This document shows, in pieces, positions 1 to 64,000 of a stretch of 64,000 nucleotides of DNA. Both the position numbers and the translations under genes were made by a program. Location of the stretch: contig JBDRLU010000042.1 of NCBI GenBank assembly GCA_043812795.1, forward strand, positions 13,903-77,902. The letters run 5' to 3'. The DNA is from Chloroflexota bacterium. GTDB lineage: Bacteria; Chloroflexota; Dehalococcoidia; Dehalococcoidales; UBA2162. Under the pieces are notes generated by a model. That model worked only from the letters and a program-made list of their open reading frames with translations, did not search any database and had not been told where the DNA came from. Each line of letters begins with the position of its first letter. Positions within the stretch are counted from its first letter, which is position 1.

Positions 1-503
1 TGAGCAGTAACCTGGGAAAAGGTATTTTAGATTGGAATGAGAAGCTGGTGCAGTCTAAGGCTGGCGCTATCAAGACAACCGAGGTCATTCCCAACTCCAA
101 CAAATATCTGGGGATGTCAGTGTCCACGGCAAAGAGAGTGCCAATTATTATGACAATCATCTTCTTCCTTTTGTGTGCATTCTCTGTTGTGATGTATATA
201 AAATATAGACCGGCAAGGCCCTCCCTGCTTGAGCAGGAGGCAGCGCGAATCAGTAAGAAGTACGGACAACGGATGGCTGTAGCAACAGACCAGATACCGA
301 CTGCGGGTGAAACAACGATAACTCTAAACTCCATGGAAGACTTAGTTAAGATAGCTGATGAACTGGGCAAACCTATAGTTTATCAAGCCGGCATTGGCCC
401 CGATGAAACGCACACGTATTATGTATTCGATGGCGCCAGCCGATACCAATATGTGCTGGCTACCCGCATCGACACGGAAGCTGAACCTGCCGAGAACAGC
501 TAA
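1..503 (+). CDS. hypothetical membrane-anchored protein, 5' end probably outside the window
   Basis: The frame of ORF 48..503 stays open back to base 3. It has one hydrophobic helix (VPIIMTIIFFLLCAFSVVMYI). No family recognised. Confidence 0.45.
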   Translation, partial: SSNLGKGILDWNEKLVQSKAGAIKTTEVIPNSNKYLGMSVSTAKRVPIIMTIIFFLLCAFSVVMYIKYRPARPSLLEQEAARISKKYGQRMAVATDQIPTAGETTITLNSMEDLVKIADELGKPIVYQAGIGPDETHTYYVFDGASRYQYVLATRIDTEAEPAENS

Positions 504-634
504 TAGTTTTGATATTTTGATATCTGGTAGCTGGCAAAATGATACTTAACCATCTCCAAAGGAAAGTGAGCCTCTAAGTTACTCCGTATGTGAGGTAACG
601 TCATTAGAGAGTTGAATTAAAAGGGATTACACAA

Positions 635-671
635 CAGTCCATTTTGTTTAGTGGATAAACAAGATGGACTG
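635..671 (+). terminator. long imperfect hairpin downstream of the first ORF; weak terminator candidate
   Basis: cagtccat-t-ttgttta-gtgga-taaacaa-g-atggactg followed by agcttttc. The U-tract is poor. Confidence 0.2.
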
Positions 672-767
672 AGCTTTTCAGGCGGTGACCAAAGTAAAAC
701 AAGACGCTATAATTAGAAAAGAACACCGATAACGAAAGTTGGGGAACACAGAAGCAGGACGAAGTTA

Positions 768-1250
768 ATGTTCGGAGGAATCGGTCTCAACTTACCGCCA
801 GCTATTCAATATGGTTTTGGCTCAAAGGAACATGACATTACATGCTTCCGTTGTGGGGAGTGTTGCATTAAGTACCACGTTCGCCTGAGTTTAGTAGAAG
901 CCCGTCGGATTGCAGATGAACTGGGGCTGGCATTTGATGATTGGCTAGACAGATATACTGACAGAGATTGGCAACGAGACGAAAGCTTCGTACTAAAGTG
1001 GCGTAATGGTGAGTGTATATTTCTAGAGCGGGTGAAAGGTAGCAAGAAAACCAGCTGCCTCATTCATGGGGTAAAGCCGGAGGTGTGTAAGGTATGGACA
1101 CCCGGCTTGAATCGCAGGGAGTGCCGGCAAGGCCTGGCGAGATACTGGAGACTCAGCATCAGTCCGTTTGAGAAGTTCGAAGGAAGAAGCGAAGACCTCA
1201 GAGAATTCCACTCATTCTTGAAGTCCCTCAAATTCACGAACAACCCATAG
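768..1250 (+). CDS. YkgJ-type (UPF0153-like) cysteine-cluster protein
   Basis: 160 aa with a CFRCGECC motif plus downstream Cys residues. Paralog of ORF 42136..42576. Confidence 0.65.
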   Translation: MFGGIGLNLPPAIQYGFGSKEHDITCFRCGECCIKYHVRLSLVEARRIADELGLAFDDWLDRYTDRDWQRDESFVLKWRNGECIFLERVKGSKKTSCLIHGVKPEVCKVWTPGLNRRECRQGLARYWRLSISPFEKFEGRSEDLREFHSFLKSLKFTNNP

Positions 1251-1475
1251 ACAAATGTGACGGGGTCACGCAATCGCTTGTTTTGTTACCTGGGTGAACA
1301 AATGACAAGTTATGCATTGCAATCCAGACAGTGGGTCAGATAGTAGACTGGGCTGCCGTCATCACCATTTATGATTGAGACGAGGTGCCATCTTTGAGCC
1401 TAGGCTTCGCTGTGAGCCTTTCCTCGGGCCCGAAGGGGAAGATCCGTGTCAGATTTTACCTTTCGTACTTCTCGG

Positions 1476-1543
1476 CTCCCTTCAAAGGGAGAGGGGTTCA
1501 CCCTGAGGAGTCCTCCCTGAAGGGGATAAAGGGGGTGAGAGAG
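1476..1543. repeat. intergenic repeat, family A (gagagggGTTCACCCTGA...GAAGGGgATaAAGGGgGTGAG type)
   Basis: Shares blocks with copies at 42663-42750 and 44598-44676. ORF 1385..1576 over it is probably spurious. Confidence 0.5.
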
Positions 1544-1634
1544 TACGGGCATTTCGGTAACCTTACTGCATTTTGACGCAATACAGCCAGCCGAGTTCGA
1601 GTGAAAAATCGGCCAAAAGGCCTAAGACTTTGGC

Positions 1635-1664
1635 TTGACTTATTATCGGCCATTAGGGTATACT
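1635..1664 (+). promoter_or_regulatory. sigma70-like promoter candidate for the Wood-Ljungdahl operon
   Basis: TTGACT (1635-1640), an 18 nt spacer, then TATACT (1659-1664), about 90 nt upstream of the cooC start. Confidence 0.35.
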
Positions 1665-1752
1665 ACTGCGGGTAAGCAACCAGATGCCGGCTTGCAAGGC
1701 TGAGTGCTTTCCCAAGGAAGTCTCAGCCTTAATTTTGCCCACAAAGGGTTCC

Positions 1753-2544
1753 ATGAAGATTGCAATTAGCGGTAAAGGCGGAGTAGGTAAAACACTATTA
1801 GCGGCCCTTTTATCTAAAACATTTGCTGAGTCCGGCTATTCCGTAATCGCTATCGACGCCGACCCCGCCGCTAGTCTGGCGGCTACCCTCGGTTTTCCCC
1901 AGCCTGAAAAAATAACTCCCATATCAGAAATGAAAGAACTTATTGAGGAAAGGACCGGTGCCCGGCCCGGTCAATCGGGACCTTACTTCACGCTTAACCC
2001 CAAAGTGGATGACATCCCGGAAAAATATGCCCAGAAACAAGACGGCATCAGACTGATGCGGATGGGGGGCATCAAAGGTGGCGGCAGCGGCTGCTACTGT
2101 CCGGAGAATGCCCTGCTCAGAACACTGGTAGCTCACCTTCTGCTGGCACGGAATGAAGTGGTCATTCTCGATATGGAAGCCGGTATCGAGCATTTGAGCC
2201 GAGGAACGGCTAAGGCGGTGGATAAACTGATTATTGTCGTCGAGCCAGGACGGAGAAGTCTGGAGACCGCCGCCAACATCAGGAAACTGGCCGGGGACAT
2301 CGATTTAAAAACCATAGCTGTCGTCGGTAATAAAGTGAGAGACCAGGCAGACCAGGCATTTCTTAAAGCCAACTTACCTGACTTTGATTTTCTGGGTTTT
2401 ATACCCTATGACCCGGCGATTACCGAGGCCGACCAGGCCCGTCGTTCCGTCCTGGACGCTAGTCCTGCGGTCAAAGCAGCGGCGAAAGAAATATATCAGG
2501 CTTTGCGACAAAGTGCCGGAGAAGGCACTAAAAATAAGAAATAA
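1753..2544 (+). CDS. cooC: CooC/AcsF-type Ni-insertion ATPase (CODH/ACS maturation)
   Basis: MKIAISGKGGVGKT P-loop and a GSGCYCPEN CxC motif. Start moved to the internal ATG at 1753 of ORF 1684..2544. Confidence 0.85.
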   Translation: MKIAISGKGGVGKTLLAALLSKTFAESGYSVIAIDADPAASLAATLGFPQPEKITPISEMKELIEERTGARPGQSGPYFTLNPKVDDIPEKYAQKQDGIRLMRMGGIKGGGSGCYCPENALLRTLVAHLLLARNEVVILDMEAGIEHLSRGTAKAVDKLIIVVEPGRRSLETAANIRKLAGDIDLKTIAVVGNKVRDQADQAFLKANLPDFDFLGFIPYDPAITEADQARRSVLDASPAVKAAAKEIYQALRQSAGEGTKNKK

Positions 2545-2559
2545 GTAGAAGGAGGTTGT

Positions 2560-4332
2560 ATGCCCTACGACGTATCGAAGATGGCTGACTGGCAGATTGC
2601 CGAAGCCGCCGAAGAACACATGCCCACCCCTGACGAATGGCAAGCCAAACTGGGACTCCAGAAAGATGAAGTGCTCGCCTACGGGAAAGTTGCCAAGCTT
2701 GATTTTCTGAAAATAATGGAACGCCTCAAGAATAAACCGGACGGCAAATACATCGAGGTGACTGCGGTCACTCCCACGCCACTGGGCGAAGGGAAGACAA
2801 CCACCACCATGGGTCTGATGGAAGGATTGGGCAAACAGGGAGAGAACGTGGGCGGCTGTATCCGTCAGCCTTCGGGTGGCCCGACCATGAACGTCAAGGG
2901 GACCGCTGCCGGTGGCGGTAACGCCATCCTCATTCCCCATACCGAATTTTCCATGGGCCTTACCGGCGATATCAATGACATTATGAATGCTCACAACCTG
3001 GCGATGGTTGCCCTCACCGCCCGAATGCAGCACGAGCGCAATTATGACGATGCCGTACTGGCCAAACTGAGCCGTATGCGCCGCCTCGATATCGACCCGA
3101 CCCGCATCGAGATGGGCTGGATTCTGGACTTCTGCGCCCAGAGCCTGCGCAATATCATTATCGGCATCGGTGGACGTATGGAAGGCTTTTTAATGCAGTC
3201 CAAGTTTGGCATTGCTGTCAGCTCCGAGCTGATGGCCATGCTATCCATCGTCAGAGACCTGGCTGACCTGCGGGAAAGAATGAATAATATCACCGTAGCC
3301 TTCGATAAGAAAGGCAAGCCCATCACCACCAGTGACCTGGAAGTAGCCGGGGCGATGACGGCATGGATGCGTAATACCATCAATCCCACCCTGTGCTGCA
3401 CGGCCGAATACCAGCCTTGCATGGTCCATGCCGGACCTTTTGCCAATATTGCCGTCGGCCAGTCCTCGATTATTGCCGACCGGCTCGGGCTGAAGATGTT
3501 CGATTATCATGTTACTGAAAGCGGCTTCGCCTCTGATATCGGCTTCGAGAAATTCTGGAATGTGAAGTGTCGCTATAGCGGGCTCAAACCGAACGTATCC
3601 GTACTGGTCGCCACCGTCCGTTCGCTCAAGATGCATGGCGGTGGCCCCAGGGTAGTACCCGGTGTGGCACTACCTGACGCCTATAAGAAATCAGCCCCCG
3701 AACTGGTCGAGAAAGGTTGTGAAAACCTGGTCCATCACATCGGCATCATCCGGGCAGCCGGTATCAATCCGGTGGTCTGCGTCAATACCTTCCCAACCGA
3801 CACTAAAGAAGAGGTTGCCATCGTGCGTAAGGCCGCCGAAGCTGCCGGAGCTCGCTGTGCCCAATCCACTCATTTTTCGAATGGCGGTGCCGGTGCCGGA
3901 GAGCTGGCTGACGCCGTCAAGGAAGCCTGCAAGCAGGAGAACGAATTCAAGTTCCTCTATCCCAACGAAATGAAACTGAGAGATAGGGTGGACAAGGTAG
4001 CCAAGGTGGTCTACGGGGCCAGTGGTGTCTCCTGGAGTGCGGAAGCGGAAGCCAAGGCAAAAGCTTTCGAGGCGGATAAGAAATACGATGAGTACGCCAC
4101 CATGATGGTCAAGACCCATCTTTCGCTGACTCACGACCCGACCCTCAAGGGCGTACCCAAGGGATGGACATTGCCTATCCGCGATATCCTGATTTACTCC
4201 GGGGCTAAATTCCTTTGTCCGATGGCCGGAAGTATCAGCCTGATGCCTGGCACCGGGTCTGACCCGGCTTTCAGAAAGGTTGATGTCGATGTCAATACCG
4301 GCAAAGTCAAAGGATTGCACGAGGTAGATTAA
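2560..4332 (+). CDS. fhs: formate--tetrahydrofolate ligase
   Basis: 590 aa with [13 protein letters not shown] and typical FTHFS sequence throughout. RBS aggagg upstream. Confidence 0.95.
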
Positions 4333-4411
4333 AAAACTAAAATTCGATACCGAAAAAGTAAGCAGTCATCTTAACATAATGTCGTAATCATGGTATCATA
4401 TAGATAGGGTT

Positions 4412-6400
4412 ATGATGGCGAAGAACTCGGCAAACCAGAAAAGAAGAGTGCATTTCGAACCGGGAAATGTTGACATCGTTGTCGAACCGGGAGCTAACCT
4501 GCTGGAGACAGCAATTCAGGCCGGCGTACGGCTAATTGCTTCCTGCGGCGGGGAGGGCACCTGCGGCACCTGCAAGGTTGTCATCAAAGAAGGCGAGGTC
4601 GAAACCAAGCGCACCGCCAAGCTTTCCGACGAGGAATACCAGCGGGGAGTGAGACAGGCATGTCAAAGTAAAGTCATTACCGATTTGAAGGTTTACTTAC
4701 CCGTGGAATCAAGGCTGGAAACGGCCATCCTGGTCCGAGAGCAAAAGTCAACTGGTGCCCGGCAGCAGGAAGCTCTGGCCACCGGCTGGAGATTCAGTCC
4801 GCCGCTGAAGAAGTATTTTGTCGAGCTTCCGCCACCTACGCTTAACGACAATGTCAGCGACCTATCCCGATTATTGAGAGGTCTAAAACAGGACTACAAG
4901 CTGAGTAACATGACGGTAGATTTCGAAGTTGTGGCCAATCTTCCACGCGTACTGAGAGAACAAAATTGGCAAGCGACGGTAACCATCTTGGTAACGGCGG
5001 TGGAATCACAGACAGCTGCCCGCCGCCGGCCAAGGTTGGTTAACGTTGAACCGGGGGATACCCGGAAGCAATACTATTCCCTCGCCATTGACATCGGCAC
5101 AACTACCGTAAAGGCCCAGCTACTCGATTTAACCCGGGGACGGGTTATCGCGGAAGACGCCGACTATAACGGCCAGATTAGTTATGGCCGTGATGTCGTT
5201 ACCCGTATCACCTACTGCCAGCGTCCGGATGGGCTACCGACGCTACAAAAGGCCGTCGTCACTACCATCAACGAAATACTCGGTCGTTTGCTCGTCCAGA
5301 GTAAGGTTGACGTCGGGAATATCGGCCACGTAATCGTCGCCGGTAATACCACCATGCTCCAGATTCTGCTCGGTATCGACCCTAAATATATCAGGCTGGC
5401 GCCTTATACTCCCGCGGCTACTTACGTACCGCCGGTAAAGGCTAAATCGCTCGGCGTCAAGGTCGGGGGGCACGTATATCTTTTCACCTTCCCTCTCGTC
5501 GCCAGCTATGTCGGCGGTGACATCGTATCGGGAGTAGTTGCTGCTGGAGTACACCAGACCAAGAAACTGACTTTTTATATGGATATCGGCACCAACGGCG
5601 AAATTGTCATCGGGAAATCGGATTGGATGGTAACCGCCGCCTGTTCCGCCGGTCCCGCTTTTGAGGGTGGTGAGATAAAGCACGGCATGATCGCCACCAG
5701 CGGCGCTATCGAAGACTTTAGTATTGATGCTACAACTATCGAGCCGACCATCGGCACTATCGGTGACGAGAAACCCAAAGGCATCTGCGGCTCGGGGCTA
5801 ATCAACATCGTAGCCGGTCTGCTTGAAGCCAGGGCCATCAGTCCAAATGGGAAATTCAATACCGACTTGCCCGGCAAGAGAATCAGGGAGGGCAATGAAG
5901 GCTACGAATATGTTCTCGCCTGGGCGCCGGAGACACAGACAGATAAAGATATCGTCATCACCGAGACCGATATCGATAACCTCATGCGGGCTAAAGCGGC
6001 GATGTACGCCGGCTGCCAGACGCTGGTCAAAAGCGTCGGCCTTACCTGCAACGATATCGAGCAGGTAATTATTGCCGGGGCTTTCGGTAGCTATATTAAT
6101 ATTGAAAAGGCAATCACCATCGGTCTGCTGCCTGACCTGCCGCGGGAAAAATTTATCTTCATCGGGAACGGCTCCCTGATGGGAGCCAGACTGGGCTCGT
6201 TCTCCATCGATATCCTCGATGAAGTGAGAAGAGTCGCCAGGTTAATGACCAATTTTGAGCTGAGTGAAAACGTCGATTTTATGAATAATTATGTAGCCGC
6301 CCTTTTCTTCCCCCACACTAACGCCGACGACTTCCCCAATATTACCGAAAAACTTGGTGGGAAAAAGAAACGCACCTCGAAAAGGAGAGTCACGGTTTGA
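4412..6400 (+). CDS. acsV: reductive activator of corrinoid Fe-S protein (RACo/AcsV-like): 2Fe-2S ferredoxin domain plus ASKHA ATPase
   Basis: N-terminal CGGEGTCGTCKV plant-type ferredoxin motif, then an actin-like ATPase motif (AIDIGTTTVKAQL). 662 aa. Confidence 0.75.
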   Translation: MMAKNSANQKRRVHFEPGNVDIVVEPGANLLETAIQAGVRLIASCGGEGTCGTCKVVIKEGEVETKRTAKLSDEEYQRGVRQACQSKVITDLKVYLPVESRLETAILVREQKSTGARQQEALATGWRFSPPLKKYFVELPPPTLNDNVSDLSRLLRGLKQDYKLSNMTVDFEVVANLPRVLREQNWQATVTILVTAVESQTAARRRPRLVNVEPGDTRKQYYSLAIDIGTTTVKAQLLDLTRGRVIAEDADYNGQISYGRDVVTRITYCQRPDGLPTLQKAVVTTINEILGRLLVQSKVDVGNIGHVIVAGNTTMLQILLGIDPKYIRLAPYTPAATYVPPVKAKSLGVKVGGHVYLFTFPLVASYVGGDIVSGVVAAGVHQTKKLTFYMDIGTNGEIVIGKSDWMVTAACSAGPAFEGGEIKHGMIATSGAIEDFSIDATTIEPTIGTIGDEKPKGICGSGLINIVAGLLEARAISPNGKFNTDLPGKRIREGNEGYEYVLAWAPETQTDKDIVITETDIDNLMRAKAAMYAGCQTLVKSVGLTCNDIEQVIIAGAFGSYINIEKAITIGLLPDLPREKFIFIGNGSLMGARLGSFSIDILDEVRRVARLMTNFELSENVDFMNNYVAALFFPHTNADDFPNITEKLGGKKKRTSKRRVTV

Positions 6401-7173
6401 GTTTCTCCATCGCAGTTGCGGGCAAGGGTGGGAGCGGAAAGACTTCGATAACGAGCCTGATTATCCGTTATTTGAAGAATAACCACCTCGACCCGATTTT
6501 AGCAATTGACGCTGACGCCAATGCTAACCTGGGGGATAGTCTCGGACTCACTATCAAGAAAACAGTCGGCTCGATAATCGCCAGTTTCAATACTGAAAAA
6601 ATAAGTATTCCTCCTGGATTGACCAAGGAGGCCTATCTTGAGTATAAATTAAACGAAGCTATCGTGGAAGAAAAAGGGCTTGACCTGCTGACTATGGGGC
6701 GGGGTGAAGGCGCCGAATGCTACTGCTACCCCAACCTGTTGATGAGAAAGTTTATCGACAGTCTTTCCGGAAATTACGCCTATGTGGTCATGGATAACGA
6801 AGCCGGGATGGAGCACCTGAGCCGGAGGACAACGCAGAACGTCGATGCTTTGCTCCTCATCTCGGACCATTCCGTCAAAGGTATCCGTACTATCGCCCGG
6901 ATAAGGGAACTTGTCGCCGAACTCAAGCTGGTCGTGGCACGGCAACTACCGATAATTAATTTCGTGCCGTCTCAACTCGACCCGTTAATCAGCCAGGAAC
7001 TGGCCAGATTAAGCATCGAGCCGGCGGCACTAATTCCACAAGACAAACTGGTCTATGAATGTGACCTCGAGCAAAAACCGCTGCTCGACTTACCCGATTC
7101 ATCAATAGCGGTCAAAGCGGTCGATGACCTGATGGCTGAAGTCCTGCAAAAGGAACACAGCTACAAAGGGTGA
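6397..7173 (+). CDS. cooC: second CooC/AcsF-type Ni-insertion ATPase
   Basis: AVAGKGGSGKT P-loop and a GAECYCYPN CxC motif. The TTG start overlaps the acsV stop. Confidence 0.8.
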   Translation: MSFSIAVAGKGGSGKTSITSLIIRYLKNNHLDPILAIDADANANLGDSLGLTIKKTVGSIIASFNTEKISIPPGLTKEAYLEYKLNEAIVEEKGLDLLTMGRGEGAECYCYPNLLMRKFIDSLSGNYAYVVMDNEAGMEHLSRRTTQNVDALLLISDHSVKGIRTIARIRELVAELKLVVARQLPIINFVPSQLDPLISQELARLSIEPAALIPQDKLVYECDLEQKPLLDLPDSSIAVKAVDDLMAEVLQKEHSYKG

Positions 7174-7212
7174 CAGGATAATTGTATTATCAAATAAGAG
7201 GGAGGTTTAACC

Positions 7213-8091
7213 ATGCCGGCAGAAATAATAGATGGAAGAAAAATTGCTGCTGAAATCCAGGGAGAACTGAAGCAACGGATAAGCAACTTGCAGGCGAAGG
7301 GTGTAGCCCCGAAGCTGGTATCGATTCTGGTTGGCGAGGACCCTGCCTCTCAATCTTACCTCCGTGGCATTGCCCGCACCTGCGGGGAGGTCGGCGTACT
7401 GACCGATACTGCCAGACTCGCAGCGGATGTCACGCAGGCGGTACTTCTCCAGAAAATCAGTGAGCTTAACAACGACCCTCAAGTCCATGGTATCCTCCTC
7501 TTGCTGCCTTTACCCAAACACCTGAATAGCCTTGAGGCCGAGAGTGCCATTTCACCGGCCAAGGACGTGGATGGGACGAACCCCATCAGTGCCGGTAAAC
7601 TATTACTTGGCGAAGAAACTTTCTTTCCTTCGACTCCTTACGGAGTCCAGGAGCTGCTATACCGCAGCGGTCATGACCCGGACGGAAAGCACGTGGTCAT
7701 TGTCGGCCGCAGCAATATCGTAGGGAAACCCTTGATTGGCATACTGGTACAAAAACAAAAGGGGGCCAATGCCACCGTCACCGTATGCCATACCGGCACC
7801 AAGGACCTGCCGGCCATTACGAAACAGGCCGATATTCTGGTTGCCGCCATGGGGAGGGCGAAAGCCATTACCGCCGACATGGTATCGGAGGGAACGATAG
7901 TAATCGACGTCGGGGTGAACTTCATCCCGGACCCGGCCACCGGCAAGAATAAGCAGGTGGGTGATGTCGATTTCGAGGCGGTGAAAGAGAAGGCCGCCGC
8001 CATCACACCCGTACCGGGCGGGACGGGAGCGGTAACCTCGATTATGCTAATGGCAAATACGGTGAGAGCGGCTGAGTCGCTCACCAAATGA
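7213..8091 (+). CDS. folD: FolD-family methylene-THF dehydrogenase paralog 1, lacking cyclohydrolase Lys/Gln signatures
   Basis: 292 aa. GRSNIVGKP, CHTGT and IDVGVN are intact. YLRGI replaces YVxxK, and ILLLLPLP replaces LVQLPLP. Confidence 0.85.
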   Translation: MPAEIIDGRKIAAEIQGELKQRISNLQAKGVAPKLVSILVGEDPASQSYLRGIARTCGEVGVLTDTARLAADVTQAVLLQKISELNNDPQVHGILLLLPLPKHLNSLEAESAISPAKDVDGTNPISAGKLLLGEETFFPSTPYGVQELLYRSGHDPDGKHVVIVGRSNIVGKPLIGILVQKQKGANATVTVCHTGTKDLPAITKQADILVAAMGRAKAITADMVSEGTIVIDVGVNFIPDPATGKNKQVGDVDFEAVKEKAAAITPVPGGTGAVTSIMLMANTVRAAESLTK

Positions 8092-8125
8092 TAAAACGAA
8101 TTACCGGTCTTAGGAGGATAAGACG

Positions 8126-9016
8126 ATGCCAGCGATGATACTGGACGGGAGAAAGATTTCAGCCGAAATAAGAGAGGAACTTAAAGAACAGGCAAAGCTG
8201 CTCAAGGCACGGGGAATCGTGCCGGGTCTGGCTGGAATACTCGTCGGCGAAGACTCCGGCTCGGTTACCTACGTCGGACTGAAGAGCAAGGCCTGTGAAG
8301 AGATAGGTATCAAGGAAATGATGTGCCATCTGCCTGAGGCAGTAACGGAGCCAGAACTTTTCCAGAATATCGAAAAGCTGAATAAAGACCCGCAGGTCCA
8401 TGGCATCTTCATCCAGCTTCCTCTACCCAAACACCTGACGGCGTGTGAGGATAAAGCGCTGGCCGCCATCGTACCGGAAAAAGACGTTGACGGCTTCCAG
8501 GCTGTTAACGTGGGCAAGGCCTGGCTGGGACAGTCCGCCTTCGTACCGGCGGTAGCCATTGCCATGCATGAGATGCTCATCCGGGGCGGGTATGACCTCA
8601 AAGATAAAGAAGTAGTCATCGTAAATGTAGATAATATGGTAGGTAAACCGCTGGCCTCCATCCTGGTCCAGGACAAAGAAAAAGCGAGAGCTAACGTCAC
8701 CCTGTGCTATCCCACCACGCCAAATCTAGCGGCATATACCCGGCGGGCCGACGTAGTGGTAGTTTCGGTCAACAAACCGAAATTCATTACCGCCGATATG
8801 ATTAAGGAAGGGGCCGTGGTAATGGACTTCGGAGGAACATTTGTCGAAGACCCGGTGACCAAAAAGAGAAAGACAGTAGGTGATGTGGACTTCGAGGCAG
8901 TCAAAGAAAAAGCCGGGGCAATAACGCCGGTCCCCGGCGGAGTGGGACCGATGCTGGTCACCATGCTTATGCTGAGTACAGTTAACGCCGCCAAACTAGC
9001 GGCTGGATTAGCTTAG
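8126..9016 (+). CDS. folD: FolD-family paralog 2: cyclohydrolase signatures retained, nucleotide-binding motifs degenerate
   Basis: 296 aa. YVGLKSK, IFIQLPLP, KDVDGF and PVPGGVGPM are present. IVNVDNMVGKP, CYPTT and MDFGGT replace the canonical GRSxxVGxP, CHSxT and IDxGIN. Confidence 0.85.
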   Translation: MPAMILDGRKISAEIREELKEQAKLLKARGIVPGLAGILVGEDSGSVTYVGLKSKACEEIGIKEMMCHLPEAVTEPELFQNIEKLNKDPQVHGIFIQLPLPKHLTACEDKALAAIVPEKDVDGFQAVNVGKAWLGQSAFVPAVAIAMHEMLIRGGYDLKDKEVVIVNVDNMVGKPLASILVQDKEKARANVTLCYPTTPNLAAYTRRADVVVVSVNKPKFITADMIKEGAVVMDFGGTFVEDPVTKKRKTVGDVDFEAVKEKAGAITPVPGGVGPMLVTMLMLSTVNAAKLAAGLA

Positions 9017-9030
9017 AAAGGGAGGTAAAT

Positions 9031-9249
9031 ATGCCAGAGAAAATGGTGAAGAAAAAGGCTCCGGGACGGGGAGAGGTAGAGGTACTGGGCGAAACCTTCG
9101 AAGAAGGCAAACCCGAAGATAAGGACTTGGGCCGGTGGGAACAGAAGCTTGCTACCAGACAAGATAAACTGAAATACCTGGAAACGGCTGAAAGGTACTG
9201 GTACAGCAAGGAAGGGTTCGGCAGCGAAAAAAGAAAGAACCCGGCTTAA
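9031..9249 (+). CDS. small charged hypothetical protein (72 aa) inside the acs cluster
   Basis: It exactly fills the folD2-acsD gap and has a strong RBS (gggaggtaaatATG). Lys/Glu-rich. No family recognised. Confidence 0.5.
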   Translation: MPEKMVKKKAPGRGEVEVLGETFEEGKPEDKDLGRWEQKLATRQDKLKYLETAERYWYSKEGFGSEKRKNPA

Positions 9250-9257
9250 AGGAGGCG

Positions 9258-10208
9258 ATGATGGTATTTGAGATTCCGAAAACACTTTATAGCGGCAAAA
9301 TCAAAGAAATAGCTTTGGGCAAAGGCGATAAGTCAATCACGGTTGGCGGCGAGACAGCCTACCCGTTTTATCAGTTCGAAGGCAAAATGCCACACGCACC
9401 CAGAATCGCCATGGAAGTCTGGGACTCTTCGACTGAAGACTGGCCGGAAGCCGCCATCGAACCCTTTGCTGATGTCATCAACGACCCGGTTGCCTGGGCG
9501 AAGAAATGCGTCAGTAACTACGGGGCCGAGATGGTCTGCCTGCAATTAATCAGCACTGACCCCAATGGGATGAACCGTAGCCCTGAGGAAGCGGCGGCCG
9601 TAGCGAAGAAGGTAGCTGACGCTATCGACGTCCCTTTGATTGTCTGGGGCGTAGCTAACGTCGATAAAGATACCGAAGTGCTCAGAACGGTCGCTGAGGC
9701 CTGTCAGGGGAAAAACCTGATTCTAGGACCGGTTGAGGAAGCCGGCCACAAGAAGATAGGTGCTTCCGCCATTGCCTACCATCACACCATTGCAGCTTCG
9801 ACTCCCATTGACATTAACCTGGCCAAGCAACTGAATATCTTGCTCGGTAACCTGGGTGTGCCGGAAGGCCAGCTCATTATCGACCCGACCGTCAGCGGCA
9901 TCGGTTACGGCATCGAGTACGCTTTCTCGGTGATGGAAAGAGTTAGAATGGCCGCCCTGACCCAGCAGGACGATAAACTGCAGTTCCCGATAATTTGTAA
10001 CGTCTCGAAAGAGGTGTGGAAAACAAGAGAAGTAAAAATCCCCACCGCCGAAGACCCCAAGCTCGGCGATGTTAAGAAGAGGGGTATCTTAATGGAGGCC
10101 ATGTCGGCTACCGTGCTGCTTATCGCCGGCGCCGACGTTCTCATTATGAGACACCCCGAAGCAATAAAATTAGTGCGTGAAGTGATAGCCGATTTAACCG
10201 CTTCATAA
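9258..10208 (+). CDS. acsD: corrinoid/Fe-S protein small subunit (AcsD/CdhD-like)
   Basis: 316 aa TIM-barrel-like CFeSP delta subunit sequence. RBS aaaggagg. Sits beside acsA, acsB and acsC. Confidence 0.85.
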   Translation: MMVFEIPKTLYSGKIKEIALGKGDKSITVGGETAYPFYQFEGKMPHAPRIAMEVWDSSTEDWPEAAIEPFADVINDPVAWAKKCVSNYGAEMVCLQLISTDPNGMNRSPEEAAAVAKKVADAIDVPLIVWGVANVDKDTEVLRTVAEACQGKNLILGPVEEAGHKKIGASAIAYHHTIAASTPIDINLAKQLNILLGNLGVPEGQLIIDPTVSGIGYGIEYAFSVMERVRMAALTQQDDKLQFPIICNVSKEVWKTREVKIPTAEDPKLGDVKKRGILMEAMSATVLLIAGADVLIMRHPEAIKLVREVIADLTAS

Positions 10209-10231
10209 TAACGCAGAATCAGGAGGAAAAT

Positions 10232-12190
10232 ATGGCAGAGAAAGAGATTAAGAGTATTGACCAGGCTGCTCTTGAAATGATTGAAAAGGCGCAGAAGGAG
10301 AACGTACGAACGGTCTTTGACCGGGCTGAACAAATGAAGCCTTGCCCGATTGGTAGCGAGGGCAGTTGCTGTAGTAACTGCGCCATGGGCCCTTGCCGGG
10401 TGCCGCTGGCCAGGAATAAAGAAGAGACACCAGAAGAACACGCCAAGCGAACGGGCGTCTGTGGCGCTACCGCAGAGACAATCGCCGCCCGCAACTTCGT
10501 GAGGAAGATTGCCGCCGGAGCGGCAGCACACAGTGACCATGGCCGCAAAGTTGTCGAGGCTTTCAAATTAATGGCCGAAGGCAAGGCCAAAGACTTTGAG
10601 ATTAAAGACGAGCAGAAACTAATCAAACTGGCTCTTGACCTCGGCGTGGAGATTGGTGAACGCAGCAATCAGGAAATCGCCCTGGACATCGCCAAGATTT
10701 GCGAAGCTGAGTTTGGCAAGCAGGAAGGCGAACTTCTCTTTGGCCGACTGGCCCCTTTGAAGAGACAGGAAATCTGGCGGAAGCAGGGTGTGTACCCTCG
10801 TGGCATTGACCGCGAAGTCGTTGAACTGATGCATCGCACCCATATGGGTGTGGACCAGGACTACAAGAGCCTGCTGAAACAGGGTACACGCTGCGCGCTG
10901 GCAGACGGCTGGGGCGGCAGCATGATTGCCACTGAACTGCAGGATTGTATGTTCGGCACACCGTCTCCGGTTCTCAGCGAGATTAACCTGGGTGTGCTGA
11001 AAGAGGATATGGTCAACATCATTATCCACGGCCACGAACCGGCACTGGCTGAGATGCTGGCGGTGGTAAGCCAGGAGCCTGAACTTATCAAATATGCCGA
11101 ATCTAAGGGGGCTAAGGGTATCAACTTGGCCGGCATGTGCTGCACGGCGAATGAAATCTTGATGCGCCACGGCGTTCCCATTGCCGGTAATTTCCTGCAG
11201 CAGGAGTTAGCCATCGTCACCGGGGCTCTCGAAGCGATGGTAGTCGACGTGCAGTGCATCATGCAGGGACTGGCCGACGTTGCCAGGTGTTTTCACACCA
11301 AGCTTATCACGACTGATGAGCGTGCTCACATCACGGGGTCTACTTTCATGCGCTTCGACGAGCAAAATGCCAGAGAATCGGCTAAGGCCATTGTCAAAGC
11401 AGCTATTGACAACTTCCCTAAACGCGGTAAAAACGTCCGTATTCCCCAGGTGAAGACAACGCTGGTAGCCGGCTTCTCTCATGAGACTATTAACTACCTG
11501 CTAGGAGGACTTTTCCGTGCTTCATATCGGCCACTGAACGATAATATCATTAATGGCCGTATTCGTGGCCTCGCCGGGGTGGTCGGCTGCAACAACGCTC
11601 GTACCATACATGACGGAGACCATATCGCCATGATTAAAGAACTTTTAAAGAACGATGTGCTGGTGCTCACCACCGGCTGCGGCGCCATGGCGGCAGCCAA
11701 GGCGGGTCTCATGGTACCAGAAGCGGCGAAAGAGTACTGTGGTGCTGGGCTGGCTGAGGTTTGCGAAACGGTAGGTATTCCGCCAGTACTACACATGGGT
11801 TCCTGTGTCGACAATGCCCGTATCCTGATTGCGGCGACAGCCGTGGTTAAGGACGGCGGCCTGGGCGACGATATCAGCGACCTTCCCGCCGCTGGTGCTG
11901 CCCCCGAGTGGATGAGCGAGAAGGCCATCTCTATCGGCCAGTACTTCGTCGGCTCTGGTGTTTACACCGTATTTGGCACTACTTGGCCAACCGGCGGCAG
12001 CAAGGAACTCACCAAATACCTGTTTGAAGAATTCGAAGAACAGTATGGCGGCAAGTGGGACTTTGAGCCTGACCCCATCAAGGCGGCTCAAAAGATGATC
12101 GCCCACATAGACAAGAAGCGCAAGGCTCTGGGTATTGACAAAGCCAGAGAAAGAGTGCTTTACGATATGGCCATGCGTCGGGAGCTATAA
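10232..12190 (+). CDS. acsA: anaerobic carbon-monoxide dehydrogenase catalytic subunit
   Basis: 652 aa with an N-terminal CPIGSEGSCCSNCAMGPCR cluster motif and CooS-like sequence throughout. Confidence 0.9.
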   Translation: MAEKEIKSIDQAALEMIEKAQKENVRTVFDRAEQMKPCPIGSEGSCCSNCAMGPCRVPLARNKEETPEEHAKRTGVCGATAETIAARNFVRKIAAGAAAHSDHGRKVVEAFKLMAEGKAKDFEIKDEQKLIKLALDLGVEIGERSNQEIALDIAKICEAEFGKQEGELLFGRLAPLKRQEIWRKQGVYPRGIDREVVELMHRTHMGVDQDYKSLLKQGTRCALADGWGGSMIATELQDCMFGTPSPVLSEINLGVLKEDMVNIIIHGHEPALAEMLAVVSQEPELIKYAESKGAKGINLAGMCCTANEILMRHGVPIAGNFLQQELAIVTGALEAMVVDVQCIMQGLADVARCFHTKLITTDERAHITGSTFMRFDEQNARESAKAIVKAAIDNFPKRGKNVRIPQVKTTLVAGFSHETINYLLGGLFRASYRPLNDNIINGRIRGLAGVVGCNNARTIHDGDHIAMIKELLKNDVLVLTTGCGAMAAAKAGLMVPEAAKEYCGAGLAEVCETVGIPPVLHMGSCVDNARILIAATAVVKDGGLGDDISDLPAAGAAPEWMSEKAISIGQYFVGSGVYTVFGTTWPTGGSKELTKYLFEEFEEQYGGKWDFEPDPIKAAQKMIAHIDKKRKALGIDKARERVLYDMAMRREL

Positions 12191-12228
12191 CGCCATGATA
12201 AGAATACAAAGGGAGGGCTCAACGAGAG

Positions 12229-14436
12229 ATGTCTAAAATCATAGCTTCAGCCGTAATCAGAGGAGCTCACAAGATTGTTGACCGGGCTGAAAAAACATGG
12301 CAGCAGGCCATGGAAAAGCACGGGGCCAACGAAGCCGTCGGTTTTCCGAACACAGCTTATTACCTGCCTATCATCTACGGCATCCTGGGCGCCAAAGTCG
12401 AAAAACTGGGTGATATGGAACCGGTCCTGAAGAAATGCCGGTCGCTGTTGCCACCGCCGGTGAAGGAGTTACACCCGCTACCCTATCTGGCCCCCGCCCT
12501 CGATGCCGGCATGGCCACGCTGTGGGCCGAGGAAATAATCGAGGCTATCCGGTACCTGGAACAGCCGGACTTCTACGTCAGAGGTGAAGACGTCACCGAA
12601 GACAATATCTGGCTCGGGGCTGCCGATGATATCATCCTCCGTAAGAGGGGCATCGAATTCGTCGATGGCACCGCTCCGGGCTTTGCCGCTGTCCTCGGCG
12701 CCGCTCCGACCAAAGAGATTGCCGCCCAAATCGCTCAGGAACTTCAGCAGAAAAACCTGTATGTTTTTATGGGTGCCGAATATAACGGCAAGAGGTTCGC
12801 CGAACAACTGGTGGAGGCCGGCGTGCAAATTGGCTGGCCGACTCGCCTCGTTTCCTTTGGCCCCGATGTCAGCGCTGTGGTTTTCGCCATGGGTTTCGCC
12901 ACGCGGGCAGCTATGTCCTTCGGCGGTATCGAACCCGGCGATTTCCGTAAAATCCTGATCTATAATAAAGACCGCGTTTTTGCTTTCGCTTTACCACTCG
13001 GCTTTGTCAGCGATGAATGGTACGCTAATGCCGCCGGGGCTATCAACTGGGGCTTCCCGGTTATTGCCGATACTCCGATTCCCGAGGTCTTACCCAGCGG
13101 CATCTGCACCTACGAACATGTTGTCTCCAATATCCCGCACGACAGCATTGTCGCCAAGGCCGTTGAGGTACGCGGTCTGAAAGTCTCTGTATCCGAGATA
13201 CCCATTCCTGTCGCTTATGGTGCCGCTTTCGAAGGTGAAAGAGTCAGAGGTGAAGATATTTTCCTCGAGTGCGGCGGTGGCCGGACTGCCATGGTGGAAT
13301 GGGTCACCAGCAAGCGGATGGATGAAGTTGAAGACGGTAAAGTGGAAGTCATCGGGCCGGAGGTAACTGACGTTAAAGCCGGCTCCAGACTACCGTTCGC
13401 TATCACGGTGGAAGTGGCCGGGCGCCAGATGCAGGAAGACTACGAGCCTATTCTGGAACGGCAGATTCACCACCTCATCAACTACGCCCAGGGCGTCATG
13501 CACATCGGCCAGAGAGATATCGCCTGGATACGTGTCGGCAAGCAGGCCGTCGAAAAAGGCTTCAAACTGGAGCACATCGGTGTCATCCTGCATGCCAAGC
13601 TGCACCAGGACTTCGGCCGAATCTTCGATAAAATGCAGGTCAAACTTTATACCAAAGAAGAAGACGTCGCCAAGATTGTCGAACAAGCGAGACAAGTTTA
13701 CCAGACGAGGGACGCCCGTATCGAAGGGATGACCGACGAGAGCGTCGAGACCTATTACTCCTGCACGTTGTGCCAGTCTTTCGCTCCAACCCACGTTTGC
13801 AGCATCAGTCCGGAGCGGACGGGGCTTTGCGGTTCCTACAACTGGATGGACTGCAAAGCTTCCTACGAGATTAACCCCACCGGGCCCAACCAACCGATAG
13901 AAAAAGGCGAGGTCCTCGACCCCAAACTCGGACGGTGGAAGGGAACCGACGAATTTGTCTTCAAGGCCTCGCGCGGCAAAATCGACCATTACTACTTCTA
14001 CAGCATTGTTAATGACCCGATGACCACCTGCGGCTGCTGCGAGTGTATTGCCGCCGTCCTGCCGACGTGCAACGGCGTCATGACGGTCAACCGGGAATAC
14101 ACCGGTGAGACCCCCTGCGGCATGAAATTCACCACTCTCGCCGGGACTATCGGCGGTGGTCTGAGCACCCCCGGTTTTGTCGGTCACGGCAAATACAATC
14201 TCACCCAGAGGAAGTGGATTCTGGGTGATGGCGGTCTGTTACGGCTGGTCTGGATGCCCAAGATGCTCAAGGAAGAACTCCGTGAGCGACTTCTGGCCAG
14301 GGGTAAAGAACTGGGCGTGCCTGACCTTATCGATAAAATCGCCGATGAAACCGTCGGTACTACCGAGGAAGCGATTCTCCCCTTCCTGACCGAAAAAGGA
14401 CATCCCGCCCTCGGTATGGACCCAATTCTAGGCTAA
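12229..14436 (+). CDS. acsB: acetyl-CoA synthase (CODH/ACS alpha subunit, AcsB)
   Basis: 735 aa. Cys-Gly-Cys A-cluster motif (TTCGCCECI) and a typical AcsB N-terminus. Confidence 0.9.
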   Translation: MSKIIASAVIRGAHKIVDRAEKTWQQAMEKHGANEAVGFPNTAYYLPIIYGILGAKVEKLGDMEPVLKKCRSLLPPPVKELHPLPYLAPALDAGMATLWAEEIIEAIRYLEQPDFYVRGEDVTEDNIWLGAADDIILRKRGIEFVDGTAPGFAAVLGAAPTKEIAAQIAQELQQKNLYVFMGAEYNGKRFAEQLVEAGVQIGWPTRLVSFGPDVSAVVFAMGFATRAAMSFGGIEPGDFRKILIYNKDRVFAFALPLGFVSDEWYANAAGAINWGFPVIADTPIPEVLPSGICTYEHVVSNIPHDSIVAKAVEVRGLKVSVSEIPIPVAYGAAFEGERVRGEDIFLECGGGRTAMVEWVTSKRMDEVEDGKVEVIGPEVTDVKAGSRLPFAITVEVAGRQMQEDYEPILERQIHHLINYAQGVMHIGQRDIAWIRVGKQAVEKGFKLEHIGVILHAKLHQDFGRIFDKMQVKLYTKEEDVAKIVEQARQVYQTRDARIEGMTDESVETYYSCTLCQSFAPTHVCSISPERTGLCGSYNWMDCKASYEINPTGPNQPIEKGEVLDPKLGRWKGTDEFVFKASRGKIDHYYFYSIVNDPMTTCGCCECIAAVLPTCNGVMTVNREYTGETPCGMKFTTLAGTIGGGLSTPGFVGHGKYNLTQRKWILGDGGLLRLVWMPKMLKEELRERLLARGKELGVPDLIDKIADETVGTTEEAILPFLTEKGHPALGMDPILG

Positions 14437-14451
14437 AGAAGGAGTAACGAA

Positions 14452-15798
14452 ATGCCACTTACGGGAATACAGATTTTTAAGTTACTACCCAAGACCAACT
14501 GCGGTCAGTGCGGCGTACCGACCTGCCTCGCTTTCGCCATGAACCTGGCCGCAGGGAAAGCGGAACTGACCGCCTGCCCCCATGTCTCCGAGGAAGCCAA
14601 AGCCCAGTTACAGGAAGCTTCCGCCCCACCCATCCGGCCGATAACCATCGGCGCCAATGGCCGGACAGCAAAAGTAGGCGGCGAGACCGTCATGTTCCGT
14701 CACGAAAAAAGGTTCGAGAACCCGACCGGGATTGCCATGCTGATTAAGGACACGATGGATGCCGCTGAAGTGGACGCCCGCCTGGAAAAGTGTAAAACGC
14801 TCCAGTACGAACGGGTAGGCCTCACCCTGCGTCCGGAATTGGTAGCTGTCAAAGACGAAGCGGGGGATGCCAGCAAATTTGCCGCTTTGGTCGATAAGGT
14901 CAAACAAAATAGTGACTGCGGCATCATTCTGATGAGTAGTAATCCCGATATCCTGGCAGCAGGCGTGAAAGCCTGCGCCGACCGCAAACCACTGATATAT
15001 GCCGCAACCAAGGATAATCTGGACAAAGTGGCGGCGCTGGGCAAAGAGAGCAACTGTCCGGTAGCGGTCAAAGCCGCCAGCGTGGCCGAAGCCGCCGAGC
15101 TAACCGGCAAATTGGAGCAGGCCGGGGTCAAAGATATTGTCATTGATTCCGGGGCCAGAACGCTCCGCCAGGCTTTCGAAGACCAGGTTGTTATCCGGTC
15201 CTCGGCTTTAAACAAGAAGTTCCGCCCGCTCGGCTTTCCTACCATCGTTCTCCCCTGTGAGATGACCGATAACCCGTTGAAAGAAGCGGTAATGGCGGCG
15301 GCATTCGTAGCTAAATATGCCGGCATCCTCGTGCTCTCTGATTTTCAGGGCGAGAGTCTGTTCCCGCTGCTGGTGGAAAGGCTGAATATCTTCACTGACC
15401 CGCAGCGGCCGCTGGCTACCACCGCCGGGGTCTATCCCATCGGTACTCCCAACGAGAACTCACCGGTACTCCTGACCAGCAACTTCTCGCTGACCTACTT
15501 CCTGGTTTCAGGCTATATCGAGACCAGTAAAGTCTCTACCTACCTTCTCGTTATGGACACCGAGGGGCTTTCCGTCATGACCGCCTGGGCGGCGGGAAAG
15601 TTTGTTGCTGACGCTATCGCCCCCTTTGTTAAAAAATCTGAGGTTTGGGAAAAGGTCAAGCACAAGAAACTGGTCATTCCGGGATACGCCGCGGCCGAAA
15701 GCGGTGGCCTGGAAGAAGAGCTTGCCGGCTGGGAGATTTTGATTGGTCCCCGGGACGGCGCTCATATTCCGGCTTATCTCAAAACATGGAAAGCATAG
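14452..15798 (+). CDS. acsC: corrinoid/Fe-S protein large subunit (AcsC)
   Basis: 448 aa with the N-terminal 4Fe-4S motif KTNCGQCGVPTCLAFAM. Confidence 0.9.
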   Translation: MPLTGIQIFKLLPKTNCGQCGVPTCLAFAMNLAAGKAELTACPHVSEEAKAQLQEASAPPIRPITIGANGRTAKVGGETVMFRHEKRFENPTGIAMLIKDTMDAAEVDARLEKCKTLQYERVGLTLRPELVAVKDEAGDASKFAALVDKVKQNSDCGIILMSSNPDILAAGVKACADRKPLIYAATKDNLDKVAALGKESNCPVAVKAASVAEAAELTGKLEQAGVKDIVIDSGARTLRQAFEDQVVIRSSALNKKFRPLGFPTIVLPCEMTDNPLKEAVMAAAFVAKYAGILVLSDFQGESLFPLLVERLNIFTDPQRPLATTAGVYPIGTPNENSPVLLTSNFSLTYFLVSGYIETSKVSTYLLVMDTEGLSVMTAWAAGKFVADAIAPFVKKSEVWEKVKHKKLVIPGYAAAESGGLEEELAGWEILIGPRDGAHIPAYLKTWKA

Positions 15799-15808
15799 GG
15801 AGGAAAAG

Positions 15809-16687
15809 ATGATCCTTATCGGAGAAAGCATCAACATAATGTCCAAGACCATCGGCCCGGCAATGCGCGAGAGAAACGCCCAGCCGATTCAGGATATGGC
15901 TAAAGCCGAGACTGATGCCGGGATGGACTACCTCGATATCAATATCGGCCCGGCCCGGAAGGCCGGTGATGAATTGATGAAATGGATGGTCGAGACCGTG
16001 CAGCAGGTGACCAACTTGCCTTTGTCCCTCGATACCACCAATCCGGTCGCTATGGAAGCTGGTCTGCAGGTTCATAAGGGCAAAGCCCTCATGAACTCGA
16101 TTTCTTTACAGCCGGCCCGGATTGAAGCAGAATTGCCCATGGCCAAGAAATACAACGCCAACATGATTGGTCTGCTATGGGGCGTCGAAGGAATGCCGCG
16201 TGATGCCAACGAGCGGGCGGCCCTAGCCGTTGACCTCATTTACAAAGCGTCTGAAACAACTATCCCTAATGAAGATATCTGGATTGACCCCATCGCCAGC
16301 CCGATATCGGTCGAAATCAACCAGGTGAAATCATGCGTCGAGTTTATGAGTATGCTGGGTGAAATTGCTCCCGGCTGCAAATCGACCGTCGGTCTGTCCA
16401 ATATCTCCAACGGCACACCCGCTGAACTACGGCCCATCCTTAATCGGACTTACCTGATAATGCTGATGAAGTACGGCCTTTATTCCGCCATTGTTGACCC
16501 GCTGGACACCGAACTGGCGAAAATAGCCAAAGGGCAAATGCCCGAAATCGTTGACCTGGTATACCGCATGATGGATGGCGACAAACCCAACATTGCTACG
16601 CTCAGCAAAAAGGAAGCGGAATATGCGAAAACAGTCCGTGTCCTTACCGGAGAGACGCTCTATTCCCATTCCTGGCTTGAGATATAG
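15809..16687 (+). CDS. acsE: methyl-THF:corrinoid/Fe-S protein methyltransferase (AcsE)
   Basis: Pterin-binding domain sequence (MILIGESINIMSK..., LDINIGPA). Start moved to ATG 15809, which follows gggaggaaaag. Confidence 0.85.
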   Translation: MILIGESINIMSKTIGPAMRERNAQPIQDMAKAETDAGMDYLDINIGPARKAGDELMKWMVETVQQVTNLPLSLDTTNPVAMEAGLQVHKGKALMNSISLQPARIEAELPMAKKYNANMIGLLWGVEGMPRDANERAALAVDLIYKASETTIPNEDIWIDPIASPISVEINQVKSCVEFMSMLGEIAPGCKSTVGLSNISNGTPAELRPILNRTYLIMLMKYGLYSAIVDPLDTELAKIAKGQMPEIVDLVYRMMDGDKPNIATLSKKEAEYAKTVRVLTGETLYSHSWLEI

Positions 16688-16712
16688 AAGTTTTTGATAA
16701 AGGAGAGATGAG

Positions 16713-17609
16713 TTGACAGTTAAAGAGCTCCCTGTTGTCTGGTTGCAGACAGCCTGCTGTACCGGTTGCTCCGTTTCCCTCCTCAATTCAGCCAGCCCGA
16801 CCATTAAGAACATCCTTATTGACCAGATAATTCCCGGCGTCCACATCAATCTGCGTTTCCATGCCACGATAATGGCTGGCTCCGGCGAACCGGTGCTCCA
16901 GGTTCTTGAAGACACCGCCAAGAACAAGAGTGGGGAATACGTCCTTTGTGTTGAAGGCGCTATTCCGACCGCCACTGATGCCAGTTACGGAGTCCTGGGT
17001 GAGCGGGGTGGCAAGCCCGTGGGGATGCGGGAGAGGGTAGAGGAGCTTGCCCGGCAGGCGCTGGCCGTACTGGCCGTCGGCACTTGCGCTTCTTTCGGTG
17101 GTATCCCGGCCGCCGCCCCCAATCCCACCGGCTGCAAACCGGTACGCCAGATACTTGCTGAGAAAGGTATCAACAAACCCTTAATCAATCTTCCCGGCTG
17201 CCCACCCCATCCCGATTGGTTCGTGGGAACGGTGGCCAGTATCTTACTCAAAGGATTACCTCAAGCTTCCAAATTAGATGACAATTTGAGGCCCCTTGCC
17301 TTCTATGGAAAACTGATTCATGAGAACTGTCCCCGCCGCGCCTATTTCGATGAAGGTAAATTCGCCAAAAAGCCGGGCGAAGAAGGGTGCCTTTACGAAC
17401 TGGGCTGCAAAGGGCCGATTACTTACGCCGACTGCCCGCTGCGACGGTGGAACGGCGGGACGAACTGGGTTATCGGTGCCGGTGCACCCTGTAACGGTTG
17501 CACTCAGCCTGAATTCCCCGATGGGACGTCCCCCTTCTATCAGAAACTGGCCGAAATCACCGCACCCACTGTCGGCGCCTACTGGCAGGCGAGTAAGGAG
17601 ACGAAGTAG
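16713..17609 (+). CDS. [NiFe]-hydrogenase small subunit, no Tat signal
   Basis: 298 aa. VVWLQTACCTGCSVSLLN proximal-cluster motif and a C-terminal GCKGP...CNGCTQPEFPD motif. No RRxF leader. TTG start after aaaggagag. Confidence 0.85.
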   Translation: MTVKELPVVWLQTACCTGCSVSLLNSASPTIKNILIDQIIPGVHINLRFHATIMAGSGEPVLQVLEDTAKNKSGEYVLCVEGAIPTATDASYGVLGERGGKPVGMRERVEELARQALAVLAVGTCASFGGIPAAAPNPTGCKPVRQILAEKGINKPLINLPGCPPHPDWFVGTVASILLKGLPQASKLDDNLRPLAFYGKLIHENCPRRAYFDEGKFAKKPGEEGCLYELGCKGPITYADCPLRRWNGGTNWVIGAGAPCNGCTQPEFPDGTSPFYQKLAEITAPTVGAYWQASKETK

Positions 17610-19123
17610 TGAGCAAAATAATTGTTGACCCGGTAACGAGAATTGAAGGTCATCTCAAAATCGAGACGGTCGTGGAAGGCGGGGAAGTTAAGGACGCGCA
17701 GAGCACGGGCAATCTTTTCCGTGGGCTGGAACTTATCCTCAGAGGTCGAGACCCGCGGGACGCCCAGATAATAACCCAGCGCATTTGCGGCGTTTGTCCC
17801 CAATCTCACGGCATCGCTGCCTCGCTTAACCTCGATAGTGCTTTCGGTATCAGCGATAAGATACCGGACAACGCTCGCATCATACGTAACCTCATCCAGG
17901 GGTCCCACGTGGCCCAGGACCACGTCCTCCATTTCTACCACCTGGCCGCTCTCGATTACGTTGATGTTACCGATGTGGCCAAATATGAGGGCAATAGTTC
18001 CGATTTGAATTCGGTCAAAGATTTTATTATGCGCGGCGAACTGGGACCGTTCGTACCACGTTACGAAGGTGACTACCGCCTGCCACCCAAGGTCAATCAG
18101 GAAGCGAGCGCTCATTATTTACAGGCCCTCGAAATTAGGCGCATGGGGCACGAAATGGTCAGTATTTTCAGCGGCAAAATTCCCCACAGCGTGGGCGTGA
18201 TACCCGGTGGCGTCACCACCGATATTACGGTTGATAAGATAGCCGCCTTCTTATGGAAACTCAGAAAATTGCAGGACTTCATCAATAATGTCTATATTCC
18301 CGATGTCTTAGCCGTAGCCGGTGCTTACCCCGATTATTGCGAAATCGGTGCCGGTTGTAAGAATTACCTCTCTTACGGTGCTTATGACTTGAACGGTACC
18401 GACCCGGACTATACCAAACGCAAACGGCTTTTTAGCCAGGGTGTTGTCTCCGCCGACCTGAAAGCTCAGCCGCTGGACATCAACAAGATAAACGAGCATG
18501 TTAAGCATTCCTGGTACGAGGACTCTTCCTCGGGTCGTCATCCTTCGCATGGTGACACCAGGCCTGAATATGGTAAAGCCGGTGCTTATTCGTGGGTCAA
18601 GGCGCCGCGCTACGATGGCAAGGTCTGTGAAGTCGGCCCGCTGTCCAGAGTGCTGGCGACCTATGCCAGCGGTGACCCTGAAATGAAAAAAATGGTCGAT
18701 TCGTCCCTCGCTCAGCTCAAGGCACCGCCTTCGGCGCTCTTTTCCGTAATGGGCCGCCACCTGGCGCGCGCCCTGTCCGCCAAATTTATCGCCGATAACC
18801 TGGATAAATGGCTGCTGGAGTTGAAGCCGGGAGAACCTACCTTTGTTGACTATACCATCCCGGAAGAGGCAACGGGCTTTGGCCTGACCGATGCTGCCCG
18901 CGGCGCTCTCGGCCACTGGATTGAGATAAAAGATAAGAAGATTGCCAACTACCAGTGCGTGGTCCCGACCACCTGGAATGCTTCGCCCCGGGACGATAAC
19001 GGCAACCCCGGCCCGATAGAACAGGCCATCATCGGCACCAAAATAAAGGACAAGGATAACCCGTTTGAAATTGTACGCATCGTCCGTTCTTTTGACCCCT
19101 GTCTCGCCTGCGCAATCCATTAG
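17609..19123 (+). CDS. [NiFe]-hydrogenase large subunit ending at the conserved His (no C-terminal extension)
   Basis: 504 aa with PVTRIEGH and RICGVCPQSH. The C-terminus is DPCLACAIH followed directly by TAG. The GTG start overlaps the small-subunit stop. Confidence 0.9.
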   Translation: MSKIIVDPVTRIEGHLKIETVVEGGEVKDAQSTGNLFRGLELILRGRDPRDAQIITQRICGVCPQSHGIAASLNLDSAFGISDKIPDNARIIRNLIQGSHVAQDHVLHFYHLAALDYVDVTDVAKYEGNSSDLNSVKDFIMRGELGPFVPRYEGDYRLPPKVNQEASAHYLQALEIRRMGHEMVSIFSGKIPHSVGVIPGGVTTDITVDKIAAFLWKLRKLQDFINNVYIPDVLAVAGAYPDYCEIGAGCKNYLSYGAYDLNGTDPDYTKRKRLFSQGVVSADLKAQPLDINKINEHVKHSWYEDSSSGRHPSHGDTRPEYGKAGAYSWVKAPRYDGKVCEVGPLSRVLATYASGDPEMKKMVDSSLAQLKAPPSALFSVMGRHLARALSAKFIADNLDKWLLELKPGEPTFVDYTIPEEATGFGLTDAARGALGHWIEIKDKKIANYQCVVPTTWNASPRDDNGNPGPIEQAIIGTKIKDKDNPFEIVRIVRSFDPCLACAIH

Positions 19124-19151
19124 TTTCCGGGATAAGAGTTAAGGAGGGAAA

Positions 19152-19817
19152 ATGATACTTTCAAGACAGAAACCCTGGGAGGAAATTCTGGGCTATTTAG
19201 ACGGTCAGAATAACATCTTCATCGTCGGCTGCAATGGCTGTGCTCAGGCTTCGGGCACGGGCGGACCGGTACAGGTCGCCGAAATGAAAACCAAACTGGA
19301 AGAAGCTGGCAAAAAAGTCACCGGCAGTACGGTAGTCGATTTCCTCTGCCAGAAAGCACTGGTAGCGTCAAAATTAAGCCCCAGAAGCGAACAAATCGGG
19401 GCCGCCGATTCGCTACTGGTAATGACCTGCGGTATTGGCGTGCAGGCTACCGCAGCTGTTGTCACTAAAGTCTGCCATCCCGCTTGCGATACATTAAGCC
19501 TGGGCGGCAGCCGGGGCGAATGGCAGGGCAGCGAAAGATGCTTGGAATGCGGCGAATGCTTGCTGGAATATACCGGAGGAATATGCCCGCTGACCGCCTG
19601 CACCAAAAGCCTGATTAACGGCCAGTGCGGCGGGGCCAAGGACGGGAAATGTGAACTTGACCCCGGTAAAGATTGCGGCTGGGAACTGATTTATAACCGG
19701 CTCAAAAGATTAAACCAGCTCGACAAGCTAAGCCAACTGGTCACACCCAAGAACTACGCCAAGATGATGCCCGAGGTCAAGACGATGGCTACCTCGATGT
19801 GGGCACTGGAAAGATAA
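19152..19817 (+). CDS. metV: MetV (methylene-THF reductase accessory Cys-rich subunit)
   Basis: 221 aa and Cys-rich (CLECGECLL, CPLTACTKSLINGQCGG). Immediately upstream of metF. Confidence 0.8.
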   Translation: MILSRQKPWEEILGYLDGQNNIFIVGCNGCAQASGTGGPVQVAEMKTKLEEAGKKVTGSTVVDFLCQKALVASKLSPRSEQIGAADSLLVMTCGIGVQATAAVVTKVCHPACDTLSLGGSRGEWQGSERCLECGECLLEYTGGICPLTACTKSLINGQCGGAKDGKCELDPGKDCGWELIYNRLKRLNQLDKLSQLVTPKNYAKMMPEVKTMATSMWALER

Positions 19818-19832
19818 AAGGAGATAGTGCAA

Positions 19833-20708
19833 ATGAGTTTGAAATCAGCTATTGAAGCCGGAAAATTTGTGGTTACTGCCGAAGTGGGCCCTCTGAAAGG
19901 GACTGACGTTACCGAACTTAATGAGGTGGGTGAACTGCTCAAGGGACGAGTGGACGCCGCTAACGCCACCGACCAGCAAAGCTCAGTAATGAGGCTGGGT
20001 TCTCTGGTAACCTGCCACCTGCTTAAGCAAAAAGGTCTTGACCCCGTGCTCCAGATGACTTGCCGCGACCGGAACCGCCTCGCCTTACAATCCGATTTGC
20101 TCAGTGCGGCGGTTCTGGGCATCAATAACGTACTGGCACTGACCGGCGATTTGCCGTCGCTGGGCGACCACCCTCAGGCCAAACAAGTCTATGACCTGGA
20201 TTCGGTTGGCTTATTGTGGGCCATCGGCCAGCTAAACGAAGGGAAGGATATGGCCGGTAACGCACTCCAGGGAAAGCCAGACTTCTTTCCTGGGGCCGTC
20301 GTCAACCCCGGTATCAATACCGAAGCCGGCTTTGAACTCCAGCTTGCCAAGATGGAAAAGAAAATCAATACCGGCGCCAGATTCTTTCAGACTCAGGCGA
20401 TTTACGAGCCAGAGAAATTCGCCAAATTCATGAAAAGGGCCGCCGAGTTTAAAGTGCCTGTCCTGGCTGGCATCATACCCCTCAAATCAGTTGGTATGGC
20501 CCGCTTCATGAACAAGAACGTGGCTGGTGTCTTTGTTCCCGAGCCGCTAATCCAGCAAATGAGTGCCGCCAAAGACAAGACCCAGACCGGGCTACAGATT
20601 GCCGCCGACCTGATTAAACAGCTCAAGGACATGTGCCAGGGCGTACATATTATGGCCATCGGCTGGGAAAAGAAAGTACCTCAGATTCTTGACTCAGCCG
20701 GGCTTTAG
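19833..20708 (+). CDS. metF: methylenetetrahydrofolate reductase (acetogen-type MetF)
   Basis: MetF-like TIM barrel sequence (VTAEVGPLKG, QMTCRDRN, LALTGD). ATG 19833 is better spaced from aaggag than GTG 19827. Confidence 0.85.
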   Translation: MSLKSAIEAGKFVVTAEVGPLKGTDVTELNEVGELLKGRVDAANATDQQSSVMRLGSLVTCHLLKQKGLDPVLQMTCRDRNRLALQSDLLSAAVLGINNVLALTGDLPSLGDHPQAKQVYDLDSVGLLWAIGQLNEGKDMAGNALQGKPDFFPGAVVNPGINTEAGFELQLAKMEKKINTGARFFQTQAIYEPEKFAKFMKRAAEFKVPVLAGIIPLKSVGMARFMNKNVAGVFVPEPLIQQMSAAKDKTQTGLQIAADLIKQLKDMCQGVHIMAIGWEKKVPQILDSAGL

Positions 20709-20713
20709 CGGAC

Positions 20714-21373
20714 TTGTTTCCGGTGCAAGATAAACATCTGGCTGTACCTGGGTATAAGGACTACGAATATGCTTACGGGCAATCTTATCAGGTGGCCCGC
20801 GAGCAGTTCGCCAGGATTGATATTGAGCAGCAGTGCCGCAATAGCGATGCTCAATATCAATCAGCCGGTACCAAGGAAATCACCATCCGCTATTTAAACC
20901 AGGCCTATCGCATCACCCTGCCCGATATTGTTGTCTCCTTGGTAAATGGCGCGGCCACTATCCCGATAAGAGATAAACTGCTCATCCTCCACTATTTCAT
21001 TACCGCCAAGGGCACCCCCCCGACCAACAAGCTCATTACTTTTAAGGAGTTACCCGAAGGCACCGTCTATTTCCCGACCTTCGCCAAGCGGACGATTAAG
21101 CCTCTACTGGATAATTTCAGCCAGGAGCCGAGCCAACTGGTATCGGCTGGTGAGAAACTGGGGGGGCATCAGGCCAACTACGGTGATGCTGCTGTTACTT
21201 TCACCCCCTTCAGCCGGGTGCCGATAACGTTCATCTTGTGGCGTGGTGATGACGAATTCGCTCCGCAAGCCAGTGTCGGCTTCGACGCTAATATTCGAGA
21301 TTACTTACCTACCGAGGATATCATTGTCCTCTGTGAGACCATCGTCTGGCGGCTGGTCAGGTCTCTCAAATAA
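20714..21373 (+). CDS. DUF3786-like protein (family recalled as common beside acs genes)
   Basis: 219 aa and the last gene of the operon. The family assignment is from memory of sequence character only. Confidence 0.45.
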   Translation: MFPVQDKHLAVPGYKDYEYAYGQSYQVAREQFARIDIEQQCRNSDAQYQSAGTKEITIRYLNQAYRITLPDIVVSLVNGAATIPIRDKLLILHYFITAKGTPPTNKLITFKELPEGTVYFPTFAKRTIKPLLDNFSQEPSQLVSAGEKLGGHQANYGDAAVTFTPFSRVPITFILWRGDDEFAPQASVGFDANIRDYLPTEDIIVLCETIVWRLVRSLK

Positions 21374-21406
21374 TCAGTGAGTTGCTTTTTGGTCAGTGTT
21401 CCAAAA

Positions 21407-21513
21407 TGTCATTCTGAAGGAGCAAAGCGACTGAAGAATCCGTTTTCCCTCGAGTAAAACACGGGTTCTGCGCGGAGTTTACACTGAGCGTGGCGAATGT
21501 GCTCAGAATGACC
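21407..21513. repeat. ~105 bp element with terminal inverted repeats (gtcattctga ... tcagaatgac), family B
   Basis: Arms at 21408-21417 and 21503-21512. Same architecture as 55421-55514. Confidence 0.5.
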
Positions 21514-21549
21514 GACCATTGTTTCAGACAGTCCCGAGATGAGGATAGG

Positions 21550-22209
21550 GTGCCAACACGTAAAAGTAAACTACCGGAGATAAGTGGAGATGACCGGAAG
21601 CCGATAAAGGTTACGGCTATCGTTCTCGCTGGCGGTAAATATCTGCGCCTGGGCAAAAACAAAGCACTTGAAGTTATCGGCGGTACGAGCCTGATTGAAC
21701 GTGTTATCGAAAGGCTGCAGCCTTTCGCCAGCCAGATTTTAATCGTAACTTCGCCCGAGCTTGTGACGTTCCCTGTTTCTGAAAAAGCAAAAGCCCTCAT
21801 TGACCTTTATCCCGACAAAGGCCCACTGGCCGGTATTTACACCGGTCTGCAAGCAGCCCGCACGTCATATAGCCTTGTCGTCGCCTGTGATATGCCTTTT
21901 CTCAACCAAAGACTGCTGGGCTATATGATTGGACTGGCGCCTGGTTTCGATGCCGTAGTTCCCCGTTTAGGTGAGCGGATGATGGAGCCGCTTCATGCTG
22001 TCTATGCCCGGAGCTGCCGGGACAAGATGAAAGCCCGGCTGGAAAATGACCAGTTGAGCCTCAACTCTTTTCTCGGTACCGTGAAAGTAAGATACGTTGA
22101 ACGGGACGAATGCCAGCGCTTCGACCCACAGCTTCTGTCCTTCTTTAATATCAATTATCCGGCCGACCTGGACAAAGCGATTACGTTAGCCGTCCAAGAA
22201 AAGAAATAA
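21550..22209 (+). CDS. mobA: molybdenum cofactor guanylyltransferase (MobA)
   Basis: AIVLAGGKYLRLGKNKAL nucleotide-binding N-terminus. The 5' part of ORF 21490.. overlaps repeat B, so GTG 21550 is preferred. Start uncertain. Confidence 0.7.
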   Translation: MPTRKSKLPEISGDDRKPIKVTAIVLAGGKYLRLGKNKALEVIGGTSLIERVIERLQPFASQILIVTSPELVTFPVSEKAKALIDLYPDKGPLAGIYTGLQAARTSYSLVVACDMPFLNQRLLGYMIGLAPGFDAVVPRLGERMMEPLHAVYARSCRDKMKARLENDQLSLNSFLGTVKVRYVERDECQRFDPQLLSFFNINYPADLDKAITLAVQEKK

Positions 22210-22294
22210 CGGCAACTTGACCTGGAATATGTGTTCCCAACGAACTTGATATTCCATACCTAATCAATTACCATTAAGAATAGTTTCTCTCTAA

Positions 22295-22978
22295 GTGATG
22301 GAAAACACATCGTTCTTAGTTGCTTTTGGGGCCGGGCTGCTCTCCTTTGTCTCGCCCTGCATTTTACCGGTAATACCGGTGTACCTGGGTAGCCTTTGCG
22401 GCCCGGAAGTGTACCAGCCCCTGACGAGAAAAATTCGCTGGTCTATGTTTCTCCATTCCCTTGTTTTCGTCGCCGGGTTTTCTTTGATTTTCATTTTGCT
22501 CGGTGCAGTGGCCGGACTTACCGGCTTTACCATCAACCTGCACTCGAGGCTGACTCGCCAGATAGCCGGCAGCTTACTCATAATCTTCGGCCTGCTAATG
22601 ATAGCGAGCCTGAAAATACCCTGGCTAAATTATGAGAGACGGCTGTCCCCATCTCTGGGCACTACAACCGGTTATTTCCGTTCTTTTCTGACGGGAAGCG
22701 TATTCTGCCTCGCCTGGACGCCCTGTGTTGGCCCCCTATTGGGTGGCATCCTGGCCCTGGCGGTGAATTCAGCCACAGCCTGGCACGGTACCTATTTACT
22801 GGCCATATACTCCCTCGGTTTAGGGCTGCCTTTCATCATCGCCGGCATTGCTTTCGACGTAATCACGCCCGTCCTGAGACGCATCCGAAGTTATTCGACC
22901 GCCATTTATCTTTTCAGCAGTGTTCTGCTCATCACCATGGGCGTCCTGACGCTGCTCAACAAGCTAATTTGGCTTTAG
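22295..22978 (+). CDS. ccdA: CcdA/DsbD-family thiol-disulfide electron transporter
   Basis: 227 aa polytopic protein with SPCILP and WTPCVGP motifs. Confidence 0.8.
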   Translation: MMENTSFLVAFGAGLLSFVSPCILPVIPVYLGSLCGPEVYQPLTRKIRWSMFLHSLVFVAGFSLIFILLGAVAGLTGFTINLHSRLTRQIAGSLLIIFGLLMIASLKIPWLNYERRLSPSLGTTTGYFRSFLTGSVFCLAWTPCVGPLLGGILALAVNSATAWHGTYLLAIYSLGLGLPFIIAGIAFDVITPVLRRIRSYSTAIYLFSSVLLITMGVLTLLNKLIWL

Positions 22979-23008
22979 TCTCAGCTTTAAGGTAAAATAA
23001 AGAAAGAC

Positions 23009-23554
23009 GTGAAAAGAATATCAAGAGTAATTATACCTGTATTTTTTGTTGGGGTGCTGGCTTTAAGCGGCTGCTCTACCGGCTTCGGTCCCGCCGGAGC
23101 CCAGACCGGGAGTACGGTGCTGACCGGAACACAGCCGGGACAGCAAGCCCCCGACTTCCAGCTTAAAGACGTTGACGGACAGGTTGTCTCTTTAAGCGGA
23201 CTACGCGGCAAGCCGGTACTGCTCAATTTCTGGGCAACCTGGTGTCCTCCATGTCGTTCTGAAATGCCATTGCTTCAGCAGACCTATGAGGAATGGTCAG
23301 CTAAAGGGCTGGTCTTGCTGGCAGTCGATATCGGTGAGAGCCCAGCTACGGTAAAAGAGTTTCTATCCAGTAACAAACTCACGCTGCCGGTACTTTTGGA
23401 CAGCCAGCAGCTTGTCGCCGAACAGTATCGTATCTCCTTAATCCCGACAACTCTCTTCATCGACAAAGACGGCATAATCCGGCAAAGAATAGTCGGTGCT
23501 TTTCCCGACCGAGCTGTGATAGAAACAGAGCTACAGAAGATAATGACGCAATAA
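23009..23554 (+). CDS. TlpA/ResA-like thioredoxin-fold lipoprotein
   Basis: Lipobox-like LALSGC, WATWCPPC active site, 181 aa. Confidence 0.8.
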   Translation: MKRISRVIIPVFFVGVLALSGCSTGFGPAGAQTGSTVLTGTQPGQQAPDFQLKDVDGQVVSLSGLRGKPVLLNFWATWCPPCRSEMPLLQQTYEEWSAKGLVLLAVDIGESPATVKEFLSSNKLTLPVLLDSQQLVAEQYRISLIPTTLFIDKDGIIRQRIVGAFPDRAVIETELQKIMTQ

Positions 23555-23576
23555 ACGGGGGTGACTTACTAACAAG

Positions 23577-23900
23577 ATGAGTGATGTTTTAAATGAAGCT
23601 TACGGCATCGTCCAGTGCAAAGAATGCCCGTGGTATAAGTCCTGCGTGACACCGATGCGCTTTACCGCCGAGGATATTCGCCGGCAACTGGAAGCATCCG
23701 CACCGGCCATGGGCGCCGCCCAGCAGGCCGACCTGACCATGCAGAGCCTTCTCCAGAATATGGCTTCGGCGGCCCAGAACTCATTGCTGGAAGGCTGTCC
23801 GGTCTTTATCGACCGGCTGCGGGCCAACCCTGAGCTAGCCCGGCGCATCAAAGAAATCATGCGCAACTGGGGCAAAGAAGAGAACAAAGAGACAAAATAA
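23577..23900 (+). CDS. hypothetical 4-Cys protein
   Basis: 107 aa with CKECPWYKSC plus one distal Cys. No family recognised. Confidence 0.4.
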   Translation: MSDVLNEAYGIVQCKECPWYKSCVTPMRFTAEDIRRQLEASAPAMGAAQQADLTMQSLLQNMASAAQNSLLEGCPVFIDRLRANPELARRIKEIMRNWGKEENKETK

Positions 23901-24022
23901 CAAAATCTCCTTGTAACTCCTCTCCTTTACAAGACTAAACATTTTTTGATACCCTTAACCTGTAACTTCATGCCCCTGGATTAAAAAATGACCAAACGGA
24001 AGTACTTGTGAGGAGATGAGCC

Positions 24023-25621
24023 ATGACCGAGCCACGCGAGCGAAAAAGTGTCTTCCTGACCACGGTTGACGGGCTGGAAGTAAAACGCGTTTATTCCCAG
24101 GACGATTTAGCCAGCAGTCAGGACGCCAGCCTCCCCGGAGATTTTCCTTATACCCGCGGCATCATGCCTTCGGGCTACCGCAGCCGCCTGTGGACAATGC
24201 GGCAATATGCCGGCTTCGCCACCGTCGAGGAAACGAACAAGCGTTACAAATACCTCTACGAGCAGGGACAGACCGGTTTCAGTGTGGCTTTTCACCTGCC
24301 CACCCAGATTGGCTATGACTCCGACCATCCGATGGCCGCCGGTGAGGTCGGGCGGTGCGGGGTGGCCATCGACTCGCTGCGCGATATGGAAGAACTATGG
24401 GAGGGCATCCCCCTCGCCCAGGTCAGCACCTCGATGACTATTAACGCCACGGCCCCGATTATCCTGGCGATGTATATCGCTGCCGCCGAAAAGCAGGGTG
24501 CCGATAGAAACAAACTCGAAGGGACAGTCCAAAACGACCTGCTCAAAGAATATATCGCCCGCAATACCTATATTTTCGCCCCTGAACCGTCCATGCGCCT
24601 GACCACCGACCTCTGCTCTTACTGTGCCCGGCATCTGCCCAAATGGAACTCAATCAGCATCAGCGGCTATCACATGCGGGAGGCGGGGTGTACCGCCACT
24701 CAGGAAGCCGCCTTTACCATCGCCAATGGCATTGCCTACGTCCAGGCGATGATTGACCGGGGTATGGAGGTGGACTCTTTTGCTCCGAGGTTCTCTTTCT
24801 TCTTCGGGGCCTATACCAACCTGTTTGAAGAAGTGGCTAAGTTCAGAGCGATGCGCCGCATCTGGGCGAAAATAATGACAGACCGGTTCGGCGCCAAAAA
24901 CCCGCGGTCGCTGACCATGCGCTATCACGTCCAGACCGATGGTTTTACTCTCACCGAGCAGCAGCCGCTGAATAACACGGTCAGAGTCACCATCCAGGTC
25001 CTGGCGGCAGTACTGGGTAGCTGTCAATCGCTTCATGCCAACTCTTATGATGAAGCACTATCGCTGCCCAGCGAAGGGGCCGTACAGCTATCGTTGCGCA
25101 CGCAGCAAATTATCGCCTACGAGAGCGGCGCCACCGATACCGTGGACCCCCTCGGCGGCTCCTATTACGTCGAGCGACTGACCGACCAGATAGAGGCGGG
25201 AATTCAGAAATACATTACTCGTATCGACGAACTGGGCGGAGCTTCGGAAGCCATCAAGAAAGGCTACATTCAGCAGGAAATCAGACGCTCGGCCTACAAC
25301 TATCAGAATGCTGTCGACTCCGGTGAGCAGGTAGTGGTCGGCGTGAATATGTTTGCTACCGGCGAGGAGCCGGCCAACGAAATATTCGAAATCGATGAAA
25401 GCGTCGAGAAAAAACAGGTAGAGAGATTGAAAAAATTACGTTCCGAGCGCGACAACGAAAAGGTAAAGAAAGCCCTGGAGGAAGTCCGCCGCGTCGCCCG
25501 GAGCGATGATAACACCATGCCCGCATTAATCGACGCCGTCAAGGCTTATGCCACCGTCGGGGAAATAAGCGACGCATTGCGGGACGTTTTCGGCGACTAC
25601 CGGGAGCGGCCTGTTATCTAA
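24023..25621 (+). CDS. methylmalonyl-CoA mutase, large (substrate-binding) subunit
   Basis: 532 aa with FPYTRGI, RQYAGF and typical MCM barrel sequence. Confidence 0.9.
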
Positions 25622-25634
25622 ATTGGAGGAGACT

Positions 25635-26039
25635 ATGCAGCGAAAAAACATTCGTGTCCTGCTGGCTAAACCGGGATTGGACGGACATGATAGGGGGGTA
25701 AACGTCATCGCCCATGGTCTCCGTGACGCCGGCATGGAAGTAATTTATCTGGGCATCCGCATGATGCCCGAGCAGATTGCCCAGGCCGCTATCGAAGAAG
25801 ATGCCGATGTCGTCGGCCTGAGCTGCCTCTCCGGCGCTCACCTGACCCTCTTTCCCAAAACAGTCAAGCTCGTCCGGGAAAAGACCGGCAAGGATGTCCT
25901 TTTTATCGGCGGCGGCATCATCCCGCGAAAAGATGTGCCGAAACTAATTGAAGCCGGTTTTGCCCAGACCTTCGGGCCGGGCACACCCATCCCTGAGATT
26001 GCCAAATTCATCAAAGAAAAACTGGGGGTGAAGGAATGA
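25635..26039 (+). CDS. methylmalonyl-CoA mutase B12-binding subunit
   Basis: GLDGHDRG cobalamin-binding motif. ATG 25635 follows ggagga. Confidence 0.85.
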
Positions 26040-26437
26040 TTACTAAAATCAATCATATCGGGATTGCCGTCAATAACATCGATGAGGCGGTGAAACTCTA
26101 TACCGAGGCCCTGGGGCTGACGCTGAAAGACGTCGAAATTAACGTCGAGCAGAAAGTGAAAACGGCCCTCATTCCGGTGGGCGAAAGCATGATTGAGTTG
26201 CTGGAATCGACCGAGCCGGATGGAACGATTGCCAAGTTTATCGAAAGAAGAGGGGAAGGGCTGCACCACCTGGCTTTAGAAGTAGATAATATTGAAGATG
26301 CTTTAAAAATGCTGGCCGGCAAAGGCATCAGCCTCGTTGACCAGACACCGAGAAGCGGTGCCGAAAATACCCGCATTGCCTTCCTCCACCCCAGGAGCAC
26401 CAAGATACTTATCGAAATCGTCGAGCCGGGGAAATAA
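26036..26437 (+). CDS. mce: methylmalonyl-CoA epimerase (VOC family)
   Basis: 133 aa with INHIGIAV ... [11 protein letters not shown]. Confidence 0.8.
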
Positions 26438-26438
26438 C

Positions 26439-28013
26439 ATGGCCGAGGAAGATAAAGATATCAAGAATAAATTGATAGGCAGCCTGAGGGAGCGCCGTGA
26501 GAAAATCAGGGAAATGGGCGGCAAGGAACGCGTCGATGCCCAGTTAAAACGTGGCAAGCTGACCGCTCGCCAGCGCATCGATACGCTTCTGGATAAAGGC
26601 ACCTTCCGCGAGATGGGTATGTTCGCCAAAAGTCGTGGTTCGGCTTCCTATGGTGATGTTCCCGCCGATGCCGTGATTACCGGCTACGGCCTGATTGATG
26701 GCCGCAAGGTATTTATTTTCTCTCAGGACTTTACCAGCATGGGCGGCACGCTTTCGGAAATACACGCTAAGAAAATTTGCCAGGTGCTCGATGGCGCCAT
26801 GAAAGCCGGATGTCCGGTCATCGGACTCAACGATTCCGGCGGCGCCCGCATTCAGGATGGTGTTGACTCTTTATCCGGCTTCGGCCAGATTTTCTATCGC
26901 AATACGCTGGCCTCTGGTGTAATTCCCCAGATTTGCGCGATATTAGGACCGAATGCCGGCGGCGCCGTCTATTCTCCGGCCCTGATGGACTTTATCTTCA
27001 TGGTCAAGGGCATCAGCATGGCCTTTATCACCGGGCCGAGAGTGGTCAAAGCCGTGTTAGGGGAAGATGTCGATGAAGAGGAACTCGGTGGCGCGATGGC
27101 CGCCCAGAAGAAAGCCGGCGTCGTCTGCCGTTCGGAAAACAGCGAATTGGAATGTTTACTCAATATCAAGGAACTGCTCAGCTATTTACCGTCGAGCAAC
27201 CGTGACCGGCCGCCCCGCATCGACCAGGGCGATAAGCCCGACCGCACCGACCCCACCCTGTTCGATATTGTTCCGGCGCAACCCAACCAGCCGTACGACA
27301 TGCACCGGATAATCGAAAAAGTCTTCGACCAGCGGGCGGACGGGCAGAAAAACTATTTCGAGCTATTCCCCCTTTTCGCCACCAATATCATCACCTGTTT
27401 CTCGCGGCTGGACGGACGCTCGGTGGGTATCATCGCCAACCAGCCGATGTCCAAGGCCGGGGTGCTGGATATCGATTCCAGCGACAAAGCCTCGCGGTTT
27501 ATCCGCTTCTGCGATGCTTTCAATATCCCGATAATTAACCTCGTTGACGTACCGGGCTACATGCCGGGCACGGCTCAGGAGTGGGGTGGCATCATCCGGC
27601 ACGGGGCCAAGATGCTCTACGCTTACGCGGAAGCTACTGTTCCCAAACTGACGGTCACTATCAGAAAAGCCTACGGCGGCTCCTACCTGGGCATGTGCAG
27701 CAAGGACATGGGGGCCGACTTCGTCTTCTGCTGGCCGACGACCGAGTTGGCCGTCATGGGTGCCGAGGGCGCCGCGCCCATCATCTTCCGCCGCGAACTG
27801 GAAAAAGCCGCCGACCCGCAAAAAGCCCTTCAGGAGAAAATAAGGCAGTACCGTGAGGAATTCACTAATCCCTACCGGGCGGCCGAAAACCTCCATATCG
27901 ATGACGTCATCGACCCGGCGGAAACCAGGCCGAGGCTAATCGAAGCCCTAAACATGTTCTCCGATAAACTGGAGAAACGTCCCCACAAAAAGCACGGCAT
28001 CATGCCGACGTAG
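26439..28013 (+). CDS. methylmalonyl-CoA/propionyl-CoA carboxyltransferase (acyl-CoA carboxylase beta family)
   Basis: Typical carboxyltransferase sequence (DSGGARIQDG, ITGPRVV). Start moved to ATG 26439. Confidence 0.85.
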   Translation: MAEEDKDIKNKLIGSLRERREKIREMGGKERVDAQLKRGKLTARQRIDTLLDKGTFREMGMFAKSRGSASYGDVPADAVITGYGLIDGRKVFIFSQDFTSMGGTLSEIHAKKICQVLDGAMKAGCPVIGLNDSGGARIQDGVDSLSGFGQIFYRNTLASGVIPQICAILGPNAGGAVYSPALMDFIFMVKGISMAFITGPRVVKAVLGEDVDEEELGGAMAAQKKAGVVCRSENSELECLLNIKELLSYLPSSNRDRPPRIDQGDKPDRTDPTLFDIVPAQPNQPYDMHRIIEKVFDQRADGQKNYFELFPLFATNIITCFSRLDGRSVGIIANQPMSKAGVLDIDSSDKASRFIRFCDAFNIPIINLVDVPGYMPGTAQEWGGIIRHGAKMLYAYAEATVPKLTVTIRKAYGGSYLGMCSKDMGADFVFCWPTTELAVMGAEGAAPIIFRRELEKAADPQKALQEKIRQYREEFTNPYRAAENLHIDDVIDPAETRPRLIEALNMFSDKLEKRPHKKHGIMPT

Positions 28014-28033
28014 AAAACCCAGCCAGAGCTAGG

Positions 28034-28606
28034 TCACAGCTTTGAAGCCTTAAGGCGTTTGGGTTTAAGGACGATGGCTGGTTTTGTTCTTTTTGAATAG
28101 GTGAAACCTTCGGCGCTGAGAATGTGACCATACTTGGCTTCAAGCTCAGATAATATACCCGCATCGAGTGCCTTGGTGGGGCAGGCCTCAACACAGACCG
28201 GTTTTTTCCCCTCCTCCCACCTATCGAGACAGAAGTCACATTTGTGCATCTTGGCGGCAGTCTCGGGTCCAAATTGCGGGGCTTTATAGGGGCACACCGT
28301 AAGACACTCGGTTCTGCAAGTATCTTTACCAAGACAGGCCTGAGTATCCACGACTACTATACCGTCTTCATCCCTTTTGGAAATAGCGTGAGTTGGGCAT
28401 GCCTTGACACAAATGGGGTCCAAGCAGTGGTAACAAGGCATCGCCATATAGCTGACGAATACATCTGGATAACTGCCCTTTTCATTGTAGAGCATTCTTA
28501 TCCAGTTCTCAGGTCCGGCAGGTATGTCATGCCAGTCTTTGCACGCTATCCTACAGGCACCACAGCCGGTACAGCGGGATTGGTCGAAATAGAAACCAAC
28601 CTGCAT
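28034..28606 (-). CDS. DmsB-like four-cluster Fe-S subunit (beta-1)
   Basis: 190 aa with CTGCGACRIAC, CYHCLDPICVKACP and CDFC...CVEACP. The third motif is atypical: CLGKDTCRTECLTVCP. Confidence 0.85.
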   Translation of the reverse strand: MQVGFYFDQSRCTGCGACRIACKDWHDIPAGPENWIRMLYNEKGSYPDVFVSYMAMPCYHCLDPICVKACPTHAISKRDEDGIVVVDTQACLGKDTCRTECLTVCPYKAPQFGPETAAKMHKCDFCLDRWEEGKKPVCVEACPTKALDAGILSELEAKYGHILSAEGFTYSKRTKPAIVLKPKRLKASKL

Positions 28607-28607
28607 T

Positions 28608-30797
28608 CTATTTGTCCTTTTCCTTACTTACCTGCACCACCACGGTATTCAAGGTGCATGCCCCTCCCTCAGTGTAGCCATCATCAGTCAGGACATTTGC
28701 ACAACCGCCACGGTCAATGCCTTCTTCATCAGGGTCATACCAGGCACCCTCGAAGATGCAGACCACTCCGGGCATGATGCGTTCCGTCACCCGGGCTGTG
28801 ATAGATAGCTTGCCCCGGTCATTGAAAACATAGACCAGGTCGCCATCGGAGATGCGCCTCTCTTTAGCGTCCACCGGGTTAATCCACATCCGGTGCGGTT
28901 CTATTTCTCTGAGCCAGTCCACATTGTCTAAACTGGAATGGACTCTGTTCTTGGCGTGGGGTGATATGAACTGGAGGGGATATTTTTGCCTCAGTGGGTG
29001 ATTCAGGTCCTCTCCAAGGCTAAAATACTTGGGTATAGGCGGACATAGAGGGTTATTTAGGTCGGCAACCCGTTGTGAATAGATTTCTATTTTGCCCGAA
29101 GGTGTGGGGAAGGGATTAACTTCTGGATTGTCGATCTGTTTCTTAAAGGCGACAAAGGGTTCAGCCAGCTTAATCCGAGCGACACCGTCGCGCTTGAATC
29201 CAGCATAATCCTGAATCGGTTTGCCTTCCGGGTTAATGGCCGACTTCTTGAGCCAATCTTCCTCTGAAATTTTATCGAAGTCTTCGAAGCCCAGCTTCGC
29301 TGCCAGTTCCTTCGCAATTTCCCAGTCCGACTTGCATTCTCCTGGCGGCTCAATTGCCTTGGTACTAAAGGTGACGTAAGGTCCTGAAGTCCACGGCCCC
29401 GTCAGGTCGTTGTGCTCTGGAAACAGGGTTACTGGTAGGAGGATATCGGCGAATTTCGCAGTCGGGGTCATGAACAATTCCGAGACGACAAAGAAATCGA
29501 GGCTGGCTAATGCTCTCACTCCCTTGTTAGTATTGCCGAGTTGATTCAAGTAGTTGCCACCGGCGAACCAGGCCATCTTGATGTCTGCCGGATATCCTCC
29601 GGCTTTGCCCTTCAGAAAGGCATCGAATATCTTGTTAGAGTGAATGCTATAGGCAAGCCGCGCTTTGAGGTCAACCACATTTCCTGCCGCGGCGCTGGCC
29701 TCAATGGGGTTCTTCACTCCTGGCGTTCCAGCAGCACGGACATTTCCCATTGGTATGCGCATCAGTCCCCCGGCAGCGCTGCCGCCATGCCGGCCGATGT
29801 TCCCGGTCATCGCGGTCAATGTGATAGCACAGCGGTTGAACTGTTCGCCCATGGCGCTTCGCGCCGGTCCATAACAGTCCATAAGTGCCGCCGGCTTGGT
29901 AGTCGCATATTCTCTGGACAGATATACTATCGTTTCTGCCGGGACTCCCGTAATTTTTTCTGCCCAGGCCGGGGTCTTCTTGATGCCATCCTCCTTACCC
30001 ATGACATAATCACTGAATCTATCAAATCCGACCGTGTATCGGTCAAGAAACTCTTTGTCGTAGAGGCCCTCCTGAATCATCGTGTAGGCCATGCTCACCA
30101 TCATGGCGGTGTCTGTACCGGGGCGAATAGGTATCCATTGGTCTGCCAGCAAAGCTGCAGTGTCATGGTAGCGCGGGTCAATGCAAATGATTCGTATGCC
30201 TGCCTCTTTGGCCTTGATGAGATTACCGATGGTGTCGGTACCATGAATTATTCTTACCGGGTCCCAACCCCACAGGATAATCAACCGTGAATTCAATAAA
30301 TCTTCACGGCTGTTGCCGACTAGAGTAGTTCCATAGCTGACCTGTGATGCCCATAAGCAACCTTCTGTGGATATATTCCCGTAGCGGGTTGTGTACCCGC
30401 CGAACATGGCGAGCAATCTACCCACGGCCTCCCGGCCGCTATGCAGCACGCCGTTATACCCGCCGCCAGTAAAGAAAATACTTGCATTGCCGTACGTCTG
30501 CTTAACGTGCTTCAATTGCCGGGCTACCGTTTCGAGAGCTTCATCCCATGTTATGCGCTCGAATTCACTTTTTCCTTTGGCGCCGGCGCGCTTCATCGGG
30601 TACTTCAGTCGGTCAGGGTGGTATACCAGGTGCCGCAATGCCCGGCATCTCAAGCAGGACCTGAGCTGTTCAGGTTCTTGGGCATCGTCTCCCTCGACTT
30701 TGATAATTTTCCCAGCTTTAATATGAAGCCTGAGAGGGCAGCGTCCGCCGCAATTAAACGTGGACGCTGTTCGGACAATTTCCTTCGTGTCGCTCAT
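28608..30797 (-). CDS. DmsA-family molybdopterin oxidoreductase (alpha-1), no Tat signal
   Basis: 729 aa. The C-terminus closely resembles DmsA (TPSGKIEIYSQRVADL..., PGVVCIFEGAWYDPD). The N-terminus is STFNCGGRCPLRLH. Confidence 0.85.
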   Translation of the reverse strand: MSDTKEIVRTASTFNCGGRCPLRLHIKAGKIIKVEGDDAQEPEQLRSCLRCRALRHLVYHPDRLKYPMKRAGAKGKSEFERITWDEALETVARQLKHVKQTYGNASIFFTGGGYNGVLHSGREAVGRLLAMFGGYTTRYGNISTEGCLWASQVSYGTTLVGNSREDLLNSRLIILWGWDPVRIIHGTDTIGNLIKAKEAGIRIICIDPRYHDTAALLADQWIPIRPGTDTAMMVSMAYTMIQEGLYDKEFLDRYTVGFDRFSDYVMGKEDGIKKTPAWAEKITGVPAETIVYLSREYATTKPAALMDCYGPARSAMGEQFNRCAITLTAMTGNIGRHGGSAAGGLMRIPMGNVRAAGTPGVKNPIEASAAAGNVVDLKARLAYSIHSNKIFDAFLKGKAGGYPADIKMAWFAGGNYLNQLGNTNKGVRALASLDFFVVSELFMTPTAKFADILLPVTLFPEHNDLTGPWTSGPYVTFSTKAIEPPGECKSDWEIAKELAAKLGFEDFDKISEEDWLKKSAINPEGKPIQDYAGFKRDGVARIKLAEPFVAFKKQIDNPEVNPFPTPSGKIEIYSQRVADLNNPLCPPIPKYFSLGEDLNHPLRQKYPLQFISPHAKNRVHSSLDNVDWLREIEPHRMWINPVDAKERRISDGDLVYVFNDRGKLSITARVTERIMPGVVCIFEGAWYDPDEEGIDRGGCANVLTDDGYTEGGACTLNTVVVQVSKEKDK

Positions 30798-30996
30798 CCA
30801 ATGTCTCCATAAGACTCACCCTGACTCATCACTATACTACCTCCTTCAGCCGCTGTCTTTTCGTGAGTTATAGAATTATAGAATAGTAATCGAGAATATT
30901 CCATCCCAAGAGATGATGAGATGGTTCCACTTAGACTGGCCTGTTTTAGAATACCTTGTATGTAGCAGGTACCACCTTAATTCCTAGTAGTCCGCT

Positions 30997-33114
30997 TTAC
31001 GCCTTATACACCTTGCACAGGAAAGAGCGCCAGGACTCGGAGCCGGTGTGCGGGTCGTAGGGCATGCCGCCGGTCAGGAAGTTGATATTGGACTCTTTGT
31101 AGCCATACTCCGGCGGGTCTTTCTCCGGGAACCACCAGCTATGCTGCGCGTTGACCACGCCCGGCAGGATATTGGTCGTCACCTTTGCCTTCTGCTGGAC
31201 TTTACCGCGGTCATTTTCAATCCAGACCCAGTCGCCATTCTTTATCCCCAGTGGCTTGGCGGTATCGGGGTGAATTTCAACCAGCGGGTCGGGGCAACGC
31301 TTGCGCAGGGAAGGTATTTGCCGGTCCTCGGAGTGGAAAAAGTGCTGAATCCGCGCCCCGCTGGTGATAATCAGCGGATATTTCTTGAATAGCTCCGGCG
31401 TCGAATAAGGACTTTCCGGCGGCTCGACGTAATACGGTAGCGGGTCGTAGCCCATCTTTTCCAGGGTGGTGAAGTAAAACTCGAATTTCCCGGAGGGCGT
31501 CTCGAAACCCTTCTCCTCGTACTTCCGGTAACGCATCTCACCCGGAAGGATGCCTATCTTCTTAAACTCCTCGAAGGTAATACCGCTATCCTTCAGCATC
31601 CAGTCGCAATACTCTCTCACCGTTTTCCAGGGGAAATATTTATTTAGTCCCAGCCGGTGCGCCAGGTCGATTAGAATTTGTTTGTCATCACGGCACTCGC
31701 CGATGGTGGCCAGCTTCTGCCGCGCCATGACGCACCAGACCATTTTCAGCCCGGCGACGTCATCGATTTCGAGCCAGCTGGCTGCCGGTAAGACGATATC
31801 GGCCATCTGCACGGTCGGGTTCATAAACATATCGGAGGCGAAGATAAAGTCAATCTTCTTCAAGGCACGGAGCATCTTTTCCGGTTCGCTGCGGGCGACC
31901 AGCGAGTTATTCCCCATAATCATGAGTGCCTTTACCGGATAGGGCTTTTCGGTCAAGGCGGCTTCCCAGAACTCGGCGGGATGCACCTGGTCGAGCACGC
32001 GGTATTTTTCAGCGCCGATTTTCTTCGCCCACGTTTCGGGAGAAAGGGTGGGGTAGGGCACGGTGGGGTTAATCTGGTCGTTCAGGTTGCCGACTTTCGC
32101 CGGGCGTACCCAGAAGGCATCGCCGCCGGGAACGTCGATATTGCCGGTAATACCGGAGAGAATATGTACCGCCCGGATGGTCTGGAAGCTATTGATGTTC
32201 TGGTCGATGGCCACGCCCCATTGCATGCAGGCCGGTTTAGTCGTCGCATAAACACGGGCGACTTCACGGATGGTATCGGCCGGAATCCCGGTAATATCGG
32301 CCATCTTTTCCGGCGGGTAGTCGGCGACTCTTGCCGCCAGCTTGTCGAAGCCCAGGCACCACTTCTCGACGAAGTCCTTATCGTAGAGCTTCTCTTTGAT
32401 GATGGTGTGCAGCATGCCCAGGGCGAGAGCGCCGTCGGTACCCGGACGGATTTGCAGGTGGTAGTCGGCTTCGGCCGCAATGGGTATCTTTCTCGGGTCG
32501 ATAACGATTAAGGTAGCCCCCCGCTTTATCGTCTGGGTAAGCTGGTAGCCACACATCTCGTCGGCGGCACCCGATTCGGCGATATTACAGCCCCAGACCA
32601 CCACGCATTTGGGATAAACACCGCCGAAACCGTAGTAGTCGCAGACCGGAAGAGTGCCGCCGGTCATCTTGCAGGCGGCAATTCTCGGCGAGTAACAGAT
32701 GTGTCCGCCGCCGGGCCGGTTCGGCGTGCCCAGAGCCAGCAAGAAACGACGGAGGAAGGTGGTGTAAGGCCGGGCCGTCCCGTACATACCGGCAATCGAT
32801 TCCGGGCCGAACTCACGCTTGAAGGAGCTGAGTTTACCGGCGATGGTATCCAGGGCTTCATCCCAGCTTATTCTTTCCCATTTGTTCTCTCCTCGCTCCC
32901 CCATTCTCTTCATGGGATACTTCAAGCGGTCGGGATGGTAGAGGAGCTCCACGGAGGCCCGACCTTTGGTGCAGATGTACCCTCGTGAACTGGGACAGTC
33001 CGGGTCACCGGTGGCCTTGACCACCCGGTCGTTTTTCAGATGTACCAGGAGACCGCAAATACCGTGACACATCCGGCACGCCGACTTAACTACCGCTTCG
33101 CCATCCTTCTCCAT
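30997..33114 (-). CDS. molybdopterin oxidoreductase (alpha-3), stand-alone, no signal peptide
   Basis: 705 aa with CRMCHGICGLLV...YICTKG 4Fe-4S motif and MopB-like sequence. Substrate unknown. Confidence 0.8.
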   Translation of the reverse strand: MEKDGEAVVKSACRMCHGICGLLVHLKNDRVVKATGDPDCPSSRGYICTKGRASVELLYHPDRLKYPMKRMGERGENKWERISWDEALDTIAGKLSSFKREFGPESIAGMYGTARPYTTFLRRFLLALGTPNRPGGGHICYSPRIAACKMTGGTLPVCDYYGFGGVYPKCVVVWGCNIAESGAADEMCGYQLTQTIKRGATLIVIDPRKIPIAAEADYHLQIRPGTDGALALGMLHTIIKEKLYDKDFVEKWCLGFDKLAARVADYPPEKMADITGIPADTIREVARVYATTKPACMQWGVAIDQNINSFQTIRAVHILSGITGNIDVPGGDAFWVRPAKVGNLNDQINPTVPYPTLSPETWAKKIGAEKYRVLDQVHPAEFWEAALTEKPYPVKALMIMGNNSLVARSEPEKMLRALKKIDFIFASDMFMNPTVQMADIVLPAASWLEIDDVAGLKMVWCVMARQKLATIGECRDDKQILIDLAHRLGLNKYFPWKTVREYCDWMLKDSGITFEEFKKIGILPGEMRYRKYEEKGFETPSGKFEFYFTTLEKMGYDPLPYYVEPPESPYSTPELFKKYPLIITSGARIQHFFHSEDRQIPSLRKRCPDPLVEIHPDTAKPLGIKNGDWVWIENDRGKVQQKAKVTTNILPGVVNAQHSWWFPEKDPPEYGYKESNINFLTGGMPYDPHTGSESWRSFLCKVYKA

Positions 33115-33208
33115 AATATGGAATCCTCCTCGGTCTCAGTAATGCTATTCTATGCAGCGGGGAAAAAGAAGTCAACGTTGAACAAGGACTAAACCTCTTG
33201 CGGACATA

Positions 33209-33238
33209 TTGACAAATAGCTGGCGCTGCGTTCATAAT
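33209..33238 (+). promoter_or_regulatory. promoter candidate for efp-epmA
   Basis: TTGACA (33209-33214), an 18 nt spacer, then CATAAT (33233-33238). Confidence 0.3.
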
Positions 33239-33283
33239 TTCCACTCAGAACAATAAAAATAAGCCTTATTGGAAGCAGGTGAT

Positions 33284-33850
33284 ATGGATATTGCCGGTGT
33301 ACACAAAAATAGTAAACTCCTCATCGATGGTGTCCCGTATGATGTCGTGGACGTCGATTTCGTCAAGCCGGGTAAAGGCCGGGCGATTTACCGTCTCCGG
33401 CTGAAGAACCTTGTCGATGGCAATACCCTCGACCGCACCTATCATTCCAGTGAAAGCGTCGAAGAAGCCCGCATTTCAACGGAGGAAATGCAATATCTAT
33501 ACCGGGATGGCGACCATTATGTCTTTATGAACACGGAAACTTTCGAGCAATTACCTTTGTCCGCCGAACGATTGGGCGACAAAAGCCACTTCCTGAAGGA
33601 AGGCACTACGGTTACGGTCATGATGCTGGATGATAAACCGCTCGATGTTATCATACCGGTCTTCGTCGAACTGGCCGTAGTCGAGACCGCCGCCACCACC
33701 CGCAAAGAGACTATTACTGCCCAGAACAAATCAGCCGTTCTCGAAACAGGCTACGCTATCGATGTGCCCACCTTTATTAAAGAAGGTGACATCCTCAAGA
33801 TAGATACCCGCACTGGAAACTACGTGGAGCGAGCCGGTCCCAAGAAATAA
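33284..33850 (+). CDS. efp: elongation factor P
   Basis: KLLIDGVPYDVVDVDFVKPGKGRAIYRLRLKNL contains the modified-Lys loop (PGKG). ATG 33284 preferred. Confidence 0.9.
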   Translation: MDIAGVHKNSKLLIDGVPYDVVDVDFVKPGKGRAIYRLRLKNLVDGNTLDRTYHSSESVEEARISTEEMQYLYRDGDHYVFMNTETFEQLPLSAERLGDKSHFLKEGTTVTVMMLDDKPLDVIIPVFVELAVVETAATTRKETITAQNKSAVLETGYAIDVPTFIKEGDILKIDTRTGNYVERAGPKK

Positions 33851-33854
33851 GGCG

Positions 33855-34781
33855 ATGGCAGACGAGCAAGAGCGTCTCGCCCGTATCAAGCCCAATCTGG
33901 AACGGCGAGCGCTGATTTACCAATCGACCCGGGCTTTCTTTCGGCGATGTCGCTTCCTTGAAGTCGAAACACCCGTCCGCATGTCCGCGGTCGCCCCCGA
34001 GTCCTACATTGTGCCCTTCGACAGCGAAGGCTGGTTTCTCTCCACCTCTCCCGAACTTTACATGAAGCGGCTCCTTGCTGCCGGCTACGAGCGGCTCTTT
34101 CAGATTAGCCATTGTTTCCGCAAGGGAGAATGCGGACGGCAGCATAATTCTGAGTTCGCCATGCTGGAATGGTACCGTTCTGGCGCCGGCTACCGGCAGG
34201 TGGTGCAAGACGCAGAGCAACTGGTCGCTATGCTGGCCGATAAACTTTTAGGTGGCTATTCATTAAAATATCGAGGGCAGATTATTGACCTTTCTCTACC
34301 CTGGCCGGAGATTACGGTACGTGACGCCTTTCTCCAGGCGGCTGGCTGGGACCCGGTGACCGAGCTTGACCCCGTACGGTTCGATACCGACCTCGTGGCC
34401 AAGGTGGTTCCCGGCTTCAGTCCCCACCGTCCCACGGTGTTACTCGACTACCCGGCAGCGATGGCCTCGCTGGCCCGTCTCAAGCCGCATGAACCGGCGG
34501 TAGCGGAACGGGCCGAAATTTTCATCGGCGGGCTGGAACTGGCCAACGCCTTCAGCGAGCTGACCGATGCCGCCGAGCAGAAAAAACGGTTTCAAGCTGA
34601 AATAAAGCAAATCCAGCAGGAAGAGAAACGGGAAGTTACTATGCCGTGGCCGTTCCTTGAAGCGATAGCCCATTTACCCGAGTGTGGCGGCATTGCCCTC
34701 GGCATGGACCGGCTGGTAATGCTTCTCTGCAATGCCACCTCCATCGATGAGGTGGTAGCTTTTACCGAAGATACGGCTTGA
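33855..34781 (+). CDS. epmA: EF-P lysine beta-lysyltransferase (EpmA/GenX, class II LysRS paralog)
   Basis: 308 aa with class II aaRS motifs (FRKGECGRQHNSEFAMLEWY, GIALGMDRLVM). Adjacent to efp. Confidence 0.8.
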   Translation: MADEQERLARIKPNLERRALIYQSTRAFFRRCRFLEVETPVRMSAVAPESYIVPFDSEGWFLSTSPELYMKRLLAAGYERLFQISHCFRKGECGRQHNSEFAMLEWYRSGAGYRQVVQDAEQLVAMLADKLLGGYSLKYRGQIIDLSLPWPEITVRDAFLQAAGWDPVTELDPVRFDTDLVAKVVPGFSPHRPTVLLDYPAAMASLARLKPHEPAVAERAEIFIGGLELANAFSELTDAAEQKKRFQAEIKQIQQEEKREVTMPWPFLEAIAHLPECGGIALGMDRLVMLLCNATSIDEVVAFTEDTA

Positions 34782-34802
34782 TTTTGATGGACCTTCCCTG
34801 AC

Positions 34803-34918
34803 CTCTTCTCCTGAAGGAGGGAGGGAATGAAACAAAAGAAGGGGGCAGTTTGCCCCCTTCTTTAAAATCTTCCCCTTCCCCTGGACTTAGGGGAAGGGGA
34901 CAAAGGGGTTAGGGTAAG
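34803..34918. repeat. intergenic repeat, family A variant (paired G/C-rich hairpins)
   Basis: gaagggggcagtttgcccccttc and cttccccttcccctggacttaggggaaggggac hairpins, then aaggggttagggtaag. Confidence 0.4.
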
Positions 34919-34990
34919 TAGTTGAAAACTGCCGACTTAATGAAGTAAATACGACTCAAACATACACAATGATTATCAGGTGAACTAACT

Positions 34991-35566
34991 ATGGTTAGCT
35001 TGTTCGAAGCCAAATTCAAAGAGTGGACGGAAGGAAAGGACCCGTTACAAGCCCGGATATCTATTTACGAGCATGTCAGAGATATTCCTTATGCCCTTGT
35101 TCCCGAGCTAAACGACCCGGAAAAATATGTCGATATCCTCAGGGTAGAGCGCGGCTCATGTACTCCCAAGCATTTTCTTCTCGGCAATATGTACCTGCGG
35201 TTGGGTCTGCTGGTACTGTATGTTGTTTATCCCTTCCGATGGAGTGAATTCGCTGATAATTATCCGTCCCGGCTTCGCCGGCTGGCGGAGGAGGCACCAC
35301 CAGGCCACCATCTGGCCTGTAAAGTAGAGATTGAGGGGAGACTGGTGCTGGTGGACGCTACGCTAGACCCGGTCTGGGCGCGTTACGGTTTTCTGGTCAA
35401 CCTGGAATGGGATGGCTACAGTAATACCGTGCTGCCGATGGAGCTTAGTGGTGACGAAGAGCTTTATCATCCCGGTGAAGCGCGTCTGATGAAAGCCAGT
35501 TACAGTGAAAAAACGCTTGCTTTCTATCGGGAACTTAACGCCTGGCTGGATGCGAGACGGGTCTGA
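34991..35566 (+). CDS. transglutaminase-like cysteine-protease-fold protein
   Basis: 191 aa. RGSCTPKHFLLGNMY (Cys), then HHLACKVEI and VLVDATLD (His/Asp), consistent with a C-H-D triad. Confidence 0.5.
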   Translation: MVSLFEAKFKEWTEGKDPLQARISIYEHVRDIPYALVPELNDPEKYVDILRVERGSCTPKHFLLGNMYLRLGLLVLYVVYPFRWSEFADNYPSRLRRLAEEAPPGHHLACKVEIEGRLVLVDATLDPVWARYGFLVNLEWDGYSNTVLPMELSGDEELYHPGEARLMKASYSEKTLAFYRELNAWLDARRV

Positions 35567-35587
35567 AGAGTATCATTCTCTTGACAC

Positions 35588-36919
35588 TCACAGGAATTTT
35601 TCGACGTCGGTGACCTGGGCCGGGGGCTTGGGGGGCGGAATCAGCATCATACTTATCGCGGAAAAACTGAGCATCGCCACAAACGCCGTGAAAGCATTAA
35701 GGTAGCTACCCGTGGTATCATACACCCAGCCGGTATAAATTGGCGCCACCACGATGAAGGGTGTGACCATCATGCGGGCAAAACCATAAATGGAACCGAA
35801 TGCCTTCCGCCCGAAATAGCGGGCCCTGATGACCGTATTCACCGGCGCGGCGATACCGTGAGCAAAGTAATAGAGAAAAAAGAAGAGGTAGGCCATGAAG
35901 ATGGACTGGTGGAGCAGGAAGACGGCAATGCCCGCAGCCTGCATTACGTACGCTCCCCCGATTAGAAAGCGTAGTTGGCCTTTTCTCAAATGGTCGGAGG
36001 CAAAACCGCCGATAAATCTCGCTGGCGTGCAGAGCAATCTGATGAGGGCCAGCGCGGCTGCAGCCTGCAGCAGGTCGATGCCCATATCGGTCAGGAAGGG
36101 CATGGCATGTAGAATCATCGTCGGTACCACCATGTCATGGCCAACGCTGGCGCCTATCAGTAACCAGTAGTTGGGTGTTCTCATTGCCTGGCGAAGGCTG
36201 AACTCGACTTCTTCGGCCTCGGCAGCGTATGCCACGCCTCGTTCGACCATCCGGTCTTTTTCAGCAGCCGCTTCGGCGGCGGTGGCGCCGTCAGGGAGTA
36301 ATCCGTAATACTCCGGTCGGTACCGCTTGAAACTAAGCAAGGCGAGTGGTATGCCGGTGACGGCCAGGGTTATTCCGCCGATGACGCAGGCTATCCGCCA
36401 GCCCTGCGTTACCGCCAGCCAGGCGACTAACGGCAGCATCACCACGCCGGAGAGTCCGGAAAATATCCATTTTAAACCAAGGGCGGAGCCTCTTTTCTTG
36501 ACGAACCAGTTGGTAATGGCCTTGTCGACAGGGATACCTGAGGAAATATTGATACCGGTAGCGGTTATTCCGCCCCAGACAATATAAAAAGCCCAGAGCG
36601 AATGAATGAAATTCATCAGGATAAGTCCGGTGACGACGAGGATAACGCCGGAGGTGACAATCCACTTCGGCCCGAACTTATCGGTAAGCCAGCCGGCAAT
36701 GGGTGCCTCGAAGCCTCCCTCGAAATTTCCAATACTCGAGGCAACTGACGTCACTGCCCGGCTCAGACCCAGGTCGGCGGCAATCATCTTGAAAAAAACG
36801 GACATGCCGGTGTAGTAGTAGCCGAACCCCCAGAGGATGATAAAGCCGCCGGCGAGAACCGTCCACCACCCGAAAAAGACCTTGGATAATTTTATTTTTG
36901 CCAAGGCTGCTCCTAACAC
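35588..36919 (-). CDS. MFS transporter
   Basis: 443 aa with about 12 hydrophobic segments and MFS-like loops. Substrate unknown. Confidence 0.8.
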   Translation of the reverse strand: MLGAALAKIKLSKVFFGWWTVLAGGFIILWGFGYYYTGMSVFFKMIAADLGLSRAVTSVASSIGNFEGGFEAPIAGWLTDKFGPKWIVTSGVILVVTGLILMNFIHSLWAFYIVWGGITATGINISSGIPVDKAITNWFVKKRGSALGLKWIFSGLSGVVMLPLVAWLAVTQGWRIACVIGGITLAVTGIPLALLSFKRYRPEYYGLLPDGATAAEAAAEKDRMVERGVAYAAEAEEVEFSLRQAMRTPNYWLLIGASVGHDMVVPTMILHAMPFLTDMGIDLLQAAAALALIRLLCTPARFIGGFASDHLRKGQLRFLIGGAYVMQAAGIAVFLLHQSIFMAYLFFFLYYFAHGIAAPVNTVIRARYFGRKAFGSIYGFARMMVTPFIVVAPIYTGWVYDTTGSYLNAFTAFVAMLSFSAISMMLIPPPKPPAQVTDVEKFL

Positions 36920-37003
36920 GTTGTCAGGAATAACGCCTATAATACATGAGTCGGCCTGTTAAAGCAATATGGTGATCGCTTATCTCAGCCATAATCGGCG
37001 TGT

Positions 37004-37032
37004 TTGACAATGTTTCGGTTTTTCTTTAGCAT
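37004..37032 (+). promoter_or_regulatory. promoter candidate for the alpha-2/beta-2/ggt operon
   Basis: TTGACA (37004-37009), a 17 nt spacer, then TAGCAT (37027-37032). Confidence 0.3.
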
Positions 37033-37073
37033 AAGGGCATCTATTAGCGATTGTGAGAGTGAGGGGGTCAGTG

Positions 37074-39260
37074 ATGGAACTTATTCCTACCGGCGGTTGC
37101 CACGACTGTGGCGCAAAATGCCCTTACAAAGTCTGGGTGGAAAATGGAGTTGCCAAACGCATCGAACCCTACGAAGATTTACGTCCCTGCATTCGTGGCT
37201 ATGCCTATCTGGAGCGGCTTTATTCACCCGAACGACTGAAGGCTCCCCTCAAACGGGTGGGGGAACGGGGCGAGGGTAAGTTCAAGGAAATATCCTGGGA
37301 TGAAGCCCTTGATACGGTGGCCGGTGAACTACTCCGCGTGAAGCAGACCTACGGCAATGCCGCCATCATGGGCGTGCTCGGCAGTGCTTATCAGGGCCAT
37401 CTGCATAACTCAGGGGTACTGCAACGGCTATTGAATATGTTCGGCGGCTACACCGGTCTCTGGGGGTCGATGTCCGCCGAGGCCAAAGCGGCCGCCTCCA
37501 CCATAACTTACGGCACTTTCAATACCGGTCACAGCCAGGACGACATTCTGGCGACGAAGCTGGTGGTGATGTTCGGAGCTAATCCGGCGGTAACGACCAA
37601 TGGTACCGATAGCACCTTCAGTCTCATTCGGGCCAAAGAAAAAGGTATCAGGTTCATTGCCTTCGACCCGCGTTACAGCAATTCCATCGCCATTCTGGCC
37701 GACCAGTGGATACCGATATATCCCGGCACGGATGCGGCAGTATTGCTGGCGATGGCCCATGTCATCATCACCGAAAACCTTTACGACCGCAAATTCCTCG
37801 ATACTTACACGGTTGGTTTTGATAAGTTTGCCGACTATGTTCTGGGTAAAGAAGATGGCCTGGCCAAGACGCCGGCCTGGGCGGAGCCGCTTACCGGGGT
37901 TGATGCTAAAGTAACCGAACAGGTAGCCCGCGAATATGCCACCAATAAGCCGGCAGTCATCCTTTCCGGGAATGCTCCCGGGCGTACGGCTTACGGCGAG
38001 CAGTTCCACCGGGCGACTCATGCTCTGGCGGCGATGACCGGTAATATCGGCGTCCATGGTGGCAGTCCGGCCGGCATGGGACGTCTGCCCGGCGGTGCTC
38101 CCGGCGAGAGGTTGAGCCTGGGACCTTCGCTGCCTACCGGCAAGAACGCCGTCGAAAAGGAAGACCTGGGACCGATGATGGGCAGCCCGGTGCTCGATTC
38201 CAACAAGAAGAACCGCTACCGGGTGAATTCCACCCAGGTGTGGGATGCCATTCTTAAGGGTAAGGCCGGCGGTTATCCCGCCGATATTAAATTACTGTAC
38301 GTCGTCATGCGTAATATCGTGAACCAGTACCCGAATACCAACAAGACCAGAGAGGCTCTCAAAAACGTGGAGTTTTTCGTCACTCACGACCAGTTTCTCA
38401 CACCCAGCGGTAAGTTTGCCGATATTATTTTACCGGTAACCACCCACTGGGAGAAGACTGATTTCCTGCGCTCGCACACGACCTATTTCATTCTGGCCAA
38501 TAAGGTCGTTAACCCCCTGCCCGGCAGCAAGAGCGACTTCGAAGTTTGTGCCGAACTGGCCAGGAGATTAGGCTTACCTGCCTACAGTACCAAGACGGAA
38601 GATGAATGGCTCAAAGAAATAATTGCCATGGGGCCGGATAGCTCTAAAGAGATTAAGGACTATGACCAGCTTAAGAAAGACGGGCTGCACCGGATGAAAC
38701 CGGTAGAACCCGTCGTGGCCTTCACGGAACAAATTAACGACCCCGAACATAACCGTTTCCCGACGCCATCAGGGAAAATCGAAATCTTCTCACAGCGGCT
38801 GGCTGACCTCAACAACCCGCTTACGCCACCGATTCCCAAATATATCCCGACCTGGGAAGGTAGAGAAGACCCGCTGTTCCAGCAGTACCCGCTGCAACTG
38901 GTCACTTTCCACGTTAAGACGAGGACTCATTCCACCTTCTATAATATCGCCTCGGTAAGAGAGCTGGACCATCGCACTACCCGCAGCGTCTGGATTAATC
39001 CGGTGGATGCGGAAAAGCGGGGCATTACCGATGGTGAAAAAGTCAGGGTCTTTAACGGACGCGGGGAGATGGTCATCGAGGCTTTTGTTACCAACCGGAT
39101 TATGCCCGGGGTGGTGGCTATCGGCGAAGGTTCCTGGTACCAGCCCGATGAAAACTGGCTCGACCATGGCGGTTGTGCTAACGTCCTGACTCGCGACCAA
39201 CCCTCGCCGATGGGGTCGCACGCGTCGAACACAAGTCTAGTCCAGGTGGAGAGGCGGTGA
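37074..39260 (+). CDS. DmsA-family molybdopterin oxidoreductase (alpha-2), no Tat signal
   Basis: Paralog of alpha-1 with a CHDCGAKCP...C motif and a DmsA-like C-terminus (SPMGSHASNTSLVQVE). ATG 37074 follows gaggggg. Confidence 0.85.
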   Translation: MELIPTGGCHDCGAKCPYKVWVENGVAKRIEPYEDLRPCIRGYAYLERLYSPERLKAPLKRVGERGEGKFKEISWDEALDTVAGELLRVKQTYGNAAIMGVLGSAYQGHLHNSGVLQRLLNMFGGYTGLWGSMSAEAKAAASTITYGTFNTGHSQDDILATKLVVMFGANPAVTTNGTDSTFSLIRAKEKGIRFIAFDPRYSNSIAILADQWIPIYPGTDAAVLLAMAHVIITENLYDRKFLDTYTVGFDKFADYVLGKEDGLAKTPAWAEPLTGVDAKVTEQVAREYATNKPAVILSGNAPGRTAYGEQFHRATHALAAMTGNIGVHGGSPAGMGRLPGGAPGERLSLGPSLPTGKNAVEKEDLGPMMGSPVLDSNKKNRYRVNSTQVWDAILKGKAGGYPADIKLLYVVMRNIVNQYPNTNKTREALKNVEFFVTHDQFLTPSGKFADIILPVTTHWEKTDFLRSHTTYFILANKVVNPLPGSKSDFEVCAELARRLGLPAYSTKTEDEWLKEIIAMGPDSSKEIKDYDQLKKDGLHRMKPVEPVVAFTEQINDPEHNRFPTPSGKIEIFSQRLADLNNPLTPPIPKYIPTWEGREDPLFQQYPLQLVTFHVKTRTHSTFYNIASVRELDHRTTRSVWINPVDAEKRGITDGEKVRVFNGRGEMVIEAFVTNRIMPGVVAIGEGSWYQPDENWLDHGGCANVLTRDQPSPMGSHASNTSLVQVERR

Positions 39261-39263
39261 AAT

Positions 39264-39842
39264 ATGCAACGAGGATTTTACTTCGACCAATCACGGTGCT
39301 CGGGTTGCGATGCCTGTACGGTAGCCTGCAAACAGTGGCATAACCATGACCGGCAGGTAGCTAACTGGAGGTGGTTGACGACCCTGGAGGAAGGCAAGTT
39401 TCCCGATGTATCGGTATCCTTTCTTACCCTGACCTGCCTGCACTGTGCTCATCCCGCCTGCATTGAGGCCTGTCCGGCCAATGCCATCACCAAAAGAAAA
39501 GAAGATGGGGTGGTATTGGTTGACCAGAATAAATGCCTCGGTAAAGAAGCCTGCGGGTCGCTGTGCCTGGAAGCCTGTTCCTACCAGGCCCCGAAGTTCG
39601 GCACCGAGGCTAATGCCAAAATGGAAAAATGCGATTTCTGTCTCGACCGCATCGACGCTGGTCAGGAACCGATGTGTGTCAGTGCTTGTCCCTTACGGGC
39701 GCTGGACGCCGGACCTCTGGACGAACTGAAAAAGAAGTATGGCACTCTGTCCAAGGTGCCGGGATTTGTTCCCGATGCCAAACTAGGGCCGGCCATTGTG
39801 TTTAAAGCGAAATCAGTTCCAGCTAAATCAAAGAGGAGGTAA
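39264..39842 (+). CDS. DmsB-like four-cluster Fe-S subunit (beta-2)
   Basis: 192 aa paralog of beta-1 with the same atypical third motif, CLGKEACGSLCLEACS. Confidence 0.85.
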   Translation: MQRGFYFDQSRCSGCDACTVACKQWHNHDRQVANWRWLTTLEEGKFPDVSVSFLTLTCLHCAHPACIEACPANAITKRKEDGVVLVDQNKCLGKEACGSLCLEACSYQAPKFGTEANAKMEKCDFCLDRIDAGQEPMCVSACPLRALDAGPLDELKKKYGTLSKVPGFVPDAKLGPAIVFKAKSVPAKSKRR

Positions 39843-39845
39843 TCC

Positions 39846-41468
39846 ATGAAGAACATCGTCGTCGCGCCACAGCCAAGGGCGGTCGAAGCCGGTATCGAGA
39901 TGTACCGGAAAGGCGGCAATGCCATCGATGCCGCTGTTGCCACCGGCTTTGCCCAGGGTGTCATCGACCCCACCAATACCTCCCTCGGTGGCATGGGTGT
40001 CCTCTCCATCTATCATGCCAAGTCCGGCGACCGGACGATGATTTCTTTTCATGGTAAAGCACCCCTCAATGCCACGCCGACGATGTTCGAGCCGATACCT
40101 GGACAGGTAGACGGCCCGATGTCCACCGGCACCTGGCTGGTCAAAGACTATGCCAATCAACTGGGTTACAAATCTATCACCGTACCCGGTGATTCGATGG
40201 CGCTGTGCCAGGCCCTCGCTAAATACGGCACCATACCCCTCAAGGAAGTGCTCCAGCCGGCGATAAGATATGCTAACGAAGGCTGGCGGGTAGGCGCCGA
40301 GCAGCGTCAGGGCTGGCTCCGTCCGACGCCGAGCGGCCGGCTGGATATTCTCACCCGCTTCCGGGCCACGCCGCCGGGGGCCAAACTTTACACCAAGAAT
40401 AATGGCCAGCCCCTCGATGTCGGCGACCTGGTGGTCAATAAAGACCTGGGTAATACCCTCAGCAAGATTGCCGAAGGCGGGGCGGATGTCTTCTACAAGG
40501 GTGAGATTGCCCGGACTATCGCCGATGATTTCAAGAAGCACGGCGGGCTGATTACCGAAAAAGACTTAAACCAGTACCAGACAAGGATAGAGTCGCCGCT
40601 GAAATCTACTTACCGCGGGTATGATTTGACCTCTTCGACACCACCGGCGGGCGGTCTGGTCGTCCTGCAGATGCTCAATATCCTCGAGGGCTTCGAGTTG
40701 AGCAAGATGGACCCGATGAGCGTCGAGTACGTCCATTTGCTGGCAGAAACGATGCGCCTTGCCTATTACGATATGAACCGTTACTTGGGCGACCCGGCCT
40801 TCGTCAAAATCCCGCTGGACAGGCTGCTCTCCAAGGAATACGCCGCCGAGTGCCGTAAGAAAATCAATCCGAACCAGAGAATGGAACTGCCCAAGATAGA
40901 TGAAGCTCCATCGGGGGAGACCACCCAGGTCACGGCCGTGGACGCTCAGGGCAACGCCGTTTCCCTGACCCACACGCTGGGGGCGGTTTCCGGTGTGGTC
41001 ACTGCCGGACTGGGCTTCATGTATAACGGCGCCATGCACCGCTTTAATCCCAATCCCGGTTTTGCTAATTCCATTGTCCCCGGCAAGAGCCGCGTCACCG
41101 GCATGTCCACGACCATGGTCTTCAAAGATGGCAAGCTGTTCATGTGCCTCGGCGCCCCGGGCGGACAGTCAATCATTTTGGGGGTTTTCCAGACTATCCT
41201 CAATGTTATCGACCACAAGATTAGTGTCCTCGAGGCGGTCTCCGTGCCGCGCTTCCACTGCGAAGGCGGTGCCATCACTCTGGAAAATAGATATCCCTCC
41301 TCGCTGTTAGACGAACTGAAGAAAAAGGGCCATCCCGTCGCCCAGAGTATGTACAGCTATGACGGCCAGCTCTCCGGTAACGTCCATGCCGTCGTCATCG
41401 ACCGGGCGGCTGATAAACTCACCGGTGCCGCTGACCCGCGCTCGCCGGGCACCGCGATGTATTATTAA
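39846..41468 (+). CDS. ggt: gamma-glutamyltransferase family protein, no signal peptide
   Basis: 540 aa with GGNAIDAAVA and the autoprocessing/catalytic Thr region GETTQVTAVD. Starts 3 nt after beta-2. Confidence 0.85.
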   Translation: MKNIVVAPQPRAVEAGIEMYRKGGNAIDAAVATGFAQGVIDPTNTSLGGMGVLSIYHAKSGDRTMISFHGKAPLNATPTMFEPIPGQVDGPMSTGTWLVKDYANQLGYKSITVPGDSMALCQALAKYGTIPLKEVLQPAIRYANEGWRVGAEQRQGWLRPTPSGRLDILTRFRATPPGAKLYTKNNGQPLDVGDLVVNKDLGNTLSKIAEGGADVFYKGEIARTIADDFKKHGGLITEKDLNQYQTRIESPLKSTYRGYDLTSSTPPAGGLVVLQMLNILEGFELSKMDPMSVEYVHLLAETMRLAYYDMNRYLGDPAFVKIPLDRLLSKEYAAECRKKINPNQRMELPKIDEAPSGETTQVTAVDAQGNAVSLTHTLGAVSGVVTAGLGFMYNGAMHRFNPNPGFANSIVPGKSRVTGMSTTMVFKDGKLFMCLGAPGGQSIILGVFQTILNVIDHKISVLEAVSVPRFHCEGGAITLENRYPSSLLDELKKKGHPVAQSMYSYDGQLSGNVHAVVIDRAADKLTGAADPRSPGTAMYY

Positions 41469-41476
41469 GAAAATAC

Positions 41477-41547
41477 CCCATCCCCCTGTCCCCCTTCCCC
41501 TAGTAGGGGAAGGGGGTAAAATTTTAAAAAGAGGGCTACACCCTCTT
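41477..41547. repeat. intergenic repeat, family A variant (inverted order of the two hairpins)
   Basis: cccccttcccctagtaggggaaggggg followed by aagagggctacaccctctt. Confidence 0.4.
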
Positions 41548-41862
41548 AAACACCTGGTTTCCAACAGACCCGCCTACGTATCTTCACCCTTCGCAACCGT
41601 CCCGAGGTCGCTTAGCACTTCTATATCGACTTTCGTCGGTTCAGGGTAGTCCCGCTGTTAGCTTATCCCACCACACGTATCTCCCAGAACAAGGAAATTT
41701 AACGTAACGTTAATACTGTTTTCACGTTATTTTAATGTACAGTTGCTAATATATATTTTTCCAAGAGTTTTCCTCTGTGACAATAGTCACATACAATGAG
41801 TCAGCCCCACCCTATACTGGGGTCAGTAGCTGAAAGGTTGGAGTACTGACAGGAGGGCAAAG

Positions 41863-42096
41863 ATGGTAAGAGAAGGATTTGTACCAAAGCATTGCCCGCG
41901 CTGTGGCGGAAATATGTACCTTGAAAAAGACCATGAGGAGTGGTACGAACGCTGCCTTATGTGTGGTTATTACCGGGTACTCAGAGTACTGGTCACGGCT
42001 GAAAAGGGAGCCGGCGCATCAGAATCGGGAGAAGCCGGGGTAAGTACCAAAGATAACCTGACTGAAAAACGGAAAAAGGTGCCTGCCAGGAAATGA
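41863..42096 (+). CDS. small zinc-ribbon protein
   Basis: 77 aa with CPRCGG...17 aa...CLMCGY. RBS caggaggg. Confidence 0.45.
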   Translation: MVREGFVPKHCPRCGGNMYLEKDHEEWYERCLMCGYYRVLRVLVTAEKGAGASESGEAGVSTKDNLTEKRKKVPARK

Positions 42097-42135
42097 AACC
42101 TACGGTGCTTTCCGTACCTTTCCAGGACTGCTACA

Positions 42136-42576
42136 ATGTGTTTGATGGCAGATACTTCCGGTCAGAGTCCGGCACGAGGCACACTGGTCTGTTTCCGGTG
42201 TGGAGCGTGCTGTAGTGATTTTCAACCTGCCCTGAGCGTTGCCGAAGCGAGGCGGATTAGCGATGCCTTGGGTCTGGGATGGGTTAAGTTCCTTGACCAC
42301 TATACTGACTCACGCTGGGTCGGTGATACCTTTCTTCTCCGGCAGCGCCACGGCAGCTGCGTCTTTCTCGAGCGACACGAAGGTAGTGCCCTGAGTACTT
42401 GCCTCATTGAGCCCTTTAAGCCTTCCGCCTGTCGGGACTGGATGCCGGGGTGGGAAAAAACGGAATGCCGTAAAGGGTTAGCCCGGTACTGGGAACTGAC
42501 CGCGGACTGTTCCGGGAAGCTCCAGGGCCCTGAGGAAAAAATCAGACAATTTCAGTCTTTTCTGGAACAATTATAG
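42136..42576 (+). CDS. YkgJ-type cysteine-cluster protein (paralog of 768..1250)
   Basis: 146 aa with CFRCGACC, and alignable along its length with the first copy (AEARRI.D.LGL, GLARYW). Confidence 0.65.
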   Translation: MCLMADTSGQSPARGTLVCFRCGACCSDFQPALSVAEARRISDALGLGWVKFLDHYTDSRWVGDTFLLRQRHGSCVFLERHEGSALSTCLIEPFKPSACRDWMPGWEKTECRKGLARYWELTADCSGKLQGPEEKIRQFQSFLEQL

Positions 42577-42662
42577 AGCCGTCAGCTTTAAACTATTTAT
42601 TTCCATTCCGACGACACGTCGTCCTTTAGCGAAAAGACGTCTTGCAATGACAATTGTAAGGA

Positions 42663-42750
42663 GTTGCTAGAAGAGGGCGAAGCCCTCTTATTCTTATTTC
42701 CCCCTCTCCTTTTAGGAGAGGGTTCACCCTGAAGGGATTAAGGGTGAGGT
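42663..42750. repeat. intergenic repeat, family A
   Basis: The first ~60 nt (42663-42722) match 44598-44658 with one mismatch plus a 1-nt length difference in the terminal G run. Hairpins are agagggcgaagccctct and ccctctccttttaggagaggg. Confidence 0.65.
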
Positions 42751-42904
42751 CGGACTATAAAGAAGTGCCAGAAGGAGAACAGCAAAGTCGGCTTTTAAAG
42801 TCGCCGAAAAAGAGATAATTGAAAACCAACCGAAAACGATACTCAAACTGGACAATTGGTCAGAATACGAATATAATCTGATAGTCTGAGGAGGTTTTTA
42901 CGAT

Positions 42905-43198
42905 ATGCCCATCTATGAATATGAATGTCAGGCTTGCTCCTGCCGCTTCGAAGTCAGACAGAGCTTTGGTGATGATTCCGAAGCCATCTGTCCCCGCTGC
43001 AAGGGTAAGGCCCGGCGAACGTTTTCACCTGTCCCGGTTATTTTCAAAGGGTCAGGATTTTACAGCACAGACCATCGGAAAGGTAAGGCGGAACCGACCG
43101 CCAAGGACATGGACAAAGCAGCCGAAGTGGACAAGCTAGCCAAATCTCTCGAAGATAAAGGGGATACGGCGAGTGAAGCCAAACCTAAGGCCGGTTGA
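42905..43198 (+). CDS. FmdB-family (CxxC_CxxC_SSSS) zinc-ribbon protein
   Basis: MPIYEYECQACSCRFE...CPRCKG signature. 97 aa. RBS gaggagg. Confidence 0.8.
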   Translation: MPIYEYECQACSCRFEVRQSFGDDSEAICPRCKGKARRTFSPVPVIFKGSGFYSTDHRKGKAEPTAKDMDKAAEVDKLAKSLEDKGDTASEAKPKAG

Positions 43199-43313
43199 TA
43201 GATATTCCTCGAATTGCTGATAGCATTTCATCACCAACCAGATGATAGAATAAATCGGGAACACACCGTAAGGTCTCTCCCGGCGAGGGAAGGCTTCGGA
43301 AGGGAGTTGTGCT

Positions 43314-43484
43314 GTGGAAGCATGTACCAAACGAATCTACTGTGCCGATTGCCAGAGGCTGGTTAAGTGCCGGCAAGAACAGGTCAGTGGCAAAGACTCT
43401 GTATTATGCTCCCGGTGCGGCCGTCTGCTCTGGGTTCACGAGCCTACCGGTTGGAAGTACGCTGCGAAAGCGGCTGGCAGTTAA
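43314..43484 (+). CDS. candidate 56 aa zinc-ribbon protein not in the ORF track
   Basis: My own translation from GTG 43314 gives MEACTKRIYCADCQRLVKCRQEQVSGKDSVLCSRCGRLLWVHEPTGWKYAAKAAGS. The CxxC pairs are 18 aa apart, and ggaaggga lies upstream. Confidence 0.3.
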   Translation: MEACTKRIYCADCQRLVKCRQEQVSGKDSVLCSRCGRLLWVHEPTGWKYAAKAAGS

Positions 43485-43525
43485 TCCCTGGACTAGACAA
43501 GATTCCGGTTTAGGAGGGCAGGCTA

Positions 43526-44410
43526 ATGTATCAGCGGATACTGGTGCCGTTGGACGGCTCTCGTGCCGCCGAAGTCGTTCTTCCCTATGCCGAGGAAATC
43601 GTCACTAAAACCGGGGCCGAAATCATCCTGGTCAGCGTTTCTGAAACGAAGACTACCGATATCGACCATCTTTATCGTTCCTATCTTGAGCGTGTCACCG
43701 AGCAGGTACACGACCGGCTCAAAAGCTATGGCGCCAAAGAGACGAAAGTTAGGACCAAAGTCCTTATCGGCAAACCGGCTAATGAAATCGTAAGTTGTGC
43801 CGATGAGAATGACGTCGACCTGATTGCTCTGGCCAGCCATGGAGGTTCAGCGCAGGGGTCATGGCTATTAGGTGCTATCGCCGGTAGGGTGCTCAGGGTA
43901 GCCGCAAGGCCGGTGCTGCTGGTCAGGACTCCCGCCAGCGCTACCGCCCGTAAAGAGAAGCGACTGGTAAAGAAGATTCTGGTGCCCCTCGATGGGTCTA
44001 AAGCCGGCGAGTCGGCCTTGCCGTGTCTCGAAATGCTGGCGCCGTCATTAGGTGCCGAACTGGTGCTGTTCCAGGTAGTGCGGCCAATCACTGTCTGGGC
44101 CGGAGTCGAGGGCGGGGCCGCTTACGTCGTGCCCCAGGATGAGGACACTCTGAAGTCCTCGGCACTGGAGTATCTTAACGGCATTGGCAAACAGCTACAG
44201 GAAAAAGGGCTGCGCACATCGAGTATCGTCGTTCTGGGTGCTCCCGCCGAGCAAATTCTCGATTATGCTGCCAGTAATACTATCGACCTTATTGCCATGG
44301 CCACTCATGGCCGGTCGGGTATCGGGCGGTGGGTCTTCGGTAGCGTTACCGACAAGATACTCCATGCCGGCGATACGGCCGTCCTGGTCGTCCGTTCGGT
44401 TAAGACATAA
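43526..44410 (+). CDS. tandem-domain universal stress protein
   Basis: 294 aa with two UspA-like halves (ILVPLDGS..., HGRSGIGRWVFGSVT). Confidence 0.85.
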   Translation: MYQRILVPLDGSRAAEVVLPYAEEIVTKTGAEIILVSVSETKTTDIDHLYRSYLERVTEQVHDRLKSYGAKETKVRTKVLIGKPANEIVSCADENDVDLIALASHGGSAQGSWLLGAIAGRVLRVAARPVLLVRTPASATARKEKRLVKKILVPLDGSKAGESALPCLEMLAPSLGAELVLFQVVRPITVWAGVEGGAAYVVPQDEDTLKSSALEYLNGIGKQLQEKGLRTSSIVVLGAPAEQILDYAASNTIDLIAMATHGRSGIGRWVFGSVTDKILHAGDTAVLVVRSVKT

Positions 44411-44442
44411 TACCCCTTACGAACACCTGTTATAATTATCCG

Positions 44443-44497
44443 CTCGTGGTGAGCTTGTCGAACCACGAGTCACCCTTCGACAGGCTTAGGGTGAACG
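44443..44497. repeat. hairpin element, family C (ctcgtggtgagcttgtcgaaccacgag...cttagggtgaacg)
   Basis: 7 bp stem ctcgtgg/ccacgag plus a conserved-looking tail. Single copy in this window. Confidence 0.3.
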
Positions 44498-44597
44498 TGA
44501 ACTATAAACAAGAGAAGAGATTTTTAAAGAGAAAGGGCGTGTGCCTCTTCTTTTACTATAGTCCTATTTGGTTTCGGTTGAGGGTAACTCAATAGAA

Positions 44598-44676
44598 GTT
44601 GTTAGAAGAGGGCGAAGCCCTCTTATTCTTATTTCCCCCTCTCCTTTTAGGAGAGGGGTTAGGGGTGAGGTGAGAG
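44598..44676. repeat. intergenic repeat, family A
   Basis: Near-identical to 42663-42722 over ~60 nt, then diverges (ggttaggggtgaggtgagag). Confidence 0.65.
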
Positions 44677-44725
44677 ATTGGCGAATAGGTTTACCACCGG
44701 CGTCGGTTCGACCAGCAACATTCGA

Positions 44726-45607
44726 TTACAGTTTTTCCAGCAGCCGGTACATATTGCGGTAGGCTTTAGCGAAGTCCGGGTCGATCCGCTTCATTTTCCC
44801 GCTTAAATCTTTCATGCGGTCGATAAATTGCCGCTCGTCTTTGTTCTTGACGATATCAGTCCAGAGTGCGGTGTTTTTCTGGAACCGGCCTTCGATTTCA
44901 GCCAGCCTGGGCAGGTGCATCTGCAATGACGCGTAAAGCTCGGGGTCTTCCAGCAGGACGCTTTTAGCCAGGGTGACCAGCAATTTGTACGTGCTGCCGC
45001 CGATAGCTTCTCTTTCCTTCGCTTTACCCAGATTGAGCAGCGTATCGGCGGAGACGATGGCGATAAAATGGGCCAGTCCGAGGACAACAGCCATCATCTC
45101 ATCGTGTTCCTGCGGGCTCATCAGGGTCACGCTGGCGCCGCGCTGTTCCAGGTAGGCCTTGATTTTTTCGGCCAGAGTTGCTTCCATATCGTTGGTCGGG
45201 GTCAGGACGAAGTTTTTCCGGACGATACTCCGGGCACCGGGACCGAAAAGGGGATGGACGCCCAGCACCAGACCGCTCTTGACATAACGGTGCATTATTT
45301 CTACCGGGGATGTCTTGACGGAAGTGATATCGATGACTATCTGTTGGGGCTTGAAGTAAGGCCGTAGCTCTTTGACCACGGCCTCGAAATTATCCATCGG
45401 TACAGAAAGGACGACGACGTCGGCGGTCTTAATGGCTTCGCTGTTCGAGGCAATGGCCACGCCCAGCTCTTTCCCCGCCTCCTCGAGTTTTTGCTGGTTG
45501 CGGCCGGTGATAACCACTTCCATACCCTCTTTCAGAAGGAAACTGGCCGACCACCGCCCCATCTTCCCCGACCCGCCGATGATAGCCACTTTCATACGTT
45601 TTTTCAT
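44726..45607 (-). CDS. tyrA: prephenate dehydrogenase
   Basis: 293 aa with MKVAIIGGSGKMG Rossmann motif and TyrA-like sequence. Confidence 0.85.
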   Translation of the reverse strand: MKKRMKVAIIGGSGKMGRWSASFLLKEGMEVVITGRNQQKLEEAGKELGVAIASNSEAIKTADVVVLSVPMDNFEAVVKELRPYFKPQQIVIDITSVKTSPVEIMHRYVKSGLVLGVHPLFGPGARSIVRKNFVLTPTNDMEATLAEKIKAYLEQRGASVTLMSPQEHDEMMAVVLGLAHFIAIVSADTLLNLGKAKEREAIGGSTYKLLVTLAKSVLLEDPELYASLQMHLPRLAEIEGRFQKNTALWTDIVKNKDERQFIDRMKDLSGKMKRIDPDFAKAYRNMYRLLEKL

Positions 45608-46047
45608 AGTGTGACCATTTTAACCTTATCGGCTAGGTTTTGGCTAGTAGCCCTGCCGGTTTTTGCTCTGTTGGCACAGTGGAGAACTATGCTTATAATA
45701 CACGTATAGGGAGAGGTGCCAGACAGAATAAAATGACAAAACCATTGATAAAGAAGTACGCTGTTCGTCCCACTCTTGAATCATCCTACGCGGCAATTGC
45801 CAAAGACAGAAAGCGAGAGAAAGAGGCTATAGAATAGGCTGAGATTGCTTTCCAGGAATCGTGCTGCACAAAATTGAGGAAGCTATCAAAATACAACATG
45901 ATATTTGTTAGAAAACTGATGCAGTTCTAATAGGCTAGGTGGTTTTCTTATACTTTAACACCTACGTCAGACGCGTTAGGTTTGACACGTTAGATATAAA
46001 GACTTAAGCTAATAATCGAAATATAACACTATAGGTTACTGCGGGAA

Positions 46048-46950
46048 ATGGACGTATCTGGAACAGTAGGCTTGGTATTTGGCGCTATAGGTCTAATTGG
46101 AGTTATTTATACCGTTTATTATGGTCAAAAGGGCCTAAGGAAAAAACTTCTTGTGTTTCATAATTCAATGGCAATACCTCTCGCACAAGCGTACTCACCT
46201 GGAGATGATTATAGACTGTCAGTCTTGTACCAAAGAAAGGGTTCTAACGAGGAGAGAATTGAAAGCGTTTACACAACTTTTTTGAAATTCGCAAATCTCG
46301 GTAAAGAGCCGATACGTGGTGTTGACATAGCCCCTTCTAATCCAATCAAAGTTATCGTTGAAAGCGCACGTACTCTTGACATTCAAATAGAAGCAATAAC
46401 TAGAAAAGTGAATAATGTATCCATAAGAAATCCAATATTAGCAGATAATGAATCGTCAGCAGAAGTTCATTTCGATTTTCTGGACTTTAAAGACGGAGCA
46501 CTAATTAAAGTTTTGACTGTTGGTGACAAGGGGAAGATTTCACTCTCAGGCGATATCATTGGTATGCCAGAAGGTATAATAAAGATTGGGGAAGCTGGCA
46601 GGGACGAATTTGAAGGGTCTTCAATTTCCGGATGGTCTGCTTTAGGTCTTTATATTGCATCGTTAGCGTTATCTGCGTTTATCTTTTATCTAGTAATTGG
46701 GACATGGGATAAAATATGGTTAGTCGTCGTACCTCTTTTTGTTTTGCTTACATTAGCGGCATTAGTGTTAATCCCTATCTCGTTATGGCTTATGCGAAAA
46801 CGGTCTTTCCCCAAAAACCTTGACTTACCTAAATGGTGTCGTTCCATTATTCCGTATCCAAGGCGCATGATGCGCAAACGACTATCAGAAATGAAATTGG
46901 AAGGAAAGACAGCTAAACCTGTGGACTTTCAGATTTCGAAACATTTATAA
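46048..46950 (+). CDS. orphan membrane protein in AT-rich islet
   Basis: 300 aa: N-terminal TM, a ~170 aa soluble region, two C-terminal TMs and a basic tail. About 40% GC by hand count of one 60-nt line. No family recognised. Confidence 0.5.
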   Translation: MDVSGTVGLVFGAIGLIGVIYTVYYGQKGLRKKLLVFHNSMAIPLAQAYSPGDDYRLSVLYQRKGSNEERIESVYTTFLKFANLGKEPIRGVDIAPSNPIKVIVESARTLDIQIEAITRKVNNVSIRNPILADNESSAEVHFDFLDFKDGALIKVLTVGDKGKISLSGDIIGMPEGIIKIGEAGRDEFEGSSISGWSALGLYIASLALSAFIFYLVIGTWDKIWLVVVPLFVLLTLAALVLIPISLWLMRKRSFPKNLDLPKWCRSIIPYPRRMMRKRLSEMKLEGKTAKPVDFQISKHL

Positions 46951-47063
46951 ATAATAATAATTAGCTATCCGTTAACTAACAAAATGGAAAATCCCCCTGG
47001 CCTTTTACTGATTCGGGGATTTTAACCCCAGTTTTAGTAGCCAAAGTAGGATTTAACCAAAAA

Positions 47064-47169
47064 CTACTTTACTTCGCCTTCGGATATGAACCCAGGACTT
47101 TGAGGAAAAGGGCGGACTGCTCAAGACTCGCCAGAGTTTCCATGGCGATTTTGTCCTCGCGGTGGCCTC
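47064..47169 (-). repeat. displaced duplicate of the pheA 3' end (copy C)
   Basis: Roughly 85% identical by eye to 48536-48640. The minus strand reads [32 protein letters not shown], against the real PheA tail [32 protein letters not shown]. Confidence 0.8.
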
Positions 47170-47184
47170 AAATAGGAACAATCT

Positions 47185-47392
47185 CTACTTCAAAAGTCTA
47201 ATAAATTCCTCAACGCTGATATCCGCCGTACGGATGATTTCCCAAACATAGATGGATAACTTCTTTGATATTATCCAAGGCTTCTTCGCGCGTCTTGCCC
47301 TGCGTAAAGCAACTTTTGAGTACGGGCACTTCGGCCACGTAATAGCCATCTTCGTCCCGTGTGATAACAACCGGCAGTCTTAATTTTTTCAT
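47185..47392 (-). pseudogene. decayed hicB-hicA-like module: antitoxin N-terminus joined out of frame to a HicA-like C-terminal tail
   Basis: MKKLRLPVVITRDEDGYYVAEVPVLKSCFTQGKTREEALDNIKEVI is HicB/UPF0150-like. A different frame ends ...EIIRTADISVEEFIRLLK*, resembling HicA tails. Confidence 0.4.
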
Positions 47393-47469
47393 GGTTCATC
47401 CCGCTTCTTTTTTTAATTATAGCATACTGCTTGTTGGGTACGGCTGTTTGGATTTAACCTTAGCCGTCG

Positions 47470-47553
47470 CTACTTTGCCCTTGGATATGACCCAGCACCT
47501 TGAGGAAGGGAACCTAATCTTCGCCAATCTTTGCGACAAAATCCCCTTGCCTC
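47470..47553 (-). repeat. degenerate duplicate of the pheA 3' end (copy B)
   Basis: ctactttgcccttggatatgaccc... still reads GSYPRAK* at its end, but FLKVLG lies in another frame. The upstream flank ggatttaacc is shared with copy C. Confidence 0.55.
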
Positions 47554-48081
47554 TTGTTTTTCCCTGACTTACAATATTATTACGTTTGTGCGTAGCCGTT
47601 AACTTAAACGCTCCGTCAGATTCTGGCCGCTGGAGTCAGTTCAGGGTAATCGGGAAGACCCTGCCATTGACCAGCAAAGCGGTAACGCAGGTCGCCGGAC
47701 AGAGACCGTCAAGTCTTGGGTCCACAGGCCGCCCCCCTTTGAGTCGGTTGGCTGTCGACAAGGCTCTCGTCAGAATCGCCCCCGGAAAGTCCAGTAAGGG
47801 ATGAATATCGGCTCACTCCGTCCCGGAAAATCATGGTTATCGGCGGTTTTTGGCCATGCCGGAGCCTTGGCCTACTATCACGGGACCTGAGCAACTTTGG
47901 TTTTCGGGAGACCAGTTACCTCTCATTATCTTCTGATATGAGAATGCCTCCGCATACCCGGTAGGGTTTGTTTTTGTAAAAAATGCACCTTAACAACAAA
48001 ATTAGAATTAGAGTTTCTTACTTGCCCGCCATATACACGTCACGGAAAAAGTAGTAAAATTTCTCATATAGGAGTCTAGTG

Positions 48082-48294
48082 ATGGAAAAGGAAATAATAT
48101 TTCTGGTGGAAGAGGATGAGACCGAGGGCGGTTATACCGCACGGGCCCTCGGTCATGACATCTTTACTGAAGCCGAGACTGTTGGAAAATTGAAGGCCAT
48201 GATTCAAGACGCAGTCAACTGCCATTTCGATGAAACAGAGAGGCCATCGATTATCCGTCTGCACATTGTTAAGGACGAGGTCATTCCGGCGTGA
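48082..48294 (+). CDS. HicB-like antitoxin (small family often misannotated as 2-oxoisovalerate dehydrogenase)
   Basis: MEKEIIFLVEEDETEGGYTARALGHDIFTEAETVGKLKAMIQDAVNCHF...IRLHIVKDEV. Its stop overlaps the GTG of the downstream hicA (gtga). Confidence 0.6.
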   Translation: MEKEIIFLVEEDETEGGYTARALGHDIFTEAETVGKLKAMIQDAVNCHFDETERPSIIRLHIVKDEVIPA

Positions 48295-48535
48295 GGCTGC
48301 CGAGAAACTTGAGTGGCCTGGAACTGGCCAAGCTTTTGGCAAAATATGGTATCAAATCACTCGTCAGACAGGCAGCTATCTCAGGTTAACATCTACTATC
48401 AAAGGCAAAGAGCATCATCTAACCATTCCGAAGCATAGTCCCCTGAAAATTGGTACGCTCTCAGGCATCGTTACCGATATCGCCGGATACCTGGAGATAG
48501 ATAAGAGAAAGTTACTCTCGGAACTATTCAGGTAA
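48291..48535 (+). pseudogene. hicA: HicA-family toxin gene disrupted by a 1-nt deletion
   Basis: Frame 0 reads VRLPRNLSGLELAKLLAKYGI and stops at 48387-48389. Frame -1 continues YQITRQTGSYLRLTSTIKGKEHHLTIPKHSPLKIGTLSGIV.... The junction is at ggt(t)atcaa, ~48350. Confidence 0.65.
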
Positions 48536-48538
48536 CTA

Positions 48539-49606
48539 CTACTTCGCCCTTGGATAAGACCCCAGGACTTTGAGGAAAAGGGTGGACTGCTCCAGGCTCG
48601 CCAGCGTCTCCGTGGCGATTTTGTCCTCACGGTGCCCTTCGAAGTCGAGGTAGAAGTTGTATTCCCACGGCTTCTGGCGGGTGGGTCGGGACTCTATCTT
48701 GGTCAGGTTGATATTACGTACGGCCAGTTCTTTGAGGAAATCGTATAACGCTCCCGGCTTGTGCCTGACCGAGAAAACGATGGACGTTTTGTCGTTACCG
48801 GTGGGCGGGGAATCGTGCTTGGCCAGCACAAAGAACCGCGTGAAGTTATGCGGGTTGTCCTCAATCTCGCGGGCGAGGATTTCCATGCCGTAGATTTCAG
48901 CGGCGCGGGCGCTGGCAATGGCGGCGCCGTCGGTGATGCCTTTTTCTTTAATCATTTTGACGCTGCCGGCGGTATCATAGGTCGGTACCAGTTCGCGACC
49001 TAAATGTCTCAGAAAAGCCTGGCACTGGCCGAGGGCTTGCGGATGGGAATAGACCCGCTTGATAAGCTCGATCTTGGTCCCCGGGTTGGCAATGAGGCAA
49101 TGGCTGACCCGCAGCCCGGTCTCGCCGCAGACGAGCAGGCTCGAATCGAGCAGTAAGTCATAAGTGCGGCTGATACTGCCTTCGAGAGAGTTTTCGATAG
49201 GCACCACGGCGAACTGGGTCTCGCCTTCCTCGACGACCTTGAAAACGTCGTCCAGGCTTTCACAGGGCCGGGCCTGGACGGCATTACCGAAGAACTGGTA
49301 GGCGGCTTCCTCGCTATAAGCCCCGACTTCCCCCTGGAAAGCGACGACAACCCCTTGCACGCCTTTGGACATGCGGATGAGCTGACGGTAAACATTTTCG
49401 ATATCGGCCGGGTTTATTTTTTCGGCACGGGCCAGCTTCTTTACTTTGTCGATGACAACTTTTTCCCGGTTGTTATCCGTCACCGGCTGGCCGCTGGCCT
49501 TTTTGGTCCGCCCGATTTCCTCGGAAATGCGTATCCTTTCGGCAATGAGCTTGATAAGCTGGGCATCGACTTTATCGATTTTCTGGCGGAATTCTTCCAG
49601 GCTCAT
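48539..49606 (-). CDS. pheA: bifunctional chorismate mutase / prephenate dehydratase
   Basis: 355 aa with an N-terminal CM domain ([22 protein letters not shown]), a PDT domain and a C-terminal ACT domain. Confidence 0.9.
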
Positions 49607-50691
49607 TTCAGCACCTCCGGTATCAGTCGCGCCCTCAGGGCAAAATCGGACAGGGTGACAGCCATCATGGCTTCGACCACGGGCACGGCCCGCGGTACGA
49701 TACAGGTGTCATGCCGACCTTTGATATTCAGGGTGGTACTTTTCATGGTTTGCAGGTTGACCGTATTTTGGGGTTTGGAAATGGAAGGCGTCGGTTTCAC
49801 GGCGACTCGGGCGACAATAGGCATGCCGTTGCTGATACCACCCAGAATGCCGCCGGCATTGTTGGTCGCGGTCACCACTTCACCTTTCTTGAGGGTAAAG
49901 GCGTCATTATTCGCCGAGCCCTTGCTCCTGGCGGCGGAGAAACCGGCGCCGAATTCGACTCCTTTCACGGCCGGGATGGCAAACAAAGCTTTGGCCAGAT
50001 CTCCCTCCAGAGTATCATAGACCGGTCCACCAAGGCCGACGGGCACATTGATGGCCAGCCCTTCGATAATACCACCGACACTATCGCCGGCGGCTCTGGC
50101 CTGCTCAATCACTTTCGTCATAGCTCTGACGGCAGCCGGATCGGCACAGCGGAGGGGGCTACTGGCCACGTTTTTCTTTGTCTCGGCGAGAGTTTTACTC
50201 TTAGCGGTGACACCGCCAATTTCAACGGCGTGAGCCAACACCTCAATATCGATGGTACTGAGCAGCTTTTTCGCCACGGCGCCGGCCATGACGAAAGCGG
50301 CGGTAATTCTACCGGAGAACTGGCCGCCGCCGCGGAAATCATTGAAGCCGCCGTACTTCATGAAGGCGGTAAAATCGGCGTGACCGGGGCGGGGCAAGAA
50401 CCTCATTTTTTCATATTCGCTGGAATCGACGTCTTTATTCCAGACCATCAGGCAGATAGGGGCACCGGTAGTATAGTCTTTATAGATGCCGGAAAGGACT
50501 TCTACTTTATCTTCTTCCGCCCGCCGGGTGGTACCGACGGCGGACGGCCTTCTTTTATCCACTTCGCTCTGGATGTCGGCTTCAGTGAGAAGGAGACCGG
50601 CCGGGCAGCCGTCGATAATAACGCCGACGCAGCGGCCGTGGCTCTCACCGAAGCTGGTGATGCGAAACAGTTTGCCGAAACTATTACTCAT
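49603..50691 (-). CDS. aroC: chorismate synthase
   Basis: 362 aa with [15 protein letters not shown]. Confidence 0.95.
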
Positions 50692-51946
50692 CTAGCTTTA
50701 CCTCACCTCCGATACTTTGCAGTACATCCCAGAATTCGGGGTAGGTCTTGGTGACACATTCCGCCCCCATAATAGTTGTCTGGCCGGTGCTCAGTCCGAG
50801 CAGACTGAAGGCCATGGCAATGCGATGGTCACCCTTGCTATCGATAACCGCACCTCTGGGTGAAGCGCCGGTAACAGTCAACTTATCCTTTTCCTCGCAG
50901 GTGGTAACGCCCATCCGCGCCAGTCCTTCGACAATGGCCGAGATACGGTCGGACTCTTTCAATCTCGCCCGGGCGACGCCGGTAAATTCACTGGTGCCTT
51001 CGGCCACTGCCGCCATTACCGCCATCGTCGGTAATAGGTCGATACAATCGGATAAATTAGCCTTAATCGCTTTCAAATTGGCCTTTTTCACCACGATAGA
51101 AGACTCATGTTTGGTCACCGAAGCCCCCATCTCATCGAGGAAGTCCAGCAGTATTTTATCACCTTGTAAGCTCCTGGGGTTGAGGTTGGTGACTTCTACC
51201 TCGCCGGCCAGAGCACCGAGGGCCAGCAAGTACGATGCGGAAGACCAGTCGCCTTCTACCAGGTATTTCGTCGGTTCGTAGGCCTGTTTCACCGTCTCAA
51301 ACTCTCTTAGGTTCTCGGAGTAAGCTACCGAGACCCCGAATTGCTGGAGGCATTCCAGCGTCATCAGGACGTAGGGCTGCGATTCCAGAGGCGTGGTCAG
51401 CCTGATTTGCATCTCATTCTCGGCAAAGGGGGAAATGAGGAGCAGGGCAGTGACGAATTGCGAACTGATATTGCCGGGGAGTGCGGTGAGTCCGCCCTGT
51501 AATTTGCCTCCCTGCACGATAATAGCACTTTGTCCATTCTCAAAATGGCAGTCCACCTTCAGTTGCCGGAGCGCCTGGAGGAGGGGTTCGATGGGCCTTC
51601 TGGCCAGCGAAGGGGTCATCGTCAGGCGGCACTGGCCGGGGACGAGCGAGGCAATGGCCGTCATAAACCTCAACGTCGCCGCCGATTCACGGCAAAAGAG
51701 GTCGCTCGACGGCTGACGGAAATTCCCGCCATTAACCGGCCAGGCTTGTTCCTGCTGGCGTACGCTGATGCCAATCTTGTCCAACACATCGAGGGCGGCT
51801 TCGGTATCGTCCGAGCTTAACGGATTGATGATTTCACTCTGGCCATGAGCGAGAGCGGCACAAACCAGACCCCGGATGGTATAGCTCTTGGAGGAAGGGG
51901 CAACTACTTTGCCTTTTACCCGGCTCTTAGAAATTAAAGCTTTCAT
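50684..51946 (-). CDS. aroA: 3-phosphoshikimate 1-carboxyvinyltransferase (EPSP synthase)
   Basis: 420 aa with [12 protein letters not shown] and typical EPSPS sequence. Confidence 0.9.
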
Positions 51947-52457
51947 CCTTTTCCAGTTTCTTTATTATTCGCCTGACCACGGCCTCGATATTCAGTTTCG
52001 ACGTGTTTATTTTAATATCAGCCGCCCGCTCGTAAAAAGGTTTTCTGAACGCCATCAACTCCCGGATACGCGGCGCCATTTCAGGCACGTCGAGAAGGGG
52101 CCGGGTGGTCTTATCGACGGCCGTCCTCGAAAGGACGGCTTCCGGCGAGGCGGTGAGGAGGACGATAACGGCCCCTTCTTTCAGCCGGTCGATATTTATT
52201 TTGTTGAGAACAAGGCCGCCCCCGCAGGCAACGACCACGTGGTCTTCTTTCGCAATATCCTTGGCCGCGGCAATTTCCAGCTCCCGGAAAGCTATTTCAC
52301 CATCCCTTTGAAAGATATCCGGGATTGGCTTGCCGGCTTTCTGCTCGATTACCGCGTCCAGTTCAATAAATTTCCGGTGCATCTTGGCAGCGAGCAGCTT
52401 ACCCACCGCCGTTTTACCCGTCCCCATAAAACCGATTAAGGCGATATTACTTTTCAT
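51927..52457 (-). CDS. aroK: shikimate kinase
   Basis: IALIGFMGTGKTAVGK P-loop. ATG 52457 preferred; it overlaps the aroE stop. Confidence 0.85.
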   Translation of the reverse strand: MKSNIALIGFMGTGKTAVGKLLAAKMHRKFIELDAVIEQKAGKPIPDIFQRDGEIAFRELEIAAAKDIAKEDHVVVACGGGLVLNKINIDRLKEGAVIVLLTASPEAVLSRTAVDKTTRPLLDVPEMAPRIRELMAFRKPFYERAADIKINTSKLNIEAVVRRIIKKLEKDESFNF

Positions 52458-53325
52458 GGTTTTCCAGTAGCTCCACGACAATTTGCTTCATGATATTTAC
52501 CGGAGCTTTCTGCCCGGTCCATTGCTCGAAGGATAAAGCTCCCTGCCAGACCAGCATATCCACGCCGCTCACGGTAGCCGCCCCGACCTGCTCGGCTTCC
52601 CTGACCAGTCTGGTCTTAATCGGGTTGTAAACAATATCATAAACGAAAAGGTCGGGCCGGAGCAGGTCAGCCTCAACCGGTGTCGCATCGGTCTGCGGAC
52701 TCATCCCCACGCTGGTCGCGTTAACCAGGATATCGGCTTCGCCGATAACTTTCTTCAGATTTTCCTTATTCAATTCGAGAGCAGTTACTTCCTGGCGGAA
52801 GAAGTGCGAGATACGGTCAGCCAGGTCTTTCGCCCAGTTAAATTCTTCGAGACGATTGAGGATAACCAGACGGGCGCCCCGGTCAGCGAGAATAAAAGAA
52901 AGTGCCCGTGAAGCGCCCCCGGCACCCAGAATAGCGATATTCTTCCCTTCAGGTCCGACTCCTTTTTCGAGAAGGGCCTGGAGAAATCCGCTAGCATCGG
53001 TGTTGTAGCCGCATAAAACTCCATCATTATTGACAATAGTATTGACCGCACCAATCTTCCTGGCCAGGGGGTCAAGCTCATCCAGGAATGACATGACCGC
53101 TACTTTATGCGGAATGGTAACATTAAGCCCTCTGACATTTAAGGCTCTCATCCCATCAATCGCCTGGCCCAGCCGTTCTTTCCTCACGTGGAAGGGGACG
53201 TAGATATAGTCCAGTCCCAGGTTACTGAAGGCAACATTGTGCATAGCCGGCGACATCGTATGTTCTACCGGGTCGCCAATGATACCGCAGATGGTCGTCT
53301 TGCCCGATACCTCTAAATTGCTCAT
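52447..53325 (-). CDS. aroE: shikimate dehydrogenase
   Basis: 292 aa with GIIGDPVEHTMSPAMHN and GAGGASRA. Confidence 0.9.
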   Translation of the reverse strand: MSNLEVSGKTTICGIIGDPVEHTMSPAMHNVAFSNLGLDYIYVPFHVRKERLGQAIDGMRALNVRGLNVTIPHKVAVMSFLDELDPLARKIGAVNTIVNNDGVLCGYNTDASGFLQALLEKGVGPEGKNIAILGAGGASRALSFILADRGARLVILNRLEEFNWAKDLADRISHFFRQEVTALELNKENLKKVIGEADILVNATSVGMSPQTDATPVEADLLRPDLFVYDIVYNPIKTRLVREAEQVGAATVSGVDMLVWQGALSFEQWTGQKAPVNIMKQIVVELLENHEK

Positions 53326-53978
53326 GCTCTCACCATTTCATAGATACTCACCAGGTCGCGGACCGTCATCTGCCCCGAGGCCGATTCCTTACCGGACTCG
53401 ATTGATGCGTAGATGAACTCGCTACCGGCCAATGGACAGAACACCCGGCTCATCACGCCCAGCGGCCCCATGGCAAATGCCACCAGCTTTATTCCCAGAA
53501 ATTCCGGGAAAAGTCGCAAGACAGTCAAATTGTCCGTTACTGTCCGGGCGGTGGTCACTACTTTGCAGATATCGGCGCCGGCTTTAAGCTGCCGTTCGAC
53601 GATGGCTTTCATCTCGTCGAGGGAAGGGGTCTTCGCTATATCGTGAAAAGACAGGAGACACTTCGTCCGCTTCTTGATAACTTTTACGATATTGTCCAGA
53701 TTGGCGGTACGCAGCTCGATATCAATCATATCGGCACCCAGTTCAATCGCCTGCAGCAACTGTTCAATTCTTCTGGCTTCACTGCCCTGCCACTGCCCGC
53801 TCTCATCAACGGTGCGGTTACAGGCAATCCATGGTTTTCTGAGGTGTGTCACCAGTCCCGGCCAGCCATCGCCAATGAGGTCAATTCTTACCTCGAATAG
53901 CTCAACCAGAGGCTCAATATCCCTTATCCCTTTCGGGTCGGCATTGACCAGGACGGCACAAATCTTGGGCTTCTTCAT
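53322..53978 (-). CDS. aroD: type I 3-dehydroquinate dehydratase
   Basis: 218 aa with DHQase-I-like sequence (ELRIDL-like VRIDLIGD, IASYH-like LSFHD). Confidence 0.8.
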   Translation of the reverse strand: MKKPKICAVLVNADPKGIRDIEPLVELFEVRIDLIGDGWPGLVTHLRKPWIACNRTVDESGQWQGSEARRIEQLLQAIELGADMIDIELRTANLDNIVKVIKKRTKCLLSFHDIAKTPSLDEMKAIVERQLKAGADICKVVTTARTVTDNLTVLRLFPEFLGIKLVAFAMGPLGVMSRVFCPLAGSEFIYASIESGKESASGQMTVRDLVSIYEMVRA

Positions 53979-55054
53979 TCCTTTTCCACCAGAGCTTCTT
54001 CAATTAAAGAGAAACTTACTTCATCGGTGATAAATACGTTACCAATGGCTTTGGGCAGGACAAATCTTACCTTGCCTTGCACAATCTTTTTATCATGTTT
54101 CATGGCTTGGAGTAATTTCTCCCGCTCCAGCGCCGGGAACTTCGTGGGCAGGCCGGCGTGGGTGATAACAGCCTTTAACCGTTTTAGTTCCTTTTTATCG
54201 AACAGGTCCATCTTGTTGGCGATGCGGGCGGCGGCGAGCATCCCAATGGCGACCGCTTCTCCATGTCGCACCGAGAAATTAGAGACCGACTCAATGGCAT
54301 GGCCGATGGTATGGCCATAATTCAAAACATTCCTCGGGCCGAGGTCTCTTTCGTCCTTTTCCACAATCTCGGCTTTGATTTTGGCGGAACGGAAGACAAT
54401 CGTTTCCAGGGCTTTAGCATCGAGTGCTTTTATTTTGTCAAGATTTTTCTCGATGTAGGCAAACAACTCCGGGTCGGCAATGACGCCGTATTTGATGACC
54501 TCGGCCAGGCCATCGATAAACTGGCCACTAATAAGCGTGGTTAAAGCGTCAATATCAGCGATGACCAGCCTGGGCTGGTAAAAGGCCCCGATTTTATTTT
54601 TCAACGGGCCGAAGTCCACGGCAACCTTACCACCGATACTGCTATCCACCTGGGCCAGCAGAGTGGTCGGGATTTGGATGAGAGGCAACCCGCGGAGATA
54701 GGTGGCAGCCACAAATCCGGCCAGGTCACCGATGACCCCGCCACCGAGGGCAATAATGGGCGTTGACCTTTCGACATAAAGACCGGTCAGTTCCCGGTAG
54801 AGTTTACCTACATTTTCCAGTGACTTTTGCTCTTCGCCTTCGGGAATCTCAAGGATACTGACCTGGAAGCCGCTCTTGGCCAGACTTTGCTTCAGGCTAT
54901 TGCCATACAGGCCTTTGACCGTCGGGTCGGTGATGATGACCAGCTTACCCTCGAATCCACTTTCCTTCAAGCGTAGTTCGGTCTGCCTGAGCAGTCCGGC
55001 GCCAATCTGGATATTATAGCTATTACTATTTAGCTTAACTCTGACTGTCCTCAT
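53975..55054 (-). CDS. aroB: 3-dehydroquinate synthase
   Basis: 359 aa with GGGVIGDLAGFVAATYLRG and HGEAVAIGM. Confidence 0.9.
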   Translation of the reverse strand: MRTVRVKLNSNSYNIQIGAGLLRQTELRLKESGFEGKLVIITDPTVKGLYGNSLKQSLAKSGFQVSILEIPEGEEQKSLENVGKLYRELTGLYVERSTPIIALGGGVIGDLAGFVAATYLRGLPLIQIPTTLLAQVDSSIGGKVAVDFGPLKNKIGAFYQPRLVIADIDALTTLISGQFIDGLAEVIKYGVIADPELFAYIEKNLDKIKALDAKALETIVFRSAKIKAEIVEKDERDLGPRNVLNYGHTIGHAIESVSNFSVRHGEAVAIGMLAAARIANKMDLFDKKELKRLKAVITHAGLPTKFPALEREKLLQAMKHDKKIVQGKVRFVLPKAIGNVFITDEVSFSLIEEALVEKE

Positions 55055-55192
55055 TAAAAATGTCCTAGACTTTACTATGGCTGCGTCTGATTGTTTTGAA
55101 AATCCGGTTGCAGACTCTCAGTTGCCTCGGCTTGCATGATAATCACGTTATCCTCCGTTACATTATAAGCGAACTCCGTTTGCTTTGGTAGC

Positions 55193-55224
55193 TGAAATAT
55201 AAAAACCCTCCACCTGGGAGGGTT
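55193..55224 (-). terminator. rho-independent terminator (minus strand) upstream of aroB
   Basis: Minus strand reads aaccctcc-caggt-ggagggtt followed by tttatattt. Confidence 0.5.
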
Positions 55225-55420
55225 CTCAATTACTTTCATTCAATTCTTTGATTAACTGTCTTTCTTTACCAAAGCTCCCAAGCGCACCTAACCTGGCACC
55301 GTAAAGGCGAAATAGAAGTAATATTTGTTTCTGCAAGTCTGGTAAGTCAACATCTCTGTCACAACTTTAGCACCAAGACTATCATAACGAATCTAGCCTT
55401 GTCAACAGACTAATAAGGCA

Positions 55421-55514
55421 TGTCATTGCGAGGGCTTCAGCCCGAGGGCAAAGCCTGTGATAATCTCTGAGATTACTTTGTCGTCCTTCAACGGAAGGAC
55501 TCCTCGCAATGACA
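55421..55514. repeat. ~94 bp element with 13 bp terminal inverted repeats (tgtcattgcgagg ... cctcgcaatgaca), family B
   Basis: Arms at 55421-55433 and 55502-55514. Nested internal hairpins include taatctc/gagatta and gtccttc/gaaggac. Confidence 0.55.
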
Positions 55515-55579
55515 TTTGATTTAGATAAAGCCCAAGTAAAGCACTAATCGCCGATAAAATTCTTCGAGAGCGAGGGCAA

Positions 55580-56557
55580 TTAGTTGTTTAAGGTATAGGT
55601 CATTCCGTTGCCCTGAGTTCCCTTTTTGACCTTGCCTTTATTCTCCAGGTACTTCAAATGTGAGATAGCCTCACCAAAAGCAAACCATTTTTGATGTGCT
55701 GGGAATTCGTCCCATGTTTCGTAGCTCATGTCCCACGTCATGCGTGAGGCTACGTGATAGCCATCCAGGGAGCCTTTGTCCAGAATAGAGAGAACCTCGT
55801 TGGCCCTTTTCTCATGATGTTTCTTCAACTCTCGAATCCGCTTCTGGCAATCCTTAAACCGGCGCCGGTGCCCGGGTAAGACCAGCTTAATATCCAGCCC
55901 GTAGACTTTATCCAGACTGCTCAGGTATTCACTCAGCGGGTCTTCGCTGTCCGACCAGAGGGAAATGTTGGGAGTGATATCAATAAGAATATGGTCGCCG
56001 GAAACAAGGATTTTGCGGTCGGCTTCGTACAGGCACATGTGGCCCCGGGTATGTCCCGGCGTCTCAATACATCTGAAGGAATAATCGCCAGCTTTGACAG
56101 TGTCGCCTTCTTTCAGGATGCGAAAAGCGATGTCTTCTTTGCCGGTATAAATACGGGCGGGGTGGTTCTGAATGGCTTTTTGGCGCTCCTCCGGCGGGAA
56201 ACCGTTCTGGTCGGCAAAGGCCGCATTTCTTTCCCAGGAGCTGCCCATTTTAAGCAGGGCATTGGCATCAGCCCGGTTAAAATAGATAGCTGACGACTCG
56301 GTAGCAAGACGGGCAACGAGGCCGACATGATCGGCATGGATATGAGTGATGAAGAAATCGGTTTTCTTTAGGTCGATACCCAGCTCGTCCAAGCCAGCCG
56401 ACATAGCGCTATAACATTCGTCACGGTTCATCCCGGTATCGATAATCAGGTTACGCCCGTTCCCTTTAATCACATAAGAATTGAGTGCCCTCAGGGGGTT
56501 GCCGGGAAGGGGCACCTCGATTTTGTACAGATTAGTCAAGACTTTTCTGATTGCCAT
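55580..56557 (-). CDS. MBL-fold metallo-hydrolase
   Basis: 325 aa with the THIHADHVG motif. Confidence 0.8.
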   Translation of the reverse strand: MAIRKVLTNLYKIEVPLPGNPLRALNSYVIKGNGRNLIIDTGMNRDECYSAMSAGLDELGIDLKKTDFFITHIHADHVGLVARLATESSAIYFNRADANALLKMGSSWERNAAFADQNGFPPEERQKAIQNHPARIYTGKEDIAFRILKEGDTVKAGDYSFRCIETPGHTRGHMCLYEADRKILVSGDHILIDITPNISLWSDSEDPLSEYLSSLDKVYGLDIKLVLPGHRRRFKDCQKRIRELKKHHEKRANEVLSILDKGSLDGYHVASRMTWDMSYETWDEFPAHQKWFAFGEAISHLKYLENKGKVKKGTQGNGMTYTLNN

Positions 56558-56683
56558 CCTGCCTCCACGAATTCATGATTTCTGCCGCCGCCCTGGTATG
56601 CTGAGGCCGACGAAAGGATGCCAGCTAGTGTACCACTCTTTTAGTTGGGTGTAAAGAAAATATTCTCTTCTTGGCTGCAATCT

Positions 56684-56887
56684 TCAATCATATTGAAAAA
56701 CTTCTTCGATGGGCACTCCAAAAGCTTGAGCGATTCTAAAAGCCAGTTCGATAGATGGAACGTATTTGCCCTGCTCCAGAGCGATGATAGTCTGCCGGGT
56801 GCAGCCGGCGAGATTAGCCAGTTCTTCCTGTGTCATCTCGTTATGGTCGAAACGTAACTTTCTAATCCGGTTCTTTATTCTACCCAT
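56684..56887 (-). CDS. XRE-family helix-turn-helix transcriptional regulator
   Basis: 67 aa with [36 protein letters not shown]. Confidence 0.85.
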
Positions 56888-57317
56888 CGCGGTTCATTCT
56901 CCAGTAAACCAGCAGAATACCAAGAGACTGAGCCAGGACACTGACAATTAGTGTGGATATGAATATCAAGTTCAAGAATGCGACTGGTACTTGTCCCTGG
57001 TCCCGATAAATTTCGGTCAGTGCAATCGTCCAGGCGACCAACGTAAATATCACCGCCAGATATTGAACCCGGCCGGACCTTTCCATAATGAGCCGGTCAC
57101 GTTCATCAACCTGTGTTGGCTTGCGGAGAGTCAGGTTAACCAATACGAGGTATATTAGTGGTACTCCAATCATTGCGGCATACATAATCAGCCTGATGTT
57201 CAAGTTTCTCTCAAAGGCAGTAACATCGCCTTGAGCTACCAGGACAGCGATGAGAATGATAGTGAGAATAAGTCCGATAACCAAGCTGTATAACGCTCTT
57301 TTTTGTAGTGGCGCCAT
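56880..57317 (-). CDS. small integral membrane protein co-transcribed with the XRE regulator
   Basis: 145 aa with four hydrophobic segments. Overlaps the XRE start by 8 nt. RBS aaaggagg. Confidence 0.6.
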
Positions 57318-57359
57318 TATCTTACCTCCTTTAAGCCTTCCATCTATAGTATCTTATCC

Positions 57360-57408
57360 ATTACATATAGTAATATATAAATTACATCTTGTCAAGTATA
57401 CATTACAT
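57360..57408 (-). promoter_or_regulatory. near-consensus promoter interleaved with three ATTACAT repeats at 21 bp phasing
   Basis: Minus strand has TTGACA (57395-57390), a 17 nt spacer, then TACTAT (57372-57367). ATTACAT occurs at 57360, 57381 and 57402. Confidence 0.5.
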
Positions 57409-57500
57409 TGGGTCTTGGCGAAGCCATTCCAGTACATCAAAAACAAGATGAAATCTTTTTTGCAGACTGGCCCGGAAAAGTGCTAACATAAAACGGTGAG

Positions 57501-57887
57501 GTGATGAATCGAATGGATACTTGCCCCGTATGTCACAATAAGGTAAGTGAAACCGCTAAGTTCTGTCCCGAATGTGGTACCCGGCTCACCGGGGGAACGG
57601 CTAACTCGGCATGGATTGCGGCGATGCAAGAGAGGATAAGACACACCAAGGAAAATGACTTGTACTACATAATATTCGCTGCCGTAGGCGCAGTAACTGC
57701 GATTGTGATTCCCTACGTCACTCGCTTCGTTTTGAGGTTCCGGATGGATGGTATAAGCTGGCTGCTTACCTTGGTGGGCATACTATTTTTTATCGGTGGT
57801 TTTCTAGGAACCTGGTATAGCGACAGGAAAGTAAAGGAGTTGATAGAGGACCTGGAGAAGGGACCGGGCCAGGAACATCTGCCGTAA
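57501..57887 (+). CDS. zinc-ribbon membrane protein
   Basis: CPVCHNKV...CPECG N-terminus followed by two TM segments. 128 aa. Confidence 0.55.
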   Translation: MMNRMDTCPVCHNKVSETAKFCPECGTRLTGGTANSAWIAAMQERIRHTKENDLYYIIFAAVGAVTAIVIPYVTRFVLRFRMDGISWLLTLVGILFFIGGFLGTWYSDRKVKELIEDLEKGPGQEHLP

Positions 57888-58089
57888 CCCTTCTTTCAGT
57901 ATCGACCACTAAAGTGCGCGTCCGGTTATGCCATCTATCGCTGTTATGTGATGTTACCGCTGTTAAAGCTTCTGCTAAGTTCATCACCATCCTCTGTTTT
58001 CGACAGTGCTGCGGCCCTCACATGGCAATCGATTTGCACTGAACTAACCGGGCCACTACAATAATCGTTAATCTTTAGAAGAAAAAAGT

Positions 58090-59106
58090 ATGCAACGTAG
58101 AAAGAAGAAAATTCAGCAAGCATTAGAGAAGGAAGCTGGGGCGGAGATTACCGTTAAAACCCCGTCAAAGAGCCGAACGGTATTTCTGGCTATTTCGGTA
58201 GTGGCAGTCATCATGCTGATTATCGGTGGAGTCCTCTATTATCGCTCCAATGTTGCTCCCTTTCAGCGTCCGGTGATGATGATAGACGACACCGCCATCT
58301 CAATGGGCTATTTTTTGAAGAGAGTCAAGCTATCCGGTAGCGACTACGTGTCTACGCTGAACCAGCTGGTTTACGAACAAATTATCAAACAGGAAGCACC
58401 GCGGTTCGGGATAGAAGTGACCCCGGAGGATGTCGATAATAACCTGCTTTATACAGCCGGCACGAGTAATAGCGAGAATACTACTGCGGACACTACCATG
58501 AATATCACGGAAGCTGAATTTAAGAAATGGTACCGCCAGCAGCTCGACCAGACCCGACTTTCCGATGCGGAATACAAAGACCTGGTCCGCACCAACATGT
58601 TAGCCGCCGGCCTCCACCAGTTGCTGGCGGATAACATACCTACGAGCAGTGAGCAGATTCATCTCAATGTTATCGTGTTAGCCAACTCTAAGGATGCCGC
58701 TGCCGCCAAGTCAAGAATCGAAGCTGGGGAAAGTTTTGCGGCGGTCGCCCGTGAGGTGTCGCTAGATGCCCAATCCAAGGAAAATGGTGGCGAGATTGGT
58801 TGGGTACCCCGGGGCGTTGTTCCCCATGATGACGTTACTTTCAGTCTCGATATCGGGATAGTCAGTGACCCGGTGGTGAGTGACCCGACGCAGCCTGCCA
58901 GTCAGTATCTTCTCTTTATGGTTTCAGAAAAAGCTCCTGACCGTGAGATAGATGAGGGCCCCCTGCAGGTACTTAAGTCCAGAGTTTTATACGACTGGCT
59001 TGATCAGGAAGTACAATACCACACTATTGATGTAACCTATGATTTTAACGACACGCAGAATCAAGCCTGGATTGACTGGCAACTGGCTAAAATGTCGCCA
59101 AAATAA
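58090..59106 (+). CDS. membrane-anchored parvulin-type peptidyl-prolyl isomerase (PrsA/SurA-like)
   Basis: 338 aa with an N-terminal TM and a PPIC-type domain (HLNVIVLANSKDAAAAKSRIEAGESFAAVAREVSLD...GGEIGWV). Confidence 0.75.
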   Translation: MQRRKKKIQQALEKEAGAEITVKTPSKSRTVFLAISVVAVIMLIIGGVLYYRSNVAPFQRPVMMIDDTAISMGYFLKRVKLSGSDYVSTLNQLVYEQIIKQEAPRFGIEVTPEDVDNNLLYTAGTSNSENTTADTTMNITEAEFKKWYRQQLDQTRLSDAEYKDLVRTNMLAAGLHQLLADNIPTSSEQIHLNVIVLANSKDAAAAKSRIEAGESFAAVAREVSLDAQSKENGGEIGWVPRGVVPHDDVTFSLDIGIVSDPVVSDPTQPASQYLLFMVSEKAPDREIDEGPLQVLKSRVLYDWLDQEVQYHTIDVTYDFNDTQNQAWIDWQLAKMSPK

Positions 59107-59231
59107 CCGGACGGCCATCGTAATCGTCAAGATTTAATCGTACCGTCACTTCCCCTGGATAAATCCTAACATTGAGAACCCTGTGGTCCGCCTGGTTTGA
59201 CACGCAGTTTCTTCTACCCTAGAGTATAGAT

Positions 59232-59605
59232 GGGTCAAGTGGACCGGGTGACCGCTCCCTTCATCGAAGGGGGAGGAAAGTCCGAACTCCACCGGGCAGG
59301 ATGCTGGGTAACGCCCAGGAGGGGTGACCCTACGGAAAGTGCCACAGAAACATACCGCCAGCGGTCCTTCTTCGGAAGGATGCGGGCAAGGTTGAAATGG
59401 CGAGGTAAGAGCTCACCAGCGGACCGGGTAACCGGCCGGCTGGGCAAACCCCATCCGGAGCAAGACCAAATAGAGGGACGTAAGGATGCCCGGCCTGTCC
59501 CCGGGTTGGTCGCTTGAGCCCGATGGTAACATCGGGCCTAGAGGGATGGTCACCGTCCTTCACTTGTGAAGGACACAGAATTCGGCTTACAGGTCCACTT
59601 GACCC
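59232..59605 (+). ncRNA. rnpB: RNase P RNA, bacterial type A
   Basis: P1 pairing gggtcaagtggacc/ggtccacttgaccc. Conserved GGAGGAAAGTCCG, AGTGCCACAGAAA and ACAGAAttCGGCTTA blocks. ORFs over it are spurious. Confidence 0.9.
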
Positions 59606-59701
59606 TTTTTATGCGCCTGTCTGAGCCGTTCCTCTGTTTAAGACCACGGCGATAGTGTTATACTTGAGAATCCAGCAACTGTCTTAAGGAGAACGAGGGC
59701 C

Positions 59702-60841
59702 ATGTCAAAGAGAATAAATATTATCGCATTAGTATTACTATTGCTGGTTAGCCTGAATCTAGCTTCGGTCGTGGGGTGTGACCTCATCCCAAACCCGGCA
59801 GTACCATCCGGACAAGCCCCAGGTGTTGTTAACGAGGCATGGTCGCTTATTTTCCAGGACTATGTGACCAAAGATAAACTGGATGCCGAGAAGCTGGCCC
59901 AGGGAGCCGTCACGGGCATGGTCGATGCCCTCAATGACCCTTATAGTGCCTATCTACCCCCTGATACTTACCGATTGACCGAAAGCGACCTGCAGGGTAA
60001 ATTTAATGGCATTGGTGCGGTTGTTACCATTAGGGATAATCAACCCACAGTGGTGATGCCTTTTCCAGATTCACCAGCCGAAAAGGCCGGCATTCAGACA
60101 GGCGATGTCATCCTGGCTATCGATGATAATTCGACAGAAGGAACGAGTCTTGAAGAGACCGTATTACGCATCCGTGGTCCGAAAGGGACTTCGGTAAAGC
60201 TTCTCATTTTACATGAGGGCGAGATTCAGCCGCAGGAAATAGAAGTTATCCGGGCGGAAATAACTGTCCACAGCGTACTTTTTGAAATGCGCGGTGACAT
60301 CGCTTATATCCGGCTGCTTACTTTCTCCGAAAATACCGATATCGAACTTATCTCGGTACTGGGCAACGTTACGCAGGCTAAGGCGACGGGTATTGTCCTT
60401 GACTTACGTCGGAATTTGGGAGGCCTGGTGGATTCGGTGACCGATGTCGCCAGCCACTTTTTACACGAGGGAGTCGTGGCTTATCTGGTAGATAACCAGG
60501 AAAAAGAAGAGGTCTATTCGGTAAGACCGGCCCAGGTAACCACCGACCTGCCCATAGTCGTCCTGACGGACAATTTTACCGCCAGCGCCAGTGAACTGCT
60601 GGCAGGAGCTCTGCAAGACTATGACCGGGCTATTGTTGCTGGCAAACTTACTTACGGTAAAGGTAGCGCCAATACTCTTTACCCGTTGAGTGATGGTTCC
60701 GGCCTGTATCTCACTACCGCCCGCTGGTACACGCCTGACCGCCGTCTCATCGAAGGTAAGGGGATTGAACCAGACTATCCACTGACTCTGGAAGGGGACG
60801 ACCTTGTCCAGTGGGCGATAGATTACCTGAACGGCAAATGA
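59702..60841 (+). CDS. S41-family C-terminal processing peptidase with PDZ domain
   Basis: 379 aa with a signal/lipobox-like N-terminus, a PDZ domain (PAEKAGIQTGDVILAID) and the active-site region (DLRRNLGG, TASASE). Confidence 0.85.
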   Translation: MSKRINIIALVLLLLVSLNLASVVGCDLIPNPAVPSGQAPGVVNEAWSLIFQDYVTKDKLDAEKLAQGAVTGMVDALNDPYSAYLPPDTYRLTESDLQGKFNGIGAVVTIRDNQPTVVMPFPDSPAEKAGIQTGDVILAIDDNSTEGTSLEETVLRIRGPKGTSVKLLILHEGEIQPQEIEVIRAEITVHSVLFEMRGDIAYIRLLTFSENTDIELISVLGNVTQAKATGIVLDLRRNLGGLVDSVTDVASHFLHEGVVAYLVDNQEKEEVYSVRPAQVTTDLPIVVLTDNFTASASELLAGALQDYDRAIVAGKLTYGKGSANTLYPLSDGSGLYLTTARWYTPDRRLIEGKGIEPDYPLTLEGDDLVQWAIDYLNGK

Positions 60842-60868
60842 TGCGGTGAATGTTAGCTGACTACCTGG

Positions 60869-61378
60869 TTATGAACTCATACCGGACTCAGGTTCAGGCT
60901 GGGGTTTCGGCGGCTCGATTTTGCGCAGCTTATCCGGGCTTTCCAGATGGTCGATATAAAGCACACCGTTTATATGGTCGATTTCGTGTTCCAACGCTTC
61001 GGCCAGCAGCTCCTCTCCCTTAATCCGTATCTCTTTGCCGCTCCGGTCAAGCCCTTTGACAGTTACCGAGGTAGCGCGCTTAATCTCACCGACGTAGCCG
61101 GGGACGCTGAGACAGCCTTCGTTTAAAATTCGTTCCCCTTTTCTCCGCACTATCATCGGATTGATGAGAATGATTTCTTCCTGCTCGGGCAGGCCAATCA
61201 CAATCACGCGCAGGGAAACGCCGACCTGCGGTGCGGCCAGCCCGACTCCGGAAGCATCATGCATCGTCTCAATCATATCGTTGATGAGCTTCTTTATGGA
61301 GCGGTCAATCGAGGTCACCCGTTTCGCCTTTTGCCGCAGTACCGGGTCGGGTGCTTTACGAATGGGAAGAATAGCCAT
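60869..61378 (-). CDS. def: peptide deformylase
   Basis: 169 aa with GVGLAAPQ, EGCLS and HEIDH motifs. Confidence 0.95.
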   Translation of the reverse strand: MAILPIRKAPDPVLRQKAKRVTSIDRSIKKLINDMIETMHDASGVGLAAPQVGVSLRVIVIGLPEQEEIILINPMIVRRKGERILNEGCLSVPGYVGEIKRATSVTVKGLDRSGKEIRIKGEELLAEALEHEIDHINGVLYIDHLESPDKLRKIEPPKPQPEPESGMSS

Positions 61379-61401
61379 CTATCTCTCCTGCTATTTTAGT
61401 G

Positions 61402-63827
61402 CTATAGTCCCACGGGGTCAATATCTATTGACCACCCCGGCGGGATATCGAGCGGCTCAAGGAAGTGAGAAAGGTCGGTGCCGCGCAATATTAACTGCCA
61501 GCGGAACCTGCCCCGCAAGCGGGGAATGAAGGCCGGCGCCGGCCCGATGATATTCAGGTCAGCAATGCCACGGATATCCTTCTCGTTGATAATGAGGTTC
61601 TTCATTCGCTCGGCTTCTCGCTGGCCGAAGTTACTATTAGTGTGGGTATAGACCAGGCTGGCCAGCTGGCGGAACGGCGGGTTGCGCAACTGGCGGCGGA
61701 AAGCAATTTCTTTCTCATAGAAGAGGGTATAATTGTGCTTGGCGGCTGCCCGGACGGCATAATGCTCCGGGGAATAGGTCTGGATAATAACCCGTCCGCC
61801 CCGGGCACCGCGTCCGGCTCTACCGGCGACCTGGCTCAATAACTGGAAAGTCCTCTCTCCGGCACGAAAATCGGGCAGGTTCAGGCCGGTATCGGCATTA
61901 ATGACACCGACCAGGGTAACGTCGGGCAGGTCGAGGCCTTTGCTGACCATCTGTGTCCCGATGAGAATATCCGCCTCATGGGCACGAAATTTGTTCAATA
62001 TTACCTGGTGGGAATTCTTCCCTGTAATAACGTCGCTGTCCCAGCGCAACAACCTGGCGGCGGGGAAAGTACGGCTTAGTTCCTGTTCCAGCTTTTCCGT
62101 TCCGGTGCCGAGAAATTTTATCCGCGGGCTGGAACATTGCGGGCAGGTGTATGGGACAGCCATTCGGTAGTTACACGATGGCAGACCAACGCATTTTCGG
62201 CCGAGTGATAAGTAAGAGGTACCTCACAACGACGGCAACGGAAAACAAAACCACAATTACGGCATTGAATGAAGGTAGCCCCTCCCCTCCGGTTGAGGAA
62301 AAGAATTACCTGCTCCTTGTTCGCTATAGCGTTACCGATAGCTTGATACAGAGAGCGGCTGAATAGACTCCGGTTGCCGGCTTTAAGCTCTTCCCTCAAA
62401 TCGACTACCTCCACCTTGGGGAGAGGCGAACTTTCGGTGGGGGTAACCCGCTCGGTCAGTCCCAGCAGCTCATAATCGCCTCTCTGGGCGTGATAGAAAG
62501 TCTCGACGTCGGGCGTCGCGCTGCCCAGCACCACGGCCGCGCTGGTCAATTCGGCCAACTTTAAGGCAACGTCACGAGCATGGTACCGCGGCGATTTATC
62601 CGACTGCTTGTAGTTCCATTCATGTTCCTCATCAATAATGATAAGGCCCAGGCCGGGCTGCGGCGCAAAAAGAGCACTGCGCGGCCCGATGACCACATCC
62701 ACTTCTCCCTGCTTAATCCGCTGCCATTCATCGAATTGTTCACCCAGAGAGAGCTGGCTGTGCAGGACAGCCACCCTACCCGGGAAGCGCGCCGCAAAAC
62801 GTTCTATGGTCTGGGGAGTGAGGGCAATTTCCGGGACCAGGACAATGCCCCGCTTGCCCAGCCTGACGGCTTCGGCTAAAGCCTGGAGATAAATTTCAGT
62901 CTTACCACTGCCGGTAACGCCGTGTAAAAGAAAAACGGACGGCTTCTTTAGCGCATCTTTTAGACTCGACTGAATAGCTTTGAAAGCTGACGCCTGTGCC
63001 CCGGTAAGAGGTAACGGCAGGGACATAGCGATGCCCTGGCGGGCCAATGGGTCGCGTCTTACCGCCAAGCTCCGGACAGTGACCAGTCCTTTCTTAACGA
63101 GGGCGTTGGTGGTGGCTCTGTCCGCGCCCGCCTGCTTTCGGGCTTCACTCTGTGGTACCGGTCCCGGCTGCTGCGCCAGAAAGTCGAGGAGCACTGCCTG
63201 TTTCCTGGCCTTTCTGCTCAATTCAGCGATAGCTTGCCGAGCTTGCTCCTGAGCGACGGCCAGGCTGAGATAAAGCTCTTCCTTTACTTTTACCTTGATT
63301 GGCTCGAGCTCATAACTTCTGGTAACCATCCCCTGCCTGACCAGTTGGGCAATAATGGTCTGTGCCTTTTTCTTACCCAGGGTCTTCTCTAACTGTCTAA
63401 GGCCGATTTTACCTGTTGGCGGTATTAAACCAAGAGCGTGCTTTTGTTCGGAGGTAAGCGAGGGTAAGAGGTCCTTAGCAGTGGGGGATAGCGAGATAAA
63501 GGTGAGTGCCTTCCGCTCGAACCCGGGCGGCAACATCAAAGCTACGGCGTCGAAAAGTGGCGATAAGTAGTACTGGCTTAGCCAGCGGGCTAATTGCGCC
63601 CGGGCGGAGGATAATAGCGGCGCCGGCTCAATAAGGTCGGCGATATCTTTTGTTTTTTCTACTGACGGGTAATCGGTAAGCTCCAGAACAATGCCCTGAA
63701 GTAGTTTCTCACCAAAAGGGGCCCAGACTGCCTGTCCCACACTTACACTAAGGTGCGGTGGAATGGCATAGCTGAATGTGTGGCGTCGCGCTGCTGGGGA
63801 ATTGACACAGACCTCAGCATACCCCAT
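61402..63827 (-). pseudogene. priA: primosomal protein N' (PriA) split by an apparent 1-nt deletion inside the zinc-finger region, or an assembly error
   Basis: ORF 62118..63827 carries helicase motifs (HGVTGSGKTE, DEEH) and ends ...LVCHRVTTEW. ORF 61402..62163 begins MAVPYTCPQCSS. The other frame reads SCNYRMAVPYTCPQC. Confidence 0.8.
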
Positions 63828-63853
63828 TTGTACTCCAGCGAGGTAGCCGTAAA

Positions 63854-64000
63854 CTACGGTTTTTCTGCTTCAGGTGAAGGTTCTGATGCTGCAGGTTCCG
63901 CTTCTGGTTCCACTGCCGCCGATGCAGTTTCTTCCATTTCTGCCTCGGCCAGTGTGGGCATTACTTCCGCCTCGGCTTCGGTTACCCGTCTTTCTTTGAT
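63854..64000 (-). CDS. 3' end of an unidentified gene (acidic Ala/Glu/Pro-rich tail)
   Basis: The minus strand is open from the window edge to TAG (63856-63854): ...EAEVMPTLAEAEMEETASAAVEPEAEPAASEPSPEAEKP*. It ends 26 nt upstream of the priA start. Confidence 0.3.
   Translation of the reverse strand: MKERRVTEAEAEVMPTLAEAEMEETASAAVEPEAEPAASEPSPEAEKP

Follow-up and report, generated by a model that had tools for sequence, protein, structure and literature searches.

Complementary residue losses in a tandem pair of FolD paralogs within a Dehalococcoidia Wood-Ljungdahl gene cluster

Two adjacent FolD genes in a Wood-Ljungdahl cluster

The DNA analyzed here is a 64-kb stretch (64,000 nucleotides, referred to below as the window) of a Dehalococcoidia MAG. 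Two full-length, co-oriented genes lie next to one another on the plus strand, and their products are 51% identical. The first, FolD1, occupies positions 7213-8091 and encodes 292 amino acids, and the second, FolD2, occupies positions 8126-9016 and encodes 296 amino acids. Each is assigned on the basis of its open reading frame, the Pfam domains PF00763 and PF02882, a residue map, an AlphaFold2 model with the FolD fold, and conserved orthologs. A Shine-Dalgarno sequence, GGGAGG, is located upstream of FolD1, and that of FolD2, AGGAGG, is found at 8112-8117, 8 nt 5' of the ATG, within the 34-nt spacer separating the two genes (8092-8125, plus strand). Because the spacer leaves no terminator-sized gap, the two genes are predicted to be co-transcribed. 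Orthologous pairs are similarly compact, with gaps of 0-37 nt and a Shine-Dalgarno sequence before FolD2 in 18 of 20 genome loci.

The pair is embedded in a Wood-Ljungdahl cluster that extends from 1684 to 21373 on the plus strand, as judged from Pfam assignments and from a gene order that is repeated in related loci. The cluster contains cooC, fhs, RACo, cooC/acsF, FolD1, FolD2 and a 72-aa ORF, followed by acsD, acsA (CODH), acsB, acsC, acsE, the small and large subunits of a NiFe-hydrogenase, metV, metF and a DUF3786 gene. No third FolD gene and no FchA gene was found in the 64-kb window. An earlier note on this DNA had described tandem FolD paralogs inside a Wood-Ljungdahl operon; the ORFs lie exactly where it placed them, the Pfam-typed neighbors agree, and the motif strings that it quoted are all present in the translations, namely SYLRGIARTC, ILLLLPLP, VIVGRSNIVGKP, CHTGT, AAMGRA and VIDVGVN in FolD1, and YVGLKSKAC, IFIQLPLP, KDVDGF, PAVAIA, VIVNVDNMVGKP, CYPTT, VSVNKP, VMDFGGT and PVPGGVGPM in FolD2.

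Family membership and fold

The Pfam domains PF00763 (THF_DHG_CYH) and PF02882 (THF_DHG_CYH_C) together span both proteins with E values of 1e-38 to 1e-60, scoring 129.6 and 202.8 bits in FolD1 and 131.5 and 162.7 bits in FolD2, against cut-offs of 32.8 and 27, respectively. Among the best 25 of 30 matched models, neither protein reaches an NCBIfam FolD equivalog cut-off, the best scores being 326 bits against 530 for FolD1 and 300 bits against 421 for FolD2, and the NCBI label of both is only "catalytic domain-containing protein". A look-up with the exact FolD2 sequence returned no record. An FchA-type domain (FTCD_C, PF04961) is absent from FolD2, for which PF00763 and PF02882 are the sole Pfam matches at E<=0.01. 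Judged by its domains, FolD2 is at most a functional analogue of FchA and lies outside the FchA family.

The AlphaFold2 models have pLDDT values of 88.7 (FolD1) and 91.0 (FolD2). The top Foldseek matches in the PDB are all FolD/MTHFD structures for both models (TM 0.84-0.96, rmsd 1.2-3.2 Å), and the alignments to solved FolDs show 38-46% identity. The human DC301 sequence, checked against the PDB, served as the reference for the residue map, from which the human numbering used below is taken. NADP and folate contact residues of human DHCH were obtained from published lists (PMC3368264), of which 13 NADP contacts were used. Displacement of motifs to shifted positions was ruled out, as the high-confidence HMMER alignments to PDB FolDs are gap-free around every motif, and the AlphaFold2 models superimpose with a TM of ~0.9 and an rmsd of 1.2-2.0 Å over ~290 columns.

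Residue states of the two copies

In FolD1, I53 aligns with human K56 and L97 with human Q100. Sequence and alignment place the YxxxK motif at 7357-7371 on the plus strand, where it reads Y49-L-R-G-I53, with the catalytic lysine replaced by isoleucine (K56→I). The codons for L95-P101 (7495-7515, plus strand) specify LLLLPLP, with L97 in place of the glutamine (Q100→L). Arginines R51 and R55 lie two residues to either side of I53 and, from helix geometry, are predicted not to point into the active site as position 53 would. The dinucleotide loop is intact. Codons G165-G171 (7705-7725, plus strand) encode GRSNIVG, which is invariant throughout the FolD1 clade and in which R166 and S167 correspond to human R173 and S174. 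Twelve of the 13 NADP contacts are as in canonical Dehalococcoidia relatives, the exception being position 216 (A to M). With Y49, D120, GRSNIVG and CHTGT retained alongside K56→I, FolD1 has the residue pattern of a monofunctional dehydrogenase. The C-terminal GGVGPM folate loop is also altered.

All eight folate and catalytic residues are kept in FolD2 (S49, Y52, K56, Q100, L101, D125, G273 and G276 in human numbering). Its YxxxK motif is intact at 8270-8284 on the plus strand (Y49-V-G-L-K53, in which Y49 and K53 are human Y52 and K56), as is FIQLPLP at codons F95-P101 (8408-8428, plus strand), where homologs and the residue map identify Q97 with human Q100. In contrast, 12 of the 13 NADP contacts differ from those of human DC301, including R173V, S174D and S197P. 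N167-V168-D169 align with human G172-R173-S174, Y195-P196 with H196-S197, N216 with G217, and F235 with C236. On the plus strand, GRSxxVG has become NVDNMVG (codons N167-G173, 8624-8644; G172N, R173V, S174D and I176M), CH[ST]xT has become CYPTT (C194-T198, 8705-8719; H196Y and S197P), AAxGxP has become VSVNKP (V213-P218, 8762-8779; A215S, T216V and, within the A-x-G motif, G217N), and DVG[IV]N has become DFGGT (D234-T238, 8825-8839; C236F, I238G and N239T), the changes in the last two motifs being seen in the residue map and across the clade. With H196Y and S197P the ligands of the 2'-phosphate are gone. PCTPxG reads PAVAIA (P141-A146, 8546-8563, plus strand), with valine at the NADP contact T148; this loss is secondary, because deeper FolD2 orthologs still have PATPxG.

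Neither protein combines the K56/Q100 feature with the NADP-site feature. The earlier note had proposed that FolD1 keeps its nucleotide motifs and has lost the cyclohydrolase Lys and Gln, and that FolD2 shows the opposite state. The map against human DC301 bears out both proposals, and in the profile alignment to solved FolDs, which had been put forward as a check, both losses hold with no shift.

Conservation, selection and co-occurrence

The derived states of both copies are near-invariant, among 120 close homologs of each and among orthologs down to ~60% identity. Isoleucine is present at FolD1 position 53 in 120/120 close homologs and in each of the FolD1-type genes, 19 intact ones from genome loci and 44 from metagenomes. 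At position 97, all 120 close homologs have either L or F, and because deeper FolD1 orthologs keep Q, loss of Q100 is a secondary and later event that is limited to the sub-clade of the window. For FolD2, K53 is found in 120/120 close homologs and in every ortholog, and the eight folate and catalytic residues are invariant in the clade down to ~60% identity. The replacement residues are likewise retained: D169 in 21/21 members of the FolD2 clade, V168 in 95% and N167 in 90%, with P196 and V215 invariant and N216 and F235 conserved at 90-95%; among close homologs, D169 and N216 are each present in 120/120. Conservation of these derived pocket residues fits a new structural role, and could also mean a new ligand. 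Both genes have a dN/dS of about 0.03-0.09, indicating strong purifying selection, and this, together with the invariant derived residues, rules out pseudogenes or relaxed selection.

FolD1-type and FolD2-type genes occur together in 58/58 testable loci, made up of 20/20 genome loci and 38/38 metagenome loci, the latter collected with FolD1 as the query. An assembly artefact or a chimeric duplication is ruled out, as many studies have yielded the pair, in 20 genomes at species level and on 38 metagenome contigs. The remaining FolD loci from the same sampling are canonical in 96/96 cases (60 + 36), and canonical residues are found in 116 of 150 diverse FolD family representatives. In related Dehalococcoidia loci with the same gene order (L028, L041, L046, L054, L055 and L058), a single canonical FolD occupies the slot of the pair; RACo is missing from some of these. 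In one sub-lineage the two copies are fused in frame into a single polypeptide (L124, L125 and the 85%-identical P0391), with both motif sets intact in each. At the level of whole domains, a contrast between N-terminal changes in FolD1 and C-terminal changes in FolD2 does not reach significance (Fisher p = 0.34), since the GGVGPM loop of the C-terminal domain is altered in FolD1 too; it is the contact map by residue that is informative here.

A proposed division of labor

We consider it probable that tandem duplication followed by complementary loss has given rise to an NADP-dependent methylene-THF dehydrogenase and a methenyl-THF cyclohydrolase derived from FolD, which probably work together as a heterodimer. 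FolD1, with a canonical NADP(H) site (R166 and T194 would bind the 2'-phosphate) and its folate-binding residues retained, would interconvert 5,10-methenyl-THF and 5,10-methylene-THF with NADP(H), without methenyl-THF hydrolysis. FolD2, with a complete folate/cyclohydrolase site, would interconvert only 10-formyl-THF and 5,10-methenyl-THF. Its pocket is predicted to be incompatible with NAD(P), as an Asp lies in the phosphate-binding loop, the Arg is lost and a Pro replaces the 2'-phosphate Ser, and its Asn and Phe would fill the nicotinamide side. The pair would then stand in for a bifunctional FolD between Fhs and MetVF. From the fusion and the adjacency of the genes with short spacers we infer that a heterodimer is favored, most likely as a 1:1 FolD1:FolD2 assembly that uses the dimer contact usual for FolD proteins. 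Complementation would not strictly need a dimer, since the active-site cleft is complete within every FolD monomer. The earlier note had likewise read the pair as one copy of dehydrogenase type and one of cyclohydrolase type, or as an obligate heterodimer. Every comparative test that was run agrees with such a split, including the complementary residue losses, the conserved states, the replacement of a single-gene slot, and the survey of tandem folD pairs in similar operons, where both types occur in every testable locus, and the fusion favors the heterodimer variant of the note.

Human K56 and Q100 mutants reportedly lose cyclohydrolase and keep dehydrogenase activity, a result attributed to Schmidt et al. 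in 2000 and to Sundararajan and MacKenzie in 2002. For catalysis of the dehydrogenase step, K56 is of no noticeable importance (PMC9173628). In silkworm MTHFD, alanine mutants equivalent to K56 and Q100 keep near-wild-type dehydrogenase efficiency, and K53A, the K56 equivalent, is also near-wild-type in cyclohydrolase kinetics (PMC6443876). The K53A result conflicts with the human data, and K56→I may therefore not abolish cyclohydrolase activity, although the silkworm cyclohydrolase assay may be confounded by non-enzymatic methenyl-THF hydrolysis. The reported retention of both activities by K53A, along with the full fold kept in FolD1 and FolD2, is what could be cited for two isoenzymes that are both still bifunctional, with tolerated motif changes and divergence for different directions or conditions. 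We regard this as extremely unlikely, given that 12 of the 13 NADP contacts in FolD2 are changed, with the phosphate-binding Arg and Ser lost and an Asp gained in the phosphate loop. Redundant copies would not be expected to show a complementary pattern, obligate pairing and fusion, and both proteins fall below the NCBIfam FolD equivalog cut-offs among the best 25 of 30 matched models.

Methenyl-THF hydrolyses spontaneously at neutral pH, and FolD2 might be a silent pseudoenzyme that supports FolD1 structurally or regulates it, with the cyclohydrolase step occurring spontaneously or being carried out by another protein. The destroyed NADP site of FolD2 and its constant position next to FolD1, to which it is sometimes fused, would suit such a role, for which the inactive FolD-like domain of vertebrate MTHFD1L offers a precedent (PMC11064299). 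However, a scaffold would not need all eight folate and catalytic residues to stay invariant down to ~60% identity, the specific loss of the cyclohydrolase Lys in FolD1 can be understood only with the activity coming from a different protein, and the operon has no FchA gene, which together make a silent FolD2 very improbable.

Comparison with known systems

The putative dehydrogenase and cyclohydrolase pair can be set beside several characterized enzymes. Bifunctional FolD (E. coli FolD and the D/C domain of human MTHFD1, DC301) has the same two domains, the same fold and the same place in the pathway between Fhs and MetF, but runs both reactions in one cleft, whereas FolD1 and FolD2 each lack residues for one reaction. 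Acetobacterium woodii uses one protein for each of these two steps, FchA and FolD (PMC3315566), and the fhs-fchA-folD clusters of acetogens resemble the pair in having two proteins encoded by adjacent genes next to fhs in the Wood-Ljungdahl pathway (PMC3315566, PMC6925170). Unlike the acetogen cyclohydrolase, the candidate FolD2 is itself a paralog of FolD, one whose Rossmann site has been dismantled. The family of acetogen FchA, PF04961, is unrelated to FolD. Yeast MTD1 (PDB 1EDZ/1EE9), a FolD-fold dehydrogenase without cyclohydrolase activity, is the predicted functional analogue of FolD1, but it is NAD-specific, is not paired with a FolD-derived cyclohydrolase, and is too distant to be an ortholog (E 2.5e-8, partial alignment); FolD1, in contrast, is a recent derivative of canonical bacterial FolD that keeps the NADP-type Arg and Thr. 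The N-terminal domain of vertebrate mitochondrial MTHFD1L is a FolD homolog that has lost function by substitution while keeping the fold (PMC11064299). There, both activities are lost and the domain is fused to an active synthetase, whereas FolD1 and FolD2 would each have lost one, in complementary fashion.

We found no earlier description of a split FolD pair in the literature. The pair appears to be a natural experiment in which two reactions that share a site in FolD are separated by a few diagnostic substitutions, and the separation has apparently taken place repeatedly, with examples from Dehalococcoidia, a Firmicute and two or more further contexts. As a clean and directly testable case of subfunctionalisation, it would provide ready separation-of-function variants for the roles of K56, Q100 and bound NADP in both chemistries. 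In annotation, hundreds of Dehalococcoidia sequences now carry the label "bifunctional FolD" twice over. Models of cofactor specificity and energetics for the Wood-Ljungdahl pathway of subsurface Chloroflexi are built on a bifunctional enzyme that uses NADP (e.g. PMC5736913). If the split permits independent tuning of the two steps, it bears on the reductive and oxidative use of the pathway near thermodynamic limits by these abundant bacteria of sediments and aquifers. The cyclohydrolase step is said, by Pawelek and MacKenzie in 1998, to be rate-limiting for bifunctional enzymes in the reductive direction. A small, NADP-independent cyclohydrolase with the FolD fold, as FolD2 putatively is, would be a new part for synthetic C1 pathways.

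Other NADP-degenerate FolD proteins

Three further family members resemble FolD2. P0347 is encoded in a nusB-folD-folD'-xseA operon of a Firmicute, P0249 next to fhs and a homolog of Mtd, and P0296 within a pur operon. They keep S49, Y52, K56, Q100, D125, G273 and G276 (L101 is Val in P0296) and lose R173, S174, H196 and S197, with S197 replaced by Pro each time, as in FolD2. They differ from FolD2 in origin, replacement residues, genomic context and partners, and lack two insertions that it carries. The partner encoded upstream of P0347 has K56→Q, making this a second complementary tandem pair, and by its residues the Firmicute pair shows the pattern independently of the Dehalococcoidia pair.

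These proteins also bear on whether FolD2 has acquired a new function, its rebuilt pocket binding another ligand or redox cofactor in a new methylene-THF dehydrogenase or an enzyme for another pterin substrate. The replacement residues of FolD2 are not drifting (D169, P196 and V215 invariant; N167, N216 and F235 at 90-95%), which implies a new constraint, and P0249 adjoins an F420-type Mtd homolog, a sign that non-pyridine cofactors occur in such neighborhoods. Nevertheless, the pair has no specific linkage to genes for cofactor biosynthesis or electron carriers, FolD1 already supplies a canonical NADP-dependent dehydrogenase, and residues that fill an empty pocket and make it rigid would account just as well for the conservation. 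The other three lineages degraded the pocket with different residues save for S197P, pointing to loss and not to a common ligand, and we accordingly give a new function for FolD2 little chance. A bolder proposal, which we also think quite unlikely, is that N167, D169, P196, N216 and F235 bind either a redox cofactor of non-pyridine type or, within an asymmetric heterodimer, a stretch of FolD1, and that FolD-derived, NADP-less proteins of at least four independent origins form an unrecognized class of C1 enzymes. If so, the pair would be a new type of enzyme converting methylene- and methenyl-THF, distinguished by substrate channelling or by a cofactor logic of its own.

Origin of the pair

Under the favored reading of complementary loss, the one bifunctional folD gene in the Wood-Ljungdahl operon of Dehalococcoidia would have been duplicated in tandem and in place, and the copies would then have lost complementary functions (duplication-degeneration-complementation). 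Complementary loss, purifying selection, co-occurrence and a single FolD in the slot of relatives together describe what appears to be a subfunctionalised pair. In a first neighbor-joining tree, the FolD1 and FolD2 clades are sisters with 94% bootstrap support. This grouping collapses when the other NADP-degenerate FolDs are added and returns only to 46% without the NADP-site columns; the sister relationship therefore depends on taxon sampling and is not robust, and more weight is given here to indels and derived sites that the two copies share.

Alternatively, FolD2 may come from a more ancient family of NADP-degenerate FolDs that spreads by horizontal transfer, and may have been inserted beside a resident folD, which then lost K56. 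Such an origin is compatible with the functional split. With P0249, P0296 and P0347 included and all columns used, FolD2 joins them in 85/100 bootstraps and FolD1 joins canonical Chloroflexi FolDs, and S197P is common to all four NADP-degenerate lineages. However, that grouping stems from the C-terminal domain and falls to 31%, against 46% for FolD1 with FolD2, without the NADP-site columns. The three proteins have neither of two lineage-specific insertions that are common to FolD1, FolD2 and neighboring canonical FolDs. At positions that canonical FolDs conserve, FolD1 and FolD2 also have eight derived changes in common, one of them the same V→A substitution; these speak against a separate origin of FolD2, as does the support for sister clades in the first tree. 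On balance we hold horizontal acquisition to be unlikely, and common ancestry of the two copies is supported by the shared indels, the shared derived sites and the first tree. Within each clade the losses are stepwise, Q100 in FolD1 and T148 and H196 in FolD2 being gone in shallower branches only, as would be expected once the primary function had gone.

Two FolD genes in a Wood-Ljungdahl operon

Two co-oriented open reading frames (ORFs) of the FolD family lie side by side on a 90,109-bp contig of this Chloroflexota (Dehalococcoidia) metagenome-assembled genome (MAG). FolD1 (7213..8091, plus strand) encodes 292 aa and FolD2 (8126..9016, plus strand) encodes 296 aa; 34 nt separate the two ORFs, and a strong Shine-Dalgarno site lies upstream of each. 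They lie exactly where the earlier note had placed the tandem pair (7213-9016), and every peptide string that it quoted is present in the translations. Around the pair is a complete Wood-Ljungdahl cluster in the order cooC, fhs, RACo, cooC/acsF, FolD1, FolD2, a 72-aa ORF, acsD, acsA, acsB, acsC and acsE, continuing with the small and large subunits of a NiFe-hydrogenase, metV, metF and a DUF3786 gene. Both FolD Pfam domains span the full length of FolD1 and of FolD2, which are 51% identical to each other. Neither protein reaches an NCBIfam FolD equivalog cut-off among the best 25 of 30 matched models, and because no listed equivalog model does so, the NCBI name for both is limited to 'tetrahydrofolate dehydrogenase/cyclohydrolase catalytic domain-containing protein'.

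The 72-aa ORF (9031-9249, plus strand) between FolD2 and acsD is Lys/Glu-rich and has no Pfam match. Homologs occupy the same operon slot in Dehalococcoidia with either a FolD pair or a single FolD (loci L001-L005, L008-L010, L028, L030, L041, L046, L054, L055 and L058). The hydrogenase subunit genes (16713-19123, plus strand) are inserted between acsE and metV-metF. Adjacency of hydrogenase and metVF genes is also seen at many Planctomycetota loci (for example L029, L031, L032, L050, L056, L071 and L073) and suggests a hydrogenase-linked methylene-THF reductase module.

Complementary loss of active-site residues

We aligned human DC301 with FolD1, FolD2, their orthologs and canonical relatives, having checked the human reference against PDB entries 1A4I, 1DIA and 6ECQ, to which it is identical save for the known K134R variant. 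Human residue numbers are used unless stated otherwise. In FolD1, the catalytic lysine and glutamine are replaced (K56 to I53 and Q100 to L97 in its own numbering), and S49, Y52, L101, D125, G273 and G276 are retained. FolD2 retains all eight of these positions. Human K56 and Q100 mutants, described by Schmidt and colleagues in 2000 and by Sundararajan and MacKenzie in 2002, reportedly lack cyclohydrolase activity and keep dehydrogenase activity. The published substrate and catalytic residues of the human domain are Y52, K56, Q100, L101, D125, G273 and G276, and its 13 NADP contacts are T148, R173, S174, I176, H196, S197, A215, T216, Q218, M221, C236, G237 and I238 (PMC3368264). At these contacts, FolD1 has the state of canonical Dehalococcoidia FolDs, with position 216 (A to M) as the sole exception. 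FolD2 is altered at 12 of the 13, as well as at the first loop glycine, G217 and N239 (T148V, G172N, R173V, S174D, I176M, H196Y, S197P, A215S, T216V, G217N, M221F, C236F, I238G and N239T). The residue map thereby bears out the complementary motif loss described in the earlier note. That note had also raised the case of functional residues at shifted positions, which finds no support in HMMER alignments to solved FolDs that are gap-free near the motifs of both proteins, or in the superposition of AlphaFold2 models (pLDDT 88.7 and 91.0) on solved FolD/MTHFD structures, with TM of about 0.9 and rmsd of 1.2-2.0 Å over about 290 columns.

K56, placed by Q100, is the assigned general acid/base of the cyclohydrolase reaction (PMC3338484), and in the dehydrogenase step it serves binding and not catalysis (PMC9173628). 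Binding and orientation of the folate depend on Y52 and D125 (PMC3368264, PMC3338484). In silkworm MTHFD, replacing the K56 or the Q100 equivalent by alanine leaves the dehydrogenase kcat/Km no more than about 2-fold from the wild-type value; however, the cyclohydrolase kinetics of K53A are near wild type, in conflict with the human data (PMC6443876), which may reflect a high background of non-enzymatic hydrolysis. The NADP 2'-phosphate is bound by R173, H196 and S197, and the dinucleotide by the GRSxxVG loop (PMC3368264; PMC9173628). FolD1 would act as a dehydrogenase that depends on NADP and lacks the cyclohydrolase function. FolD2 is predicted to be unable to bind NAD(P), because it has an Asp in the phosphate loop, has lost the Arg, Ser and His, and carries Asn and Phe in the nicotinamide region, and it appears to keep all residues needed for cyclohydrolase chemistry. 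Complementary monofunctionalisation of the two copies is likely on the comparative evidence.

Conservation and selection

The derived residue states of FolD1 and FolD2 are selected and are not decay. Among 120 close homologs of each copy (identity at least 79%), FolD1 homologs have, in FolD1 numbering, I53 and either L or F at position 97 without exception (120/120 each), and FolD2 homologs have, in FolD2 numbering, D169 and N216 in 120/120 each, P196 in 117/120, F235 in 118/120, and N or P at position 167. When both clades were compared with 60 canonical FolDs sampled alongside, 146 columns were conserved at 90% or more among the canonical proteins, of which 20 are lost in the FolD1 clade and 24 in the FolD2 clade. 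FolD1 alone has lost, among other positions, K56, the DVDGF Phe and two sites in the GGVGPM folate loop, and FolD2 alone has lost, among others, all of the GRS loop, the Ser/Thr of the 2'-phosphate site, the glycine of A-x-G and the valine of D-V-G. Many of the FolD2 replacement residues are themselves 90-100% conserved, which indicates a new constraint on the pocket and not drift. In pairwise comparisons with unsaturated dS, both genes have a dN/dS of about 0.03-0.09.

Some changes are clade-wide, namely K56 to I in FolD1 and, in FolD2, the Asp at S174, S197 to P and loss of R173 and G217. Q100 is still present in deep FolD1 orthologs (L007, L011-L020), and PATPxG and CHPST persist in most deep FolD2 orthologs. 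At the first loop glycine (G172), most FolD2 members have Asn, and two of the deepest have Gly or Ser. Such an order of loss would be expected from early loss of the primary function and later release of secondary residues from constraint.

Linkage and natural fusion of the two gene types

The earlier note had proposed a survey of tandem FolD pairs. Scanning one genome per GTDB species with FolD2 as query, we found FolD2-type genes at 20 loci (60-88% identity), all in Dehalococcoidia or Dehalococcoidales MAGs; after a sharp drop in identity, the next loci (at most 54%) are canonical FolDs from other phyla. A FolD1-type gene lies directly upstream on the same strand in 20/20 of these loci, and in 18/20 the spacer is 0-37 nt with a Shine-Dalgarno site before FolD2. 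At two loci, L005 (9045-9972) and L006 (8193-9067), the FolD1-type gene is split by one frameshift each. Recent pseudogenisation could produce such breaks, but the halves are otherwise intact and conserved, and assembly indels are the most likely cause, with pseudogenisation a lesser possibility. In the 1.84-billion-protein library, P0241 (459 bits) is the only FolD2-type representative of the 50%-identity clusters, and the next match scores 268 bits.

The reverse test, with FolD1 as query against metagenome contigs, gave 44 loci with a gene of the K56 to I type. The FolD2-type gene is next in 36, is fused in 2, and is cut off by the contig end in 6, so that none of the 44 has downstream room and lacks the partner. 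The other 36 metagenome loci, at 63% identity or less, carry single canonical FolDs.

The two fused loci, L124 (1172-2938) and L125 (3001-4767), come from two metagenomes and are 99.9% identical. Each is one 601-codon ORF that reads from FolD1, which has lost its stop codon, straight into FolD2 in the same frame (junction ...AAELATGG-LTK-MSAKILDG); at this point, the closely related L122 and L123 carry a TAA stop. P0391 (588 aa), a library protein of a different source, matches this fusion end to end at 85% identity and has a diverged junction (...AAELAE-GISK-VSAKILDG) in which the internal Met has become Val; its N-terminal half preserves the FolD1-type motifs and its C-terminal half those of the FolD2 type. 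The fusion proteins are about 589 aa, with an N-terminal part of the K56 to I type, a C-terminal part of the NADP-degenerate type and a linker of 3-4 residues. Given three independent sources and the 85% identity of P0391, the fusion is therefore inherited in one sub-lineage and is not an assembly error. It is a Rosetta-stone sign that FolD1 and FolD2 act as a unit, and if the functional split is real, the balance tips modestly towards a FolD1:FolD2 heterodimer.

Origin of the pair

Related Dehalococcoidia (L028, L041, L046, L054, L055, L058 and, in part, L030) have a single canonical FolD in the slot of the pair, within the same operon order (cooC-fhs-(RACo)-cooC-FolD-72aa-acsD-acsA-acsB-acsC-acsE). 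In a neighbour-joining tree of the locus proteins, each clade receives 100% and FolD1 and FolD2 are sisters at 94%. This grouping collapses once three other NADP-degenerate FolDs enter the tree and pull FolD2 towards them, as might be seen had FolD2 been acquired horizontally. However, two lineage-specific insertions are common to FolD1, FolD2 and the neighbouring canonical FolDs and are both missing from the other degenerate FolDs, and the two copies have derived changes in common at eight sites that canonical FolDs conserve, one of these being the same V to A replacement; horizontal acquisition is therefore unlikely. The pull stems from the C-terminal domain, and without the NADP-site columns the sister grouping receives 46% vs 31% for FolD2 with the degenerate FolDs. 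For all of these reasons we attribute the attraction to probable convergence and long branches, which leaves in-place tandem duplication as the best-supported origin of the pair.

NADP-degenerate FolDs in other lineages

The canonical residues at K56, Q100 and the loop Gly and Ser are found in 116/150 diverse FolD representatives; in a minority, K56 is absent or the NADP-loop motif departs from the usual one. Three proteins that are NADP-degenerate and retain the catalytic residues, P0347, P0249 and P0296, were traced to contigs. P0347 is the downstream copy of a tandem pair in a nusB-folD-folD'-xseA-xseB operon of a spore-forming Firmicute MAG (GCA_023249405.1, locus L084, 7020-7889 and 8001-8855; also L085). 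It keeps K56, Q100 and D125 and has R173F, S174G, H196N, S197P, A215E and G217A, and its upstream partner at L084 has K56Q, L101T, D125E, R173H and S197I. By its residues, this is a second, independent complementary FolD pair. P0249 (L081, 3053-3904; L082, 861-1712; R173M, S174G, G178V, H196D, S197P) is encoded directly after fhs and convergent with a PF01993 gene of the F420-dependent methylene-H4MPT dehydrogenase family (an Mtd homolog), and might work as a cyclohydrolase of FolD descent alongside a dehydrogenase from outside the FolD family. The gene for P0296 (L083, 4885-5736; R173C, S174G, H196Y, S197P, G217D; K56, Q100 and D125 intact) lies inside a purine-biosynthesis cluster, between purH, purD and purT on one side and purB and purA on the other. 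The change of S197 to P is common to all three and FolD2, and the insertions characteristic of the Dehalococcoidia proteins are missing from all three. This recurrence supports the NADP-less FolD as a viable, selected enzyme form, which would most simply be a cyclohydrolase.

A further subtype (P0345, P0353, P0357, P0376 and P0387) has YxxxQ for YxxxK, DVEG for DVDG, the loop G/S-H/R-S-E-I-V-G and CHIxT (CHSGT in P0357). The upstream Firmicute partner at L084 is of the same type, and the subtype may represent a widespread group of cyclohydrolase-less, NAD-type dehydrogenases.

Comparison with known systems

Functionally, the pair comes closest to the fhs-fchA-folD genes found in Acetobacterium woodii and related acetogens, in which separate proteins likewise serve the two steps (PMC3315566, PMC6925170). 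FolD2 differs from FchA in matching FolD domains only. FchA belongs to an unrelated family, PF04961. Yeast MTD1 is a monofunctional dehydrogenase of the FolD fold, as FolD1 would be, but is only distant kin and has no FolD-derived partner. The FolD-like domain of MTHFD1L has also become inactive, but it lost both activities, unlike each copy here. A 2024 family-wide survey that excluded metagenomes found one FolD in most prokaryotes and no ancient prokaryotic duplications (PMC11064299), and a single-cell study of deep-sea Chloroflexi took folD to be an ordinary bifunctional NADP enzyme (PMC5736913). In targeted literature searches, neither a complementary split of FolD nor a cyclohydrolase derived from it turned up. 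The family, chemistry and pathway are known; what we class as new is the architecture, two putative complementary half-enzymes derived from FolD and sometimes re-fused. The earlier note, which read FolD1 as dehydrogenase-only and FolD2 as cyclohydrolase-only, or the two as an obligate heterodimer, offered an account that appears to fit all of the comparative evidence. The pair would be a clean, recurrent and readily testable case of subfunctionalisation of a bifunctional enzyme with a shared active site, in a lineage that is abundant in the environment; it would bear on annotation and on models of the pathway, and it overturns no principle.

Other features of the window

Three molybdopterin-oxidoreductase catalytic subunits (729, 705 and 735 aa) are encoded at 28034-33114 (minus strand) and 37053-39842 (plus strand), two of them adjoined by four-cluster ferredoxin-type subunits; they are possibly formate dehydrogenase-like or other enzymes of the DMSO-reductase family. 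At 46001-48000, GC content dips to 0.43, compared with about 0.53 elsewhere, around a 300-aa ORF (46048-46950) with no Pfam match, and this segment may be foreign DNA.

Follow-up and report, generated by a model that had tools for sequence, protein, structure and literature searches.

Known links between hydrogenases and methylene-THF reduction

MetVF-type methylene-tetrahydrofolate (THF) reductases are grouped as type II (MetVF), type III (RnfC2-MetVF), and type IV (HdrABC-MvhD-MetVF), a classification that contains no type with a hydrogenase as electron input (PMC8760232). Purified MetVF enzymes have no NAD(P)H site, and what reduces them physiologically is not settled; type II accepts reduced ferredoxin in vitro (PMC8760232). 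H2-dependent methylene-THF reduction has been shown biochemically in membranes of Sporomusa ovata: a periplasmic hydrogenase, exported by Tat and linked to cytochrome b, sends electrons through quinone to HdrABC-MvhD-MetVF, and energy is conserved (PMC9430772).

Here, we describe a 64-kb stretch of DNA (the window) from a Chloroflexota (Dehalococcoidales-like) metagenome-assembled genome (MAG), in which two [NiFe] hydrogenase genes, hydS and hydL, lie with metV and metF in one long Wood-Ljungdahl operon. The module has the MetF (PF02219) and MetV (PF12225) core of types II, III, and IV and follows their principle of modular input through MetV, but its input is a two-subunit [NiFe] hydrogenase and its donor would be H2. 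With S. ovata it would share the overall reaction from H2 to methylene-THF, whereas the route proposed here is wholly cytoplasmic, with no membrane component. The hydrogen-dependent CO2 reductase (HDCR) of Acetobacterium woodii embodies the concept proposed here: its hydrogenase sits directly on a Wood-Ljungdahl enzyme, which H2 reduces with no soluble carrier in between. There, however, an [FeFe] hydrogenase and formate dehydrogenase open the methyl branch, whereas the window module belongs to its last step. MvhAGD-HdrABC of methanogens (Group 3c) is likewise a cytoplasmic [NiFe] hydrogenase wired through FeS clusters to a C1-pathway reductase, but it belongs to another hydrogenase group, and its MvhD adaptor and bifurcating HdrA flavin are absent from the window module.

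By sequence, the closest enzymes come from Desulfovibrio and Desulfomicrobium; these are periplasmic hydrogenases of Group 1a/1b, both [NiFe] and [NiFeSe] (for example 1frf, 1yrq, 1cc1, 4kl8, 3ze6), which have the same L1/L2 motifs, three-cluster small subunit, His-ligated distal cluster, proton-gate Glu, and open gas channel. Unlike these, HydSL lacks a Tat leader, a C-terminal extension, and any gene for a cytochrome c3 or b partner; its genes stand together with those of MetVF, and HydS carries clade-specific insertions. HydSL differs from the NiFeSe enzymes in having Cys rather than Sec as Ni ligand and Val in place of the fourth Cys of the medial cluster.

Gene content and layout of the locus

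The operon comprises the following features:

1684 to 15798, + strand: upstream same-strand Wood-Ljungdahl gene string, identified from Pfam and the ORF list (cooC, fhs, RACo, cooC/acsF-like, folD, folD, acsD, cooS/acsA, acsB, acsC)
15809 to 16687, + strand: acsE, methyl-THF:corrinoid methyltransferase (PF00809)
16713 to 17609, + strand: hydS, [NiFe] hydrogenase small subunit, 298 aa (PF01058, PF14720)
17609 to 19123, + strand: hydL, [NiFe] hydrogenase large subunit, 504 aa, GTG start (PF00374, E=3.6e-167)
19152 to 19817, + strand: metV, Cys-rich FeS/Zn subunit of MetVF-type methylene-THF reductase, 221 aa (PF12225, E=2.6e-31)
19827 to 20708, + strand: metF, catalytic flavoprotein subunit of methylene-THF reductase, 293 aa (PF02219, E=3.9e-39; PDB matches to MTHFR)
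20714 to 21373, + strand: DUF3786 gene at the end of the operon (PF12654, E=9.6e-54)

The module genes are tightly spaced, with spacers of 25 nt (acsE-hydS), 28 nt (hydL-metV), and 9 nt (metV-metF), and the hydL start GTG overlaps the hydS stop TAG by 1 nt. The final acs gene ahead of the module, acsE, uses up the MetVF product; the acsE-hydS junction recurs in seven relatives. A DUF3786 gene also lies 3' of metF in five relatives and is kept only in acs-operon versions of the module. Within the 64-kb window, Pfam and tblastn detected no hyp, endopeptidase, Hdr, MvhD, RnfC, or NuoF gene; the Pfam scan covered about 50 ORFs of at least 150 aa, with shorter ORFs outside its scope, and the tblastn queries were endopeptidase, HdrA, HdrB, NuoF, NuoG, and GltD-MvhD. 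All that the first-pass annotation had read from the hydSL sequence (starts, motifs, terminus, spacers, overlap, and absent genes) holds.

A Group 1 hydrogenase without an export signal

The hydS start is a TTG located 7 nt 3' of GGAGAG. An in-frame TAA at 16698-16700, just past the end of acsE at 16687, leaves only four upstream codons, and hydS therefore cannot encode a Tat leader. The top PDB matches of HydS are the NiFeSe small subunits 4kl8_S and 1cc1_S (E ~3e-83). Its residue 4 pairs with residue 6 of the mature protein from Desulfomicrobium baculatum and, in the NiFeSe small-subunit profile, with position 38, past the leader. The upstream stop and these alignments confirm the missing twin-arginine leader noted in the first pass, and the absence of the leader implies that HydSL is cytoplasmic. 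The FeS ligands are conserved in 63/63 sequences: C16/C19/C125/C163 at the proximal site, C241/C260/C263 at the medial site (Val in the fourth position), and H203/C206/C226/C232 at the distal site. Two clade-specific features, a PGVH insertion with an invariant His44 and a C-terminal surface tail of ~20 aa, do not occur in the Tat-bearing outgroup.

HydL carries the L1 motif RICGVCPQSH and the L2 motif DPCLACAIH. It scores 716.8 bits against NF033181 (cut-off 600), and its top PDB match is the Desulfovibrio fructosovorans enzyme 1frf_L (E=1e-136, 460 bits, full length); Huc (Group 2a) reaches 221 bits, and the Group 3c hydrogenase of MvhAGD-HdrABC only ~100 bits, over the N-terminal 120 residues. 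Judged by these scores, HydSL is a Group 1 (1a/1b-like, "periplasmic-type") [NiFe] hydrogenase and not a group 3 or 4 enzyme. That a periplasmic-type enzyme had been relocalized was missed in the first pass.

HydL ends at the His of DPCLACAIH, followed by TAG (19121-19123), without a C-terminal extension. This is not an artefact, as the same terminus is found in eight independent genome assemblies, all of one subclade. About 96 of the 120 closest protein clusters are 496-505 aa long, and the two that were checked both end at this His. Relatives 75-81% identical to HydL carry a normal cleavable extension, and deeper relatives keep their own endopeptidase; thus, the loss is a trait of the window's subclade, not of the whole family. 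The extension-less terminus is real, but it carries less weight than it was first given.

Group 2b/2d sensors likewise have a large subunit without extension (PMC7294309), and the alternative reading of the first pass was that an H2 sensor had been drawn into the operon to serve regulation. The Group 2b sensors HoxBC/HupUV are indeed cytoplasmic and naturally extension-less, but they belong to a different hydrogenase group and have a narrowed gas channel (Ile/Phe) and a histidine kinase partner, and HydSL has neither. The gas-channel Val and Leu of HydL are open, and these, the Ni ligands, the proton-gate Glu, and all other catalytic residues are invariant (66/66). A cNMP-binding histidine kinase does lie between metV and metF in three distant relatives, and response regulators follow metF in one; in the window, however, no kinase or regulator adjoins hydSL, whose genes are tightly spaced or overlapping with enzyme genes. 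Together with the Group 1 score and the extension and endopeptidase retained in relatives, this leaves the sensor reading, already disfavored, hardly credible.

Linkage of hydSL to metVF

Genome loci that could be evaluated and whose HydL is at least 55% identical to that of the window number 62, and in all of them a Tat-less hydS-hydL is followed directly by metV. The metV gene lies at most 1.3 kb downstream in 62/62, as opposed to 0/5 more distant relatives. Neither the window nor any of ~60 MetVF-linked relatives with a readable N-terminus has a Tat leader, whereas the five Tat-bearing relatives (at most 52% identity) are all unlinked to metVF (0/5). Tat loss is thus a trait of the MetVF-linked clade and coincides with metV linkage. 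By record title, the carriers are bins of six phyla: Chloroflexota, Actinomycetota, Acidobacteriota, Desulfobacterota, Nitrospirota/Thermodesulfovibrionales, and Planctomycetota. All those found are uncultured MAGs; some Actinomycetota-labelled carriers are on contigs of 0.33-1.2 Mb.

The linkage is kept in varied surroundings (acs operon, folD, unrelated neighbors) and across two MetVF subtypes, with MetF 57-77% and 42-47% identical to the window's. We conclude that it is strict and ancient, and that hydS-hydL-metV-metF is a conserved four-gene unit, placed at the end of the acs operon in the window's lineage. The hydrogenase had been described as inserted between acsE and metVF; the position is correct, but it is not an insertion. 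The first-pass annotation would have given up its reading if the enzyme fell in a well-characterized group and the adjacency were lost in relatives. The former applies (Group 1); the latter clearly does not. Pairwise distances correlate at 0.88 (HydS-MetV) and 0.87 (HydL-MetV), compared with 0.93 (HydS-HydL) and 0.91 (MetV-MetF), without correction for shared phylogeny.

In four relatives, a second metVF pair adjoins a GltD/HdrA-like or GltD-MvhD(FlpD) gene, and MetV-RnfC fusions were also found, which suggests that MetVF takes interchangeable input modules. NuoEF-like or Hdr-like genes near the module in five relatives make larger assemblies possible there.

The constant linkage could reflect only co-expression of the methyl branch, with HydSL acting unattached in the cytoplasm as an uptake hydrogenase. 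Its electrons would then go to a soluble carrier (for example ferredoxin, flavodoxin, or rubredoxin) and from there to an ordinary type II MetVF. The MetV sequence leaves room for this. Its 12 Cys (27, 30, 66, 93; 130, 133, 136, 145, 150, 159, 167, 175) are conserved in 69/69 and consistent with an FeS relay, but the pattern equals that of paralogs without hydrogenase linkage; no hydrogenase-MetV fusion occurs among the best 150 MetV representatives, and type II MetVF takes reduced ferredoxin in vitro (PMC8760232). However, neither the window module nor the conserved four-gene core comes with a gene for such a carrier, and 62/62 adjacency across the labelled phyla, through relocation and MetVF subtype exchange, exceeds usual co-regulation. 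The distal cluster of Group 1 hydrogenases is normally the docking site of a dedicated partner, and at environmental pressures H2 reduces low-potential ferredoxin poorly; both points count against a free carrier. Uncoupled operation is therefore possible, though unlikely.

Proposed enzyme and its energetics

We give a probability of roughly 55% to the reading that HydS, HydL, MetV, and MetF make up a single cytoplasmic H2:methylene-THF oxidoreductase, or at the least function as one; support from biochemistry, proteomics, or transcripts is lacking, and the MetV monomer model is poor (pLDDT 49.8). HydSL would be the electron-input module of a four-subunit reductase, an untested inference that would add a fifth MetVF type, with HydSL standing where RnfC2 (type III) or HdrABC-MvhD (type IV) stands. 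A dedicated H2-oxidizing input for MetVF was the main proposal of the first pass, and the 62/62 adjacency, relocation, subtype exchange, Tat loss, and the other input-type genes beside second metVF pairs support it. H2 would be split at the HydL NiFe site, and electrons would pass through the proximal, medial, and distal HydS clusters. From the surface-exposed, His-ligated distal cluster they would reach the MetV FeS centers and then the MetF flavin, which would turn methylene-THF into methyl-THF; the adjacent AcsE would pass the methyl group on to the corrinoid protein. Since no biochemistry exists, complex formation, physical contact, electron path, and reaction direction are only inferred, as distinct from the observed gene anatomy, classification, intact ligands, and linkage.

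The ancestor was presumably a Tat-exported Group 1a/1b enzyme that loss of the leader kept in the cytoplasm, where it may have been recruited as the electron input of MetVF. The window's subclade would then have been further simplified, with no operon endopeptidase, no C-terminal extension, and the fourth medial Cys changed to Val.

The potentials of H2 (-414 mV) and methylene-THF (-200 mV) imply by arithmetic that the step dissipates ~41 kJ/mol at standard state, or ~13-19 kJ/mol at 1-10 Pa H2, similar to an NADH-dependent enzyme. A ~41 kJ/mol loss without an evident coupling site looks wasteful for an energy-limited anaerobe and counts against the proposed complex. Electron bifurcation, in which H2 electrons go both to methylene-THF (exergonic) and to ferredoxin (endergonic) as in MvhAGD-HdrABC, would remove this apparent waste and supply low-potential reductant for CODH. 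It is thermodynamically allowed because the mean acceptor potential (~-350 mV) lies above -414 mV, and MetVF-type bifurcation has been debated (PMC8760232). Yet type II MetVF oxidizes ferredoxin without a second acceptor (PMC8760232), and the conserved core has neither an HdrA-like or NuoF-like flavoprotein nor a second flavin site. We infer that two-electron hydride transfer at the MetF flavin gives no one-electron high-potential branch, making bifurcation very unlikely. As the sole flavin gives a two-electron hydride to the folate, the proposed reaction is most likely simple and non-bifurcating, although the absence of bifurcation is itself inferred.

We likewise infer net H2 consumption, reversible in principle. 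The same complex could run in reverse, oxidizing methyl-THF and evolving H2, as part of a reverse Wood-Ljungdahl pathway that oxidizes acetate or methyl groups while partner organisms keep H2 very low. Many carriers are subsurface or sediment Dehalococcoidia, the closest HydS relatives are NiFeSe-like small subunits, and NiFeSe hydrogenases are good H2 producers. Methyl-THF oxidation is also the recognized thermodynamic bottleneck of syntrophic acetate oxidation (PMC10689502; PMC6895022). This direction would nevertheless cost ~+41 kJ/mol at standard state and, by arithmetic, need ~1 Pa H2 or less and a high methyl-THF/methylene-THF ratio. The fhs, two folD, full acs set, RACo, and CooC of the operon fit reductive operation equally well, and direction cannot be told from sequence. 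We consider H2 evolution distinctly unlikely.

Implications

Full-text literature searches yielded no description of an H2:methylene-THF oxidoreductase of the hydSL-metVF type. The lost export signal and the constant metVF neighborhood suggest an undescribed H2-using methylene-THF reductase. If this is true, H2 itself, not ferredoxin or NADH, would be the direct donor for methylene-THF reduction.

A [NiFe] hydrogenase within the Wood-Ljungdahl operon

A string of tightly packed Wood-Ljungdahl genes runs along the + strand from 1684 to 21373, in the order cooC, fhs, RACo, a second cooC/acsF-like ATPase gene, folD, folD, acsD, cooS/acsA, acsB, acsC, acsE, hydS, hydL, metV, metF, and a DUF3786 gene. 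The features of its distal part are as follows.

ends at 16687, + strand: acsE
16713-17609, + strand: hydS, [NiFe] hydrogenase small subunit
17468-17500, within hydS: site of the fourth medial-cluster ligand (HydS residues about 253-263)
17609-19123, + strand: hydL, [NiFe] hydrogenase large subunit
19152-19817, + strand: metV of the MetVF-type methylene-THF reductase (PF12225, E=2.6e-31)
19827-20708, + strand: metF of the same reductase (PF02219, E=3.9e-39)
20714-21373, + strand: DUF3786 gene

The first-pass annotation, made from the sequence alone, had described a small subunit without a twin-arginine (Tat) leader, a large subunit ending at the His of DPCLACAIH, short spacers with a start-stop overlap, no Hdr, MvhD, or RnfC-like genes in the operon, and no hyp or endopeptidase genes in the window, and all of these points hold. 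The TTG start of hydS at 16713 is preceded, 7 nt upstream, by GGAGAG. Only four codons separate it from an in-frame TAA at 16698-16700, and because this stop and the end of acsE leave no space, HydS has no signal peptide. In alignments, HydS residue 4 falls on residue 6 of the processed small subunit of Desulfomicrobium baculatum, and it falls on position 38 of the NCBIfam profile for NiFeSe small subunits. The GTG start of hydL shares 1 base with the TAG stop of hydS; HydL contains RICGVCPQSH and terminates with DPCLACAIH, followed by TAG at 19121-19123. The spacers measure 25 nt (acsE-hydS), 28 nt (hydL-metV), and 9 nt (metV-metF). The 64 kb yielded no hyp, endopeptidase, Hdr, MvhD, RnfC, or NuoF gene, either to Pfam searches of about 50 ORFs of at least 150 aa or to tblastn in which endopeptidase, HdrA, HdrB, NuoF, NuoG, and GltD-MvhD served as queries. 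No cytochrome b, cytochrome c3, or HupX-like gene adjoins hydSL, whose neighbours are acsE and metV.

When 8000-23000 was scanned for promoters and terminators, site counts were close to shuffle expectation; the acsE/hydS and hydL/metV junctions showed neither a terminator-like site nor a convincing promoter. Horizontal insertion, judged by composition, is rejected, as the GC content of hydSL (0.53-0.54) is like that of its neighbours. The same operon contains tandem folD paralogs (7213-8091 and 8126-9016, + strand; methylene-THF dehydrogenase/cyclohydrolase), which may differ in cofactor specificity.

Classification of HydSL and its catalytic residues

HydS and HydL are unambiguously Group 1 [NiFe] hydrogenases; their 1a/1b-like (uptake-type) character is read from the ranking of PDB and NCBIfam scores and a neighbour-joining tree without support values. 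HydL matches PF00374 (E=3.6e-167), carries both Ni-binding motifs (L1, RICGVCPQSH; L2, DPCLACAIH), and scores 716.8 bits against NCBIfam NF033181, above the cut-off of 600.

Table. Scores of HydL against hydrogenases in the PDB
Group 1b, Desulfovibrio fructosovorans / vulgaris / gigas: 460-393 bits
Group 1a, NiFeSe enzymes: about 424-443 bits
Groups 1c-1e: 396-315 bits
Group 2a, Huc: 221 bits
Group 1h: 170 bits
Group 3 enzymes: about 88-109 bits, N-terminus only

HydS matches PF01058 and PF14720 (NiFe_hyd_SSU_C), has proximal, medial, and distal FeS clusters with a His ligand on the distal one, and is closest in the PDB to NiFeSe small subunits (283 bits). A selenocysteine enzyme is ruled out, as the DPC motif is encoded with a Cys codon in all loci, and a membrane anchor on HydS by its short, non-hydrophobic tail. 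A Group 3c Mvh-type identity is likewise ruled out: the MvhA structures 5odc_F and 9sw2_F match HydL at ~100 bits over the N-terminal 120 residues only, and MvhD is missing from the window. The window HydSL lacks three usual Group 1 traits: the Tat signal that gives the small subunit a periplasmic location, a large-subunit C-terminal extension that a dedicated endopeptidase cuts off, and a co-encoded respiratory partner.

The residues needed for catalysis can be followed across the clade, by which we mean the Tat-less, MetVF-linked HydSL family. All 11 FeS ligands of HydS are invariant in 63/63 members, as are all four Ni-ligand Cys of HydL in 66/66; the proton-gate Glu (D. fructosovorans E25) and the Arg of the RGALGHW motif are likewise invariant among the 66 HydL. 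The first-pass annotation had offered, as an alternative, an H2 sensor co-opted into the operon, and the window HydL does meet one trait of sensor Groups 2b/2d in having no C-terminal extension. In H2 sensors, the residues that correspond to V74 and L122 of D. fructosovorans are Ile and Phe, and the gas channel is narrowed. At these two positions, which we take to line the gas channel (numbering checked on the alignment), Val and Leu are kept in 66/66 clade HydL. The scores favor Group 1b over Group 2a (460 vs 221 bits), and no histidine kinase or response regulator of the HoxJ/HoxA type occurs in the operon or among window ORFs of at least 150 aa. On these grounds, we reject the sensor. Judged by its conserved residues, HydSL is a catalytic enzyme under purifying selection, neither a sensor nor a Group 3/4 enzyme, with activity itself inferred.

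Linkage to metVF and loss of the Tat leader across relatives

The genomes scanned, one for each GTDB species, yielded 80 loci with HydL homologues (L001-L080), onto which the window proteins were mapped. The nearest are from Dehalococcoidales and Dehalococcoidia MAGs, and NCBI lists the exact HydL sequence under "Chloroflexota bacterium" as the product of a MAG (P0001). The first-pass annotation had proposed HydSL as an H2-oxidising input module for MetVF and had named synteny in relatives as a check. metV lies no more than 1.3 kb after hydL in 62/62 loci with HydL at least 55% identical and sufficient downstream sequence, with metF nearly always next, while none of the five evaluable relatives with HydL at most 52% identical shows this linkage. 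The Tat leader is absent from every MetVF-linked HydS with a readable N-terminus, and the unlinked loci L073, L074, L076, L079, and L080 have classic RRxF Tat leaders on HydS. This is strong comparative support for the proposed input module, although physical coupling is inferred.

By the taxa labelled in the records, linked loci are mostly Dehalococcoidia and other Chloroflexota. Others are labelled Actinomycetota (L014, a 1.2-Mb contig; L033, a 0.33-Mb contig), Acidobacteriota (one bin), Thermodesulfovibrionales/"Nitrospira", Planctomycetota, and Desulfobacterota ("delta proteobacterium" and Desulfobacteraceae; L061 is a 5-Mb chromosome). Long contigs with the module include JBGLNK010000001.1 (2.3 Mb) and OY970341.1 (5.0 Mb), and MAGs of this kind occur in datasets from peat, aquifers, and sediment. 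The module closes the acs operon in the window, L001-L005, L008, and L011, follows folD in the Actinomycetota and Thermodesulfovibrionales loci, and has unrelated neighbours elsewhere. Linked MetVF falls into two subtypes, whose MetF has 57-77% vs 42-47% identity to the window MetF. Pairwise distances correlate at 0.88 for HydS-MetV and 0.87 for HydL-MetV, alongside 0.93 and 0.91 for the known partners HydS-HydL and MetV-MetF (shared phylogeny uncorrected). From these comparisons, we consider the hydS-hydL-metV-metF unit to be real, ancient, and widespread in uncultured anaerobes.

Downstream of the DUF3786 gene, the closest acs-operon relatives have NuoE/NuoF/NuoG-like genes (L002 11866-14996, L003 9434-12458, L004 9392-13563, L008 12784-14121); the window instead has a mobA-like gene (21490-22209) after the Wood-Ljungdahl operon.

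Probable stepwise reduction of the hydrogenase

Most linked HydL, including some that are 75-81% identical to that of the window, carry a 15-aa C-terminal extension, e.g., VVTPKGRDLGQFRVV. In deeper-branching loci, a HybD/HoxM-like endopeptidase gene lies between hydL and metV (L042, L044, L046-L050, L052-L058, L060-L062, L068, and L069, the last being of uncertain placement); such a gene also follows hydL in the Tat-bearing outgroups, and in L051 and L025 it is downstream of metF. The extension-less HydL (window, L011, L037, L014, L015, L018, L024, L033, and L034) form one subclade of a neighbour-joining tree without support values, and because they group in this way, a single loss of the extension would fit. 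Among the 120 closest protein clusters listed, ~96 have extension-less lengths (two checked), and the extension was present in 4/4 of the 519-aa HydL checked. Assembly truncation of HydL is ruled out, as the His terminus is a shared subclade trait. The missing extension thus appears to be secondary, a trait of the subclade and not of the family. In a review (PMC7294309), natural extension-less large subunits are listed only for Groups 2b, 2d, 4c, 4e, and 4g, and an engineered extension-less Group 1 enzyme was still able to mature.

The fourth medial-cluster position of HydS differs between basal and crown members. The basal protease-containing ones (L042-L069) have Cys there (NWC, the form seen in NiFeSe enzymes), whereas the crown group, which includes the window, has Val (NWV). 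With this replacement, the medial cluster is predicted to have changed within the clade from [4Fe-4S] to a [3Fe-4S] type. The likely order of events would be a Tat-exported ancestor, Tat loss and operon fusion with metVF, loss of the operon protease, and finally loss of the extension, with the window as the most reduced end of the series.

In two of the protease-containing loci, hydL and the endopeptidase gene are separated by repetitive sequence that translates to repeated "CHSEGA..." strings (L042 about 2900-3250; L052 about 9540-9800), probably an intergenic repeat element.

MetV and its possible input modules

Acetogen reductases have been divided into types I (MetF), II (MetVF), III (RnfC2-MetVF), and IV (HdrABC-MvhD-MetVF), and the physiological donor of MetVF is described as a long-standing, unresolved question from which an energetic dilemma follows (PMC8760232). 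The window shares the core of MetF, a TIM-barrel flavoprotein, and Cys-rich MetV, but lacks the input genes of types III and IV: with no RnfC, Hdr, MvhD, or NuoF homologue within the window, the signatures of type III (rnfC2) and type IV (hdrCBA plus mvhD) are not met.

Twelve Cys of MetV are invariant and follow a 4+8 pattern, the same in non-linked MetV paralogs, which is consistent with a predicted FeS relay. Second metVF pairs in L060, L061, L062, and L063 adjoin a GltD/HdrA-like or GltD-MvhD (FlpD) gene; in these genomes an NAD(P)H-type variant of MetVF would exist beside the H2 type. The regions with these pairs and the large GltD/HdrA-like genes are at 7543-11153 in L063 (whose 675-aa GltD/HdrA-like protein has an MvhD (FlpD) domain), 315-6566 in L061 (1406-aa protein), and 12842-17316 in L060. 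An HMMER search of MetV against 1.84 billion representatives returned fusions with MetF, RnfC, a histidine kinase, and a Rieske domain; none of the best 150 matches was a fusion to a hydrogenase subunit. Because the second pairs adjoin GltD/HdrA-like or GltD-MvhD (FlpD) genes and MetV-RnfC fusions exist, the sequences suggest that MetVF takes interchangeable input modules. P0345 (385 aa) is a natural MetV-Rieske [2Fe-2S] fusion, apparently a further, undescribed input-module variant.

In some Desulfobacterota and Chloroflexi, a cNMP-binding-domain histidine kinase gene lies between metV and metF (L057 10762-11916, L061 10728-11900, L062 about 10728-11876); it occurs only in these loci and is unrelated to the HoxJ/HoxA type. 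A Thermodesulfovibrionales MAG (L063) has two response regulators after metF (5560-6397), and P0263 is a MetV-HisKA/HATPase fusion protein. These neighbours and P0263 hint that MetV may be tied to redox or H2-linked signalling.

A phmmer search of the PDB found no solved relative of MetV. An AlphaFold2 model built on a 27-sequence alignment had a mean pLDDT of 49.8, with only the N-terminal beta-alpha-beta domain moderately confident, and Foldseek of this model against the PDB gave generic Rossmann-like matches only, none at E <=0.001.

Proposed electron path and energetics

HydS has a six-residue, clade-specific insertion with an invariant His44, absent from the Tat-bearing relatives, and a C-terminal tail of ~20 residues (QKLxDxxxPxIGAYW), which those relatives also lack; the insertion and tail are candidates for a new docking surface. 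Electrons would pass from the NiFe site through the proximal, medial, and distal clusters to the MetV clusters, the MetF flavin, and methylene-THF, and the product of MetF would be passed to AcsE, encoded alongside. The potentials are −414 mV for H+/H2 and −200 mV for methylene-THF/methyl-THF. By arithmetic from these established values, reduction of methylene-THF with H2 releases ~41 kJ/mol at standard state and about 13-19 kJ/mol at 1-10 Pa H2, comparable to an NADH-dependent reductase.

Bifurcation by HydSL-MetVF is not excluded but is unlikely, because the MetF flavin, the hydride donor, is the sole flavin of the conserved core. We give very little credence to the specific form in which HydSL-MetVF is a minimal four-subunit flavin-based electron-bifurcating enzyme that uses H2 to reduce methylene-THF and ferredoxin simultaneously, although it too cannot be dismissed. 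If so, uncultured Dehalococcoidia and other subsurface anaerobes would draw on it for the low-potential reductant with which they reduce CO2 and would gain net energy, with no need for Hdr, Nfn, or HydABC. The sequence does not reveal the direction, and a methyl-THF-oxidising, H2-evolving enzyme is also not excluded; running in reverse, it would make reverse electron transport unnecessary in syntrophic acetate oxidation. We describe the H2-oxidising module as a cytoplasmic, MetVF-coupled Group 1 subclade or, equally, as a fifth, H2-dependent type of MetVF reductase, with physical coupling, donor, activity, direction, and energetics all inferred.

Comparison with described systems

H2-dependent methylene-THF reduction has been shown in Sporomusa ovata, where the route runs from a Tat-exported, cytochrome b-linked hydrogenase through quinone to a type IV complex (PMC9430772). 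Active HupXSL of Dehalococcoides has been produced in E. coli (PMC6258894). In papers on pathway-bearing Chloroflexi, Actinobacteria, and Acetothermia, the systems given are Hdr-MvhD-linked MetVF or Group 3 hydrogenases, not hydSL-metVF, and the main text of a preprint surveying Chloroflexi hydrogenases does not mention this unit. One of these papers, PMC5736913, states that metV is absent from all other Chloroflexi clades, which the present Chloroflexota loci contradict. The first-pass annotation knew of no such arrangement, and our search of the full-text literature, which left out paywalled papers and supplements, agrees: no hydrogenase-MetVF gene unit was found described, and as far as searched, hydSL-metVF is undescribed.

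Other features of the window

Three molybdopterin-oxidoreductase catalytic genes lie at 28034-33114 (− strand) and 37053-39842 (+ strand), two of them with adjoining four-cluster ferredoxin-like (Fer4_11) subunits. A low-GC patch at 46000-48600 (0.43 vs ~0.53) is perhaps a small segment that is mobile or was acquired; it contains a 300-aa ORF without a Pfam match (46048-46950) and two small adjoining ORFs that are HicAB-like by eye (48079-48535). A bacterial RNase P RNA of class A is at 59236-59605 (+ strand, 314.8 bits), and no tRNA genes were found in the 64 kb. On the − strand, priA is broken into two ORFs that overlap but differ in frame (61402-62163 and 62118-63827). The 3'BD, DEAD, and Zn-ribbon domains fall in the N-terminal part, and Helicase_C and PriA_C fall in the C-terminal one; the break is a frameshift, either genuine or an assembly error.

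Implications

The occurrence of hydS-hydL-metV-metF in bins labelled as six phyla offers a testable fifth answer to the MetVF donor question, namely H2 via a relocalised Group 1 hydrogenase. "Periplasmic-type" Group 1 enzymes would then be recruitable into the cytoplasm with a new partner, and members of the clade form a natural series, which begins with an extension and an operon protease, passes through the extension alone, and finishes with neither. All of the closest 120 protein clusters listed share at least 78% identity with the window enzyme, and metagenome surveys that equate Group 1 with "respiratory uptake" would mis-assign this abundant clade. The use of H2 in the methyl branch of subsurface Chloroflexota would need rethinking.

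Follow-up and report, generated by a model that had tools for sequence, protein, structure and literature searches.

What do two DmsAB-type enzyme pairs do in a bacterium when neither carries a Tat leader and neither lies next to a gene for a membrane anchor? This question is raised by a 64-kb stretch of DNA from a bacterium of the Dehalococcoidales, referred to here as the window. The original prediction described two alpha/beta pairs with a third, 705-aa MopB protein between them, and we found all five ORFs in these positions. Both pairs, pair 1 (28034-30797, minus strand) and pair 2 (37074-39842, plus strand), and the third protein (MopB-3) are intact. In Pfam scans, each of the three large proteins showed Molybdopterin and Molydop_binding domains, and each of the two small ones a Fer4_11 domain. 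The genes of interest are:

1684-20708: Wood-Ljungdahl operon
21490-22209, plus strand: MobA-like nucleotidyltransferase of bis-MGD cofactor synthesis (NTP_transf_3, E=6.5e-34)
22295-22978: DsbD/CcdA-like protein, polytopic
28034-28606, minus strand: beta-1, 190 aa, DmsB-type four-cluster ferredoxin subunit (Fer4_11)
28608-30797, minus strand: alpha-1, 729 aa, leaderless DmsA-like Mo/W-bisPGD catalytic subunit
30794-30832, minus strand: upstream ORF of alpha-1, 12 codons, V/M-SQGESYGDIG, read from the sequence
30997-33114, minus strand: MopB-3, 705 aa, stand-alone, acetylene-hydratase-like Mo/W enzyme
35588-36919, minus strand: MFS transporter of the oxalate/formate/lactate-transporter type (MFS_1 domain)
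37074-39260, plus strand: alpha-2, 728 aa, leaderless DmsA-like catalytic subunit
39264-39842, plus strand: beta-2, 192 aa, four-cluster ferredoxin subunit (Fer4_11)
39846-41468, plus strand: leaderless gamma-glutamyltransferase-family protein (TIGR00066, G_glu_transpept)

Family placement of the two pairs

One base separates the alpha-1 stop from the beta-1 start codon, and three bases separate those of alpha-2 and beta-2. A mobA gene had been noted about 6 kb away, and the MobA-like gene indeed lies 5.8 kb from beta-1. The pairs had also been called a duplication. Alpha-1 and alpha-2 are 48% identical across their full length, beta-1 and beta-2 are 53% identical, and the pairs fall into different subclades. 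Paralogy was thus confirmed but a recent event was not; by these comparisons the pairs are old paralogues that diverged anciently.

The top NCBIfam family of the alphas was TIGR02166 (DmsA/YnfE), with 685 bits for alpha-1 and 673 bits for alpha-2, both short of the curated cut-off of 777.7 bits. For the betas it was TIGR02951 (DmsB), with 171 bits for beta-1 and 165 bits for beta-2, again short of the curated cut-off (214 bits). Identity to the E. coli proteins is 39% for alpha-1 (DmsA) and 48% for beta-1 (DmsB). In a neighbour-joining tree, both alphas grouped within a single leaderless clade that was separate from E. coli DmsA/YnfEF. Profiles and tree assign both pairs to a leaderless, anchorless clade that neighbours E. 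coli DmsA/YnfE yet is distinct from it. All close relatives retrieved were MAGs, from Dehalococcoidales/Chloroflexota, Desulfobacterota and Asgard archaea; the clade is widespread among sediment anaerobes and its members are so far uncharacterised.

Genes of this clade are routinely given the label "dmsAB". In marine Dehalococcoidia, the same genes have been proposed to encode DMSO/TMAO reductases (PMC4959651), and soluble reductases have been suggested for dmsAB operons without dmsC (PMC4464133). Family membership is a weak guide to the reaction, because Salmonella DmsA paralogues were recently reported to reduce sulfate at an Fe-S cluster (PMC13524816).

Cellular location and metal centres

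Each listed ORF begins at the first start codon past an in-frame stop. An in-frame TGA lies seven codons upstream of alpha-1. For alpha-2, a GTG at 37053 would add at most seven residues (MRVRGSV, giving 735 aa), and the ATG at 37074 is preceded by the better Shine-Dalgarno sequence. MopB-3 begins with MEKDGEAVVKSAC. The alignment of E. coli DmsA to the window alpha opens at precursor residue 54, right past the Tat leader, and the NCBIfam DmsA profile was matched only from position 42-48 onward. No subunit in the window has a Tat or Sec leader, and there is no in-frame room upstream for a Tat leader, so that a longer start with an RR leader is not possible for alpha-1 or alpha-2. A Tat motif was called in none of 41 alphas from 37 related loci and the window and was absent from 119 close database homologues of the alphas. 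ORF starts, upstream stops and the start of the DmsA alignment thus agree with the leaderless state that had been predicted.

The second part of that prediction, the lack of a nearby membrane anchor, was borne out as well: Pfam revealed no NrfD/DmsC-type subunit among the ORFs of at least 150 aa across the 64 kb, apart from two that other ORFs overlap completely (51.9-52.5 kb and 60869-61378). With a hydropathy scan that covered 18-48 kb, the only polytopic proteins found were the MFS transporter and the DsbD/CcdA-like protein, neither of which is of the NrfD/DmsC type. No same-strand membrane gene followed beta in any of the 37 related loci. In the sole Tat-bearing locus (L043), which served as control, a YnfH-like 7-TM gene directly follows beta. 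Both pairs and MopB-3 are predicted to be cytoplasmic and without a membrane anchor, in line with the soluble enzymes originally proposed and with the same picture in the related loci.

The pairs share the Ser ligand, FS0 in alpha, four Cys groups in beta and the alpha-beta gene order with E. coli DmsABC/YnfEFGH (S-/N-oxide and selenate reductases), but in the window the Tat leader, the DmsC/YnfH anchor and a nearby DmsD chaperone gene are all missing. We rejected a membrane-bound reductase of the DmsABC/YnfEFGH type on the lack of leader and anchor, the scores of both subunits below cut-off and a non-canonical group III in beta (see below).

The Ser ligand of the alphas aligns with that of DorA/TorA; it is Ser143 in alpha-1 (context N-I-S-T-E) and stands in the context S-M-S-A-E in alpha-2. 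Two residues past it, a clade-specific Glu takes the place of Ala in DmsA, and the Tyr in front of the DmsA ligand is lost, giving I/M-S-x-E in contrast to Y-S-S/T-A of DmsA/YnfE. In an alignment read by eye, DorA Tyr114 is replaced by Gly and Trp116 by Tyr in the window alphas. Because the pocket differs in the Glu after Ser and the lost Tyr, the substrate class of DmsA is not transferable to the alphas.

Alpha-2 carries the FS0 motif C9-x2-C12-x3-C16...C45. Alpha-1 lacks the first FS0 cysteine, and an extra one further downstream, Cys51, appears to take its place; C16, C20, C48 and C51 are the probable FS0 ligands of alpha-1, one of them relocated compared with DmsA. The statement that both alphas start directly at the Fe-S motif is correct for the absence of a leader, but not for a normal motif in alpha-1.

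The Wood-Ljungdahl operon contains no formate dehydrogenase, as had been noted, and one of the three MopB proteins had been considered as a substitute. At the position of Sec140-His141 of FdhF, alpha-1 has Ser-Thr, alpha-2 Ser-Ala and MopB-3 Cys-Tyr. We rejected a formate dehydrogenase role for all three, since none has a Sec/Cys-His pair and the alphas are Ser-ligated.

MopB-3 stands alone, as described, but it is not a generic MopB protein. It matched the Pelobacter acetylenicus acetylene hydratase (PDB 2e7z) over nearly its full length (E=1e-121, 410 bits), shares with it FS0 (C13-x2-C16-x3-C20), the Cys metal ligand equivalent to Cys141, a monomeric form and the lack of a leader, and is by these features a separate monomeric acetylene-hydratase-like enzyme. 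In acetylene hydratase, both Asp13 and Cys141 have described roles, and Asp13 is indispensable and confined to this subfamily (PMC12096430). MopB-3 differs at Asp13 (His17), Ile14 (Gly) and Ile142 (Tyr) and belongs to a subgroup with a C-H-G motif common to the acetylene-hydratase-like genes of other loci. With the catalytic Asp13 replaced by His17, we rejected MopB-3 as acetylene hydratase proper.

Group III of the beta subunit

The original prediction had pointed to an atypical third cluster motif in both betas. Group III of beta-1 reads C91-x5-C97-x3-C101-x3-C105-P (CLGKDTCRTECLTVCP in beta-1, CLGKEACGSLCLEACS in beta-2 and CIGCRYCHMACP in E. coli DmsB). The C-x5-C-x3-C-x3-C spacing, in contrast to C-x2-C-x2-C-x3-C of DmsB, was present in 120 of the 120 closest beta homologues; the motif is thus real in both betas and clade-wide. 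The second group III Cys of DmsB is replaced by Asn or Lys in the betas of the clade, and the residue after the last Cys is P or S. We take the group III cysteines to be those of FS4, by the homology with NarH/DmsB known from established work. FS4 is the final cluster of the chain and adjoins the partner subunit (PMC8840923). By homology, the atypical motif would sit at this distal cluster, the contact point of DmsB with its quinol-oxidising anchor.

In seven related loci the betas are 667-685 aa long and contain Fer4_20 and Pyr_redox_2 domains inserted exactly at the group III site. The closest matches of the insert are NfnB and the NfnL-like domain of NfnA/StnA, which binds NADPH and contains FAD, with 257-351 bits to NfnL/GltD-type modules (NfnB of NfnSL; Bfu-type NfnA/StnA, PDB 9bov and 8oh5); the two glycine motifs for dinucleotide binding are retained, as are the Fer4_20 cysteines. 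In NfnA/StnA, the NfnL-like domain takes electrons from NADPH and delivers them to a chain of Fe-S clusters (PMC11829005). In the relatives the module lies inside a DmsB-type ferredoxin, beside a real Mo/W enzyme. The window betas lack it, and no gene for a GltD-like partner was found in the window or in the short-beta loci.

Electron partner and direction of the reaction

By sequence, alpha combines a Ser-ligated metal centre with one Fe-S cluster (FS0) and beta provides the cysteines for four Fe-S clusters, that is, a wire. From topology, relatives and homology, we infer that the pairs are not seated on a quinol-oxidising membrane subunit and that FS4, the distal end of the wire, was rebuilt for electron exchange with a soluble cytoplasmic partner. 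Candidates for this partner are ferredoxin and an NAD(P)H-oxidising flavoprotein; in some close relatives it would be the NfnL/GltD-like NADPH-FAD module inserted in beta at the FS4 site. The enzymes would probably run reductively and remove an O atom from a small substrate of the S-oxide or N-oxide type, imported by neighbouring transporters, either for scavenging or as an electron sink outside respiration. We favour, with moderate confidence, soluble cytoplasmic DmsAB-type Mo/W-bisPGD pairs that take electrons from a soluble donor and probably reduce imported S-/N-oxide-like substrates. A role as S-/N-oxide reductase is our best guess for both pairs.

The MFS transporter is transcribed divergently from alpha-2 and is a candidate importer of its substrate. 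Its best match, a weak one, was an L-lactate MFS transporter. A 30%-identical MFS protein adjoins relatives that are 66-67% identical to alpha-2 and that also have TRAP-TAXI transporters. Other neighbour genes vary among the related loci; many belong to acyl-CoA metabolism and have no obvious link to S- or N-oxides.

Such neighbours bear on the opposite direction of electron flow. The pairs could be cytoplasmic water-dependent hydroxylases or dehydrogenases similar to resorcinol hydroxylase, with electrons leaving via beta to ferredoxin or NAD(P)+, or non-redox transhydroxylases. The recurrent catabolic genes (acyl-CoA dehydrogenases, 3-hydroxyacyl-CoA dehydrogenase, MaoC, HpaB/AbfD-like proteins and CoA ligases) are consistent with this explanation, and the NfnL-like module is in principle reversible. 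Among characterised enzymes, the cytoplasmic, anchorless alpha/beta forms with a Ser ligand are all hydroxylases or transhydroxylases of this kind (PMC10100899). Moreover, the S-x-E-G that begins at the ligand is common to the clade and pyrogallol-phloroglucinol transhydroxylase (S175-W-E177-G; 4v4c) and is not found in DmsA, TorA or BisC. However, alpha-1 scored only 217 bits with the transhydroxylase, compared with 685 bits for DmsA/YnfE and 339 bits for TorA, and the beta similarity was 50 bits. The transhydroxylase alpha has 875 aa and no FS0, its beta has 274 aa, and a separate clade of this size (alpha 840-890 aa, beta 270-290 aa) occurs in the same kinds of organisms. Its His144 and Asp174, which we take to be active-site residues as in the published structure, correspond to Gly and to Ile (alpha-1) or Met (alpha-2) in a register set by eye, so that only Ser175 and Glu177 are shared among the four residues compared. 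Membership in the transhydroxylase type, which had been suggested, is contradicted by FS0, subunit sizes and these two residues, and we consider oxidative or transhydroxylase activity unlikely overall.

We give still less credence to a membrane-bound, quinol-dependent enzyme that faces the cytoplasm in the orientation of NarGHI, with its anchor gene at some other place in the genome. NarGH sets the example of a complex iron-sulfur molybdoenzyme held at the cytoplasmic face of the membrane by an anchor, our view of the genome spans 64 kb, and all 16 beta cysteines are retained. Nevertheless, the anchor-facing FS4 motif is precisely the part that was remodelled, a soluble NADPH-FAD module occupies FS4 in seven loci and is hard to square with anchor docking, and the canonical control has a polytopic gene after beta that none of the 37 related loci shares.

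Housekeeping repair or scavenging is similarly improbable. In this case free methionine sulfoxide, biotin sulfoxide or a similar compound would be reduced as by BisC, with no catabolic sink. BisC works in the cytoplasm as an NADPH-linked S-oxide reductase with a Ser ligand (PMC10100899), and DmsABC of pathogens is reported to reduce methionine sulfoxide and other S-/N-oxides; an NADPH-fed variant would suit a biosynthetic or repair role. BisC, TorA and DorA share the Ser ligand and homology with the alphas (339 bits for TorA, 448 bits for the BisC family), but they are single-subunit enzymes without FS0 or an Fe-S partner subunit. A five-cluster wire seems excessive for repair, transporters adjoin the genes, and there are multiple divergent copies (two pairs in the window and two in several Asgard loci). 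The gamma-glutamyltransferase-family gene, which scored 420 bits with TIGR00066 (cut-off 357.85), starts three bases past beta-2 and is probably co-transcribed with it; it would fit repair, but no homologue lies beside alpha/beta genes in the other loci examined, and the linkage is unique to the window.

The preferred reading, soluble reductases with a soluble donor, has a bolder extension that we regard as a long shot. In the leaderless clade the FS4 site may have become the docking or insertion point of an NfnL-type NADPH-FAD module that allows quinone-independent, bifurcating use of high-potential O-atom acceptors (DMSO, TMAO and related oxides). In the fused forms, the flavin would lie between the Mo-directed cluster chain and the two [4Fe-4S] clusters of the module itself, and this placement between two cluster branches would make electron bifurcation possible. 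NADPH would then reduce a high-potential oxide and ferredoxin simultaneously, and in the short-beta enzymes of the window the same site would serve a partner that has its own gene. If true, reduction of S-/N-oxides would supply low-potential reducing power to Wood-Ljungdahl-dependent Dehalococcoidia, Desulfobacterota and Asgard archaea.

Promoter-like sites were found before alpha-2 (37004-37032) and before MopB-3 (33175-33147). The small ORF upstream of alpha-1 is preceded by a strong Shine-Dalgarno sequence, GAAGGAGG, and its TGA overlaps the alpha-1 ATG (ATGA). It is kept in an 85%-identical locus (L001), one synonymous change included, and may act in translational coupling.

Gene content and predicted soluble topology

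The two DmsAB-like pairs and MopB-3, the stand-alone Mo/W enzyme between them, were found intact at exactly the positions of the original prediction:

28034-28606, minus strand: beta-1, 190 aa
28608-30797, minus strand: alpha-1, 729 aa
30997-33114, minus strand: MopB-3, 705 aa
37074 (ATG, the likeliest start)-39260, plus strand: alpha-2, 728 aa
39264-39842, plus strand: beta-2, 192 aa

Pfam searches identified Molybdopterin and Molydop_binding domains in alpha-1, alpha-2 and MopB-3, and a Fer4_11 four-cluster ferredoxin domain in both betas. The pairs had been described as duplicated. They are genuine paralogues, but old ones, with 48% identity between the alphas and 53% between the betas. Databases list identical copies of both alphas, encoded on a 90-kb contig of a Chloroflexota MAG.

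The enzymes had also been proposed to lack both a Tat leader and a membrane anchor. Every ORF in our list begins at the first start codon past a stop, so that the listed lengths are maxima. A TGA lies seven codons 5' of the alpha-1 ATG, an alternative GTG start of alpha-2 would add just MRVRGSV, and in MopB-3, beta-1 and beta-2 few residues separate the start from the first Cys motif. An RR motif and a hydrophobic stretch were absent from all five proteins, and alpha-1, 39% identical to E. coli DmsA, aligns with it from precursor residue 54 onwards, directly past the Tat leader. The 64 kb encode no NrfD/DmsC-like protein; the polytopic membrane proteins found were limited to one MFS transporter and one DsbD/CcdA-like protein. 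The predicted topology thus held, with no hidden leader and no anchor in 64 kb. Across 37 related loci and the window, no alpha carried a Tat motif and no beta was followed by a same-strand polytopic membrane gene. The only canonical locus recovered (L043, Rikenellaceae) combines a Tat leader with a YnfH-like 7-TM gene immediately downstream of beta. Our confidence in the architecture of the alpha/beta enzymes and in their soluble topology is high.

Family placement and active-site residues

The DmsA/YnfE subfamily model was the best match for alpha-1 (685 bits) and alpha-2 (673 bits), and the DmsB model for the betas (171 and 165 bits); the respective cut-offs of 777.7 and 214 were not reached. 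Among solved structures, TorA/DorA were closest to alpha-1 (339 and 325 bits), pyrogallol transhydroxylase was far more distant (217 bits), and the Ser metal ligand is conserved in both alphas. Hundreds of database homologues, all of about 710-760 aa, were 63-85% identical to alpha-1 or 50-67% to alpha-2, and a Tat-like motif occurred in 0/119 and 1/113 full-length homologues, respectively. When one genome per species was scanned, close relatives (44-71% identity) turned up in MAGs only, of Dehalococcoidales/Chloroflexota, of Desulfobacteraceae and other Thermodesulfobacteriota, and of Asgard archaea (Promethearchaeota, Thor- and Helarchaeota). This distribution agrees with the report that DmsA-like genes of Asgard MAGs cluster with those of Desulfobacterota and Firmicutes (PMC10100899).

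In a neighbour-joining distance tree of 149 sequences, which has no support values and is good for coarse placement only, alpha-1 and alpha-2 lie in separate subclades of a single leaderless clade, which has a few Tat-bearing proteins (45-49% identity) among its nearest neighbours. The clade stands apart from that of E. coli DmsA/YnfE/YnfF, and tight clustering with characterised periplasmic reductases, which would have contradicted the prediction, was not observed. The conserved unit in the 37 loci and the window is alpha plus beta or, for much of the alpha-2 subclade, a lone alpha. Ten DmsA-like representative proteins of 914-976 aa (P0249, P0253, P0254, P0261, P0263, P0264, P0266, P0274, P0275 and P0294) are extended at the N-terminus by about 200-240 aa, with no leader; by eye, this extension seems to resemble TorD/DmsD-type chaperones. 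The N-terminus of another, P0252 (1357 aa), looks by eye like a pyridine-nucleotide-disulfide oxidoreductase.

In alpha-1, the motif of the Fe-S cluster FS0 reads S12-x3-C16-x3-C20, with Ser in place of the first FS0 Cys of DmsA. This Cys is missing in 109 of 119 full-length close homologues (Ser in 95, otherwise Thr, Ala, Gly or Val), most of which have an extra Cys three residues past the fourth ligand (C48-L-R-C51). Loss of the first Cys and presence of the extra Cys went together, so that the two cysteines were strongly anticorrelated among 206 homologues (97/4 vs 20/85; Fisher p = 8.5e-33, uncorrected for phylogeny), which suggests that the ligand has been relocated in the alpha-1 subclade. 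Alpha-2 retains C-x2-C-x3-C.

The leaderless clade differs from the DmsA/YnfE clade at sixteen positions, among them a Glu two residues past the Ser ligand (alpha-1 E145). This Glu aligns with Ala207 of the E. coli DmsA precursor (Ala178 in older numbering), a position that affects substrate specificity. The Tyr that precedes the Ser ligand in DmsA is lost as well. An S-x-E-G signature occurs here and in pyrogallol transhydroxylase (S175-W-E177-G), whose His144 and Asp174 are replaced. The pocket is therefore in detail neither DmsA-like nor transhydroxylase-like, and on these diagnostic residues we rejected transhydroxylase membership of the pairs. The Wood-Ljungdahl operon of the window contains no formate dehydrogenase, and the suggestion that one of the three MopB proteins might substitute for it was rejected on the residues aligned with Sec140-His141 of FdhF, which are Ser-Thr in alpha-1, Ser-Ala in alpha-2 and Cys-Tyr in MopB-3; no MopB protein of the three resembles a formate dehydrogenase.

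The distal cluster of beta and its probable electron partner

Cys groups I, II and IV are canonical by comparison with E. coli DmsB. Group III differs, reading C-L-G-K-D-T-C-R-T-E-C-L-T-V-C-P where E. coli DmsB has C-I-G-C-R-Y-C-H-M-A-C-P. Lys takes the place of the second Cys (in most relatives it is Asn), and an additional Cys lies four residues downstream. The atypical motif noted for both betas recurs outside the window: C-x5-C-x3-C-x3-C was present in 120/120 closest beta homologues. In NarH and DmsB, the first three Cys of group III ligate FS4, and the second (Cys102 in DmsB, Trp in NarH) decides between [4Fe-4S] and [3Fe-4S]. The title of a cited work, Rothery and Weiner (1996), connects FS4 with the site of menaquinol. 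FS4 ends the cluster chain, beside the partner subunit (PMC8840923), and by homology the remodelled motif thus marks the end of a wire whose membrane partner is lost.

Seven related loci (L009, L011, L013, L017, L033, L038 and L040) encode betas of 667-685 aa with a Fer4_20 plus Pyr_redox_2 module inside the group III motif, laid out as ...VVVDREKC-x5-C-G, about 470 aa of insertion, and RCLNCAGHLCKDACPY... Examples are:

L009, 3230-5248: fused beta
L017, 10208-12211: fused beta
L033, 3935-5992: fused beta

The best PDB matches of the insert were the NfnL-like domain of Bfu-type NfnA/StnA (351 and 325 bits), followed by NfnB of NfnSL (257 bits). In NfnABC, the NfnL-like domain binds NADPH beside FAD and passes single electrons into the Fe-S chain (PMC11829005). 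In a second distance tree, likewise coarse and without support values, the alphas of fused betas form one subclade within the alpha-1 group, with L033 as a separate case. An NADPH-FAD module built into beta points to NAD(P)H as the electron partner of at least some clade members, which would exchange electrons with it through this flavoprotein. The window betas are of the short form, and no GltD/NfnL-like gene was found in the window or beside short-beta loci; we infer that their partner is ferredoxin or an unlinked flavoprotein.

Work of 2014-2016 presented the DmsA-like genes of marine Dehalococcoidia as coding for putative DMSO/TMAO reductases (PMC4959651), and DmsA-like genes are in wide use as markers. 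A 2015 survey noted dms operons without dmsC and suggested soluble forms (PMC4464133). In the accessible literature, we came across no account that sets this clade apart as a leaderless, anchorless lineage of its own, and the remodelling of FS4 throughout the clade, the insertion of an NfnL-like module at the FS4 site and the FS0 ligand swap appear to be undescribed there. In metagenomic surveys that cover marine Dehalococcoidia, Chloroflexota and Asgard archaea, such genes are routinely scored as 'dmsAB = DMSO respiration'. Soluble enzymes without a link to quinones could build no proton gradient in the manner of DmsABC. If the enzymes of this clade are of that kind, inferences of DMSO respiration would need revision towards roles as electron sinks, in scavenging or in coupling to ferredoxin/NAD(P)H. 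Both the remodelled FS4 motif and the NfnL-like module inserted there give a concrete, testable way to approach the electron partner, and would exemplify modular rewiring of complex iron-sulfur molybdoenzymes.

Genomic context and MopB-3

MoeA is often encoded upstream of the clade's alpha/beta genes, and recurrent neighbours in some lineages are genes for acyl-CoA dehydrogenases, 3-hydroxyacyl-CoA dehydrogenase, NMO-family, MaoC, HpaB/AbfD-like and MBL-fold proteins and CoA-ligase. In four loci of Asgard MAGs (L016, L018, L019 and L025), two divergent, leaderless alpha/beta pairs enclose three conserved genes, for a 3-hydroxyacyl-CoA dehydrogenase, an NMO-family flavoprotein and a TetR regulator, with an HpaB/4-hydroxybutyryl-CoA-dehydratase-like gene downstream. 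The closest alpha-2 relatives (66-67% identity) have a second leaderless alpha and no adjacent beta, and are flanked by a TRAP-TAXI transporter and an MFS transporter 30% identical to that of the window. Such surroundings hint that alpha-2-type enzymes may act on an imported small polar substrate. Our confidence in any assignment of substrate or reaction direction to the pairs is low. Salmonella DmsA paralogues were described as Moco-independent sulfate reductases (PMC13524816), a warning against function transfer within the DmsA family.

MopB-3 matched acetylene hydratase (PDB 2e7z) over nearly its whole length (E = 1e-121). The FS0 motif and the Cys141-equivalent ligand are kept, but Asp13, essential and subfamily-specific in acetylene hydratase (PMC12096430), is replaced by His. 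MopB-3 is thus acetylene hydratase-like, though it fails one defining feature. The gene comes with a promoter-like site and a Shine-Dalgarno sequence of its own. Its position beside alpha-1/beta-1 is not conserved, even in L001, the nearest (85%-identical) relative of the alpha-1 locus, and we therefore treated it as an independent unit. In at least nine more distant loci, acetylene hydratase-like C-H-G genes lie directly upstream of transhydroxylase-sized alpha/beta pairs. This recurrent cluster (L046, L047, L054, L070, L072, L073, L075, L076 and L078, around 4000-11000 in each) consists of a MopB of about 745 aa (40% identical to MopB-3), often a ~109-aa gene, an alpha of 840-890 aa and a beta of 270-290 aa, in Desulfobacterota, Syntrophaceae, Dehalococcoidia and one Clostridiales MAG.

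Further features of the window were:

7213-9016: two tandem FolD paralogues, Wood-Ljungdahl operon
16713-19123, plus strand: [NiFe] hydrogenase small and large subunits, between AcsE-like methyltransferase and MetV/MetF in the same operon
21490-22209: MobA-like gene
30794-30832, minus strand: 12-codon upstream ORF
34991-35566, plus strand: 191-aa ORF, between EF-P/EpmA-like genes and the MFS transporter
39846-41468, plus strand: leaderless gamma-glutamyltransferase-family protein, above the TIGR00066 cut-off
59236-59605, plus strand: RNase P RNA, bacterial class A (315 bits)

The Wood-Ljungdahl operon also encodes CooC, FTHFS, RACo and AcsD/A/B/C/E. The gamma-glutamyltransferase gene starts three bases after beta-2; this linkage was not seen in any related locus examined and, being unique to the window, was set aside for functional inference. 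Methylmalonyl-CoA pathway genes adjoin beta-1, and the wider window also contains shikimate-pathway genes and EF-P with a lysyl-tRNA-synthetase-like partner, which we read as EpmA-type. The 191-aa ORF had no match in Pfam and NCBIfam, and no Rfam family, including the Moco riboswitch, was detected near the three Mo/W enzyme genes. The 12-codon ORF has a strong Shine-Dalgarno sequence, its stop overlaps the alpha-1 start (ATGA) and it is kept in L001 (9966-10004); it may serve translational coupling or encode a leader peptide.
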